Assembly: GCF_044704955.1 (NCBI RefSeq)
Contig: NC_091987.1
Span: forward strand, 205,778,001-205,842,000
Source: Pristiophorus japonicus
Taxonomy: Eukaryota
Direction: 5' to 3'
DNA length: 64,000 bases
In this document: piece after piece, positions 1 to 64,000 of the stretch
Position numbering within the stretch: position 1 is the first letter of the stretch
Layout: every line of letters starts with the position of its first letter
Translations under genes and position numbers: made by a program
The notes under the pieces: model-generated
What the model saw: the letters and a program-made list of their open reading frames with translations, nothing else
What the model was told of the DNA's origin: nothing
Database searches by the model: none

Positions 1-1449
1 TTGAAATGTTTCTAGCATACAGACCATTGCACAAATATTCAGATAATTCATCATCAAGTAAGGATTAATCAAGTGCAAATTCATCCCAGTGCACACCACA
101 GCCTACCCACACATGGCTTAATATGGTAGGATGGATTTTTCCTTCAGGATTCAATCTCTTATAACCAAGGACAGGAACAAAAAGAAAGTTGTGTTGTTTT
201 AAAATACTCCTTTACTGAAAATTTCAGTAAGGCTTCCAATCCAAAATATGTTTTTGTTCATTTTATCAGAACTCGTCCTTTCTTATGTAACAGATGTTAT
301 ATATCTACATCATGCTAATATAATACTCTACAGTATGCAACTTAAAAGTGTAATAACCTTCTGTTAATGCCATTTGGCATTGCACTGAACATTCTGAAAA
401 CAGTAGGAATTCTTCAAATTTTAGCAGAATGCAGCCATTCCAGATGTTGACTGTTGACTTAGGTCATTGAGAAACTTAGAGATTGTTATTCAATGTCGGT
501 GCGTTTTGTTCACAAGTTGAAAGATGTGATGAGAAATGGACATTTCTCTTCAGTTTTTGTACCCTAGTGTCAGCATTGAGCACTTCATGCTCACGTATAG
601 TATGGGTCAGCTACAGTGTAAAACTGCCTTTATATTGCTCCAACAATGTGGCTTAAACCCAATGTCAGAGGAAATTGCCCTATTGATTTTACCCAGTTCC
701 TATATCAGCCATCATTTCATTCAGAGTGATAACTGTTGATAATTTAGCACTTAGTTATGTTCAGTGGACGTGGGCCCAATAGAAAGTGACTTAAGACTCC
801 CCAAAATCATTTAAATAGGACCCTGAATGTTGGCAGAAAGAGGAACTTTTTACAATACAAGTCTGATATGGATTAGAACAAGGCCAAAATTGTAGCACCT
901 TTTCTTAAGACTGTAATCTAACCTTAAGGTTCATATAATCCACAAAATCTTCGCTCACAGTTTACGATGATATTGAACCTCTCAATTAGATTGCTGCCTT
1001 GAAACACACCCAAAAGTGCTAAATTATTCCATTAAATACAGACTGTGTTGTTCAATAGGGAAAAACGGTTTAAACCAAAATCTTTAAAATAATATCATAC
1101 TGTAATCAAATGTAAAAATTTCAAAAGATTTGCTTTTTCTACAACTGTTATGTCATATAAAAGGCACATTATAAGATGCATATTTTTAATTTCATTTTTT
1201 TCTAATGGCTAGTCAATGAGAAGCTGTATTATGAGAAGTGCTGCAATATACATATCTGTACCATTATAAAGGTGCAGTTTTTTTTTGCTTATTTATATAG
1301 TTAAAATAAGCAGCAACAAAGTGTTTCAGGTTATCAGAAAATAATATTTTAACAAGGTCACAACCAGTTTTGTATATTTCAACAGTAGATAAATATCCTT
1401 TTTAAAAAAAACAGGACAGATATTTTTTCTGTACAGCATTTGTCTGGAC

Positions 1450-1686
1450 TTAGACTAGAGTTCCATTTTTTCTGTCATATTTTGCCACAGGAGTGAAACT
1501 TATTGTTGCATATTCTGTCGCGTTTTCTTTCTGTCTCGCCTTAATTTGCTTGACTGATCTCCGAGCTCCCTTTCGTGCCACCTGAACTTCAGCATAGTGG
1601 ATATTTTCTGGCTTCTTTTTATTCACTACTGCATATACTGGTATGTCGAGAGCTACTTCATCATAGGCATGAAAGTCTTCATGTAC
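1450..1686 (-). CDS. C11orf52: C11orf52 orthologue, coding exon 4 (last)
   Basis: Pyrimidine-rich acceptor ending AG at 1688-1687. Phase-0 reading VHEDFHAYDEVALDIPVYAVVNKKKPENIHYAEVQVARKGARRSVKQIKARQKENATEYATISFTPVAKYDRKNGTLV*, stop TAA at 1452-1450. Matches the recalled human C-terminus (HYADIQV...ENATEYATL...YDSKNGTLV) and is syntenic with HSPB2/CRYAB. Confidence 0.93.
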   Translation of the reverse strand, partial: VHEDFHAYDEVALDIPVYAVVNKKKPENIHYAEVQVARKGARRSVKQIKARQKENATEYATISFTPVAKYDRKNGTLV

Positions 1687-1816
1687 CTTTCAGTATAGAA
1701 ATAAGAAAGAAAATGTGATTTTGAATATGAAAGCCATTATCCTGCGGTACTGAAAAGCATTTCATTTTTATATGTTTTTACTACATTTGCCATAATGGAT
1801 GGAAAATCAGGAATAC

Positions 1817-2140
1817 GAAAGACTTGCATTTATATAGCACTTTTCATGACCACCGGATGTCCCAAAGCGCTTTACAGCCAATGAAGTCTTTTTGCAGTGT
1901 AGTCACTGTTGTAATGAAGGAAGAGCGGCAGCCAATTTGTGCACATCAAGCTCCCACAAACAGCAATGTGATAATGACCAGAAAATCTGTTTCAATGATG
2001 TTGATTGAGAGATAAATATTGGCCGGGACACCAGGGATAACTCCCCTGCTCTACTTCGAAATACTGCCATGGGATCTTTTATGTCCACCTGAGAGGGCAG
2101 ACGGGGCCTCGGTTTAACGTCCCAACCGAAAGGAGCACGC
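1817..2140 (-). mobile_element. Deu-domain SINE (SacSINE1-like), partial
   Basis: Shares the core gatcccatggca..tttcgaag..gagcagggg and the tail gctatataaatgcaagtctttc with the other copies. Confidence 0.8.
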
Positions 2141-3319
2141 AATTTCCTGATAAAGTACTCCTGGAGGGCAAGGCTTCACCACAGAGAAGTAAAAGTAGAG
2201 AATTCATTCACCCTTTAATTCCTATCATAATATTATTTAGAATTTGAAAACATAATCTAGCCTGACACTTCAGTACATTACCGAGGGAGTGACATTTTTG
2301 GATGTGCCATCCTTTGAATGAGGCATCAAAATAAGATCAATATAAGTGATCCAATTTAAAGAAGAGCATGGAGCTTTCTCAGTGCCCGAGCCAACATTCC
2401 CATAACCAACACCAGCAAAAACACATTAACTAGTCATCCATCTGATCTGTTTGTGAAATCTTGATGGACAAACTGACTGACTGCTGTGTTCATCCAAACA
2501 ACAGTCACCACATTTCAGAAAGTAATCTATTGGATGTGACGTGCTATAGGACTCCATGCAGATATGATAAGACACTATATAAATTCAACTTCTTCCATAT
2601 TTTCTTTCTTATTTTTTTCTCTGTTTAATTCCTGTGAACATTACTTAGTTGTTCCTATTGTGGTCAGAGCACTGTGTCTTCAGTTATTTTGTTAAAATGT
2701 AACGTTTTCTATGAGAATTATAATTTCATGAGTTATGCAATAATTTACCTTAAATTCTTTAGTAGAAAGGGAGCTGTGAATGTTGCCCAAGTAACCTTAC
2801 TAAATAATTATATGTTATTCTGATTAGATAAGTTATATAAAACTGAAACATTCTCTTATCGTGCCTTGCACCATTGTTTTTTTCTAACTCTTAGCTTTGT
2901 TTAGCTTGTCCTAGTTCTGTCTGGACCCAACACAGAATAAAAATGAACTAAAAAATACTTTAAATGTGCAATGTTTGACTTGCATATGCAATCTATAATC
3001 AGTCGTGTTTTTTAGTTTCCTACACAATATTTGTTACTTAAAGGATAATAAGAAGCCTGAGTCCTGAAACCTTAAAATGTTTTATGTAAAACAAAATTAA
3101 CACCAGCTAGTCTTAAGTATCTCTAACAAGTAAACATTTTGGAGATACTTTCAGGGTATTATCAGCATGCGGAAGTCTTTGGGAGATTTCACCAATAGTG
3201 AAGTGCAAGATCTGCCTCCAGCAACTTTTAATAATTGCATACTTTCTGTCTGTCAAGATGATAAACTGTAGGGGTATTATAAACTTCCATCTTTAATCTG
3301 CATTGTACATTACTATTAC

Positions 3320-3357
3320 CTGTACACGTTTACCAATTCCTGCCCTGGTCTCAGAAC
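3320..3357 (-). CDS. C11orf52: C11orf52 orthologue, coding exon 3 (38 nt)
   Basis: ttctttatag|GTTCTGAGACC...GTACAG|gtaata. Phase 1 to 0, reads (G)SETRAGIGKRVQ, compare human GSQTR. Keeps the frame between exons 2 and 4. Confidence 0.85.
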
Positions 3358-3688
3358 CTATAAAGAAAATGTTCAAAAAAAATTAGTGTCATACTTGAAG
3401 AAAACTGGAGAAACTTTGAAACTGTGATTAACACAACTTTTAAAAATGTGTCACCAAAGGTTCGGATTCCTCTATTCTATTCTATTGACTTTGAGGACAG
3501 GCCTGTCCCCAATTGAAAGGAAGTTCAGGCTTTAGCTTCACTATACGAACTGCAGCGGTTCAAGAAGGTGGCTCACCACCACCTTCTCAAGGACAATTAC
3601 GGATGGGCAATAAATGCTGGCCTTGCCAGCGTCGCCCACATCCCAGGAATAAATTTAAAAAAATCTGTTTTAAGTTTGTCAGCATGTA

Positions 3689-3723
<35 letters not shown>

Positions 3724-3795
3724 CTGATGCAGAGAAGATTAGCATGGCCCCTATGCAAGGATGACACGCAAATTCGTGACGCGTTCCATATTTTT
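3689..3795 (+). pseudogene. RNU6: Full-length U6 snRNA retropseudogene fused to a CR1 3' end
   Basis: 107 nt GTGCTTGCTTCGGCAGCACATATACTAAAATTGG...CGTTCCATATTTTT. About 7 differences from canonical U6, including ACAGAGA box changed to GCAGAGA. Followed directly by LINE sequence. Confidence 0.92.
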
Positions 3796-3900
3796 GGGAA
3801 TCAAGGGATATGGAGATCGGGCAAGAAAATGGAGTTGAGGTCGATGATCAGCCATGATCTTATTGAATGGCGGAGCAGGCTCGAATTTCTTATGTTCTTA
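3796..3900 (+). mobile_element. CR1/HER1 LINE 3' end joined to U6
   Basis: gggaatcaagggatatgg...gatcagccatgatcttattgaatggcggagcaggctcga...ttcttatgttctta matches the 3' ends of other CR1 copies in the window (e.g. 18600-18735). Confidence 0.85.
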
Positions 3901-4662
3901 AATCACACATTGATTTGTTGATCAATTTTTTTCCCTTTCTCTTAGTGGGGAAGTATCTAGCTTTTGCTCCATGTCTCTTTAACAGCAGTGGTAATATCAG
4001 GGGCTCACAACATAAGGAAGAACGGCCATGAACTTTTATCCGACTGCCAAGAGGCACAATACTTTCAAGCACCAATGTGCGATGCAACAACCCATTCATA
4101 ATGCAAACTTTAAGATACTTAAAAAAAAATTATAAAATAATTTCACAAACTTCGACTAAGAAAATGCTTCAGATCTGATAAATATATGATCATACCAGAT
4201 GTGTTCCACATGAGGATGTGCTTTAATGTGCCCATACAGAGATACTACTGCAACACTGGTGCAGGATCATCGCAGGACATAGCCTTCTAAGTTCAGCCAT
4301 GAGGGGGACACTCAAAGAAGACATTCAACAGCCAAATATTTTTGTGAATGATTGGTTCGGTACCCATGTGGACTAAAAGCCATTGTCACTGGTGGTTTCT
4401 TAGCTTATCAACATTTTCAAGGCTTTCAATTTTTTCCCTTTATTTCATTTTTGCACACTCTGCACATTTTTGTTCTCTGTTTAAAATTTTCCACTTCTCT
4501 TTTCATAAAGCAGATCATTTTGATTTGAAGCTAGAATAGTTCTTGTACTCAATTCCAGCCACCTGGTGGCACGATCAATAAAGTAAAGAACATTAACTTT
4601 CCTAATTTGTGCACAGTGACACCTAGTGGTCTGTATTGAGTGATACAACACATTTAAAGTAA

Positions 4663-4890
4663 AGAAACGCTTGCATTTCTATAGCCCCATTCACCCCTCC
4701 GAATGTCCCAAAGTGCTTTACAGCCAATAAAGTACTTTTGGAGTGTAGTCACTGTTGCAATGTAGGACATGCAGCAGCCAATTTACGCACAGCAAGGTCC
4801 CACAAACAGCAATGAAATAATGACTAGTTAATCTGTTTTTTAGTGATGTTGGTTAAGGGATAAATATTGGTCAGGACACCAGGGAGGTTT
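4663..4890 (-). mobile_element. Deu-domain SINE 3' part
   Basis: Same family tail and body. Confidence 0.75.
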
Positions 4891-5067
4891 CCTTTACAAT
4901 GAATGTACTGTACTATCAAGGGGAAGTGCTTTCCCACAGGTGGGAGCAGACTGGAGGGTAAATCACCCTGGTACATTCTCACACACCTTAAACCAGCCAG
5001 CATTGGAAGCAGGTCCTTAATCCTGTTGGGCCAGTAATGTGGATGGTATGAGCAACTATCAGTGGTA

Positions 5068-5560
5068 AAGGAGGATGAGTGCAGCACCAACAACACTGAA
5101 GAAGCTCAACACCATCCAGGACAAAGCAGCCTGCTTGATTGGCACCCCATCCACCACCTTAAACATTCACTCCCTCCACCACCGGCACAACACGGCTGCA
5201 GTGTGTAGCATCTACAAGAGGCACTACAGTAGCTCGCTTAGGCTTCTTCGACAGCACCTCCCAAACCCACGGCCTCTACCACCTAGAAGGACAAGGGCAG
5301 CAGGTGCATGGGAGCACCACCACTTCCAAGTTCCCCTCCAAGTCACACACCATTCTGACTTGAATATATCGGCCGTTCCTTCATCATCGCTGGGTCAAAA
5401 TCCTGGAACTCCCTCCTGACAGCAATGTGATAGTATCTTCACTATCGGGATTGCAGTGGTTCAAGAAGGTGGCTCACCACCACCTTCTCAAGGGCAATTA
5501 GAGATGATCAATAAATGCTGGCCTTACCAGCGAGGCCCACATCCCGTGACTGAATAAAAG
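5068..5560 (+). mobile_element. CR1-group LINE (separate family) 3' fragment
   Basis: IQDKAACLIG...KSWNSLP and the tail ggctcaccaccaccttctcaagggcaattag. Homologous to 50970-51820. Confidence 0.75.
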
Positions 5561-5612
5561 TGAATAAATAATACAGGAAAGAAAACCCACAAAAAAATTG
5601 AATCAATAATCG

Positions 5613-5706
5613 ATGACGAAAGGTCATCGATCTGAAATGTTAACTCTTTTTCTCTCTCCACAGATGCTGCCTGTCCTGCTGAGTATTTCCAGCATTTTCT
5701 GTTTTC
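5613..5706 (+). repeat. Short dispersed repeat, probably a Penelope-like terminal repeat fragment
   Basis: tgacgaaaggtcatcgatctgaaatgttaactc...ccacagatgctgcc. Related copies near 43975-44075, 48965-49130 and 54780-54955. Confidence 0.5.
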
Positions 5707-5737
5707 TGACAAATTACTGGTTTATCCATTCACTTAC

Positions 5738-5781
5738 CTGTACTGTTGTTTTTTGATTTTTTGATTTTTTTGGATTTGTTC
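5738..5781 (-). CDS. C11orf52: C11orf52 orthologue, coding exon 2 (44 nt, polybasic)
   Basis: ttttctccaacag|GAACAAATCC...AGTACAG|gtaagt. Phase 2 to 1, reads (K)NKSKKIKKSKNNST(G). Lysine-rich like the human KKKKTG exon. Confidence 0.87.
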
Positions 5782-6819
5782 CTGTTGGAGAAAAATATTC
5801 TTAAGTCAGTGGAAATTTTGTAATTAAAGTTCTTTGTATTTTTAAAAAAATATTACATACATATTTGCAGAGAACATATTGGGGCTGATTTTACTCAGAG
5901 GTCGCATACAGATCATTGCACAAATATTTGAGGGGGGGGGGGCGCGGCAAGTAGTAAGCTTGCATGTCGACGCTGCCTGAGGCTTCATTTCTATGCCCGC
6001 TCAGGGCGGGTGGGGGACTCACATAGTTTTCTTGTTTGGAGGAGGGGGAAGCCCTTGGCAGGGGAGGTGCAAGGTGTCCTTGTGGAGCCCAGAGGATCAG
6101 TCCTACTTCTCTTGACCCACAGTGAAACTTGTGGGCCACCTTGATCCATCTTCCGTCAGCTTTGACTTGGTGGAGAAGCCTCAGGTTAATCTTAAAGTCT
6201 GGCCCGATTATGTTATTGGAGCCTGATCTGTATATTTAAAGAAGGATCCGCCGGCTTCAAGCAGGTGCCCTTGCCGCCTGCAATTTAAAAATTAGTCAAG
6301 TCAGTCAAATCGGGACGGGTAGGCAGTATGCAAGTCCCCTGTTCTGGTTTGGCTGCTGCTGCATTTTCCCAACATTACAACAGTGTCTACACTTCAAAGG
6401 CACTTCATTGGCTATGAAGCATTTTAGGATGTCCTGAGAATGTGAAAGAAGCTTTATAAATTCTTTCTTTAAAACATGAGGTATCTTTAGGCTGCTGTTA
6501 CATCAGCTGCATTTATATTCCTGGCATAAATTTGAAGGTTCCTGCACATCCGTCATATTTATAGTACAATTTGCATTCATTTTGACACAGCATTAATGCT
6601 CAAGCTGCAATCTAACTGCTTCATTCAATACTTTTGGGAGCTTCTGAAATACAGAAGCTGCATCTGATGACTGGAGGTGGCGAATATTTAAAAGGGAGTG
6701 TGAACTATCAGGGAAAAATCACCCAACTGGTTTAACATTGGTGGTGGGGAAAATGTTTTGAATGCATCTTACAAGACAATGGTTATCTAAAGAGCACAAA
6801 AATCATTATAGGAAAATGG

Positions 6820-7760
6820 CAAAGTTTTATATTCAATAAATAATACCTCACTAATCTACTGGAATTCCATAGGGTAGTTCATAAAAGTTAGCTCGCTAGA
6901 ATAAAGATTAGCACAAGTGGCAAGTGGTGTCCGACAAACTTGATTTGAACTCTTTAACGGAGTGGGGTTGATGAAGGTACTGCAGTTGATATTGTGCACA
7001 GACTTTCAAAAGGTATTTGATAAAGTGCCACATAATAGGCATTAGCAAAATTGAAGGCATGGGATTTAAAGGGGCAGTGGCAGCATGGATATAGGAAAAA
7101 AAAGTTTTTAGGTGTTGATTGAGGGATAAATATTGGCCCGGACACCAGGGGGAGAACTCCCCCGTTCTTCTTCGAATAGTGCCATGGGATCTTTTACATC
7201 CACCCGAAAGGGCAGATGGGAGCCTCAGTTTAACGTCTCATCCGAAAGACGGCACCTCTGCCAGTGCAACGCACCCTCAGCACTGGAGTGTCAGCTTAGA
7301 TTATGTGCTCGATTCGCTCTTGAACCCACAACCTCCCGCTGCAGAGGCACGCAAGCTACCAACTGAGCTACAGCTGACACCAAGCCACCGGACTGTGTAC
7401 AAGAGTAACTTGGAATGGCTTAGTGTCCTTTAAAACACTTACTGCTCATTTTTTGGATTTCTTTCACAAGGTCAGAAAGTTTAATAACTGAAGATCTTAA
7501 TTTTACCTGGGAACATAAGTTGTGAAAAAGACAATAGCGGATGGTGTCCGTTAGTACAACGTATTGTAGCTCCAGCAAAAAGTTTGTACATGGAACTGGA
7601 GCCACAGATAGATAGGTGGAGATAGACAGATTTTTGAAGGAAAAGGGAGTCGAGGGTTATCGGGAGTGGGTGGGGAAGTGGGGCTGAGTCCATGATCAGA
7701 TCAGCCATGATCTAATTGAAAGGCGGGGCAGACGCATTAGGGCCAGGTAGCCTACTTCTG
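6820..7760 (+). mobile_element. Old CR1 remnants with a Deu-SINE insertion (7110-7382, minus)
   Basis: Decayed RT sequence (gactttcaaaaggtatttgataaagtgccaca) and a CR1 tail ttcttatgttcttatg near 7770. Confidence 0.65.
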
Positions 7761-8349
7761 CTCCTACTTCTTATGTTCTTATGTAGAACAATTTCCGAAA
7801 TTCAGCTGTGCCAGCAAGAGCAAGCACAGAGTGAAGGCATGGCAAAGGAAGACCCAAAAATGGGCATGGGCAAAATACACATGATCTTTGCCCAAAAATC
7901 AAACAATTATTTTTTTTTAAAATGAGAAAAATAGAATACAATAAAGCATCAGAAGTATCCATATATCATATTTTGTATTTCATGATGTTGACTTCACATT
8001 CTAATTACTGGAACTAATCTTTCCTTTGGACAAAATATCAATATTCTGAACCTATGCCACAGGAACATAATTAGCAATTGCTTTGCCTCCAGCTCCACTG
8101 GATCAACCCACAAAGGAATATGCTGCACAATTAAACCCTTATTTTGTGCTTCTTTGCCTAATTAACTTTAACCAATTAATTTTAACATATGGTACAATCA
8201 GGATACATTATGAAGACCCGTGGGATATGACTTATTTCCCACCTCAGGAGGGAACCATTACTCAGACTTCGCGAGATATCAAGGTTAGCCCACTAGTGGG
8301 ACGCAAATCATAACCATGGGACTTTATAATGTAGCCTCTACTCTACTGT

Positions 8350-8830
8350 TTAAGAGAAGATTTATGAGGATGTTGCCAGGACTGGAGAATTTTAGCTATG
8401 AGGACAAATTGGATAGGCTAGGTCATTTTTCTTTGGAACCTAGGAAGCTGAGGGGAGATTTGATTGAGATGTGTAAAATTATGAGGGGCCCAGATAGAGT
8501 GGATAGGAAGGACCTATTTCCCTTAGCAGAGGGGTCAACAACCAGGGAGCAGAGAGTTAAAATAATTGGTAGAAGGATTAGAAGGGAGTTGAGGAGAATT
8601 TTTTTCAGAGGGTGGTGGGGGGGTCTAGAACTCACTGCCAGAGAGGATGGTAAAGGCAGAAATCCTCATCACATTTAAAACGTACTTGGATATGCACTTG
8701 AAGTGCCGTAATCTACAGGGCTACGGACCAAGAGCTGGAAAGTGGGATTAGGCTGGATAGCTCTTTTTTAGCAGGCACAGATACGATGAGCCGAATGATT
8801 CCTTCTGAGCCATAAATTTCTATAATTCTA
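8350..8830 (+). mobile_element. CR1 3' fragment
   Basis: RRFMRMLPGL...LRGDLIEM and a ttctat tail. Confidence 0.85.
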
Positions 8831-9089
8831 TATATGAGAAACAAGGCCAAAAAGTTGAACCTTTACTTTTTCAATGTTATTTTTCTGGAGGAAAATGAGT
8901 GAAAATGGCCACCACTGTAATATTCTACATTTCCAGCTGTTGTGTCCCTATCCAAAACTCTCTTTCAAAATGCCATGCTACCTTTCTCCCTGCCTTCAAA
9001 ACCCTTCTAAATACCTCTCTCTTTGGCCATGCCTTTGATTTCCTTCACCCCTCCCGCCGAATTATTTTACTTCCTTCTTAGGGCAGACT

Positions 9090-9620
9090 AACAAAAACTT
9101 GGTCAAAGAGGTAGGATTTAAGGAGCGTCTTAAAGGAGGAGAGAAAGGTAGAGAGGCGGAGAGGTTTAGGCAGGGTATTCCAGAGCTAAGGGCCTTGGCA
9201 ACTGAAGGCACAGCCACCAATGGTTGAGCGATTATAATCAGGGATGTTCAAGAGGGCAGAATTAGAGGAGTACAGATATCTCGAGGGGGGGGGGGGGGTT
9301 TGCAGGGCTGGAGGAGATTATGGAGATAGGGAGGGGCGAGGCCATGGAGGAATTTGAAAACAAAGATGAGAATTTTGAAATTGAGGCTTTGCTTAACTGG
9401 GACCCAATGTTGGTCAGCGCGCACAGGGGTGATGGGTGAATGGAACTTGGTGCGAGTTAGGACACGGTCAGCCGAGTTTTGGGTGACCTCAAGTTTACGT
9501 AGGGTAGAATGCGGGAATAGTCAAGCCGAGAGGTAACAAAGGCATGGATGAGGATTTCAGCAATGGATGAGCTGAGGCAAGGGCGGAGACGGGTGATGTT
9601 ACGAAGTTGAAAATAGACAC
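9090..9620 (-). mobile_element. L2-like LINE 3' fragment
   Basis: AEILIHAFVTSRLDY motif. Homologous to 14195-14745 and 19467-20140. Confidence 0.8.
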
Positions 9621-10279
9621 CATAAACCTTGAACCTGTCATACAAGTCAGTGCAGTTTCCACAGTATGTCGAAAGCAGATGAATTATTTTCTGGTTTTTT
9701 TCACAAGGTATTTTTTTTTTTAAATGTGTATAATTACTTGGCACAACTGGAGACAGTAGACTTACAAATTTGACCCTGGTAATTGCTGACAGCACAGAAA
9801 GACTGGCAGAATTGTACCAATTCCTATTTAGTAGGTGAAATGTCATACCAGTATTTCAATAAAAGCTTTCCTGTATTGACAGTTGATGTCACTGCATGGT
9901 CACACCTCCCTCTGGATGGAGCACAAACAATGAGGTGCTGAAAATATCTGAAAGCAGATATGTTTTGTGTTTGCTTGTAAAGTTCACCAACTGTATTTTA
10001 GTGGTGCTGGAAGCGTCTTTGTGAATTGCAGAGGAGCAATTTTTTCCATGTTTCACATTGTGGTTCTTTCTCGAACACTGACAGTAGGGAGCTGGTATGT
10101 TAGGAGGCAGGTCAGTTTTTTGCTAAGCAAGTGTCTAACTCAATTTACTGCTTTCCTGGCCCAGATCAAAATCTCACATTTTAGGGAATTATGAGAGTGA
10201 ATCTCTATTTTTAAACCACTTTATGATACCATACAGTGAGTTGGTAAAAGGAGCTGTGCCATTGTTGAATGTATTACCA

Positions 10280-10573
10280 TCACCATAGGCAGTCCCCCAA
10301 AATCGAGGAAGACTTGCTTCCACTCTAAAAGTGAGTTCTCAGGTGACTGTACAGTTCAATACAGTCTCTGTCACAGGTGGGACAGACAGTCAGTGAAGGA
10401 AAAGATGGGTGGGAGAGTCTGGTTTGCCACACGCTCCTTCCGCTGTCTGTGCTTGATTTCTGCATGCTCTCGGCGACGAGACTCGAGGTGCTCAGCACTT
10501 CCTCCACTTAGGGCGGTCTTGGACCAGGGATTCCCAGGTGCCGGATGGGATGTTGCACTTTATCATGGAGGCT
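10280..10573 (-). mobile_element. RTE-clade LINE 3' fragment
   Basis: 15-bp TSD TTGAATGTATTACCA (10265-10279 and 10574-10588). Encodes WESLVQDRPKWR...CPTCDR..LYSHLRTH. Homologous to 29934-30240. Confidence 0.8.
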
Positions 10574-10865
10574 TTGAATGTATTACCAGCCAGAAACAGA
10601 CAGCTGTATATATGGAAATGGTACAGGACATTATCTGTTGTTGCAGTCTTACTAGTACTGTCGCTCACACTCTTACTCATTTGCATACCTCCGCACCTTT
10701 AGTGACAGCTGTTCTGTACATGCACAAGTTGCATTATGCAGATCACTCCACTTAAGAGATATTATTAAAATCATGATCTGGTAGGATTCAACTTACAAAT
10801 ATTGAGACGAGTCAAAGAGCTAAGTCTAAGTTAGCTTCATCAATTGAGCTGCCAGCATGTAATAA

Positions 10866-11313
10866 CAGAAAGACTTGCCTTTCACAACATCAGGACATCC
10901 CAAAGCACTTTACAGCCAATGAAGTACTTTTTGAAGTGTAGTCACTGTTGTAGGAAATGCAGCAGCCAATTTGCGCACAGCAAGCTTTACCTCCAACAGC
11001 AATGTGATAATGACCAGATAATCTGTTTTAGTGATTTTAGTGGGATAAATATTGGCCAAGACACCGGGCATAACTCCCCTGCTCTTCTTCAAAATAGTGC
11101 CATGTAATCTTTTCCATCCATCTGAGAGAGCAGACAGGGTCTCGTCTTAATGTGTCATCCAAAAGATGGCACCTCTGACAGTGGAGCACTCTTTAAGTAC
11201 CGCACTAGAGTATCAGCCTAGCTTTTGTGCTCAAGTCTCTGGAGTAGTTCTATGAACCCACAACCTTCTGACTCAGAGTCAAGGGTGCTACCAACGAGCC
11301 ACTGGCTAACACC
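10866..11313 (-). mobile_element. Deu-domain SINE, near full length
   Basis: tRNA-like head (A/B boxes), body and tail. Confidence 0.8.
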
Positions 11314-11486
11314 ATGTAAGTTATGGAGAAATTTAAACTAGCAGTGACAAATTGATAGATGCAATATTCTGGGGGAAGTGAGGAGTAGTTTTTAGTACTG
11401 AGTGACCAAGTTAGTTCTAGCCCTTGCAGTGTATCGCGACATTAAATAAGGATACTATTTTCATGTGATATTGGTTTATTTACTCT

Positions 11487-11610
11487 AGAAACATAGACAT
11501 AGAAACATAGAAAATAGGTGCAGGAGTAGGCCATTCAGCCCTTCGAGCCTGCACCGCCATTCAATGAGTTCATGGCTGAACATGCAACTTCAGAACCCCA
11601 TTCCTGCTGT
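11487..11610 (-). mobile_element. Very short 3' copy of the young CR1 family
   Basis: Matches 43460-43588, including the tail repeat. Confidence 0.85.
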
Positions 11611-12039
11611 GTGTGTGTTTCTGTGTTTCAAAAATATGTACATTTGCATTTTTATGCTTTAAAGGGAAATTATAGGATGAATTATAGTGCCAACAGAATC
11701 TCGTGTTACACAATGTATTCGCTTTATCTGTGTTTTGATAATATAAGGAACACATTCAAGGACTGTATCTGCTGGAACATAATTGTCCAACTGAAGATTA
11801 GAATTTTTAGAACAGTCTGTTCCGGGTTATTCCAAGAACTGAGCCTGCCCTGGAAATTACCCATTGCTAACTCTTTATTAAAGATGCATCTTAATGAAGA
11901 ATGATGTTTCAAAATTTCACCGTGATGACTTAAATTACACCATTGCATCACTTGTATGTAATGTCACCACAATAAAGTAACACAGAGCTCCGCTTCCTTT
12001 CCAAATGGGAAAAAAAAGAGGGCATAGATTTAATGCGAT

Positions 12040-12795
12040 TGATCAAAGTCATGAGGAAGAACCTTTTTACACAACGAGTGGTTAGGATTTGGAATGTGCT
12101 GCCTGATACGGTTGTGGAGGCAGATTCAATAGTAGCCTTCAAAAGGGAACTGGATAAATGCTTGAAGGAGAAAAAAATTGCAAGGATATGGGGAAAGAGC
12201 AGGGGAGCGGGACTGACTGGGTTGCTCTTCAAAAGAGCCGGCACAGACACGATGGGCCGAATGGCTTCCTTCTGTGCTGTACTAGTCTATGGTTCTGTGA
12301 AAAAGTTTACACAGCATGTCTAAAAAAGACATGGAAATTGTGTGTCTTTACATAGGATTACATCGGACATACGACACAGAAACAGGTCATTTGGCCCAAC
12401 CAGTCCATGCCAGTGTTTAAGCTCCATTCGAGCCTCCTCCTGTCTTTCCTCATCTAAATCTATCAGCATAACCCTCTATTCCCTTCTCCCTTATATGCTT
12501 GTCTAGCCTCCCCTTCAATGTATCTATATTATTCGCTTCAACCACTCCCTGTGGTAGCGAGTTCCACATTCTCACCACTCTTTGGGTAAAGAAGTTTCTT
12601 CTGAATTCCCGATTGGATTTCTTGGTGACTATCTTATATTGATCACCTCTAGTTTTGCTCTTCCTCAAGTGGAAACATTCTCTCTGTATCCACTCTATCA
12701 AAACCTTTCATAATTTTAAAGACCTCTATTAGGTCACCCCTCAGCCTTCTTTTTTAAAGAGAAAAGAGACCCAGTCTGTTCATCCTTTCCTTTAT
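12040..12795. mobile_element. Two CR1 3' fragments, tail to tail (12040-12295 plus; 12365-12795 minus)
   Basis: FTQRVVRIWN / FTQRVVRMWNSLP motifs on opposite strands. Confidence 0.8.
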
Positions 12796-13495
12796 AGTCT
12801 GTGAATAAATCCAATGCCCCTGTTTGTTGTTTGCTAATAGCTCCTCTGTAATTCTCACAGAACCAATACGCCCTTGTCACACCCATGGTTATCCCAAATT
12901 CTTCACATTGTTTACCAGCTGAAAACCCCAACTTATTTAGAATCATTCATTATTAACCTCAGCTTTACCCCTCCCCCCAAAAAATTCCGTGTTAAAACAA
13001 GCTTTAGACAGCAGTTTTACATACACACAGACAAACTTTTACAAAGTTTTCACATCATCTGAGTTGCAGAGGTGTAATATTCAGTTCACGGTTACTTCAG
13101 ATAGGTTAATAAAATATTAAGCGTCCCTTCATTTGAAACTTTTGTGCTTACAATAAATGCTCCATTCCCTCTCTCTGGCCTGAAAAACAGCAATGAGAGC
13201 TAAATATTTAAAAGACGAGTCAGGCCCCGGATCTCCTAATCGAGCTCATATTTCCAAAAGGCTTTAAAAAAAAGCGCAGCAAGTCTGAGCAATCTTCACA
13301 GATTTAAAAAAACATGTCTTGCTCTTGTAACTGATCAATCAGGAAATTGACAATGGAATCGAAATAGACGCGCATTTAACTTTGACAGGACTTCGAGCAC
13401 TGGCTGCTTACTGAAGTAGATCAATTGTAGGCACGGCTCCGAAAACTTTCAAAGCGCAAATAACTACGTCTATTTAAAACATTAAAGAATCTTAC

Positions 13496-13527
13496 TTGGT
13501 TGTGCAGAGGCGGAGGACGTTTCCCAT
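13496..13527 (-). CDS. C11orf52: C11orf52 orthologue, coding exon 1 (32 nt)
   Basis: gcaATGG strong Kozak context, MGNVLRLCTT+AA|gtaaga. MGN...C start as in human. Lies in a CpG-rich stretch. The four exons total 351 nt = 116 aa + stop. Confidence 0.87.
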
Positions 13528-13529
13528 TG

Positions 13530-13880
13530 CCTCCTCGGCGTCGTGCCATCAACACTCCCCTGTCGCTGCTTCGCGTCAGTTGCCGGGAGTAAAGTTTGTG
13601 CGACTTTTATTTCCTTATTTACTCCGTACCGTTCTGGTACGGAGACAGGTGACTGGGAAAAGACTGGTCGCGATTTACCGTCTACTAAATGTAGAACTAG
13701 CAAGGGACGGGTAAAGGTACCAGCAAGTCTAGGGAAAAGGGGGCTTTTATATATTCACCAACAGCAGGTGTACCATCTATTTCTATCCAGCATTTTTCTG
13801 ATCATGATTTCAATCCTTCCGATTTATTTTTTCCTTTCCCGTCGCTGTGCGTGTTTGCTTTACGTGTTAGAGAGAGGCGG
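13530..13880 (-). promoter_or_regulatory. C11orf52 promoter/5'UTR: CpG-rich region with TATA box
   Basis: TATATAAAAG on the minus strand at 13753-13744, about 220 nt upstream of the ATG. Local CpG enrichment relative to the flanks. Confidence 0.6.
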
Positions 13881-14194
13881 GGATTATATTTTTACAAATG
13901 TCAATTTCACAATATTTCAGGTTCATGTAGAAGAGCAGAACGAACTGTACAAAGGAAAATATTTGGCTCATGTGAACTTTATTTAACCCCAGCTTCCTTT
14001 GCCTTTATTAGTTGCTTCTTCTTTGGCCTCAGTAGAGGGCGTCCTTTCCTCTCCAAACTGGACACATGATTGAAGATGATGTTTGAGATGCAATGCTTTC
14101 TTCCTTCCCTAGGTCCTAATGCTCACCATGGTATCGCTCAGGTGTCTATACCCATTGAATGACACCTGATGGCTATATGACTTTTGTTTGCTCT

Positions 14195-15220
14195 CCGAGC
14201 TGGCCTCCCACGTTCTACCCTCCGTAAACTTGAGCTCATCCAAAACGCGGCTGCCCATGTCCTAACTCGCGCCAACCTCCTTCACCCATCACCCCTGTAC
14301 TCGCTGGCCTACATTGGCCCCTGGTTAAGCAACGCCTAGATTTTAAAATTCTCATCCTTTGTATTCAAATCCCTCCATGGCCTCGCCCCCTCCCTATCTC
14401 TATAATCTCCTCCAGCCCCACAACCCTCCAAGATATCGGCGCCCCTCTAATTCTGGCCTCTTGTGCATCCCCAATTTTAATCACTCCACCATTGGTGCCC
14501 GTGCCATCAGCTGCCAAGGTCCAAAGCTCTGGAATTCCCTGCCTATACGTCTCTGCCTCTCTACCTCTCTTCCTTTAAGATGCTCCTTTAAACCTACCTC
14601 TTCGGCTAACCTTTTGGTCACCTGCCCTAATTTCTCCTTATGTGGCTTGGTCTCAGATTTTGTTTTATAACGCTCCTGTGAAGCGCCTTGGGATGTTTTA
14701 CTACGTTAAAGGCGCTATATAAATACAAATAGTTGATGTTGTTGTACTACTTTAGTCCTGTTCATATATGGATAGGTATAAGTATCTCTGTCCCTGCAGG
14801 CTTACATTGGCTCCTGGTCCTCCTCCAACACTTGCCATTTAGAATTCTCATTGTCATATCTAAATCCTATCATGGCCTAGTTCCTCCCAATATCAAACTT
14901 TCCCCAGTCTACAAACCTCCTCCCTCAGCACTCTTCATTCCTCTGCCACTGGCCTCTTTCTCATCTCCTCTCTCTTCACACCCCCCCCCCCCCTTTGGCG
15001 ACCATGCCTTCAGCTGTCTCCACACTACGCTCTGGAATTCCTTCCTTAAAATTCTCTGCCTCCCTCTCCTCCTTTAAAATCCTTCTTAAAACCAACCTCG
15101 TTGACCAAGCTTTTGATCACTCATCCTAATATCTGTGTCTTTGGCTCCACGTCCATTTTTGTCTGATTATTTTTGTGTCTCAGGACATTTTCTACTTTAA
15201 AGCCCATCTATAAATGCAAA
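14195..15220 (+). mobile_element. Two tandem L2-like LINE 3' fragments
   Basis: LHWL..., KLWNSLP motifs and the tail ggcgctatataaatacaa..gttgttg. Confidence 0.8.
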
Positions 15221-15227
15221 TATGGTA

Positions 15228-15245
15228 GCAGTCATGGCTTAGTTT

Positions 15246-15279
<34 letters not shown>

Positions 15280-15685
15280 GTTCAAGTTCCACTGCAGAGA
15301 CTTGAGCACTAAAATATAGGCTGACACTCCTGTGCAGTACTGAGGAAGTGATGCACTATTGGAGGTGCTGTCTTTTGGATGAGATGTTAAACTGCTCTCT
15401 TAGTTGGACGTAAAAGATCCTATGGCACTATATGAAGAAGAGCAGGGGAGTCATCCCCGGTGTCCTGGCCAATATTTATCCTTCAATCAACATCACTAGC
15501 AACAGATCATCTGGTTATTTATCACATTGCTGTTTGTGAATGTGAATCGAATTGGTGCAAATTGGCTGTTGCGTTTCCTACATTAGAATAGTGACAATAC
15601 TTCAAAAAAAGTACTTAATTGGCTGTAAATTGCTTTAGTACATCTTGAGATTGTGAAAGGTGCTATATAAATGCAAGTTTTTCTG
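15228..15685 (+). mobile_element. Deu-domain SINE, near full length
   Basis: tggcttagtttgtagc...gggttcaagttcc Pol III boxes, body and tail. Confidence 0.8.
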
Positions 15686-16354
15686 TTTTCTTAAATTGTT
15701 GTTTGAATAAGCCTGGATGCTGCCTTAATGGACTTTACAATTTATACAGATAACATCCTTCCTCTTTGCATGACTATGACAGTGCAACTCTTATGTATTG
15801 AGCAATTGATATTGATGGATAATAATTACCAAAACTTTTGAGAAATTATTCCATCTTTGGTCACAAGTAATCAAAACAATTCAAATATAACCCATTTGAA
15901 ATTTTCCCTTCGAAACCTTTGAACCATGGAAACTATATCCTTATCTTGAGAATATAATAAAAAGCTTGTGCCAATTGTGGATGTCTGTTTTTCAAATGTG
16001 CTTCTTGTATCACGATTTTCTCACACCTGGGTAACACCAAGAAACTCTTTCGAAACTGAGAGCAGGCACAGCTAGAAGTGCTGTTAAATTGAGAATCTAC
16101 TTGTCTTGCAGTCTTCCCAACACTAGATTATGCTGTTTTGCCTCTAAATCCCATCCACCAATTCCATGCACAGCCAGTCCCAAAGCATTGTTCCCAAAAA
16201 GAATATACAGAAACAACAAGACATACGAAAATACTAAAATGACAATATTTGTATGAGATGACTGGAATTAGTAGGCAAGGGGAGGAAAGGAGAGAGGGTG
16301 TCGAAGGAGGGAAGAGAAGTCTCTGGTTTAATGGATGTGAAATATCCTGATATG

Positions 16355-16634
16355 AAAGAAAGACTTACATTTATATAGTGCCTTTCATGACCACCGGATG
16401 TCTCAAAGTGCTTTACAGCCAGTGAAATAGTGCCATGGGATCTTTTACAGGGCAGACGGGGCTTCGGTTTAACATCTCATCCGAAAGATGGCACCTCTGA
16501 CAGTGCAGCACTCCCTTGGCACTGCATTGGAGTGTCAGCCTAGATTTATGTGTTCAAGTCCCTGGAATGGGACTTGAACCCACAGCCTTCTGACTCAGTG
16601 GCGAGGGTGTTACCCACTGAGCCATGGCTGACAC
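16355..16634 (-). mobile_element. Deu-domain SINE with internal deletion
   Basis: Head and tail present, middle missing. TSD-like atatgaa(a)gaaa on both sides. Confidence 0.8.
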
Positions 16635-17057
16635 TGACAATATGAAGAAATAGCTCTCTAAAAAGGAAGCTCATAAGTTGCAAACATCCAGATAAAACAA
16701 TACACTTGGACATACGAACGTACAAAAAAGATGGATAGGAAAAAAAAAATGAGCTGGTCCATCAAACCTTTCTCATAACGTAACACAATCTCCTAGGAGA
16801 GGGAAATAACAGAGAAAACACCCTAGACACGGCAGTGACTCCAGAGCAGGTCACCTATCTGTACTGTTAGTCAGGAAATAGTATGCTGGGTGGGAGTAAC
16901 ATCAAAAACAATGGAAGAAAACCACAAAAAAGAGGTGGAAAGGAAGAATGGTTGAACTATAGTAAAAAAAGAATGAAATAATAGAAATTACTTGGCAAAA
17001 TAGAACTAACGTGAATAGAGAATGGTGAATTCCTCTGCAAATGTTTTAAATTATTTT

Positions 17058-17460
17058 ACGGGAGTAGGCATCGCTGGCAAGGCCAACATTTATTGCCCAT
17101 CCCTAGTTGCCCTCTAGAAGGTGGTGGTGAGTTGCCTACTTTGAGTACAACTGAGTGGCTTGCTCATCCATTTTAGAGGGTAGTCAACCACATTGCTGTA
17201 GGTCTGGAGTCAGATATAGGCCAGACCAGGTAAGGACGGCAGATTTCCTTCCCTGAAGGACATTAGTGAACCAGATGGGGTTTTACGACAATCCAGTAGT
17301 TTCATGGTCACCATTATTAATACTAGCTTTTTGATTCCAGATTTATTTTTAATTAAATTTAAATTCTCCAGCTGCCATTATGGGATTTTAACTCATGTCT
17401 CCAGATCATTAGTCCAGGTCTCTGGATTACTAGTCCAGTAACACAACCTCTGTGGTGCCA
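17058..17460 (-). mobile_element. Second tRNA-derived SINE family
   Basis: Core gtcgtaaaaaccc.atctggttcactaatgtcctt.agggaagg. Tail shared with the LINE at 5068 and 50970. Confidence 0.7.
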
Positions 17461-17499
17461 TACCCGTATCATCATCTGAATAATCTGATGTTCTACGAA

Positions 17500-18735
17500 C
17501 AGGGTGGATAAAGGGGAACCAGTGGATGTGGTGCATTTGAACTTCCAGAAGACATTTGACAAGATGCCGCATAAAAGGTTACTGCATAAGATAAAAATTC
17601 ACGGGGTTGGGGGTAATATATTGACGTGGATAGAGGATTGGCTAACGAACAGAAAACAGAGAGTCGGGATAAATGGTTCATTCTCGAGTTGGCAATCAGT
17701 AACTAGTGGGGTGCCACAGGGATCAGTGCTGGGACCCCAACTATTTACCATCTATATTAATGACAGAAGAAGGGACCGAGTGTAACGTAGCCAAGTTTGC
17801 TGACGATAAAAAGATAGGAGGAAAACCAATGTGTGAGAAGGACACAATAAATCTGCAAAAGGACATAGACATGCTAAGTGAGTGGGCAAAAATGTGTCAT
17901 TCAAGTGGAGTATAATGTTGGAAAGTGTGAGGTCAGGCACTTTGGCAGAAAAAAATCAAAGAGCAAATTATTATTTAAATGAAGAAAGATTGCAAAGTGC
18001 TGCAATACAGCATGATCTGGGGGTACTTGTGCATGAAACACAAAAGGTTAGTATGCAGGTACAGCAAGTGATCAAAAAGGTCAGTGGAACCTTGGCCTTT
18101 ATTGCAAAGGAATTGGCGTATAAAATCAGGGAAGTTTTGCTACAATTGTACAGGGTATTGGTGAGGCCGCACCTGGAATACTGTGTGCAGTTTCGGTTTC
18201 CATGTTTACGAAAGGATATACTTGCTTTGGAGGCAGTTCAGAGAAGGTTCACGAGGTTGATTCCAGAGATGACGGGGTTGACTTATGAGGAAAGATTGAG
18301 TAGGTTGGGCCTCTACTCATTGGAATTCAGAAGAATGAGGTGATCTTATCGAAACGTACAAGATTATGAGGGGGCTTGACAAGGTGGATGCAGAGAGGAT
18401 GTTTCCACTGATGGGGGAGACTAGAACTAGAGGGCATAATCTTAGAATAAGGAGCCACCCATTTAAAACTGAGATGAGGAGAAATGTCTTCTCTCAGAGG
18501 GTTGTGGATCTGTGGAATTCGCTGCCTCAGAGAGCTGTGGAAGCTGGGACTTTGAATAAATTTAAGACAGAAATAGACAGTTTCTTAAATGATAAGGTAA
18601 TAAGGGGTTATGGGGAGCGGGCGGGGAAGTGGAGCTGAGTCCATGATCGGATCAGCCACGATCGTATTAAATGGTGGAGCAGGCTCGAGGGGCCGTATGG
18701 CCTACTCCTGCTCCTATTTCTTACGTTCTTATGTT
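17500..18735 (+). mobile_element. CR1 LINE 3' fragment (degenerate RT)
   Basis: [23 protein letters not shown] across frameshifts, with a CR1 tail. Confidence 0.92.
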
Positions 18736-19213
18736 CTGTGACCTTCCTGATGATGACGATGCATCATTTTACAACATGGTGGCAAAGAAGTTAAAATATC
18801 CTTGTAATATAAAAAAATGCATAGGTGCAGGGGATTACAGGCAGAAATTTAGCCTAACTAATCACTCAACCTCCATCCACTTACATGAAGCAAAATGACA
18901 GTACTTTTTAAAATCTGTATTTTCTGCAGTTTGCCCTCACAACAACTTACACTGTTGTCCCAAGGGCAGCATGGTCAAGATAGAGACTTCTCGCAGTTTC
19001 TTTCAGTTCCCCTCCAGAGCTAACAGGAGCCCCACTCTACACAGTGGGCCTTGTTAATGGATAAATGTTACTCCCTACAGCTAGGCTCCCAGTGGTGCAT
19101 TGGGCAAATACACCATGTGGAAAGATCACTGGTTTGAGATCATTTAACCAATCGTAGCTGGAATGTCAGTGAAGGTGTCAGCATTGTTATTGATGTCTCT
19201 GGAATATGGAAGA

Positions 19214-19465
19214 TGTAACGTATGCACCTGTGAGTATGCTCACAGGTTTGGAGATGGAGCACGCGGCATCCACCAGTACGCTCGCGGCCTTCCGCGAGAG
19301 GTGGGCGCCGGAGGGACTGGAGTGCATCATCGCCCCCGGCAAGCAAATTTTAATTCGATGTTTTTTGTCTAAAGTTTAATTTGTTTCATTGTGCCGGTTT
19401 TAGTGCCCCCCCCTCCCCCCCATTTAGCCAGGGGGCACTTGTATAATTTGTGTTTTTAATGCCCT
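19214..19465 (+). mobile_element. LTR-like 5' end followed by Tx1-like 3' fragment
   Basis: TGTAACGTATGCACCTGTGAGTATGCTCAC, then sequence encoding LEMEHAASTSTLAAFRERWAPEGLECIIAPGKQILI. Confidence 0.6.
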
Positions 19466-19466
19466 C

Positions 19467-20140
19467 AAAATTTGACACCAAGCCACATAAGGAAAAATTA
19501 GGGCAGGTGATAAAAAGCTTGGTCAAAGAGGTATGTTTTAAGGAGCATTTTGAAAGAGGAAAGAGAGGTAGAGGCGGAGAGGTGTACGCAGGAAATTTCA
19601 GGGCTTGGGCCCAAGCAACAGAAGGCACGGCCACCAATGGTTGTGCGATTATAATCAGGGATGCTCAAGAGGGCAGAATTAGAGGAGCGCAGACATCTCA
19701 GGGGGTTGTGGGGCTGGAGGAGGTTACAGAGATAGGGATGGGTGAGGCCACGGAGGGATTTGAAAACAAGGATGAGAATTTTGAATCGAGGCGTTGCTTA
19801 ACCGGGAGCCAATGCAGCTCAGCGAGGACCGGGGACATGGTGCGAGTTAGGACACAAGCAGCCGAGTTTTGGATCGCCTCTAGTTTACGAGGAGTCGAAT
19901 GTGGGAGGCCAGCCAGGAGTGCGTTGGAATAGTCAAGTCGAGAGGTGGCAAAAGCATGGATGAGGGCTTCAGCAGCAGATGAGCTGAGGCAAGGACGGAG
20001 ACAGGCGTTGTTACGAAGGTAGAAATAGGCGGTCATAGTTATGCTGCAGATATGTGGTCGAAAGCTCATTTCAGGTTCAAAGGTTGCAAACAGTCTGGTT
20101 GAGCCTCAGACAGAAGTTGGGGAGAGTCTCAATACAACCC
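19467..20140 (-). mobile_element. L2-like LINE 3' fragment
   Basis: HAFATSRLDYSNALLAGLP...LEAIQNSAA...LHWLPVKQR. Confidence 0.85.
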
Positions 20141-20945
20141 TGTGTCTCCTTCATCCTTAAGGAGCCACATTTGCTTTGTCTCTCACGCCATGCAACACTC
20201 CCCCAGTGGAGGGGACAGGCAGATGACTTGCATAGTGCTTCTATGCATTTGGCAACTAAGAGGCACATGAATGCACACCTGTGTTATCTCTTTAGGAAAA
20301 TATGTTGCCTCCGCTGTGCACTTCCCCTGTAATGGTGGGCAGGAAATACAAAATGAATCACCATGCATAGAATTACAGACATACTCCATCACCACATCAC
20401 CTCATTCAATGCTTACTTAGCAAGTGCAGCAAAACCCTGAGCACAACATATTATTGCAATAAATAGCCTGAATACGGGATTGGCACGGCATGTGAGAATG
20501 ATCTAGAATTTGCAGCACCATTGATTTGGAGTTTTAATTCTGCTATTTGCTTCTTTTTAATAATTAATCCAGTTTGCATTCCTTCGCAGTCAGTTTCAGG
20601 CTTTCAAAGGTCAGTCTGCCTGAGAGCATTCAGTGAAACTGACAGAGCTGGCAAAGCAGTACTCATTACACATTTAAAAATTGTTTTAAAACGTAGAGTA
20701 CAAAATGAATAGCCTGGATATGCTTATTTGATACAATAAATGCAGACCTGAGAAAAATTTACATACAGCTTAACTCTTTACGGTTGCATCCACACTATAA
20801 CTGTAGCATTGCTGCAAAGCTGGTGCTACAGCTTTAGTGTAAATGCAGCTTGAAACTAGAGTCTGGGCCCAACCTGACACCAGAGTGATTCACATTTCAC
20901 AAGTTTAGCATCAGTGCAAATCCAAACCCCTCTGTACCAGTGACA

Positions 20946-21383
20946 ACCGTGGTTGGGTGGGTAGCCTCCTCGCCTCGGGCTCCAGAGACTTGAGCACAAA
21001 AATCTAGGTTGCCACTGCAGGGCAGTGCTGAGGGAGCATGGCACTGTCGGAGGTGCTGTCTTTCAGACGAGATGTTAAACCGAGGCCCCGTCTGCCCTCT
21101 CAGGTGGATGTAAAATATCTCATGGCACTATTTCGAAGAAGAGCAGGGGCGTTATCTCCGGTGTCCTGCCCAATATTTATCCCTCAATCAACATCACTAA
21201 AACAGATTATCTGGTCATTATCACATTGCTGTTTGGGGGAGCTTATTGTGTGCGAATTGGCTGTCGCGTTTCCCACATTACAACAGTGACTACACTCCAA
21301 GAGTACTTCATTGGCTATAAAGCACTTTGAGATGTCATGTGGTCATGAAAGGCACTATATAAATGCAAGTCTTTCTTTCTTTC
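20946..21383 (+). mobile_element. Deu-domain SINE
   Basis: Family body and (tttc)n tail. Confidence 0.8.
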
Positions 21384-22212
21384 TGGACATATAAAGGCCC
21401 ATATGATGTCCATATTAAAGACAATTCATATTTATTTTTTATTTTGCCTGCCTGAATTCTTACTGCAGATGGCCGCACTTTACCTTATAGGAATCTAAAC
21501 ATTCATTTTCCCATGGTTGTGTAAAATGCTTAATCAAAGTTTCATAAATGAATTTACTTAATTTCGTTCAGCCTACATGCATTTATCTACCCTGTTCCGA
21601 ACCAGTCCAGTGAAGTCCCTTCCAGTACAGACTTTTTATGTATCTCAAATATTGGCAGATTACAACAAGAGTTTCATTTCACACATTAGTCATTTTGGAA
21701 TAGCTGACAAATGCCTGGTGTTGGAATGCTGATATTCAGCATTTATGCCAGCGGAAGATTAAATGAAGAAGCCTATGTCAGTAGAAAACATCATCGGTAC
21801 ATTCAGATAAATCTGTTTTCTGTGAGAACTGAGTCTATAAACAACAGACTGACATTCTGCATTAGTACCAAACCACTGATAATCACAACAGCCTATTTTT
21901 TCAGAGTGAATGGTGAGGTTTAGGTCTATATCCACAACTAAGGTCAGGAAGTGTCAAGCATGCTAGTAGAATATGATATTATTTAAATTTTTTGTCTTGT
22001 TTCTCCTCACATTCTGTTGCATTCCAGATAAAAGAAATGAGCAAGTGGGTCATGAAATTCACATTTGAAATGTTTCAAAATGTAAAATATGATACACATC
22101 TAACAATATATAGGATAACATGTCTTGATGTATATTGTAAAATTCCTCATGACTCATCAAACAGAATTGAAATGTGCGTTTGCAAAAATAACTAGTACTA
22201 GATTTAGACTGG

Positions 22213-22588
22213 ATACAGTAGCATAGTGGTTATGTTTCTGGACTAGTAATCCAGATGCCTGGACTAATGATCTGGGAGACTCGAGTACAAAGCTCACCAC
22301 CGCAGTTGGGGAATTTAAATTCAATTAAATAAAAAAGCTAGTATCAGTAATGGTGAACAAAACTACTGGATTGTCGTAAAAGCCCACCTGGTTCACTAAT
22401 GTCCTTTCGGGAAGGAAATCTGCCGTCCTTACCCGGTCTGGCCTATATGTGATTCCATACCCACAGCAATGTGGTTGTCACTTAACTGCCCTCTAAAGTG
22501 ACCTAGCAAGTCACTCAGTTGTACCAAACCGCTACAAAGAAGTAGACTAAGAATCAAACTCCTCGAATTCCCTCCATAACAATACTGA
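22213..22588 (+). mobile_element. Second SINE family copy (tail continues at 23739-23875)
   Basis: gtagcatagtggttatg head. Interrupted by the TIR element. Confidence 0.7.
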
Positions 22589-23738
22589 GGGCCGAAATTT
22601 CCCCAGGAGTTGCTCCATTTTTTTGGAACAACTTGATTTTTCTGGAGTATAGTTTTAGTTGCAATTCTGGCCATTTAATTTGCGCCAGTGTAAGTGAGTT
22701 GGTTTTTTTTTTATTTTGTTTTTTTTTTCAAAAGGAGGCATTCCCAGCCACTTACGCTTGTTTTTGGCCATTTAAGCGAGTTTGGCCAGCAAATAGTTGT
22801 TCCAAACTAACTTAGGCCAGCGTATGTTGCCACTTCTGTCTGCACAGAAAAACCTTACCTAGAGTTAAAGAATCAGCGCAAGTAACTACATTTAAAGCAC
22901 CGCCAAGCACCAAACAAAGCACAAAGAGTAATAAGCATTCAATAAAAAATAAAGAACTGAAGTAATTAAATTTACAAATAAAGAACTGAAGTAAATCCTA
23001 CCTTCAACTAAACTTGGCAGTGGCTGGTCGTGCAGGAGTCCCTTCGGCCTGGGATAGGTGCAGGAGGATGCGGCATCTGAGGGGAGGGAGTGGCGGGGGG
23101 AGGGAGGGAGACGGCTCAACACAGCAAGCTGGGGGAGGGGTGTCTGGGGGTGGTGGGTGGTGAACGTGGCATCTTAATGGGGGGGGGGGGAGGGAAGAGA
23201 CCCACAGCGGGCCCACCTCAGCCGGTGCGGGAGCCCTCCCCCGCCGGATCAAAACTCTTCCCCCTCCACCCCGCCGGATCAAAACTTTTTCCCCCCCGCC
23301 CCCGCTGCCAAATCTCTTGCCCTCCCCCTCCCCCCCCCCCCCCGATCAAAACTCTTCCCCCCACCAACCTGTCTCTTGTAGCCCTCAGCATGGGAAGGCA
23401 GGGAACGGCCTGTGCGGCAGGCCACTCGGCCCGGGATAGGGACTGCAAGCGTCGGCCCCTCCCACACAGTCTGCATCACACACTCTCAGATTCTAGGGGC
23501 TCGGAGCTACTGCGCATGCACGCACACTCTAGCGCACATGTGCAGAGGTCCCGGCACTGTTTTCAGCGCCGGAACCTGGCTCCGCCCCCGAATCCAGTTG
23601 CCACGCTATGCCACCATGGAGGAGAGCCTGGGGAGCGGCCAAACTCGACCCGAAGACTTTTGGCGTCCTGGGAGTTCTACAAAAGTGGCGCACCTCTGGT
23701 GAGTGTGCCAGAAATCTGTACTGGCCAAATTTGGGCCC
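22589..23738. mobile_element. Non-autonomous DNA transposon, PIF/Harbinger-like
   Basis: TIRs GGGCCGAAATTT / AAATTTGGGCCC with 3-bp flanks TGA/TAA. It splits a SINE/LINE tail that rejoins across it. GC-rich low-complexity interior. Confidence 0.7.
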
Positions 23739-24254
23739 TAAGCGAGCACCTTCACTACACAGACTGCAGCGGTTCAAGAAAATGGCTCACCACCACCTTC
23801 TCAAGAGCAATTAGGGACAATAAACACTGGCCTTGCCAGCGACGCCCACTTCCCGTGAACGAATATAAATAAATAATGTCATGTCAAAGTACCTGCATTG
23901 ATTTGAAGGAAGTTACATTTAGAACAAAGTTTCTTTCATGACTATGGTCATTGGGCAGTGTCCCAAGTGTTTGTTGACACTGTCTTGTTAAAATATGTAA
24001 CAGGTTTTGCCAGTTTCCAAGTGCGAGTAGGTGCGAAACACTTCGGCATAAGTCACTATCAATGGTCATGGATGGTTCAATTGTTCATTGTTCATTGACT
24101 TGCGGTTCCAGCAGAAGAGTGCTGATACAGTATGGACAAAGCTATATGAGGCAGTAATGGAAAATACTCAGAAAAAATCATCATTAACTTGCAATGGTGT
24201 ATCCATCTGTGTTCCTTGCTGCAAGTCAATAGGCCCCCTAACAGTAGCTACACT

Positions 24255-27200
24255 GTTTGACGGAGTATAAATCAAGAAATAACGGAGGCTTGTAAAAAAG
24301 GAACAGCAATAATCATGGTGATTTTAACCTTCATATTAATTGGACAAAGAAAATTGGCCAGGGTAGCCTTGAGGAAGAGTTCATAGAGTGTATCCGGGAT
24401 AGTTTCTTTGAACAGTACGTTGTGGAACCAACCAGGGAGCAGGCTTTCTTAAATCTGGCACTGTGTAATGAGACAGAATTAATAAATGATCTCCGAGTAA
24501 AGGATCCTCAAGGAATGAGTGACCATAACTTGGTTGAATTTTAAATTCAGTTGTCCAATCCAGTGTCCTGAGGTTAAACAAAGGAGACTACAAAAATATG
24601 AGGGCAGAGTTGGCTAAAGTGGACTGGAAAAATAGACTAAAGTATGGGGCGGTTGATGAGCAGTGGCAGACATTTAAGGAGATATTTCATAACTCGCAAC
24701 AAAAATATATCCCAATGAGAAGGAAAAGCTAACTACGGAAATAAAGGAGAGTATCAAAGTGAAAACAAAGGCATACAATGTGGCGAAGACTAGTGGGAGG
24801 CCAGAGGATTGGGAAACTATTAAAAGCCAGCAAAGAACAACTTAAAAATGATAGAAAGTGAAGATAGATTATGAAAGTAAACTAGCATGGAATATAAAAA
24901 CAGATTGTAAGAGTTTCTACAGGTACATAAAAAGAAAAAGAGTGGCTAAAGTAAATGTTGGTCCCTTGGAGGATGAGACTGGGGAATTAATGATGGAGAA
25001 CATGCAGATACATTGAACAAATATTTTGTATCGGTCTTCGCGGTAGAAGGATCCAATAGTGGATGGTCTAGGGACTATAGGGAGGGAGGAACTTAATACA
25101 ATCACTATCACTAAAGAAGTAGTACACGGTAAAATAATGGGACTAAAGGCAGATAAGTCCCCTGGACCTGATGGCTTACATCCTAGGGTCTTAAAAGAAG
25201 TGGCTGCAGAGATACTGGATGCATTGGTTGTAATCGACCAAAATTCCATGGATTCTGGGGCGGTCCCAGTGGATTGGGAAACCGCAAATGTAACACTCCT
25301 ATTTAAAAAAGGAGGCAGACAAAAACCGGGAAACTATAGACCAGTTAGCCGAACATCTGTTGTTGTGAAAATGCTGGAGTCCATTACTAAGGAAACATAG
25401 AAATATAGAAAGTAGGTGCAGGAGTAGGCCATTCGGCCCTTCTAGCCTGCACCGCCATTCAATGAGTTCACGGCTGAACATGCAACTTCAGTACCCCATT
25501 CCTGCTTTCTCACCATACCCCTTGATCCCCCTAGTAGTAAGGACTTCATCTAACTCCCTTTTGAATATATTTAGTGAATTGGCCTCAACAACTTTCTGTG
25601 GTAGAGAATTCCACAGGTTCACCACTCTCTGGGTGAAGAAGTTTCTCCTCATCTCAGTCCTGAATGGCTTACCCCTTATCCTTACTCTGTGACCCCTGGT
25701 TCTGGACTTCCCCAACATTGGGAACATTCTTCCTGCATCTAACCTGTCTAAATCCGTCAAAATTTTAAACGTTTCTATGAGATCCCCTCTTATTCTTCTG
25801 AACTCCAGTGAATACAAGCCCAGTTGATCCAGTCTTTCTTGATAGGTCAGTCCCACCATCCCGGGAATCAGTCTGGTGAACCTTCGCTGCACTCCCTCAA
25901 TAGCCAGAATGTCCTTCCTCTAGTTAGGAGACCAAAACTGTACACAATACTCTAGGTGTGGCCTCACCAAGGCCCTGTACAACTGTAGCAACACCTCCCT
26001 GCCCCTGTACTCAAATCCCCTCGCTATGAAGGCCAACATGCCATTTGCTTTCTTAACCGCCTGCTGTACCTGCATGCCAACCTTCAATGACTGATGTACG
26101 ATGACACCCAGGTCTCGTTGCACCTCCCCTTTTCCTAATCTGTCACCATTCAGATAATAGTCTGTCTCTCTGTTTTTACCACCAAAGTGGATAACCTCAC
26201 ATTTATCCACATTATACTTCATCTGCCATGCATTTGCCCACTCACCTAACCTATCCAAGTCACTCTGCAGCCTCATAGCATCCTCCTCGCAGCTCACACT
26301 GCCACCCAACTTAGTGTCATCCGCAAATTTGGAGATACTACATTTAATCCCCTCATCTAAATCATTAATGTACAATGTAAACAGCTGGGGCCCCAGCACA
26401 GAACCTTGCGGTACCCCACTAGTCACTGCCTGCCATTCTGAAAAGTACCCATTTACTCCAACTCTTTGCTTCCTGTCTGACAACCAGTTCTCAATCCACG
26501 TCAGCACACTACCCCCAATCCCATGTGCTTTAACTTTGCACATTAATCTCTTGTGTGGGACCTTGTCGAAAGCTTTCTGAAAGTCCAAATATACCACATC
26601 TCCCTTGTCCACTCTACTGGAAACATCCTCAAAAAATTCCAGAAGATTTGTCAAGCATGATTTCCCTTTCACAAATCCATACTGACTTGGACCTATCATG
26701 TCACCTCTTTCCAAATGCGCTGCTATGACATCCTTAATAATTGATTCCATCATTTTACCCACTACTGAGGTCAGGCTGACCAGTCTATAATTCCCTGTTT
26801 TCTCTCTCCCTCCTTTTTTTAAAAGTGGGGTTACATTGGCTACCCTCCACTCAATAGGAACTGATCCAGAGTCAATGGAATGTTGGAAAATGACTGTCAA
26901 TGCATCCGCTATTTCCAAGGCCACCTCCTTAAGTACTCTGGGATTCAGTCCATCAGGCCCTGGGGATTTATCGGCCTTCAATCCCATCAATTTCCCCAAC
27001 ACAATTTCCCGACTAATAAAGATTTCCCTCAGTTCCTCCTCCTTACTAGACCCTCCGACCCCTTTTATATCCGGAAGGTTGTTTGTGTCCTCCTTTGTGA
27101 ATACCGAACCAAAGTACTTGTTCAATTGGTCTGCCATTTCTTTGTTCCCCGTTATGACTTCCCCTGATTCTGACTGCAGGAGACCTACGTTTGTCTTTAC

Positions 27201-29545
27201 TAACCTTTTTCTCTTTACATATCTATAGAAACTTTTGCAATCTGTCTTAATGTTCCCTGCAAGCTTCTTCTCGTACTCCATTTTCCCTGCCCTAATCAAA
27301 CCCTTTGTCCTCCTCTGCTGAGTTGTAAATTTCTCCCAGTCCCCGGGTTCGCTACTATTTCTGGCCAATTTGTATGCCACTTCCTTGGCTTTAATACTAT
27401 CCCTGATTTCCCTTGATAGCCACGGTTGAGCCACCTTCCCTTTTTTATTTTTACGCCAGACAGGAATGTACAATTGTTGTAGTTCATCCATGCGGTCTCT
27501 AAATGTCTGCCATTGCCCATCACGGTCAACCCCTTAAGTATCATTCGCCAATCTATCCTAGCCAATTCACGCCTCATACCTTCAAAGTTAGCCTTCTTTA
27601 AGTTCTGGACCATGGTCTCTGAATTAACTGTTTCATTCTCCATCCTAATGCTGAATTCCACCATATTATGGTCACTCTTCCCCAAGGGACCTCGCACAAC
27701 GAGATTGCTAATTAATCCTCTCTCATTACACAACACCCAGACTAAGATGGCCTCCCCCCTAGTTGGTTCCTCGACATATTGGTCCAGAAAACCATCCCGT
27801 ATGCACTCTAGGAAATCCTCCTCCACCGTATTTCTTCCAGTTTGGTTAGCCCAATCTATGTGCATATTAAAGTCACCCATTATAACTGCTGCACCTTTAT
27901 TGCATGCACCTCTAATTTCCTGTTTGATGCCCTCCCCAACATCACTACTATTGTTTGGAGGTCTGTACACAACTCCCACTAATGTTTTTTGCCCTTTGTG
28001 TTCTGCAGCTCTATAGATTCCACATCATCCAAGCTAATGTCTTTCCTATTGCATTAATCTCCTCTTTAACCAGCAATGCTACCCCACCTCCTTTTCCTTT
28101 TATTCTATCCTTCCTGAATATTGAATACCCCTGGATGTTGAGTTCCCAGCCCTGATCATCCTGGAGCCACGTCTCCGTAATCCCAATCACATCATATTTG
28201 TTAACATCTATTTGCACAGTTAATTCATCCACCTTATTATGGATACTCCTTGCATTAAGACACAAAGCCTTCAGGAAGCATAATTCAATCAAGCAGAGTC
28301 AGCATGGTTTTATGAAAGGGAAATCATGTTTGACAAATTTGCTGGAGTTCTTTGAGGATGTAACAAGCAGAGGTGGATAAGGGGGAAACCAGTGGATATG
28401 GTGTATTTGGATTTCCAAAATGCAATCGATAAGGTGCCACATAAAAGGTTACTGCACAAGATAAAAGTTCACGGGGTTGGGGGTAATATATTAGCATGGA
28501 TAGAGGATTGGCTAACGAACAGAAAACAGTTGGGATAGATTGTCCTGTTGCCAAACAGTAACTAGTGGGGTGCCGCAGGGATCGGTGCTGGGGCCTCAAC
28601 TATTTACAATCTATATTAATGACTTGGATGAAGGGACCGAGTATAATGTAGCCAAGTTTGCTGATGATACAAAGATGGGTGGCAAAGCAAATTGTGAGGA
28701 GGACACAAAAAATCTGCAAAGGGATATAGACAGGCTAAGTGAGTGGGCAAAAATTTGGCAGGTGGAGTATAATGTGGGAAAATATGAGATTATCCACTTT
28801 GGTAGAAATAATAGAAAAGCAAATTATAATTTAAATGGAGAAAAATTGCAAAGTGCTGTAGTTCAGAGGGACCTGGGAATCCTTGTGCATGAAACACAAA
28901 AAGTGAATATGCAGGTACAGCAATTAATCAAGAAGGCAAATGAAATGTTGGCCTGCATTACAAGGGGGATAGAGTATAAAAGCAGAGAAATCCTGCTACA
29001 ACTGTACAGGGTATTGGTGAGGCCACACCTAGAGTACTGCGTACAGTTTTGGTCTCCGTATTTAAGGAAGGATATACTTTCATTGGAGGCTGTTCAGAGA
29101 GGTTCACTCGGTTAATTCCGGAGATGAGGGGGTTGAAGATAGGTTGAGTAGGTTGGGCCTATACTCATTGGAGTTCAGAAGAATGAAAGGTGATCTTATC
29201 GAAACATATAAGATAATGAGGGGGCACGACAAAGTGGATGTAGAGAGGATATTTGCACATAGGGGAAACTAAAACTAGGGAATATAGTCTCAGAATAAGG
29301 GGCCACTTTTTAAAACTGAGATGAGGAGGAATTTCTTCTCTTAAAGGGTTGTAAATCTGTGGAATTCTCTGCCCCAGGGAATTGAATATATTTAAGGTGG
29401 AATTAGACAGATTTTTGAGCAATAATGGAATAAAGGGTTATGGGGAACGGGCAGGGAAGTGGAGCTGAGTCCATGATCAGATCACCCACGAGCAGGCTCG
29501 AGGGGACGAGTGGCCTTCTCCTGCTCCTATTTCTTATGTTCTTCT
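24255..29545 (+). mobile_element. Older CR1 LINE (host), split by the 25393-28275 insertion
   Basis: ORF2 remnants read ...MLESITKE at 25394 and resume KHNSIKQSQHGF at 28276. CR1 tail near 29540. Confidence 0.9.
25393..28275 (-). mobile_element. Second copy of the same young CR1 family, 5'-truncated and disrupted
   Basis: Near-identical to about 40670-43580. Frameshifts near 27520 and 28010-28050, a 3-codon deletion (GEPVDVV to GDVV), a stop at 25920 and a (catagaaa) tail at the left end. Confidence 0.95.
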
Positions 29546-29933
29546 ATAATGGTATCACCCTTACCATACTGCTCGCATTGATCTGTTTTAGTGTCTCTGA
29601 CATGCCTCATGTTTCAGCTGTGTCAGCCATGGCTCAGTGGGTAGCACTCTCGTCTTTGGGTCATGAGGTTGTGGGTTCAAGTCCCACTCCAGGGACTTGA
29701 ACACAAAAATCTAAGCTGACACTGCTGTGCTGTTTTTTGGATGAGACGTTAAACCGAGACCCAGTCTACTCTCTCAGATCCCACGGCACTATTTTGAAGA
29801 AGAGCAGGGGCGTTATCCCCAGTGTCCTGGACAATATCCCTCAACCAGCATCAATAAAATGGATTATCTGGCTATTATCACAATGTTCTTTGTGGGATCT
29901 CGCTGTGCACAAATTGGCTACCGCGATTTCTAC

Positions 29934-30992
29934 CATAGGCAGTCCCTCGGAATCGAGGAAGACTTGCTTCCACTCCTGAAGTGAGCTCTTTGGTGGCTGA
30001 ACAGTCCAATATGAGAGCTGCAGACTCTGTCACAGGTGGGACAGATAGTCGTTGATGGAAGGAGTGGGTGGGACTGGTTTGCCGCACGCTCTTTCCTCTG
30101 CTTGCGCTTGATTTCTGCACACTCTCGGCGATGAGACTCGAGGTGCTCGGCGCCCTCTTGAATGCACTTCCTCCACTTAGGGCGGTCTTGGGCCAGGGAC
30201 TCCCAGGTGTCAGTGGGGATGTTGCACTTTATCAGGGAGGTTTTGAGGGTGTCCTTGTAACATTTCCGCTGCGCACCTTTGGCTCATTTGCCGTGAAGGA
30301 GCTCCGAGCAGAGCACTTGCTTTGGGAGTCTCGTGTATGGTATGCGAACTATGTGGCCTGCCCAGCGGAGCTGATCAAGTGTGGTTAGTGCTTCAATGCT
30401 GGAGATATTAGCCTGGACGAGGACGCTGATGTTGGTGCGCCTGTCCTCCCAGGGGATTTGTAGGATCTTGCGGAGACATCATTGGTGATATTTCTCCAGC
30501 AACTTGAGGTGTCTGCTGTACATGGTTCATGTCTCTGAGCCTTACAGGAGGGCGGGTATTACTACAACCCTGTAGACCATGAGCTTGGTGGCAGTTTTGG
30601 GGGCCTGGTCTTCAAACACTCTTTTCCTCAAGCGGCCGAAGGCTGCACTGGCGCACTAGAGGCGGAGTTGGATCTCGTCTTCGATGCCTGCTCTTGTTGA
30701 TAGGAGGCTCCCGAGATATGGGAAGTGGTCCAAGGTGTCCAGGGCCGCGTCGTGGATCTTGATGACTGGGGGGCAGTGCTGTGCGGTGAGGACAGGCTGG
30801 TGGAGGACCTTTGTCTTACAGATGTTTAGCATAAGGCCCATGCTTCTGTACGTCTCAGTAAATACGTCCACTATATCCTGGAGTTCAACCTCTGTATGTG
30901 TGCAGACTGTAGCTCGACGACAGAGGTTGGGATGGTCTTGGACCTGGCCTGGAGACGACGCAGGTTGAACACGTTCCCACTGGTTCTGTAGT
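29934..30992 (-). mobile_element. RTE-clade LINE 3' fragment inserted in a Deu-SINE
   Basis: RT C-terminal motifs (GLMLNICKTKVL, FPYLGS). The SINE halves 29618-29933 and 30993-31108 rejoin. Confidence 0.8.
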
Positions 30993-31246
30993 TTCTGTAC
31001 ATTACAACAGTGGCAACACTTTTAAAAAGTATATCATTGGCTGTAAAGCACTTTGGAACATCCTGAGTTCATGAAACACGCTATATAAATGTAAATCTTT
31101 CTTTCTTTATAGTTCATTAAGTAAAAATGCTGCTCTCTTGGCCAATGGCCTATTATCAAACCAAACTTATCAGAATAGATTTGAGACAAGATTAAATGGT
31201 TGCTAAAAGTAAAGGAATATTGTCTTCCTGACAAATCTGTTTTTTG

Positions 31247-31545
31247 TTTGTTACATCGGTTGTCTGTTTATAAAAAGGAAAGACTTGCATTTATATAGCA
31301 CCTTTCATGACCACTGGATGTCTCAAAGCCCTTTACAGCCAATGAAGTACTTTTGCAGTGTAGTCACATTGTTGTTTGTGGGAGCTTGCTGTGTGCAAGT
31401 TGGCTGCCGCGTTTCCCACATTACAACAGTGACTATACTCCAAAAGTACTTCATTGGCTGTAAAGCGCTTTGAGACGTCCGGTGGTGGTGAAAGACGCTA
31501 TATAAATGCAAGTCTTTTTTAGAAACAGACAATCAATGTAACAAA
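31247..31545. repeat. Inverted repeat, arms about 120 bp, spacer about 60 bp
   Basis: 31247-31367 is the imperfect reverse complement of 31429-31545. Confidence 0.85.
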
Positions 31546-32106
31546 AATACTCGACTGGCACTCTTCTTACCTCAAATTAAAAAGAAATTTGTTGCACCCT
31601 TTTTTACAAACGTTGTGAACCTTTATGGAGAATGCAGTTGAGAAACCTGCAATGTGAAGTCATACCAGCATGATGCTCAGATGACTTGTCACTTTCTGTG
31701 GTATTCCACAGGAATGATAAAACCCAGTAATTCCTTTGTGCTGCCAGTCCTTTATTATAGTTCTTCCGCTTATCTGATCTTTCATTTAACTATTTGATAT
31801 CATAGAATGGTTACAGCACGGAAGAAGACCATTCAGCCCGTCGAGCCCGTGCCGGCTCTCTGCTAATCCCACTACCCCGCCCTTTACCCGCGGTCCTGCA
31901 GTTTCTTTTTCCTTTGGATTATTATCCAATACCCTTTTGAAAGATAAAATTGCGCCTTCCTCCACCGCTCTTTCAGGCAGTGCACCCCAGATCTTAACCA
32001 CTCGCTGCGTAAAAAGATTTTTACTTACGTTGCCTTTAGTTCTTTTGCCAATCACCTTAAATCTGTGTCCTCTGGTTCTCGACCCTTCAGCCAATGGAAA
32101 CAGTTT

Positions 32107-35100
32107 AGAAACATAGAAACATAGAAATAGGTGCAGGAGTAGGCCATCTAGCCCCTCGAGCCTGCTCCGCCATTCAACAAGATCATGGCTGATCTGGCCG
32201 TGGACTCAGCTCCACTTATTCATTCGCCTGTTCCCCATAACCCTTAATTCCGTTATTGGTTAAAAATCTATCTATCTGTGATTTGAATATATTCAACGAG
32301 CTAGCCTCAACTGCTTCCTTGAGCAGAGAATTCCACAGATTCACAACCCTCTGGGAGAAGAAATTCCTTCTCAACTCTGTTTTAAATTGGCTCCCCCATA
32401 TTTTGAGGCTGTGCCCCCTAGTTCTAGTTTCCGCGACCAGTGGAAACAACCTCTCTGCCTCGATCTTGTCTATCCCTTTCATTATTTTAAATGTTTCTAT
32501 AAGATCCCCCCTCATCCTTCTGAACTCCAACAAGTAAAGACCCAGTCTACTCCATCTATCATCATAAGGTAACCCCCTCATCTCTGGAATCAGCCTAGTG
32601 AATCGTCTCTGTACCCCCTCCAAAGCTAGTACATCCTTCCTTAAGTAAGGTGACCAAAACTGCACGCAGTACTCCAGGTGCGGCCTCACCAATACCCTGT
32701 ACAGTTGCAGCAGGACCACCTTGCTTTTGTACTCCATCCCTCTCGCAATGAAGGCCAACATTCTATTCGCCTTCCTGATTACCTGCTGCACCTGCAAACT
32801 AACTTTTTGGGATTGAGGTGGGCACCGGAGGGACTGGAGTGCATCATCACGCCCGGCAACCAAATTTTAATTTGATTTTATATTTTTAAGTAATTTGTTT
32901 TAATTGCCGGTGCTTTTAGTGTCCCCCTCCCCTTTATAGGGGGCACTTGGAGAAAAAATATGTTTTTGTGCCCAAAAAAAAAACCCCCAAAAAAACCAAA
33001 AAAAAAATAAAAGGGCCTGTAAATGTTTGGTGTTTCCCCCAGATCGGGGGGGGGCACGGTTTAATGTTTTTTGTTTACTCCCAAAAAGAGTTTCATGCAC
33101 AAGGACTCCCAGGTCCCTCTGCACTGCAGCATGTTGTAATTTCTCCCCATTCAAATAATATTCACTTTTACTGTTTTTTTTCCCAAGGTGGATGACCTCA
33201 CATTTTCCAACATTGTATTCCATCTGCCAAACCTTAGCCCATTCGCTTAACCTATCTAAATATCTTTGCAGCCTCTCTGTGTCCTCTACACAACCCGCTT
33301 TCCCACTAATCTTTGTGTCATCTGCAAATTTTGTTACACTACACTCTGTCCCCTCTTCCAGGTCATCTATGTATATTGTAAATAGTTGTGGTCCCAGCAC
33401 CGATCCCTGTGGCACACCACTAACCACCGATTTCCAACCCGAAAAGGACCCATTTATCCCGACTCTCTGCTTTCTGCCAGCCAGCCAATTCTCTATCCAT
33501 GCTAATACATTTCCTCTGACTCCGCGTACCTTTATCTTCTGCAGTAACCTTTTGTGTGGCACCTTATCGAATGCCTTTTGGAAATCTAAATACACCACAT
33601 CCATCGGTATACCTCTATCCACCATGATCGTTATATCCTCAAAGAATTCCAGTAAATTAGTTAAACATGATTTCCCCTTCATGAATCCATGTTGCATCTG
33701 CTTGATTGCACTATTCCTATCTAGATGTCCCGCTATTTCTTCCTTAATGATAGCTTCAAGCATTTTCCCCACTACAGATGTTAAACTAACCGGCCTATAG
33801 TTACCTGCCTTTTGTCTGCCCCCTTTTTTAAACAGAAGCGTTACATTAGCTGCTTTCCAATCCGATGGTACCTCCCCAGAGTCCAGAGAATTTTGGTAGA
33901 TTATAACGAATGCATCTGCTATAACTTCCGCCATCTCTTTTAATACCCTGGGATGCATTTCATCAGGACCAGGGGACTTGTCTCCCTTGAGTCCCATTAG
34001 CCTGTCCAGCACTACCCCCCCTAGTGATAGTGATTGTCTCAAGGTCCTCCCTTCCCACATTCCCATGACCAGCAATTTTTGACATGGTTTTTGTGTCTTC
34101 CACTGTGAAGACCGATGCAAAATAATTGTTTAAGGTCTCAGCCATTGCTACATTTCCCATTATTAAACCCCCCTTCTCATCTTCAAAGGGACCAACATTT
34201 ACTTTAGTCACTCTTTTCCGTTTTATATATCGGTAAAAGCTTTTACTATCTGTTTTTATGTTTTGCGGAAGTTTACTTTCGTAATCTATCTTTCCTTTCT
34301 TTATTGCTTTCTTAGTCATTCTTTGCTATCGTTTAAAATTTTCACAATCTTCGAGTTTCCCACTAACCTTGGCCACCTTATACACATTGGTTTTTAATTT
34401 GATACTCTCCTTTATTTCCTTGGTTATCCACGGCTGGTTATCCCTTCTCTTACCGCCCTTCTTTTTCACTGGAATATATTTTTGTTGAGCACTATGAAAG
34501 AGCTACTTAAAAGTCCTCTACTGTTCCTCAATTGTGCCACCGTTTAGTCTGTGTTTCCAGTCTACTTTAGCCAATTCTGCCCTCATCCCACTGTAGTCCC
34601 CTTTGTTTAAGCATATTGCGCTCGTTTGAGACACTACTTCCTCACCCTCAATCTGTATTACAAATTCAACCATACTGTGATCACTCATTCCGAGAGGATC
34701 TTTTACTAGGAGATTGTTTATTATTCCTGTCTCATTACACAGGACCAGATCTAAAATAGCCTGCTCCCTTGTAGGTTCTGTAACATACTGTTCTAAGAAA
34801 CAATCTCGTATGCATTCTATGAATTCCTCCTCAAGGCTACCCCGTGCGATTTGATTTGACCAATCGATATGTAGGTTAAAATCCCCCATGATTACTGCCG
34901 TTCCTTTTTCACATGCCTCCATTATTTCCCTGATTATTGTCCATGAAGTTATTATTTGGGGGCCTATAAACTACGCCCACCAGTGACTTTTCTCCCTTAC
35001 TATCTCTAATCTCCACCCACAATGATTCAACATTTTGTTCATTGGAGCCAATATCGTCTCTCACAACTGCCCTGATATCATCCTTTATTAACAGAGCTAC

Positions 35101-35253
35101 CCCACCTCCCTTCCCCTCTTGTCTATCTTTCCGAATTGTCAGATACCCTGTATGTTTAATTCCTAGTCTTGGCCACCCTGCAACCACGTTTCAGTAATGG
35201 CCACCAAATCATACCCATTTGTAATGATTTGTGCCGTCAACTCATTTACTTTG
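32107..35253 (-). mobile_element. CR1 LINE (different subfamily) nested in an older CR1 3' fragment (31800-32106 + 35254-35400)
   Basis: APE/RT fragments in ORFs 32216-35187 and a (catagaaa)n tail at 32107. Host sequence ...ggaaacagttt / tccctctatctactc rejoins across it. Confidence 0.92.
32816..33090 (+). mobile_element. Tx1-like non-LTR element 3' fragment inserted in a CR1
   Basis: Encodes RWAPEGLECIITPGNQILI* then a T-rich 3'UTR. The CR1 host gggatt/tcatgcacaagg rejoins. Homologous to 19247-19465 and 44409-44595. Clade assignment is from recognition only. Confidence 0.6.
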
Positions 35254-36014
35254 TTTCCCTCTATCTACTCTATCCAGACCCCCTCATTATTTTGAACACC
35301 TCTATCAAATCTCCTTTCAATCTTCTCTGCTCCAAGGTGAACAACCCCAGCTTCTCCAGTCTATCCATGTAACTGAAGTCCCTCATTCCTGGAATCATTT
35401 AACTAAATTCTGTTAAAAACTAACTTGATACTGTTACCAATTGATAATGAATCTGTCAAGGAAGCAGAGGAATAATTTGACCAAGCTTTTGGTCACCTGC
35501 CCTAATTTCTCCTTATGTGGCTCGGTATCAAATTTTAAAAATAATCTCATAATACGCCTGTCAAGCACCTTGGGACGTTTCACTACATTAAAGGTGCTAT
35601 ATAAATACAAGTTGTTGTTGTTGGAATAATAATACATGGAGCCCAGTTAGGGGCTATGAAGTTCAAGGCAGTGAGTAGTCTAACTATACAGATTAGGAAG
35701 GTCCCTGTTTTCGTCACCAATCTCTGTTCAATTAGTCCATCTCAACTCAGATGACAGTGGCTCATTGCAATCTTGCAATCAGCCTACTGTACCCCCAATG
35801 GCAGTAGAATCAACATCTTCAAGAGAGATGGGGAAGAGAGAAAAAAAATAAACACAGGGATCTTTCACCTCTGAGACCTGGATTTAAATCCATCCAGACA
35901 TAGTTTAAAACTGGTTTAGTTCAGAAATAATTGGCATTAAATTGACAATCTACTCATAGAGACTAGAGGATGGCTGGTCTGGAAATGGTCAATGTTAAAC
36001 TAGCACAAATAATG

Positions 36015-36415
36015 GGTACAGCAGCATAGAAGTTATGTTACTGGACTAGTAATCCAGTGGCCTGGACTAATGATCTGGAGACATGAGTCTAAATTTCACC
36101 ACAGCAGCTGGGGAATTCAGTTAATTAAATAAATTCAATTAATGAAATAAATCTGGAATAAAAAGCTAGTACCAGTAATGGTGACCAAGAAATTACCAAG
36201 AACCCATCTGGTTCACCAATGTCCTTAACGGAAGGAAATCTGCCATCCTTACCTGGTCTGGCCTATATGTGACTCCAGACCCACAGCAATGTGGTTGACT
36301 CTTAACTGCCTTCTGAAATGGTGGCTCACACCACCTTCTCAAGGGCAATTATGGATGGGCAATAAATGCTGGCCTTGCCAGCGACACCCACATCCCAATT
36401 ACGAATTTAAAAAAA
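36015..36415 (+). mobile_element. Second SINE family copy
   Basis: Same head, core and tail. Confidence 0.72.
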
Positions 36416-37334
36416 TATAGGGTTGCTCTGCTGAAAGTGGGGTTAAGACATTGTTGCTTTATTCTACATCTAGTTATATTAAGCCTGATTCGTGTGTACT
36501 TTTTTTTGTCTCATAATACTCCTGTGAAGAGCCTTGGGGTGTTTCACTACGTTAAAGGCACTATATAAATACTAGTTGTTGTTGTTTTTGTTATTCTTGA
36601 TGCTGTACTAACATTTCTCACCAGAAATATTTGATTCAGGATCTTCCCAGACAATTCACCAGGCGACAAGGGTCCTTCTGCAGTCCCATTACGACTGAAA
36701 ACCATCTGGTCTCATTCACATCTATAATGGGGTTTAAGTGCCTGCTAAACCAATGATGTGATAATGTTATTTAATGTTGCTATTTGATAATGTCAGTCTG
36801 AGATCAGTCTGCATTGTGAAGGAAATAACTTCCATGGTTAGTCACTCCATCTGGTTTAATAATTCATGACCTAATAGTTTTGCCATTAAATATTTTGATT
36901 ACACAGGAACTTCTGAAGTTCAACTTCTGTACAACTTAGAGGTCTAAAAACAAACGTCTAGTCTGAATTTTGGATTTTTCCATTGATTCATTTTGCCAAA
37001 GATAAAGTTGGAAAAACGATACCGTACTTAAAGCTATTCCACTGATGGTGTCATCATCATAGAGTATAATGCATGCAATTGCGTGTCAGGAATGCTGAAG
37101 TTTCATTTGACTGTTTCTGATTTCAGAATGATCAAAAATGCAAACCTATATTGCTTTGGCAGTGATTAATGTTGTAAGGAGCATCTTTAGGCCTGGAATG
37201 AACATGTCAGATAGTGTTAACCTGATCGATGTGAATCTCACTGTGATCTACTGAACCTCTTGTTTCGGTGACTGTAACACTTAACTAAATGTAATTATTG
37301 GACAAGTTGTATCAGGGCTGCTACCTGACACAGT

Positions 37335-38069
37335 GGGCCAGAATTTGCTGTGCCAGGGCATCTAATGGCATCTGCCGTTAGTTAGACTTCTCCTGCATGT
37401 TGAGGTCTATAAATTCTTTGTGTGGCAAGTTGCTGAAAGTGCAAGCTGATAACGTCGCAGCAAGGGATACCGGGTATGTGGGACCTGAGTGAGCAGGGAA
37501 AGCATCTGTGTGTATATCCTTAACCAATCAAGCTGAAGGATAGTGAAATTAGCAGCGCAAGGACTGAGAAGGAAGTGTAAGTTAGACTGGGTGAATTCAA
37601 TGTCACATCAGGTACAGAAAGAGACAAAAAGAGAGGGAAAGAAAGATTGAATTAAAAGACAGAGAAGAGAGACAGAAAGGAAAAGTTTTAAAAAATTAAC
37701 ATTTTAAAAATCTCCAACAACAATTAAAACCTGAAGGAATGAGAATCCACACTTGGAATAGTTAATTTTCAGTCAGAAGTTGACTGGCAGTAATTTGCAC
37801 TTATCACATTGTTAAAAGGGTACTTAAACTTAACTTTCTGTGGTGTGTTTACTTCGTATCTACCGTGCAAATACAGCAACTTCACGTCGTTCAATGCATT
37901 TCAATAGTGTGCCAGACAGCGAGATGGGGGAGCAGCGCAATTCAGACAGCAACTTTTGGATTTCCAAGTTTAACCTCGCTTCTGCCTCGCCTGAAATTGC
38001 TGGAGCATTTGTGTATAATAATGGCGAGCGCCATTAGCCTCGCCGGTAATTTGACAGCAAGTTATGGGC
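37335..38069. mobile_element. Degenerate non-autonomous TIR element (Harbinger-like)
   Basis: Imperfect TIRs gggccagaatttgctg / cagcaagttatgggc. Confidence 0.5.
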
Positions 38070-38746
38070 AATAACAGAGTCATGTGATGTTGAGATGGAC
38101 AAACTAGCTTAGACATGAGGTCAGGAGAGATGCTAAAAATACAGATTATGGGGGAAAGTTCTTGGCCGACACAGCGCATTCCTACATGCTGTGCACTGTG
38201 ATTAAAACCTGATGATGCACAACTTCTGCTGTGTCTGTCCAGAATAATGCTTGGATATTTAATTTTCAGGCATCAGAGTTGCAGTTTCTCATTTACTCAG
38301 ACCTTGTCATTTCTAACTTTTTAACCAATCAGTTTTAATTTTAGTGTAAGTGCTTTCATTTTTCTCCCTGGGCAACACATTAACCACAGCTGAGAGGGTG
38401 GGTTAGTAGCCTGTTCCCAGATCTCTGTCAGTGCCACTTGGAATCAGTTGTTAGGAGACATGCAAGAGCAGACTAAAGATTCTTCCTTCGCCTCCTCCCA
38501 ATCTTGGGATTCCAGTGACTAAATAAGAGACTCGGGTTCCATTGTCCAAGTTTGTCATAGAATCATAGAATAGTACAGCACAGGAGGCTATTCAACCCAT
38601 CGAGTCTGCACCGGCTCTTTCGAAGAGCAATCCAGTCAGTCCCACTCCCCCGCTCTTTCCCCGTATCCCTGCAATTTTCAAGTATTTATCCAATTCCCCT
38701 TTTTGAAAGTTATTATTGAATCTGCTTCCACCATCCTTGCAGATAC

Positions 38747-38994
38747 TGTCATGTATCTTACATTATTATATATAACTGTATCCTAACATGCTATACATGA
38801 CTGTAATAAGATATGACCTGTAACCACCAGCATACCTTGCCACCAGGGGTGCACTTGCAAGAGACAGATATATAAGGACAGGTCTCAGGCAAATGCAGCG
38901 TTCCAGAGCTGTGAAATAAAGGTACAGGTCCAGAGTGACCTTGACTTCACTACATGCCTCGTGTGAATCTGTACTGAGGGGACAGGACTTTACA
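38747..38994 (+). mobile_element. Solo LTR (248 bp)
   Basis: TGTCA...TTACA termini, exact 5-bp TSD GATAC (38742-38746 and 38995-38999), internal TATATAA and AATAAA. Confidence 0.88.
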
Positions 38995-40109
38995 GATACC
39001 AAATAAAAATAAATTAGATAAATACTTGAAGGAGAAAAAATGAAGGCGACAATTGAATCTGTATCCACCATCCTATCCACTCGTTATGTAAAAAAGGTTT
39101 TTCCTCACATCACCTCTGGTTCTTTTGCCAATCAATGATGTCTTGTTTTACAGCTCTGTAACACACTCCCTGCAAACTATTAAAGAAGCATACTGCCCAT
39201 TCTGACTCTATTAATAAATGTCTTCTTTCTTTAGATTGCTGTGTGCATTATTTCCCTGCTATAAAATGAGTAGGTGGGCTGTTCTGAGACACTAGTAGTA
39301 TTTAGTTTACAGCTACGAAAAGGCATGTTATGGGGCTCCAGGGTAACTCTGCAACAGTCTTCTCTCACTACCTGTTTTCGGGTTTGAAATAGGCGACATG
39401 CAGGGAGAGCACGCCAGTAGGCAGAGGCTCAAGGCTCATCCAAAATTGATCCTCACCTGCAGATACCAAACGGGCATCCAGAGGCAACTCGCCAGTTCCA
39501 CAAGCGCAACATTGGGTCAGGTAGGTCCTGGGACACGGGGGGGGGAGGCAATTGGGAGAGAATGATTGGGGCGACCAGGAAGGGGGGAAGGCGATTGGGA
39601 GGGGGCTGAGCGGGTGCCGGAAACAGTCTTCGGGTCTGTGTAAAGCAGGGAGGGGCTCCACATTCCACTAAATATTTTTTTTTAAATGTATCTGAAGGCA
39701 GCCTCCAGTGGACCCTTTAAGGAGACCTGGTTCCAGTTATGTTCAGGGAAACTCAATTTCGGGAAGGGGCCTTAAACAGGCTTAGACACCCCCCCCCCTC
39801 CCTTATTTGCATATGCATAGGGCCTAACACCTGTTTCAGGTGAGGGCCCTGGATGCCCATACTGGATCCTTTATCAATATGGTGGGCAGTGCAATTCTGG
39901 CAGGGAATGTGCGCATGTACACTGCCCACCATATTGGATGCTTATGCACCCATTTTATGCCTGGACACAACATCAACAAATTCTAGGCCCCCATTTTCAC
40001 TCTACCTCTAATGTTGGGAGTTCCAAGTGTGGGGATGTTTGGGCAGGTTTTAAAGTCAGAATGGTCTGAATGGGACTTACTGTGCCCTCTGAACTACCTG
40101 TGTAAGTCT

Positions 40110-43100
40110 GTGGAGGACATTCTAAAAAGGGAGGGAGAACAGCCAGTTGTCGTGGTGCACGTTGGTACCAATGACATAGGTAAAAAAAGGGATGAGTTCC
40201 TACGAAATGAATTTAAGGAGCTAGGAGCTAAATTAAAAAGTAGGACCTCAAAAGTAGTAATCTCGGGATTGCTACCAGTGCCACGTGCTAGTCAGAGTAG
40301 GAATCGCAGGATAGCTCAGATGAATACGTGGCTTGAGCAATGGTGCAGCAGGGAGGGATTCAAATTCCTGGGGCATTGGAACCGGTTCTGGGGGAGGTGG
40401 GACCAGTACAATCCGGACGGTCTGCACCTGGGCAGAATCGGAACCAATGTCCTCGGGGGAGTGTTTGCTAGTGCTGTTGGGGAGGAGTTAAACTAATATG
40501 GCAGGGGGATGGGAACCAATGCAGGGAGATAGAGGGAAACAAAAAGGAGGCAAAAACAAAAGACAGAAAGGAGATGAGGAAAAGTGGAGGGCAGAGAAAC
40601 CCAAGGCAAAGAACAAAAAGGGCCATTGTACAGCAAAATTCTAAAAGGACAGAGGGTGTTAAAAAAACAAGCCTAAAGGCTTTGTGTCTTAATGCAAGGA
40701 GTATCCGCAATAAGGTGGATGAATTAACTGTGCAAATAGATGTTAACAAATATGATGTGATTGGGATTACGGAGACGTGGCTCCAGGATGAGCAAGGCTG
40801 GGAACTCAACATCCAGGGGTATTCAACATTCAGGAAGGATAGAATAAAAGGAAAAGGAGGTGGGGTAGCATTGCTGGTTAAGGAGGAGATTAAGGCAATA
40901 GTTAGGAAGGACATTAGCTTGGATGATATGGAATCTATATGGGTAGAGCTGCAGAACACCAAAGGGCAAAAAACGTTAGTGGGAGTTGTGTACAGACCTC
41001 CAAACAGTAGTAGTGATGTTGGGGAGGGCATCAAACAGGAAATTAGGGGTGCGTGCAATACAGGTGCAGCAGTTATAATGGGTGACTTTAATATGCACAT
41101 AGATTGGGCTAACCAAACTGGAAGCAATACGGTGGAGGAGGATTTTCTGGAGTGCATAAGGGATGGTTTTTTAGACCAATATGTCGAGGAACCAACTAGG
41201 GGGGAGGCCATCTTAGACTGGGTGTTATGTAATGAGAAAGGATTAATTAGCAATCTCGTTGTGCGAGGCCCCTTGGGGAAGAGTGACCATAATATGGTGG
41301 AATTCTGCATTAGGATGGAGAATGAAACAGTTAATTCAGAGACCATGGTCCAGAACTTAAAGAAGGCTAACTTTGAAGGTATGAGGCGTGAATTGGCTGA
41401 GATGGATTGGCGAATGATACTTAAGGGGTTGACTGTGGATGGGCAATGGCAGACATTTAGAGACCGCATGGATGAACTACAACAATTGTACATTCCTGTC
41501 TGGCATAGAAATAAAAAAGGGAAGGTGGCTCAACCGTGGCTATCAAGGGAAATCAGGGATAGTATTAAAGCCAAGGAAGTGGCATACAAATTGGCCAGAA
41601 ATAGCAGCGAACCTGGGGACTGGGAGAAATTTAGAACTCAGCAGAGGAGGACAAAGGGTTTGATTAGGGCAGGGAAAATGGAGTATGAGAAGAAGCTTGC
41701 AGGGAACATTAAGACGGATTGCAAAAGTTTCTATAGATATGTAAAGAGAAAAAGGTTAGTAAAGACAAATGTAGGTCCCCTGCAGTCAGAATCAGGGGAA
41801 GTCATAACGGGGAACAAAGAAATGGCGGACCAATTGAACAAGTACTTTGGTTCGGTATTCACGAAGGAGGACACGAACAACCTTCCGGTTATAAAAGGGG
41901 TCGGGGGGTCTAGTAAGGAGGAGGAACTGAGGGAAATCCTTATTAGCCGGGAAATTGTGTTGGGGAAATTGATGGGATTGAAGGCCGATAAATCCCCAGG
42001 GCCTGATGGACTGCATCCCAGAGTACTTAAGGAGGTGGCCTTGGAAATAGTGGATGCGTTGACAGTCATTTTCCAACATTCCATTGACTCTGGATCAGTT
42101 CCTATGGAGTGGAGGGTAGCCAATGTAACCCCACTTTTTAAAAAAGGAGGGAGAGAGAAAACAGGGAATTATAGACCGGTCAGCCTGACATCGGTAGTGG
42201 GTAAAATGATGGAATCAATTATTAAGGATGTCATAGCAGTGCATTTGGAAAGAGGTGACATGATAGGTCCAAGTCAGCATGGATTTGTGAAAGGGAAATC
42301 ATGCTTGACAAATCTTCTGGAATTTTTTGAGGATGTTTCTAGTAGAGTGGATAAGGGAGAACCAGTTGATGTGGTATATTTGGACTTTCAGAAGGCGTTC
42401 GACAAGGTCCCACACAAGAGATTGATGTGCAAAGTTAGAGCACATGGGATTGGGGGTAGTGTACTGACATGGATTGAGAACTGGTTGTCAGACAGGAAGC
42501 AAAGAGTAGGAGTAAATGGGTACTTTTCAGAATGGCAGGCAGTGACTAGTGGGGTACCGCAAGGTTCTGTGCTGGGGCCCCAGCTGTTTACGCTGTACAT
42601 TAATGATTTAGATGAGGGGATTAAATGTAGTATCTCCAAATTTGCGGATGACACTAAGTTGGGTGGCAGTGTGAGCTGCGAGGAGGATGCTGTGAGGCTG
42701 CAGAGCGACTTGGATAGGTTAGGTGAGTGGGCAAATGCATGGCAGATGAAGTATAATGTGGATAAATGTGAGGTTATCCACTTTGGTGGTAAAAACAGAG
42801 AGACAGACTATTATCTGAATGGTGACAGATTAGGAAAAGGGGAGGTGCAAAGAGACCTGGGTGTCATGGTACATCAGTCATTGAAGGTTGGCATGCAGGT
42901 GCAGCAGGCGGTTAAGAAAGCAAATGGCATGTTGGCCTTCATAGCAAGGGGATTTGAGTACAGGGGCAGGGAGGTGTTGCTACAGTTGTACAGGGCATTG
43001 GTGAGGCCACACCTGGAGTATTGTGTACAGTTTTGGTCTCCTAACCTGAGGAAGGACATTCTTGCTATTGAGGGAGTGCAGCGAAGGTTCACCAGACTGA

Positions 43101-43588
43101 TTCCCGGGATGGCGGGACTGACCTATCAAGAAAGACTGGATCAACTGGGCTTGTATTCACTGGAGTTCAGAAGAATGAGAGGGGACCTCATAGAAACATA
43201 TAAAATTCTGACGGGGTTAGACAGGTTAGATGCAGGAAGAATGTTCCCAATGTTGGGGAAGTCCAGAACCAGGGGTCACAGTCTAAGGATAAGGGGTAAG
43301 CCATTTAGGACCGAGATGCGGAGGAACTTCTTCACCCAGAGAGTGGTGAACCTGTGGAATTCTCTACCACAGAAAGTTGTTGAGGCCAATTCACTAAATA
43401 TATTCAAAAAGGAGTTAGATGAGGTCCTTACTGCTAGGGGGATCAAGGGGTATGGCGAGAAAGCAGGAATGGGGTACTGAAGTTGAATGTTCAGCCATGA
43501 ACTCATTGAATGGCGGTGCAGGCTAGAAGGGCCGAATGGCCTACTCCTGCACCTATTTTCTATGTTTCTATGTTTCTATGTTTCTATG
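40110..43588 (+). mobile_element. Young CR1/HER1-type LINE, 5'-truncated within ORF1, ORF2 intact
   Basis: ORF1 C-terminus with SGNH-esterase motifs (GTND, DGLH) ending at 40496, 968-aa APE+RT ORF2, 3'UTR and a (TTTCTATG)n tail. Confidence 0.97.
40574..43480 (+). CDS. CR1 ORF2: AP-endonuclease + reverse transcriptase
   Basis: ITETW, GDFN, SDH (endonuclease); [33 protein letters not shown] (RT). No stops. Confidence 0.95.
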   Translation: MRKSGGQRNPRQRTKRAIVQQNSKRTEGVKKTSLKALCLNARSIRNKVDELTVQIDVNKYDVIGITETWLQDEQGWELNIQGYSTFRKDRIKGKGGGVALLVKEEIKAIVRKDISLDDMESIWVELQNTKGQKTLVGVVYRPPNSSSDVGEGIKQEIRGACNTGAAVIMGDFNMHIDWANQTGSNTVEEDFLECIRDGFLDQYVEEPTRGEAILDWVLCNEKGLISNLVVRGPLGKSDHNMVEFCIRMENETVNSETMVQNLKKANFEGMRRELAEMDWRMILKGLTVDGQWQTFRDRMDELQQLYIPVWHRNKKGKVAQPWLSREIRDSIKAKEVAYKLARNSSEPGDWEKFRTQQRRTKGLIRAGKMEYEKKLAGNIKTDCKSFYRYVKRKRLVKTNVGPLQSESGEVITGNKEMADQLNKYFGSVFTKEDTNNLPVIKGVGGSSKEEELREILISREIVLGKLMGLKADKSPGPDGLHPRVLKEVALEIVDALTVIFQHSIDSGSVPMEWRVANVTPLFKKGGREKTGNYRPVSLTSVVGKMMESIIKDVIAVHLERGDMIGPSQHGFVKGKSCLTNLLEFFEDVSSRVDKGEPVDVVYLDFQKAFDKVPHKRLMCKVRAHGIGGSVLTWIENWLSDRKQRVGVNGYFSEWQAVTSGVPQGSVLGPQLFTLYINDLDEGIKCSISKFADDTKLGGSVSCEEDAVRLQSDLDRLGEWANAWQMKYNVDKCEVIHFGGKNRETDYYLNGDRLGKGEVQRDLGVMVHQSLKVGMQVQQAVKKANGMLAFIARGFEYRGREVLLQLYRALVRPHLEYCVQFWSPNLRKDILAIEGVQRRFTRLIPGMAGLTYQERLDQLGLYSLEFRRMRGDLIETYKILTGLDRLDAGRMFPMLGKSRTRGHSLRIRGKPFRTEMRRNFFTQRVVNLWNSLPQKVVEANSLNIFKKELDEVLTARGIKGYGEKAGMGY

Positions 43589-44279
43589 TAAATGAATATC
43601 ATAGCTTTATTTTAACAGTAAGTTTCAGTGAAATTGTCCTTTAAATTAAACCCCCTGTAAGGTTTTATAATCTGCAGTTTATCCAAGAGTTTTATTTTTA
43701 AATATATAATCAAGCTTTTGTTATCTTGGCCCAGATACATTGCTTCTTTCTGGTACTTCAGCTGCTATCAAGGCTGTTTATCACCAGCTAGGGTCCAAAA
43801 ATATGACTGTAACAGCTGCAGGAGCTTTATAAGTGATACAGAATACTATTTTTTCCAGTAAGTTAGAGCTCATGTAGTATTTAGCTTTTCGCACACTTCA
43901 AATGAGTATTTTAATAATGTCAGTTTTATCCAACTGTTTTTGCATGACAAGAAATGAAGAGTCCTTATATGAATCCTCTTGTCTGCTCTCTCCACTGATG
44001 CTGCCTTACCTACTGAGTGCTTCCACCATTTTTGGTTGATGTTTCAGATTTCCAGCATCCCCAGTGTTTTACTTTTCGTGAATAGTCCAATATGTTGGTG
44101 TGCCAAGATGGAGTGTGATAGAGTGACAGTACACAGGCTCAAGTTGGCATTTTCAGAACTTATCTGGTCTACCGAGCAATGAGGGGCACCGAGTGACAGC
44201 TAGATGATGACCCCAGGGGGAGGGAGTGAACATCAAAGAGCAAAACATGTCAGGCTGGGCTCAGGCACCTCTTGGCAGC

Positions 44280-44625
44280 TAGTTTGTCCACTAGGCTCAC
44301 AACTGCATACCTTATTGTGGATGACCTCGAACCAACTGACTGGGGTTTTATTGAGTCTTGTGAACATCACGTGACCGGCTAAGCCACTCACATTGCAACA
44401 GCTCTACAACTATTTTGAGTAGAACTTTAAATCAAGTGCCCCCTGGCTAAAAGGGGGGCGGGGGGGGGGGGGGGGGCGACACTAAAACCAGCACAATAAC
44501 CAAATTAAACTTTAGACATTTCAAATCAAATTAAAATTTGGTTGCACTCCAGTCCCTCCGGTGCCCACCTCTCACAGAAGGCCGCGAGCGTACCGGTGAG
44601 CATGCTCACAGGTGCATACATTACA
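44280..44625 (-). mobile_element. LTR-like repeat interrupted by a Tx1-like 3' fragment (44409-44595)
   Basis: Minus strand starts TGTAATGTATGCACCTGTGAGCATGCTCAC, then the Tx1-like fragment, then TGTAGAGCTG...CACGTG...AATAAAA. Confidence 0.6.
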
Positions 44626-45429
44626 ATTATGTCCAAATGTTTTGAGAGCATCATCATACTTCAGACATCACACTTCAAAGTGTCAAAGGTATATTAAAAA
44701 AAAGTAAATTTCATGCTATTATTTCATACCTGATGCTGAAAATTTACATTCCAATCTGCAACCTTCCTTTACAAAATACCAATTAAACTCTGACCTCAGG
44801 ATGTGTTTACTTACAGCAATTAGATTGTGTAGACCTAATGGGAAAGGGCATCTTAAACACAGCTTCAACATAATATTGAATCATAGAAATATATGGCATA
44901 GAAATAATATGCTTCAGTAATTTTCTCAACATGCACCATCCCAATCTCCTATTCCATCCCCAAACCCTTTAAACCTTTTTTTTAAGTAACTATCTCATTT
45001 GATTTTAAAGGTCCTTGTGGAATCTGCTTCAACATGATACTCCTGTTATTATAAATCAGTGTATCATCTGATTCACCATGAATATTACCACAGGAAACGT
45101 AATAGGGTAAAAATTAACATGGATCAATATTGTAGTTAGGAAAACTGTAAGCCAAAGTCATTGAAAAGCCTTGCCTTGGAGTATATTCCTTTAAGAAATA
45201 TCTTCTATGCGAAACTAGAATCCAGATCTACTGAGGAGAATACTTATGAAGCTCATCCAGGAAATAAGAAATTAGGGGCAGCAGTGAACACAAGGCCAGT
45301 TATATCTGGTGGTAACCAAAAACAAACGTAGGCAATCAGGCAGTCACCCGGTAGTATCACTCCCTTTTTCAATGAGCTTGCCCTTATCTCTGACCACTGA
45401 CAGTAGGTCACTTCGATGTATCAGGAAAT

Positions 45430-45985
45430 CAGAACATAAGAACAATAGAAATAGGAGCAGGAGTAGGCCATACATAGAATCATAGAAATTTACAGCACTG
45501 AAGGAGGCCATTCGGCCCATCATGTCCATGCCAGCCCCTCGAGCCTGCTCCATCATTCAATAAGATCATGGCTGATCTTCGATCTCAACTCCACTTTCCT
45601 GCACTAACCCTATGTCCCTTGATTCCCTTAATATTCAAAAATCTATCAATCTCCGTCTTGAATATAATGACTGAGCATCCACAGCCCTCTGGAGTAGAGA
45701 AATCCAAAGATTCACAACTCTTTTAGTGAAGAAATTCCTCCTCATCTCAGTCCTAAATGACGACCCCGTATCCTGATACTGTGATCCCTAGTTCTAGACT
45801 CCCCAGCCAGGGGAAACATCCTCCTAGCATCTACCCTGTCAAGCCCTGTAAGAATGTTATATGTTTCAATGAGATCATCTCTAATTCTTCTAAATTCTAG
45901 GGAATATAGGCCTAGTCTCCTCAATCTCTCCTCATAGGACAATCCCCCCCAGGAATCAGTCTGGTGAAACTTCATTGCACTCCAT
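45430..45985 (-). mobile_element. CR1 3' fragment containing a second short CR1 tail
   Basis: GLYSLEFRRIRDDLIETY motif, with two tail repeats at 45430 and 45473. Confidence 0.85.
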
Positions 45986-47064
45986 CGAAGCCTAGTAGTC
46001 ATCCATTTTAACAGTACTACCAGATGAAATTACTTTACTTCAGTTAGCACTGTACCATTTTCCCCAAACACTAATGGTAAAAGAAAGCCCAATATTATAT
46101 TCTAATTTACTTTTCAGTCCAGGAAGTCCATCGATTTTTCTATTTCGTTTGGATATCTTACTTTTAGTTTTTTTTTAGTAGATTAGCTTTGTAGATCTTA
46201 CGTGAAAGAGCAAGTGAATACATTTTCAGTATGAAAGTTGAGCCAAATGAAGGTTAATATTACATGTGAATGTTAAGACCTTTGCAGGTGTGATTAACAT
46301 GATTCTGTGTTTTTATGAAACCGGGGCTTCGAGAAAAGAAGCAATCCACTTGTATCCATGTTTTATAATGAATATTATTTTGTAAATTTCAGTTTTATCT
46401 TACATTTTTTCCTCTTAGTTTTAAATGAAAGAAAAAGTTCAAATTCTCAACTAGAACTATTTTAATTACCTTTTTGAAGAGAAGTATTTATCTTCTTCAG
46501 TTTCTGTATAAATTCAATTCAAAGTTTTATGTAAAGACATCAGTATAATTTAGTCCATCGAAGTCCCATAACGTTGTTCCTCCAAAGTAAATTTGGACAC
46601 GATTGTAATAATTGTAGTTTATTCACATCACTGAAAAAAAAACATTCTGCAGTTCTATATATTCTATTTTAAACAGTACATATATGTTCTAAACCTTACA
46701 GAAACGAAAGTATTTTCTGGATTTTATACAGTGCGGAAATGGTGTGCAGTTCAAAAGCTACAAATGAAGTTCAGAATGAAAGGGTGGAAACAAATTTTAA
46801 TTACCAACACTGGACCTTATCAGGATCAGTATCAATGAGTGAAATGTTTACAATGCCTTGTTAAAAATGATTATAAAAACTAGGCACACAACTACAAAAG
46901 ATGATGGGATTCATTCCAGTGACTGAATATCAGGTGCTGCATATAACGGGTGGCCGAACTGGCATTGCCCGTGTGGCTCCACTGCCCGAGACGAATTTCT
47001 ACCTCGATATCTTCCTCGGTGACCCTATTTACACAAAAGTTGCTTTTCATCAACACATTTACTG

Positions 47065-47650
47065 TACAAAAGCAAGGAAATTATGCTGAATCTTTATAAA
47101 ACACTGGTTCGGCTCCAACTGGAGTATTGTATCCAATTCTGGGCACCGCACTTTAGGAAGGACGTGAAGGCCTTAGAGAGGGTGCAGAAAAGATTTACGA
47201 GATTGAGGGATGAGGGACTTCAGTTGCGTGGATAGACTGGAGAAGCTGGGGTTGTTCTCCTTAGTGCAAAGAAGATTGAGAGGAGATTTGATAGAAGTGT
47301 TCAAAATCATGATGGGTCTGGACAGAGTACATAGAGAGAAACTGTTCCCATTGGCAGAAGGGTCGAGAATCAGAGGACACAGATTTAAGGTGATTGGCAG
47401 AAGAATCAAAGATGACATGAGGAAAAACTTTTTTACACAGCGAGTGGTTGCACTGCCTGAAAGGGTGGTGGAGGCAGACTCAGTCGTGGTTTTCTAAAGG
47501 GAATTGGATAAGTACCTGAAGGAAAAGAAATTGCAGGGTTACATGGAAAGGGCGGGGGAGCAGTACTGCTGAAGTGCTCTTGCAGAGAGCCGGCATGGGC
47601 TCGACAGGCCGAATGACCTCCTTCTGCACTGTAACCATTCTATAATTCAA
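47065..47650 (+). mobile_element. CR1 3' fragment
   Basis: RLRGDLIEVFKIM...FFTQRVV. Confidence 0.85.
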
Positions 47651-48249
47651 TGATGTTTTAATACCTGGTTCAGTGGACTGTTCAATGCAATGGCAGATGG
47701 CAGTTAACTCTCTATTAGGAGTTTGACTTGTTCTGAGTATTTGTGTTCGCACTTGTCTTACATTAGTGTTAGTGGAATGTGTTTAATTGACTTTCACCCA
47801 CATTTCTAAAATTGGCATGTTAAAACACTTAACCCGTGTTAGACGTGTTGTTACCTCATTAGGGAGTACTTAAAGCATTTCTCCATAACTTCCAAAACAT
47901 TGACTTTTTAACAGGTAAGTACATGAAAGTGGACAAAATCAGCTTCTAGGGCAGGGGAAGCTGAGGCAACTAGTTAGAATGGCAGCGTGCAAAAGACCCT
48001 AGCCTATCCTCTACAAAATGCACCACATGCTACAAACATCCCTACGAGGGTGCCCTAGGGCATATATTTCCATTGATGTCAAGGCCATCAGTTATTTTTC
48101 TGTGATAGATTATATCTGCATTTGAGAAAGCAGAGCTGAAGAACAGTAGCAGAAATTCTCAATAGTAGTACAATTGAGAAGGACTCATAATGAAATAGGG
48201 CTACAGCATTGTAAGTGCTGATTCTCTGAGTACACTCCCTTCAAGCATT

Positions 48250-48800
48250 AGAACTTAAGAATTAGTAGCAGGAGTAGGCCATATGACTCTTCGAGACTGC
48301 TCCGCCATTCAATAAGATCATGGCTGATCTTCGACCTCAATTCCACTTTCCCGCCTGACCCCCATATCCCTTGATTCCCCTAGAGTCCAAAAATCTCTCT
48401 ATCTTAACCTTGAATATACTCAATGACTCAGCATCCACAGCCCTTTGGGGTAGAGAATTCCAAAGATTCACAATCTTCTGAGTGAAGAAATTCCTCCTCA
48501 TCTCAGTCTTAAATGGCTGACCCTTTATCCTGAGATTGTGACCCCTTGTTCTAGACTCCCCATCCAGGAAAAACAACCTCACAGCATCTACCCTGTCAAC
48601 CCCCTCAGAATCTTATATGTTTCAATGCGATCACCTCTCATTCTTCTAAACTCCAGAGAGTATAGGCCCAATCTACTCAATCTCTCCTCATAGGACAACC
48701 CTCTCATCCCAGGAATCAATCTAGTGAACCTTTGTTGCACCGCCTCTAAGGCATGTAGGTGCTTTCTCAGGTAAGGAGACCAAAACTGTGCATGGTGCTC
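48250..48800 (-). mobile_element. CR1 3' fragment
   Basis: QFWSPYLRK...GIKGYG. Confidence 0.85.
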
Positions 48801-49156
48801 CACTGGGGAGCACCACGTTTGGGGACTTTAGACTATAGGGACAACTACTCAACATGAGCTCAGACTGCATCCCCTAAAAATGACAGGCAGTGCATTGGAA
48901 ATAAAAGCCTCACTTGACAGCCAAATACAGGCACTTTCAGGAGGATTCCTGGTGTGCAATTAGGAGCAGGAAAAGAATAGGTTAACGTTTTAGTCAGAGA
49001 CCATTGGTCAAAACCACTGAAGGATCGCTACTGGAAATGTTAATCTGTGTTTTCTGTTTTCAGTTGCTTGTGGACTTGCTGTGTATTTTCTGCTTTTATT
49101 TTAGATTTCCAACATTTGTAGTTTTAGCTTTTAAATATTTTATTGCATTGTAACAG

Positions 49157-49530
49157 TGTCACCCAGTGGCTCAGTGGGTAGCACCTTCGCCTCTGAGTCA
49201 GAGACTCGAGCACAAAAATCTAGGCTGAGGGAGTGCTGCATTGTCGGAGGTGGCTGTCTTTAAGATGAGACGTTAAACTGAGGCTCCGTTTGCTCTCTTC
49301 AAAGGAGAGTAGTGGCGTTATCCCTGGTATCCGGGAAATATTTATCCCTCAATCAACATCACTAAAAAACAGATTATCTGGTCATTATCACATAGCTGTT
49401 TGTGGGAGCTTGCTGTGTCTAAATTGGCTGCTGCGTTTTCTTCAAAAACAACTTAATTAGCTATAAAGTGCTTTGGGACATGTGGTGGGGTGGTTGTGAA
49501 AGGTGCTATATAACTGCAAATATTTATTTC
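49157..49530 (+). mobile_element. Deu-domain SINE
   Basis: tggctcagtgggtagc head and family body. Confidence 0.75.
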
Positions 49531-49992
49531 TAATCTCTGGCAAGTGTACCTGTATGGACAGCTTCAGGCTGAGCTATGAAAGCCCCATATTTGACTAGCC
49601 TATTGTGCGAAGAAAAACATGGGAAGGTAGCTGAGGACAGACACCCTGTGTAAATTTGCTCCAATATGTGTCACCTTCTTCCAGAGAGGAGAGGCAAAGG
49701 GAAAAAAAATTGGAGGCGGGAGTTAATCATTACACTAATCATTAGAGTTTATTTGTGACAGATATTAATAATTAGGGTTTCTCGCTTCATATATACAGCA
49801 GATATCAACATATTTCAAAATTAGTAATTTTTTTTAGGTTTAATGACAATTTAATATTAGTTGACAAAATGTCAGCTACTTGCAACCTAGCCATTGTAAT
49901 AATTCACCCTGTTTTGTAGAGTAGACGCAGATGTGTCCACAAAGAGCCTGATATCAATATCAATCATGTAAAGAGGAGCCTCTCTTCTTCCT

Positions 49993-50456
49993 TCAGGAAC
50001 TAGTCTTATCCTTCTGCTTCTCTGTATTTTTGTCTACCTCAGGCTCTGCAGCTATGGTTAGCGATTCAACATTGATTTTCACGTTGTTCACTTTGGGCTG
50101 GATCTCCCCTCCTTTTCTCTGTGCCTCGATGCACAGGATGCCATCATGGGACAGTGTCGTTCGCACCAGCAGAGGGTCCACATCCAGGGGCAGGATGTAG
50201 GTGCGTGTGAACTCTCGGGAGATAAAACCGTGGCTGTCCAATTTCTGAGGATGTCTTCCGGACACCTCCAGCAGGTTGTCCACTGTCCGAACTGAGATCT
50301 CGTCTGGCAGGAACTGGCAGACGTCCAGGAATGCCTGAAATTTATGATCCTTTGTTGCAATCTCTGAAAAGCCTCTGTCCAGTTGTTTATTGATCCTCGG
50401 TCGGATATAATAACCGTGGTACAATGTAGGAGCTAAAATATCTTCTGGTGACAAAC
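49993..50456 (-). CDS. HSPB2: HSPB2 (heat shock protein beta-2) exon 2, alpha-crystallin domain
   Basis: cctcag|GTTTGTCACC. Reads (G)LSPEDILAPTLYHGYYIRPR...KFQAFLDV...VRTVDNLLEVSGRHPQKLDSHGFISREF...LSHDGIL, diagnostic for HSPB2. AATAAA on the minus strand at 49753-49748. Confidence 0.97.
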
Positions 50457-50969
50457 CTGAGGAATTTATTGGAAGTTATCAAACTGTAAATAATAGAGAA
50501 TATAACTTTGATAATACATCATAGAACTGCCCTATCAGTGATATATAGATTGATAATGGTTAAAATTAACCATGGTTTTATTTTCTAATAACCTGATCAA
50601 TGAGGAAAAAATTTCACCAAACAATAAAAATAAAATGTAATTACATTATTTCCCCTGGTCCTGTTTCAGATCTCCACACACCATGGGCCACTAGTGCGGG
50701 TCTGCAATCTGGTCCCAGAACCCCCCCCCACCCAGTGCAATTTGCATTTGTACACAAACAGCCCAGGATCTGTTAGCTTTAGATGTGCCCCCTACACCAT
50801 GTAAGAAAGTGGCCTATCTGCCACTCAATGTCACCTCCCGATGGCACTGCTCAGTGATTAACTATTGGAAAATCATTCGGTGCAAACCAGGGAATAGATA
50901 AAGAATTGCAGGTAAAAAATGGCAATGGCAGTTCTGAACTGCTGGACTGAACAGTGGACTGACGCAGTC

Positions 50970-51820
50970 CGTGCCTGCATGCAGCAAGACCTGGGCAACA
51001 TTCAGGCTTGGGCTGATTAGTGGAAAATAACATTCGTGCCACACAAGTGGCATGCAATGACTATCTCCAAAAGAGAGAATCTAACCACCATTCCTTGACA
51101 TTGAACAGCATTACCATTGACAAATACCCCACCATCAACATCTTAGGGGTCACCATTGACCAGAAACTTAACCAGACCAGCCGTATAAATACTGTGGCTA
51201 CAAGAGCAGGTCAGAGGCTGGGTATTCTGCGGCGAGTGTCTCATCTCCTGACTCCCCAAAGCCTTTCCACCATCTACAAGGCACAAGTCAGGAGTGTGAT
51301 GGAATACTCTCCACTTGCCTGGATGAATGCAGCTCCAACAACACTCAAGAAGCTCGACACCATTCAGGACAAAGCAGCCTGATTGATCCATTACCTTAAA
51401 CCTTCACTGCCTCCACCACCGGCGCACCGTGGCTGTAGTGTGTACTGATACGAGGAACTGCCTAATACTACTACTACTATCTATAGCAGCAAATCACGAA
51501 GGCTTCTTCAGCAGCACCTCCCAAATCCACGACCTCTACCCCCTAGAAGGACAAGGGCAGCAGGAGCATGGGAGCACCACCACCTCCACGTTCCCTCCAA
51601 GTCACACACCATCCTGACTTGGAAATACATCGGCCATTCCTTCATCGTCGCTGGGTCAAAATCCTGGAACTCCATCCCTAACAGCACTGTGGGGGTACCT
51701 TCACCACATGGACTACAGCGGTTCAAGAAGGCGGCTCACCACCACATTCTCAAGGGCAGTTAGGGACGGGCAATAACTGCTGGCCTTGCCAATGACACCC
51801 ACATCTCATGAATGAATAAA
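50970..51820 (+). mobile_element. Same CR1-group LINE in the HSPB2 intron
   Basis: ILGVTIDQKL...YKAQVRSVMEYSPLAW RT C-terminal motifs. Confidence 0.8.
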
Positions 51821-52178
51821 ATGAATTCCCCACCATGAATCAGCATTTTCAGAAGGAGGGCAGAAAATTGGGTTAAATAGAGAACTGGACAATCAGTAAC
51901 TAACAATTTAGAAGAGTTCACTCAAGTTATTGTAAAGAACATTGACATGTGCGCACTGCTTATTTTGTCAGTGTAACCCAGTATGTTTCCTGTCCCCATT
52001 TGCAACCTGTCAGCATCTGACAATTGCAAGCCGTGCGGTTGTGCGACTAAGACAGGCTACAGATCTATTCAAGTAAATTGAGACGTGTTTATTTCTGCAA
52101 ACTGAATTTCAAGCAAGGGGAGGCAGGGTTGCCTTGTTCATACTGAAACCTTACGGTTAAAAGCGAAAATAAACTTAC

Positions 52179-52272
52179 CTTCCCCGAAGTTCTGGTCGTA
52201 AATTGTGGTCGGTGATTCCTTCTCGTATTCTACACTCATGGGATAAGCATGTGGAATCGTCTTGTCTTCCAT
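52179..52272 (-). CDS. HSPB2: HSPB2 exon 1 (94 nt coding)
   Basis: MEDKTIPHAYPMSVEYEKESPTTIYDQNFGE+G|gtaagt. Phase 1 joins exon 2, total 185 aa. Confidence 0.95.
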
Positions 52273-53959
52273 TGTAAGGATCAGAGAGTGAGTGGGAGCA
52301 GAGAAGCAGAAAATGAAACACACTCGACTGCTCTGCCTGACCCAGAGATCAGACTGTGGTCACTCCGTCTCAGAAACCTTGGTGTGTTGTTTGTGTCAGG
52401 ACATTCCTGAGGGAGGGGAAATTAGACCCGGACAGAAATAAACCAGGGCACTGAAGAGGCTGGAACCTTCCTCGTGGAAAGGGGATCTCCTCTGGGAAAC
52501 GATCGCACGCCCTCAACCATAAATAATAATTTTCATGTTTGTTCTTTGCTCGTATCCTACTGTGCATCTTTTGTGGCGTTTGCCCCAACACCAGCTTTGG
52601 ACCACTTGTCAAACAAAACTTTAGCCATTAAAGGAACATAAATAAAAGGTGTCATTTACATATATTACCAGCAACAATTCGACCATACCACGGAAAATAA
52701 TAATAAAAAAACAATCATTTAACTACATTTGGTTAGTAGGGATTTATAAACAAGTTAAGAACCCAGTAATCTGTCTGGTACTTGTCTATTTCTGTAGAAA
52801 TGACACGCATTCGTGGATCATGACTGGCAGATCGATTTCTAAAGGCATTATTCGAGGGACATTTATTTTAAACAAATCACACTGCCACGATCACCCGGCA
52901 AGCGTGTGTCCGATTTATACAATGCTCGCTTTCGAATACAATCAGATTCTTTCTCTAAGCTGACAACGAAAGGGCTGCAGCGTTCCCACTGCACTTTGTG
53001 TGGTGTCTTTGTAGAAACTTGTTTTGAATATTAACAAACCTTTTCCCCAAATGTCTTACTTGTAATTTAATGCTGTGTTTTCAAAATATAAAATCCATGA
53101 ATGGATTTTTTTAAATTTTGGAAATTAATAGTTACACTGTGACGGATAATTATATCTGCAAGCCCACACAGTAATTTCTAACTTTTAGAATATTGTAATG
53201 ACTTCATTCCTAACGAAGGATAAACGGCTTGACAATTATTAATTTATTTCAAGACAAGAACGAGTGAAATAATTGCTCAACTCTATATCTGAAGTAAAAC
53301 ATACTGGAGTAATATCACCTTGTTTTAATGGAAGGAGGTGTAGCATTTTCTCAAATAACTCACCTGTTTTGGTCATTTTTTTTGTTGCAAGATTTGCTTT
53401 TCTAATATAATTAGTCCCTCCTCCAGCCTCCTTCCTTTATAATGCTTTCCAAAAACTCTGGAATGGACAATATATGGTGAGGGAATGGAAGGACCCAGCC
53501 CAGATTATTATTCAATAATGTAGCAATGTGGAATGATACAATTCAATGGGTTCAGTGCAGCCAGAAGCTACACATATCCATGTAGGTGACATCAGAAGCT
53601 TAGCACCACTAGTCTATTTATGGACTGCAACATTTGTGATTAACATCGTCACCATTTGAATTAAGCACTCAGATAACCCAGCACACAGACAGACACACAA
53701 AGAAGCTAAAATCTTTAATCATTAATAAAAAAACTGAAACATCATAATATTCCTCCCAATACAATAGCTTCTTTTCAAATGCCATGAGGTCATCTTCGGA
53801 AGCATTCTGAAGCTCTGCCAGCAGAGGAAGGGACTGATCAGCAGGGCATTGTCCAACAGTGGAAAGACTGGCCCACTGCTTGTGTCCCTTCTAATCCCAA
53901 AAATAATAAATCCCTAAAGAATGAAATCACAGGACAGAGTCAATCAGCCTTGCATCGGT

Positions 53960-53974
53960 TTTCCAGAAAGTTCA
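53960..53974. promoter_or_regulatory. Perfect three-unit heat shock element (HSE)
   Basis: tTTCcaGAAagTTCa = nTTCnnGAAnnTTCn, about 20 bp upstream of the CRYAB TATA box. Confidence 0.8.
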
Positions 53975-53994
53975 ATGGGTTGGGTGTCATTGTG

Positions 53995-54002
53995 TATATA
54001 AA
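53995..54002 (+). promoter_or_regulatory. CRYAB TATA box
   Basis: TATATAAA about 100 nt upstream of the CRYAB ATG. Confidence 0.8.
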
Positions 54003-54098
54003 GAACTCAGATACCAGCTGGCCTTCAAGCAGCTCTCGGACTGAAGTCAGCACAGTTACACAGATATACGTCCTCCTGCCTTTCACTGAGAAGAAAAG

Positions 54099-54305
54099 AT
54101 GGACATTGCGATTCAGCATCCATGGCTACGGCGTTCCCTCTTCCCAAGCTCGATCTTCCCCTCCCGTATCTTTGACCAGAATTTCGGGGAGCACCTTGAT
54201 CCCGACCTCTTCCCCAGCTTCTCATCCATGCTCAGCCCCTTCTACTGGAGGCTGGGAGCTCCCTTGGCCAGGATGCCGAGTTGGGTACAGACTGGACTTT
54301 CCGAG
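54099..54305 (+). CDS. CRYAB: alphaB-crystallin exon 1
   Basis: [32 protein letters not shown]...[12 protein letters not shown]|gtatgt, 69 codons. Confidence 0.98.
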
Positions 54306-55184
54306 GTATGTGCTTAAAGTTCCTGTGTCCTTTTCTGTTGCTTGGCAAAAATGTTTGTTTAAAATACAGCTGAACTGCTCAAATCAAACTCTGCCGACAG
54401 ATTGCCTGTTCCGTAACAATAATGAATGTGTCCAATTGTTCTGTATGTATTTATAGATCATAAAGAGGAAGACAATGAACACATATATCACAAATAGGAA
54501 ACTAATTAACATAGATTATTAGTGCGGTTAATGGTAAATGAGAGGAATTTGTTCATAAGTTGTTCGTGTTGTCGCCTCAGTGGTGGATAGATCCTTAATC
54601 AGAACATCAAGATCTGCTTGCATCAGCAACTTGAAATATATGAAAATTAATGGGAACATTGATCTTGCATGTGTCCCCCAAGGCTACTCATTCACCTATG
54701 CATCCCACGAGGATCAAAGGCTTGGGCGCCCGGCTTTACTTTATTAATGAACATATTAATGCCCAACAGACCCAGTATTAATGCTGGGAGTCTGAAATAA
54801 AACAGGAAGTGCTGGAAATAACAGATCCAGCAGCACCTGAAAAGAGGAAACTTAGCTTAATGTTTCAGTTGAAACCCTTAGTCAGAACTGTTAAACTGAT
54901 TTTCCTCTTTTTAGTCGGTGACAGACATGCTGTGTATTTTCAGCATTTTCTGATAGCATTGCAAAACTAGTATTGGTCAATACATGACACTACGGTTGTA
55001 TCACTTTGAACAGCCCACCCATGTTAGCTGATTTCACAGCAATTTGGAAATGGATTGACTACGCAGCTCAATTTTTATGTTCCCTCGATGGTATAGATAT
55101 TGATATAGACTGGATAGATACAATGTTATTGGTATTTCTCATTAGTGAATGCTCTAAGCACAACAGTTACATATCTTCACCATC

Positions 55185-55555
55185 GAGTCTTACAGCACAG
55201 AACGAGGCCATTAAGCTGATCATGCCTGTGCCGGCTCTTTGAAAGAGCTATCCAGTTAGTCCCCGCTTTTTCCCCATAGCCCTGCAAATCTTTCCTTTTC
55301 AACCATATATCCAATTCTCTCCTGAAAGCTACTATACATTACAACAGTGACTACATTCCAAAAGTATTTAATTGGCTGTAAAGCGCTTTGAGACATTTGG
55401 TGGTCGTGAAAGGCGCTATATAAATGCCAGTCTTTCTTTTTATTGAATCTACTTCCACCACCCTTTCAGGCAATGCGGTTCAGATCATCACAATGCTGCG
55501 TTAAAATAAAATCTCCTCATCGCCCCTTTGGTTCTTTTGCCAATTATCTCAAATT
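55185..55555 (-). mobile_element. CR1 3' fragment with an inserted Deu-SINE tail (55335-55440)
   Basis: Homologous to 31800-32100. The host rejoins across the SINE tail. Confidence 0.7.
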
Positions 55556-56365
55556 GTCCTCTTAATGGTTTGTAACTCCAGTTCATCAGACTGATTGAAG
55601 GTAGACTGTATCCTTTAAAGCAACATTTACTTCAGAATTGGGGACTGATGGCACAATTAATCGTAGTGGTATGAATCCTGCTTAGGCTAATGGAAGAAGA
55701 ATTGTTCGAGGCCAATGAAGCCTAATGGTACCAGGAGAACTACAAGCATCGCCCCGAGAAGGAGGGCACAATAGTTCAAAATGGCCTCCTACCGTGCTGT
55801 AAATTTCTATGATTCTACAAACTAATAACAGAAAAAAGCTAGCCCAAATTGAATATGGATGGCTTTAAATAACAATTTGATAATTGCCGTTAGCGAAGCA
55901 GCCAATATCCGATGGTGCCCACCTGGGCAGATACCAAGATGGAAGCATAGGCAAGCAGTCGGAGATGCTCCTTGGTAGTCTCACACATCCTGGACCTGTG
56001 CACAATGGTTTGTCAGGGCCAGGAGCAGATAGTCTCTGCTGCTGTCAGGGTGAATATCGTTGCAGATGTAGGATGTAGGTTTGAATCCAACTGTGTTACC
56101 TTTCTTTTTTAAATGAAATGATTTTGTAGTGGTTTCAATTTCAAATAAGCATGCGTCCGCAAGACAAAAATGATTAAAATTTGGAAATAATGGCAACTAA
56201 TTTGAAAGCTCACTCAAATAGGCCACAAGGATGACTGACTTTGAGTAGTATTGACATTCTGAATTAAGGTTAAGTTGCATTGTTGCAACAGGGGAAAGGA
56301 AGCTTTACTCTGGATCTGCTTGATCCTGGTACTGGATGGCAAAAGCTCGGAAAATGTACTCTTCT

Positions 56366-56625
56366 AAAGAAAGAAAGACTTGAATTTATATAGCACCTTT
56401 CATGACCACCAGACGTCTCAAAGCACTTTACAGCCAATGAAGTACTTTTGGAGTATAGTCACTGTTATAATGTGGGAAACGCAGTAGCCAACTTGCGCAC
56501 AGCAGACTTTGTTATGTTGACTGAGGAATAAATATTGTCCAGGACACCGGGATAACTCCCCTGCTCATTTTCGAAATAGTGTCATGGGATCTTTTACATC
56601 CACCTGAGAGAGCAGATGGTAGCCT
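56366..56625 (-). mobile_element. Deu-domain SINE, partial
   Basis: Family tail and body. Confidence 0.75.
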
Positions 56626-57214
56626 TAGATAATCTGAGCATGTTCTGTGCCATTCTAAGAACAATTCTTCACCTCGGAATGGGTTAACATTGCCCAACAA
56701 TTTCTGTCTTTGTGCCACATAAGCTGTCTTTTCAGATGACTTTGTTTGTCCCTTGTTCTGTGGGTTGAGTCCATGTGCCAGAATGTTGTTTATGGAAAAA
56801 ATGTTCCAGTAGGATCCACTGCAAGCTGGCCAGCAAAATTCCATGGCACAGACTAAAGCTAAAGGAAGTGATTGTGTCCTCAAACATCCAGATATCAAAA
56901 CTGAATGGTTTGATGCACTTGCAGAATTCAGCCAACTCTGTGTCGTTCTTGAGCCAGCTGCCAGGAGGTATGCAGGAATAACATCATCCTCTAATATTTT
57001 TCTTCTTCTTTCTCCCTCCATCACTGAACAGAAACACTTACCCTCCAGTTGGCACCTCTCCTTCATGATGCACCAGGAATCAGATATATTTGACATCTCT
57101 GGAATCATTGGTGTGAATCAATATCATAAGAAAAGCTTAGAATTAGAAAATATGGACCATCAAAATTCAACTCTCCAGTACATAATGCTAGAGAGTTTCT
57201 TCCCATTAACTTGG

Positions 57215-58300
57215 GTTTGAGCTGATAAATGGCAACATTCGAGCCACACAAGTGCCAGGCAATGACCATCTCCACCAGAGTCTCCCCTTAATATTCAAAG
57301 ACATTACCATCGCCAAACTCTCCACCATCAACATCCTGGGGCTTGTCAATTGGACCAACCAAATAAATGCCATAGCTACTAGAGGAGGTCAGAGGCAGGA
57401 TATTCTGTGGTGAGTGGCTCAATGCTGGACTCCCCAAAGCCTCTCCACCTACAAGGCACAAGTCAGGAGTGTGGTAGAATACTCGCTTCATACGTGGACG
57501 ATCCAGGACAAAGCAATCCGCTTGATCGTCACTCCATCCACCACCTTAAAAATCAACTCCCTCTACCACCGGTGCACCATGTATCTGTCTGTACTATCTA
57601 CAGGATGCACTGCAGCAACTCGCCAAGGCTTTATCGACAGCACCTCCCATGTAGAAAAAAACTACGAACGACTAGAAAATGTGCAACTCTAATCTTAACA
57701 GCACATAATTGCATTTTGAATAACCCCAATATTTTTGTCTCCATTAACTTGCTTGATGATTATTCCAAATGTTCATCGGGCTTTAGTTTATCTCCCTATT
57801 TGTTTTAAATTTGCCTTTCACTCAGCTACACTTATACCCAACTTTCTTGCTGGGTTTTCCTGTGTCATGGTGCAGCCTTTTGGTTATCCACTCTTTATTT
57901 TTATTCGTTTTCCAGATAGGTGTGTCACTAGCAAGGCCAGGATTTATCGCCATCTCAAATTGGCCTTGGGAAGGTGGTGGTGAACTGCCTTCTTGAACCA
58001 GTGCAGTCCGTGTGGTGAAGCTACTCCCACAGTGCTGTTAGGGAGGGAGTTGCAGGATTTTGACCCAGTGATGAAGAAGGAACGACCGATATATTTCCAA
58101 GTCAGGATGGTGTGTGACTTGAAGGGGAACTTGGAGGTGATGGTGTTCCCATGCACCTTCTGCCCGTGTCCTTCTAGGTGGTAGAGCTCGCGGCTTTGGG
58201 AGGTGATGTCGAAGAAGCCTTGGCGAGTTGCTACAGCGCAATCCTGTAGATAGTACACACTGTGTGTGTTGATGGTGAAGTGAGTGGACGTTTACCTTAA
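57215..58300. mobile_element. Two fragments of the same CR1-group LINE (57215-57650 plus; 57905-58300 minus)
   Basis: YKAQVRSVVEYS on plus; WEHHHLQVPLQV on minus. Confidence 0.7.
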
Positions 58301-59094
58301 TCAATGGGGTATATTCTACAAATTCGCACTCCCTGTGCAATGTGTATCAGGAATTCGAGCATGGAGGTCAGCAGCACGCAACGATTTTCTTTCGAGCCGG
58401 AATTCCTGATATGCACTTCCGTTGCACAAAGTTCTGCATCAGGAGCGCTAACTCACAGAATCTAGAATCTGTAAGCTCCAACGTTTCAGATCAGCGCTGT
58501 TTCATTTGATGGGGAGGAAATTTAACGTTTTTGTACTGGAGAATGAAAATACCCCTGTTCTCACAGAAAGTATATTTAAGAAAACAGTCAAGAGACTGAA
58601 TGATCCATCTTAAAAAATCTATGCAACTTCTGAGAGGCTGGTGCTTGGAGGTTTATATGGCTGTAGGTTGTATTAGACATATATCATTCACAAAAGATTA
58701 TTAAAGTGTTTTGTAAAAGCTTTAGTCCAAGTTTACTGGGAAATGGCACTTTTTTCGTTGTTAATTACAGGTTGTATGCATGCAGTATATATTATGTGAC
58801 CAGTTACAAAGGAAAATATAATGTGCTCTTTCAGCCACGATGGTTGAGACATACAGCTCGTGAAAAGTTGACCAGATGTTTACCCTGATCTTGCAAATTG
58901 ACTTCTGATTGAGCAAAACTGAAACAATTTCCAGAGAGAGATAGCAATGTCATTAGTGTTGAGCCACAGACATTCATGATCCCAGTTCTGGTTTGTCATT
59001 TTATCACCATAATATTGATGACAAGAAAAAAGCTTAGGAATTTGGCAGCGAGCGTCTGATTCTTAACTAAGCATATGTGCTCTATCTCTTGCAG

Positions 59095-59217
59095 TTGAGA
59101 CTGGACAAGGATAAATTTGCAATTCACCTTGATGTTAAACACTTCACTCCTGAAGAACTGCGAGTCAAAATTCTGGGAGACTTTATTGAAGTCCAAGCTC
59201 AACATGAAGAACGTCAG
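59095..59217 (+). CDS. CRYAB: alphaB-crystallin exon 2
   Basis: ctcttgcag|[41 protein letters not shown]|gtacat, 41 codons. Confidence 0.98.
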
Positions 59218-59573
59218 GTACATTTTAATATTTCCCCTTCACCCCCTATTTTTATAGCACCTTAGACTTTCCCTGTGTTTGCAGTCACTTTCGTTAGCAG
59301 GGAGAGCTTCATAGAGCATTCAGTGCAAAGGCTGGTCTGGATTTAAATTGTAGGAGTCGCACTTTGAGTGAGAGGAAGATAAATTACATGCCACTCCCTG
59401 CACAAGGTGCTGAGTTGGCTGGGACCAGAAACGTCCATAGCCAGTGGTTAAAAATCTCATCCCCCATTGTGACTTGAAGCTAGGGCTATAACCAGATTTC
59501 AACATCATCTGAAGCAATACACATCAAACCAGGCCCTTACAATTTTGAACAGAAGAAAAGGTTTTGCAACTAA

Positions 59574-60028
59574 AGGAAGACTTGGATTTCTATAGCGCCT
59601 TTCACAACCACCGGACGTCTCAACGCGTTCTACAGCCAATGAAGTACTTTTGAAGTGTAGTTACTGTTGTAATGTAGCAGCCAATTTGTGCACAGCAAGC
59701 TCCCACAAACAGCAATGTGATAATGACCAGATAAACTGTTCTTTGTTATGTTGATTGAGGAATAAATATTGTCCAGGACACCGGGGATTAACTCCCCTAC
59801 TCTTCTTCGAAATAGTGCCATGAGATCTTTTACGTCCTCTTGAGAGAGCAGACAGGGCCTCGGTTTAGCGTCTCATCCAAAAGATGGTACCTCCATAAGT
59901 GCAGCGCTCCCTCAGCATTGCATTGGAGTGTCAGCCTAGCTTTATGTGCTCAAGTCTCTGGAGTGGGACTTGAGCCCACAACCTTCTGACTCAGAGGCGA
60001 GAGTGCTACCAACTGAGGCACACTGACA
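59574..60028 (-). mobile_element. Deu-domain SINE, near full length, CRYAB intron 2
   Basis: Head, body and tail all present. Confidence 0.82.
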
Positions 60029-61756
60029 CTCCTGTGGAATACCTTTTTTTTATTGATGGAATGATTCCACCCAACCTACCCACTTTGTTTACCTCAGTGT
60101 TAGCGGGTTCTGCCTCACAGCTGTAGTGGTGCACAGTAATATTAACCGTATCTGCTATCGGGCCACTGGAGGAATGCCAGGTGCTTTTGCAGCACTTTAA
60201 TGTGTTCATATTCAGTTGTGAAACGTTCTGAATTTGCACAGCCATCACGAAAAACACAGAAGTATTTCAGCATTGGTGTTGGACAAGCCATGGTTTGCAC
60301 TTTAGGTAAATATAATATCTGCTAAAAAATCTTTTGTGATGAAGTTAGTGGCTCCCTGTGACAAGTTGACAGATACCCCAATATAGCTCAGTCTAAATTG
60401 AGAACTGGAATGTGTTCCCTCCACTGAAATACAGCAATACAACACTCTTTTATGCTGAACTAAGCCATCACATGCTCTTGTTTTGCAAAATTAAATATAG
60501 AAGCATTCCTGGAACTCAGTTACAAGACTGTAATGTAGTCAAGGGCTTCAGATAACATCAAAAATTGTGAGTGAAACACGAATCTTTTGTTAATATCTGA
60601 TATTTCACGATTGAATTCCACCCAGGTGACCATTGTGCAAGCGTGAGCCATTGCAGTGGTTATCGGCAAGCTATTTGACTACTGTGGCATCACCGCTGAG
60701 CCTAAGCCTGTCTTCACTCAATGTCTACAGGTGCACAATTCCAGCAGAGGAGATTGGATAGCGATCAGGAGCAGGAACACTACCAATTTCCCCATCCCTA
60801 ATCCCGAATTGGTGGAAGGATTTAGAGGGGAGTTGAGGAGAACTTTTTTCACCCAGAGGTGGGGTGGGGGATGGTGGTCTGGAACTCACTGCCTGAAAGG
60901 GTGGTAGAGGCAGAAACCCTCACTGCATAGAACAAGGACTTGGACATGCACTTGAAGTGCCGTAAACTACAAGGCTATGGACCAAGAGCTAGAAAATCAA
61001 CAACAACTTGTATTTATATAGCGCCTTTAACGTAGTGAAAGGTCCCAAGTCGCTTCACAGTAGTATTATGGGATCTAAAAAATTGACACCAAGTGGCATT
61101 AGGCTGGATAGATTTTTATTGGCCCACACAATCTGGGGCGTAAATTTCTCTGACTTCCAATCCAAGGGTGCTGAGGCCAATTCTGGAACTTCTATCATGG
61201 TCCTGGCTGAGATCAACAAACTAAATGCAAATTGAGGATCAAAATAGTGAAATTCCTGCATTTGTATAGCACTTTTCATGTTGTCTGTACTTCCCAAAGC
61301 ACTTTACAGCCCACGACTCACTTTTGAAGTGTAGTTAGCATTCTATTGTCAGTAAAAGCTGCTGAGCCATTGAGCCATAAAATGTACTGATTTTATAAAT
61401 AATTATTTTTTGGGGGATAATGTGCCTAGTGCACTCAGCAGTCTCAACACAGAGGCAGATTGATTGAAACTAAAGCTCTTCCAGTTGAATGGGATATTTG
61501 CCCTGGATATAAATGAAGTATTGGAGAGGCATTCTGTGGCGTTGCATGATTTAATTTACCAGTTCATACACAATGAAACTGTATTTCTACAGATTTAATA
61601 CTTGGAAATGTTCCAAAGATATTTATCTGTTTGAAAGGGTGTTGCTATTAAGCATTTCTGAATTGCAAGCCCACAATTCCTGTACACCAACACCAGCCAG
61701 TACACCGAGTATACAATCATTATTTCTTGACAGTTACAAACATGCTCTGGTAAATT

Positions 61757-62155
61757 GGGGTACGGTTGCATAGTGGTTATGTTACAGGACTCGTGATCCA
61801 GAGGCATGGACTAATGATCTGGAGATACGAGTTCAAATACCACCATGGCAACTTGGGAATTTAAATTCAATTAATTAAACAAATCCGGAATAAAAAGCTA
61901 GTATCAATAATGGTGACCATGAAACTATCGGATTGTTGTAAAAACCTATCTGGTTTAGGAAATGAAATCTGCTGTCCTTACTGGGTCTATTTGACTCCAC
62001 ATCCACACCAATGTGATTAACTCTTAAATGGCCTTACATGGCTCTCAATTGTATTCAAGAAGGCGGCTCACCACCACCTTCTTGAGGGTGATTAGGTTTG
62101 GGCAATAAATGCTGGCCTTGCCAGCGACACCCACATCTCATGACGGAATAATAAA
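61757..62155 (+). mobile_element. Second SINE family copy, CRYAB intron 2
   Basis: Same head, core and tail. Confidence 0.72.
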
Positions 62156-62462
62156 AGAAAAATTTCTACACTAAGCTGTCTCACTTAAAGGGAGCAGAGA
62201 GTGACTGACTTTATTTGCACTGTTTTGTGGCCTTCACCTTGCATTTTGAAGCATCCAGAAACTTTCAGAACTATACCAACCATGAATGAGAAATCCCACA
62301 ATATCTGAGCAACTTGGATTGTCCGGAATTTGACCTTACTGTCAGTGTATTCCACTTTTTTACAAAATGGTAAAACGAAAGAAAATGGAATATCTTTTTT
62401 CAGACAATCCTTGCAAGGACTGAGCGACCACCACTTTTAATACTCACTCTTTTATTCTGCAG

Positions 62463-62666
62463 GATGAACATGGCTATGTTTCTAGGGAATTTCACCGGAA
62501 GTACAAGGTCCCAGCAGGAGTTGATCCGGCTCTGATCACTTGCTCCCTGTCTGCAGATGGGGTTCTTACGATCACTGGTCCCAGGAAGGTGGCTGATGTC
62601 CCTGAGCGATCTGTGCCCATCTCCCGAGAGGAAAAGCCCGCAGTCGCTGGGCCTCAGCAAAAGTAG
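62463..62666 (+). CDS. CRYAB: alphaB-crystallin exon 3
   Basis: ttctgcag|[67 protein letters not shown]. Total 177 aa. Confidence 0.98.
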
Positions 62667-62787
62667 ATCCTTTCTGTTCAGTTCAGTGCGGAATGACTTC
62701 AAGCCATTAAAGTATTGCCTTTTGCTTTCAATGTAACATTTTTGTATTGCTATCTAATCACACATTCCTTAAACTCTGATAGACTGC

Positions 62788-62835
62788 AATAAACATTTAT
62801 CTTTCCTGCCTTAGCGAAACTTTCATTTAAATAAA
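62788..62835 (+). terminator. CRYAB polyadenylation signals
   Basis: AATAAA at 62788-62793 and 62830-62835, followed by T/GT-rich sequence. Confidence 0.7.
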
Positions 62836-62924
62836 GTTAACTATTTGAACAACCCATTGCATAGTTCCTGTTTGCCTGCTTTGACTTTGTCTTTACTGGT
62901 TTCTAAAGTGGTAGCAACATAGCA

Positions 62925-63405
62925 AGGAACATAGGAACAGGAATAGGCCATTCAGCCCTCAGGCCTGCTCCACCATTCAATGAGAACATGGCTGATCTGC
63001 AACCCTACTCCATATACTCCCCTTTGCCCCATATCCCTTAATACCTTTGGTTAACAGAAAGTTTCCAATCTCAGATTTAAAATTAACTATTGATCCAGCA
63101 TCAATTGCCATTTGCGGAAGAGAGTTCCAAACGTCTACCACCCTTTGTGTGTAGAAGTGTTGCCTAATTTCACTCCTGAAAGGTCTGGCTCTAACTTTTA
63201 GATTATGCCCCCCCCCCTAATCCTAGACTCCCCGACCAACGGAAATAGTTTCTCTCTGTCTACCCTATCTGTTCCCCTTAATATCCTGAAAACTTCAATC
63301 AAATCACCATTTAATCTTCTAAATTCTAAGGAATACAACCCTAATTTGTGTAATCTCTCCTCGGAATTTAACCCTTTGAAGTCTGGGTATCATAGTGGTA
63401 AACCT
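62925..63405 (-). mobile_element. CR1 3' fragment downstream of CRYAB
   Basis: aggaacataggaacaggaataggccattcagccc tail plus ORF2 end. Confidence 0.8.
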
Positions 63406-64000
63406 AGTAAATAATACAATACAAAATTAAATTATATTAATTAACCAAATTTATATACATTGTTCGTCATAGAAAAGACAACGGCATTTCATTTGACATT
63501 ATTTAACACCTCTGTGACCATTTATTAGTGTCCCATCAATGCTTATAAGAACAACGCATACGAACAGACGAATTAAGTGTGTGCATTTAGTCATTAAGAA
63601 ATGTAGCTAGTAATAGACATACTGGACCCAAACCAAAGAACCTATTAGACTCTTGCACTTCACTGTGATACATCTTTATTTGTCCTTAAGAACTTCCTTT
63701 TTGAATTTATTTTCGAAGCTGACCATTTTGCATATTATAGCTAGATGTGTACTATAGTGAATGTTCTATTCCATAACATCAAATTTCACCAAGAAATCAG
63801 AAGCCAAGGTCCTGTTTCTTAAAAGTGAGATGGTATTCTGAATGAGAAACTTTTAATGAGAATAGGAGGCGTGCACTTAATGCTGTTTGTCACATCAGGG
63901 TTTGTGAATGTTGGCAAAGAGGCCATTGGAAATGTAGAGCAATTTGTGCAGTCAGAGAAAGAAAGAAAGACTTCCATTTATATAGCGCCTTTCACAACCA

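Follow-up and report, generated by a model that had tools for sequence, protein, structure and literature searches.

Receptor-less adaptors that combine acylation, a polybasic region, phosphotyrosines and a PDZ ligand are a design already known from HGAL/GCSAM. HGAL lacks a transmembrane segment and carries Gly2 myristoylation, Cys palmitoylation, a polybasic cluster, four phosphotyrosine sites and, at its C-terminus, a ligand for PDZ domains (PMC11518702). It recruits GRB2, through YENV, and SYK in B cells. PAG/Cbp, LIME and SIT1 are unfolded membrane scaffolds that have a transmembrane helix together with Src-SH2 and Csk sites; PAG/Cbp has YEEI/V sites for Src-family SH2 domains and a YSSV site (PMC3492796). 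The PD-1 tail presents an ITIM followed by TEYAT[IL]xF, and in the disordered EPIYA region of the bacterial effector CagA of H. pylori a segment that binds Csk precedes one that binds SHP2 and has Phe at +5.

The 64,000-nucleotide stretch of DNA analyzed here (the window), from the shark Pristiophorus japonicus, contains C11orf52, whose layout is like those of HGAL/GCSAM and C1ORF150/GCSAML, its acylation being predicted. Unlike HGAL, it has Asn at +2 of none of its five tyrosines and so no GRB2 YxN site; SHP-type and Csk-type sites are predicted instead. It resembles PAG/Cbp, LIME and SIT1 in its unfolded character and predicted Src-SH2 and Csk sites but has no transmembrane helix. The ITIM and TEYAT[IL]xF order is shared with PD-1, whereas C11orf52 is without an ectodomain or transmembrane segment and has additional tyrosines as well as a PDZ tail. 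Y56 and Y97 are each similar, in short motifs alone, to one of the two CagA segments, and we do not claim homology. We propose that C11orf52 is probably a lipid-anchored disordered adaptor that recruits SHP2 or SHP1 bivalently near PDZ scaffolds.

Gene model and identity of the shark locus

The locus is the single-copy shark orthologue of human C11orf52, a gene already known and little studied. The model has four minus-strand coding exons with predicted junctions and GT-AG at every intron (Table 1), and its CDS of 351 nt encodes 116 aa. The spliced product given in the initial annotation is confirmed by these exons and by its identity to the database protein P0001, an annotated shark protein named C11orf52 by its source. 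PF15147 (DUF4578) scored 57.4 bits against a gathering cut-off of 27, and the family has one match in the genome (G000). A second candidate in G000 (E 0.57) was rejected as a paralogue, being merely a lysine-rich stretch. HSPB2 and C11orf52 share a strand, C11orf52 being the downstream gene, and CRYAB adjoins; this CRYAB-HSPB2-C11orf52 synteny and DUF4578 are common to the shark and human loci. An HSPB2-C11orf52 readthrough is known at human 11q23.1. A CFAP68 family search of G000, which was uninformative, gave no match. The last C11orf52 exon was present in three sequencing runs, none of them listed as RNA.

Table 1. Features of the C11orf52 locus in window coordinates
Feature	Position	Strand	Remarks
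Coding exon 1	13527-13496	-	32 nt; start codon, Gly2 13524-13522, Cys8 13506-13504; GT donor, phase 2; predicted acylation anchor
Coding exon 2	5781-5738	-	44 nt; lysine-rich basic patch; AG/GT, phase 1
Coding exon 3	3357-3320	-	38 nt; variable linker; AG/GT, phase 0
Coding exon 4	1686-1450	-	237 nt including TAA; five tyrosines and stop; Pfam PF15147 DUF4578
Y46 motif Y-D/E-x-V	1654..1665	-	Tyr codon from nt 1665; predicted Src-family SH2 site; 152/163 relatives
Y56 motif P-x-Y-A-x-V-x-K	1618..1641	-	Tyr codon from nt 1635; putative Csk-type site; absent in therian mammals
Y69 ITIM (human pY78)	1585..1602	-	Tyr codon from nt 1596; 163/163 relatives
Y97 PD-1-type SHP2 C-SH2 site T-E-Y-A-T-I/L-x-F (human pY103)	1495..1518	-	Tyr codon from nt 1512; 163/163 relatives; binding predicted
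Y108...G-T-L-V class I PDZ ligand	1453..1479	-	Tyr codon from nt 1479; human peptide binds Scribble PDZ3
HSPB2, alpha-crystallin domain	50071..50361	-	neighbour, synteny marker
CRYAB, part of alpha-crystallin domain	62460..62624	+	neighbour, synteny marker

Protein layout, conservation and termini

Translation placed Gly2, Cys8 and the five tyrosines where the initial annotation had them, and the polybasic patch it described is evident in residues 1-40 (11 K/R, 1 D/E). The absence of a transmembrane segment also held: peak 19-residue hydropathy is only 0.44 in the shark protein, and none of the 86 full-length sequences exceeds 1.6. No receptor-fused form was found among 8000 longer candidates scored, a weak negative. 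The Atlas structure model has a pTM of 0.17, Atlas structure matches reached TM <=0.32 and no related solved structure was found. The modelling indicates a small unfolded protein with no catalytic or folded domain.

We counted motifs over 163 relatives; P0057, a non-homologous tyrosine kinase in which PVYATVNK-like motifs recur, was excluded from all counts. One motif alone is weak evidence. When the protein was shuffled 200,000 times, 19.9% of the shuffles had an ITIM, 5.1% an ITSM and 0.8% both, and the ITIM, ITSM and class I PDZ end occurred together in 0.0175%. The motif combination together with its conservation is not weak evidence. Conservation peaks at the named motifs, as had been anticipated (0.85 versus 0.44), and 0 of 114 circular shifts attained this value. 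The human segments given in the initial annotation (LHYADI, TEYATL, KNGTLV) match published human peptides, and the proposed ancient jawed-vertebrate origin of the gene is supported.

A Src-type acyl anchor of Gly2, Cys8 and a basic patch had been proposed. All three elements are present in the shark protein, but an N-terminal Cys is found in only 14 of 22 non-redundant sequences. A usable MG start exists in only 92 of the 163 records, and Asn follows Gly2 in 83 of these. The PROSITE myristoylation pattern is missed by 12 of 13 chondrichthyan N-termini versus 7 of 79 others; the shark N-terminus would be a poor myristoylation match. The protein was recovered from urinary vesicles, and published detections were found in epithelial cells, tissues and vesicles.

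The C-terminal class I PDZ ligand stands in part. GTL[VI] ends 153 of the 163 relatives, and bichirs retain GTLV despite a long insertion, but the three named teleosts lack it while retaining all SH2 motifs. The human C-terminal peptide bound Scribble PDZ3 weakly in vitro (26.5 uM) and did not bind PDZ1/2; Scribble PDZ3 bound 38 of 56 test peptides. C11orf52 could act chiefly as a junction- or desmosome-associated PDZ ligand in Wnt signalling, with its phosphotyrosines secondary or regulating localisation. The Scribble interaction and the bichir tails are consistent with this, as is the one dedicated C11orf52 interaction study, which reportedly points to desmoglein-1/Wnt. We nevertheless hold it improbable, since the three teleosts dispense with GTLV and keep the SH2 motifs, and conservation in the protein is highest in the ITSM region (0.85 versus 0.77).

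The Y69/Y97 tandem site and the upstream tyrosines

Y69 fits the ITIM definition (S/I/V/L)xYxx(I/V/L) (PMC12151841) in every relative. The N-SH2 domain of SHP2 prefers I/L/V at -2 and His at -1, and Y69 carries the favoured residues at both positions, with His at -1 in 149 of 163 relatives and Gln in 12. Its Ala at +1 is a residue that promotes SHP1 recruitment in PD-1 (PMC12151841). Y97 is identical at -2 to +3 and +5 to the PD-1 pY248 peptide, which binds the SHP2 C-SH2 domain at 79 nM (PMC11287265); the vertebrate PD-1 consensus is (T/V)EYATIx(F/Y) (PMC12151841). Phe occupies +5 in 158/163. The 28-residue spacing of the two tyrosines reported for the shark protein is confirmed and recurs in 143 of 163 relatives, with a range of 26-31 in all; the Y56-to-ITIM spacing is 13-21. 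Human Y78/Y103 and PD-1 Y223/Y248 share a spacing of 25.

ITSMs serve as switches that can bind either SAP/EAT-2 or SHP proteins. The initial annotation described an ITIM/ITSM adaptor with a PD-1-type ITSM, and its ITIM and the PD-1 likeness of Y97 hold. The strict motif TxYxx(V/I) is present in the shark protein but in just 19 of the 109 named orthologues used for this count. Because Leu is at +3 in the other 90, a SAP-type switch is not supported, and "tandem SHP site" suits the pair better than "switch motif".

We scored the sites with an SHP2 C-SH2 matrix (PMC10065799), which is additive and covers one SH2 domain. Y97 scored 2.96, equal in predicted fit to PD-1 pY248 (2.83), and Y69 scored 2.17; 0.01% and 0.27% of 400,000 random peptides, respectively, scored as high. 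Y46 and Y108 were at background. The matrix cannot predict all SHP2 binding because known sites score low (Gab1 pY627 0.26, PD-1 pY223 0.75).

As the initial annotation had suggested checking, the human counterparts of both tandem tyrosines are phosphorylated in published data. Human pY78 and pY103 were found in lung tissue, and phosphorylation of the mouse orthologue is raised in PyMT tumours. With wild-type H. pylori infection, both sites fall about 2-fold along with Src-family activation-loop peptides, which does not occur with cagA-deleted bacteria. pY78 was independent of Src recruitment to CSF-1R (ratio 0.92), as were many Src targets according to the authors of that study. The CagA-dependent fall could also stem from phosphatase action, and C11orf52 might be a decoy or a substrate to which SHP1/2 bind, and not a scaffold that activates them, or might be soluble without a lipid anchor. 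The missing catalytic and folded domains and the shark N-terminus would agree with such a role. The fixed tandem spacing, which suits bivalent SHP2 opening, the Asn after Gly2 and the recovery from vesicles make it quite unlikely.

The upstream tyrosines may add Src-family kinase control. The Y56 motif occurs in 125 of the 163 relatives, is retained from sharks to birds, and is gone from 27/27 therians (25/25 named marsupials and placentals and 2/2 further afrotherians). It resembles the EPIYA-A segment, which binds Csk, as given in PMC6953880. This site had not been mentioned in the initial annotation. Both the Y56 site and the Ile at +3 of Y97 are present in the shark and altered in placental mammals. 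The frequency of the Y46 and Y56 motifs, the comparable PAG sites and the EPIYA-A resemblance would fit a mainly PAG/Cbp-like Src-kinase regulator, in which Y46 would engage Src-family SH2 domains and Y56 would engage Csk, with other SH2 proteins on the tyrosines further downstream. Against this, Y56 is missing from all 27 therians checked, neither Y69 nor Y97 is ever lost, and these two give the best fit to SHP2; we consider such a regulator unlikely. In our literature search, we found no report of Csk, of SHP2 or SHP1, or of a lipid on the C11orf52 protein.

The motif order also bears on origin. The shark Ig receptor P0181 has three motifs as in C11orf52 and in the same order (hhalign probability 92.9 over 34 columns), and in the Atlas the hits that come next are HGAL clusters (0.82-0.88). 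C11orf52 as the detached cytoplasmic tail of an Ig-family inhibitory receptor, or as a distant HGAL paralogue, is nonetheless improbable. P0181 reaches just E 2.1 in a database search, and in the receptor copies of this type in this genome the last exon appears to begin 7 codons ahead of the ITIM and so to lack the motifs that lie upstream. PF15666 (HGAL/GCSAM) has no match in P0001 and reaches only 14.7-15.7 bits against a cut-off of 27 in 3 of 51 relatives; an HGAL family search of G000, itself uninformative, gave no match. Common ancestry with shark Ig-receptor tails was left unsupported, given the E value and the differing exon layout. We attribute the likeness to Ig-receptor tails and HGAL to convergence on SH2 specificity.

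Proposed mechanism and its meaning

As a bivalent SHP2/SHP1 recruiter, C11orf52 would be held at the inner membrane face by an N-terminal myristoyl group and the basic patch, together with a palmitoylated Cys in those sequences that have one. The GTLV end may tether it to PDZ scaffolds, as the weak in-vitro binding of the human peptide suggests. Membrane tyrosine kinases, probably of the Src family, would phosphorylate Y69 and Y97, whose human counterparts are known phosphosites. SHP2 could then dock bivalently as on PD-1, with C-SH2 on pY97 and N-SH2 on pY69, and its phosphatase would open at the membrane; SHP1 may use the ITIM too. With less certainty, Y56 may be an added Csk site outside therian mammals, and ancestral C11orf52 would therefore restrain Src kinases as well as recruit SHP2.

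A bolder reading, which we offer only tentatively, is that C11orf52 is a built-in epithelial scaffold whose layout CagA mimics: membrane-tethered and disordered, docked at polarity PDZ proteins, with a Csk site and after it a tandem site of high affinity for SHP2. On this reading C11orf52 activates SHP2 independently of any receptor, a role so far unrecognised, and therians have lost its Csk arm.

Human C11orf52 is conserved, and two of its tyrosines have repeatedly been detected in phosphorylated form, yet the literature searched assigns the protein no mechanism. If our proposal is true, epithelia own a small receptor-independent docking platform for SHP2/SHP1 with a PD-1-grade site. This would bear on SHP2 activation at junctions and on the phosphoproteomes in which C11orf52 sites fall, including those of lung tumours and CagA-positive infection. 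The therian loss of the Csk-type Y56 site is a natural experiment, and the reading of the shark gene gives a direct test of the human protein's role.

Gene structure and family of shark C11orf52

The 116-residue product proposed in the initial annotation follows exactly from a 351-nt coding sequence of four exons. It is identical to the database protein P0001, called C11orf52 by its source, and its last exon matches DUF4578 (Pfam PF15147) with 57.4 bits and has one match in the searched genome. Alignments of 14/14 cartilaginous-fish matches, one encoded on a 1.5-kb contig, run unbroken over the exon junctions, indirectly supporting the predicted junctions in this shark. HSPB2 and CRYAB lie upstream in divergent orientation, and the human HSPB2-C11orf52 readthrough implies the same neighbourhood (PMC5793191). 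Elsewhere in the genome, 11 small heat-shock (HSP20) domain matches fall within ~90 kb (contig C21, 5.91-5.99 Mb). The intronic repeats are probably SINE or LINE fragments.

Features of the C11orf52 region in the window
Feature	Positions	Strand	Remark
C11orf52 coding exons	13527-13496, 5781-5738, 3357-3320, 1686-1450	minus	GT-AG at each intron
HSPB2 and CRYAB	50071-62624	HSPB2 minus, CRYAB plus	
Intronic dispersed repeat copies	1828-2132, 4688-4885, 7104-7220, 10879-11165		75-88% alike

Searches gave 14 proteins, 51 proteins and, in the largest case, the 120 best of 302; merged, and with one unrelated kinase removed, they make up 163 relatives. Named members come from sharks, rays, chimaera, bichir, gar, teleosts, coelacanth, lungfish, amphibians, reptiles, birds and mammals, and none from outside jawed vertebrates stands among the named matches listed (best 120 of 302 in the largest search), in keeping with the ancient jawed-vertebrate gene that had been proposed. 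Of 8000 longer candidates that were scored, the sole hits were an HSPB2 readthrough model and, weakly (E 2.1), P0181, a shark Ig receptor. A multicopy Ig-receptor family related to P0181 occurs at loci L004-L009 and at other sites on C9 and unplaced contigs, with 18 matches to the last exon (ITIM and ITSM-like motif) and 19 to the transmembrane exon. This appears to be a cluster of inhibitory receptors that has expanded in the shark, and some copies may be assembly duplicates.

Conservation of the tyrosine sites and their fit to SHP2

In 22 sequences below 70% identity, drawn from 86 full-length relatives, conservation is highest at the motifs first named, as anticipated (mean 0.85 versus 0.44 elsewhere; gap reached by 0/114 circular shifts), Gly2 being circular since sequences were picked by an MG start. 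All 163 relatives carry the ITIM (Y69), with His or Gln at −1 in 161, and likewise all carry the PD-1-like site T-x-Y-A-x-[ILV] (Y97), with Phe at +5 in 158; the spacing is 26-31, and exactly 28 in 143. The proposed PD-1-type ITSM holds as a tyrosine site in all relatives, but in its strict form in some groups only. When 109 orthologues are grouped by source name, chondrichthyans (13/13), caecilians (2/2) and marsupials (4/4) have the strict ITSM, but lepidosaurs (0/25), archosaurs (0/44) and placentals (0/21) have Leu instead. The PDZ-type end GTL[VI] is kept in 153/163 but missing from the three named teleosts. In P0033 and P0166 (bichir, reedfish), ~240 low-complexity residues separate the SHP2 site from the kept GTLV end.

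The tyrosines were scored with a published display matrix for SHP2 C-SH2 (supplement 6, part 2, of PMC10065799), using rounded values, a zero Tyr row, an assumed background composition and 400,000 random peptides. Y97 scored 2.96 and Y69 2.17, equalled or bettered by 0.01% and 0.27% of random peptides, followed by Y56 (1.24; 3.3%), Y46 (−0.45; 48%) and Y108 (−0.94; 71%). PD-1 pY248, PD-1 pY223 and Gab1 pY627 score 2.83, 0.75 and 0.26; because the latter two are low, a site that scores poorly may still bind. C-SH2 binds PD-1 pY248 with 79 nM affinity, and of the CagA peptides the one with Phe at +5 has ~30-fold higher N-SH2 affinity than the one without (PMC11287265). In PD-1, the ITSM engages C-SH2 and the ITIM N-SH2, and Ala at ITIM +1 favours SHP1 (PMC12151841).

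The motif around Y56, P-x-Y-[AS]-x-[VI]-x-K, occurs in chondrichthyans (13/13), lepidosaurs (25/25), archosaurs (38/44), caecilians (2/2) and further named fishes and amphibians (15/15), but in 0/25 therians (109 named orthologues, no monotreme in the set) and in 0/2 further afrotherians. Because it resembles the PAG site YSSV (PMC3492796) and the Csk-binding EPIYA-A segment (PMC3593179, PMC6953880), Y56 can be read as a putative Csk site outside therians. Mammalian proteomes reportedly under-represent EPxYAxV (EPIYA review; PMC3593179 / PMC6953880), which fits the therian loss, though as one case only. The tail of P0057, a tyrosine kinase, has repeated P-V-Y-A-T-V-N-K motifs resembling Y56.

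Phosphorylation and PDZ binding in mammals

As suggested for phosphotyrosine data, the ITIM and PD-1-like tyrosines are phosphorylated in the human protein (PMC2777383, PMC4102909), where peptides identify them as pY78 and pY103 (PMC4102909). The site pY103 ranks 4th (ratio 0.13) and pY78 16th (0.09) among sites reduced in lung tumours (PMC2777383). Wild-type H. pylori gave pY103/pY78 log2 ratios of −1.12 and −1.01 at 90 min, and bacteria without cagA 0.00 and −0.30; Src-family activation-loop peptides fell in step (−1.43, −1.06) (PMC4102909). PyMT tumours show raised phosphorylation of mouse C11orf52 (PMC4303118). Human pY78 is unaltered when CSF-1R loses its Src site (PMC2964295), which speaks against a simple Src link. 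The proposed PDZ ligand is borne out by the human C-terminal peptide, which binds Scribble PDZ3 weakly (26.5 μM) and neither PDZ1 nor PDZ2 (PMC3189207). The protein is also detected in urinary vesicles (PMC10296596, PMC10298883).

Proposed membrane anchor and comparison with HGAL

The N-terminal Cys is only partly conserved: it occurs within residues 2-12 in 14/22 sequences but is absent from frogs and ray-finned fishes. Arg occupies position 6 in 11/13 chondrichthyan N-termini. The predicted membrane anchor is the weakest link of the mechanism for this shark, because 12/13 chondrichthyan N-termini miss the PROSITE myristoylation pattern, which 72/79 others contain.

HGAL is myristoylated at Gly2 and palmitoylated at a Cys, and it also carries a polybasic cluster, a PDZ ligand and four pY sites (PMC11518702). 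Its clusters are the closest neighbours of C11orf52 in the Atlas, under the 0.9 bar. The C11orf52 gene is already known, and so is the adaptor design, from HGAL. An affinity-purification study reportedly ties C11orf52 to desmoglein-1 and Wnt. We found no published proposal of an SHP/Csk-cassette adaptor role in literature mostly outside subscription journals. Among the papers naming C11orf52, one also names SHP2 but makes no link, and one has "myristoyl" in an unrelated context; an interaction or lipid may already be listed in proteomics supplements.

The initial observation is real. A lipid anchor would hold C11orf52 at the membrane, a kinase would phosphorylate its tyrosines, and the phosphorylated protein would recruit SHP2/SHP1 bivalently, steps that we jointly regard as moderately probable; Y56 may additionally recruit Csk outside therians. 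C11orf52 falls short of the HGAL Pfam score and lacks the GRB2 site, and so would work like HGAL but with an SHP/Csk cassette.
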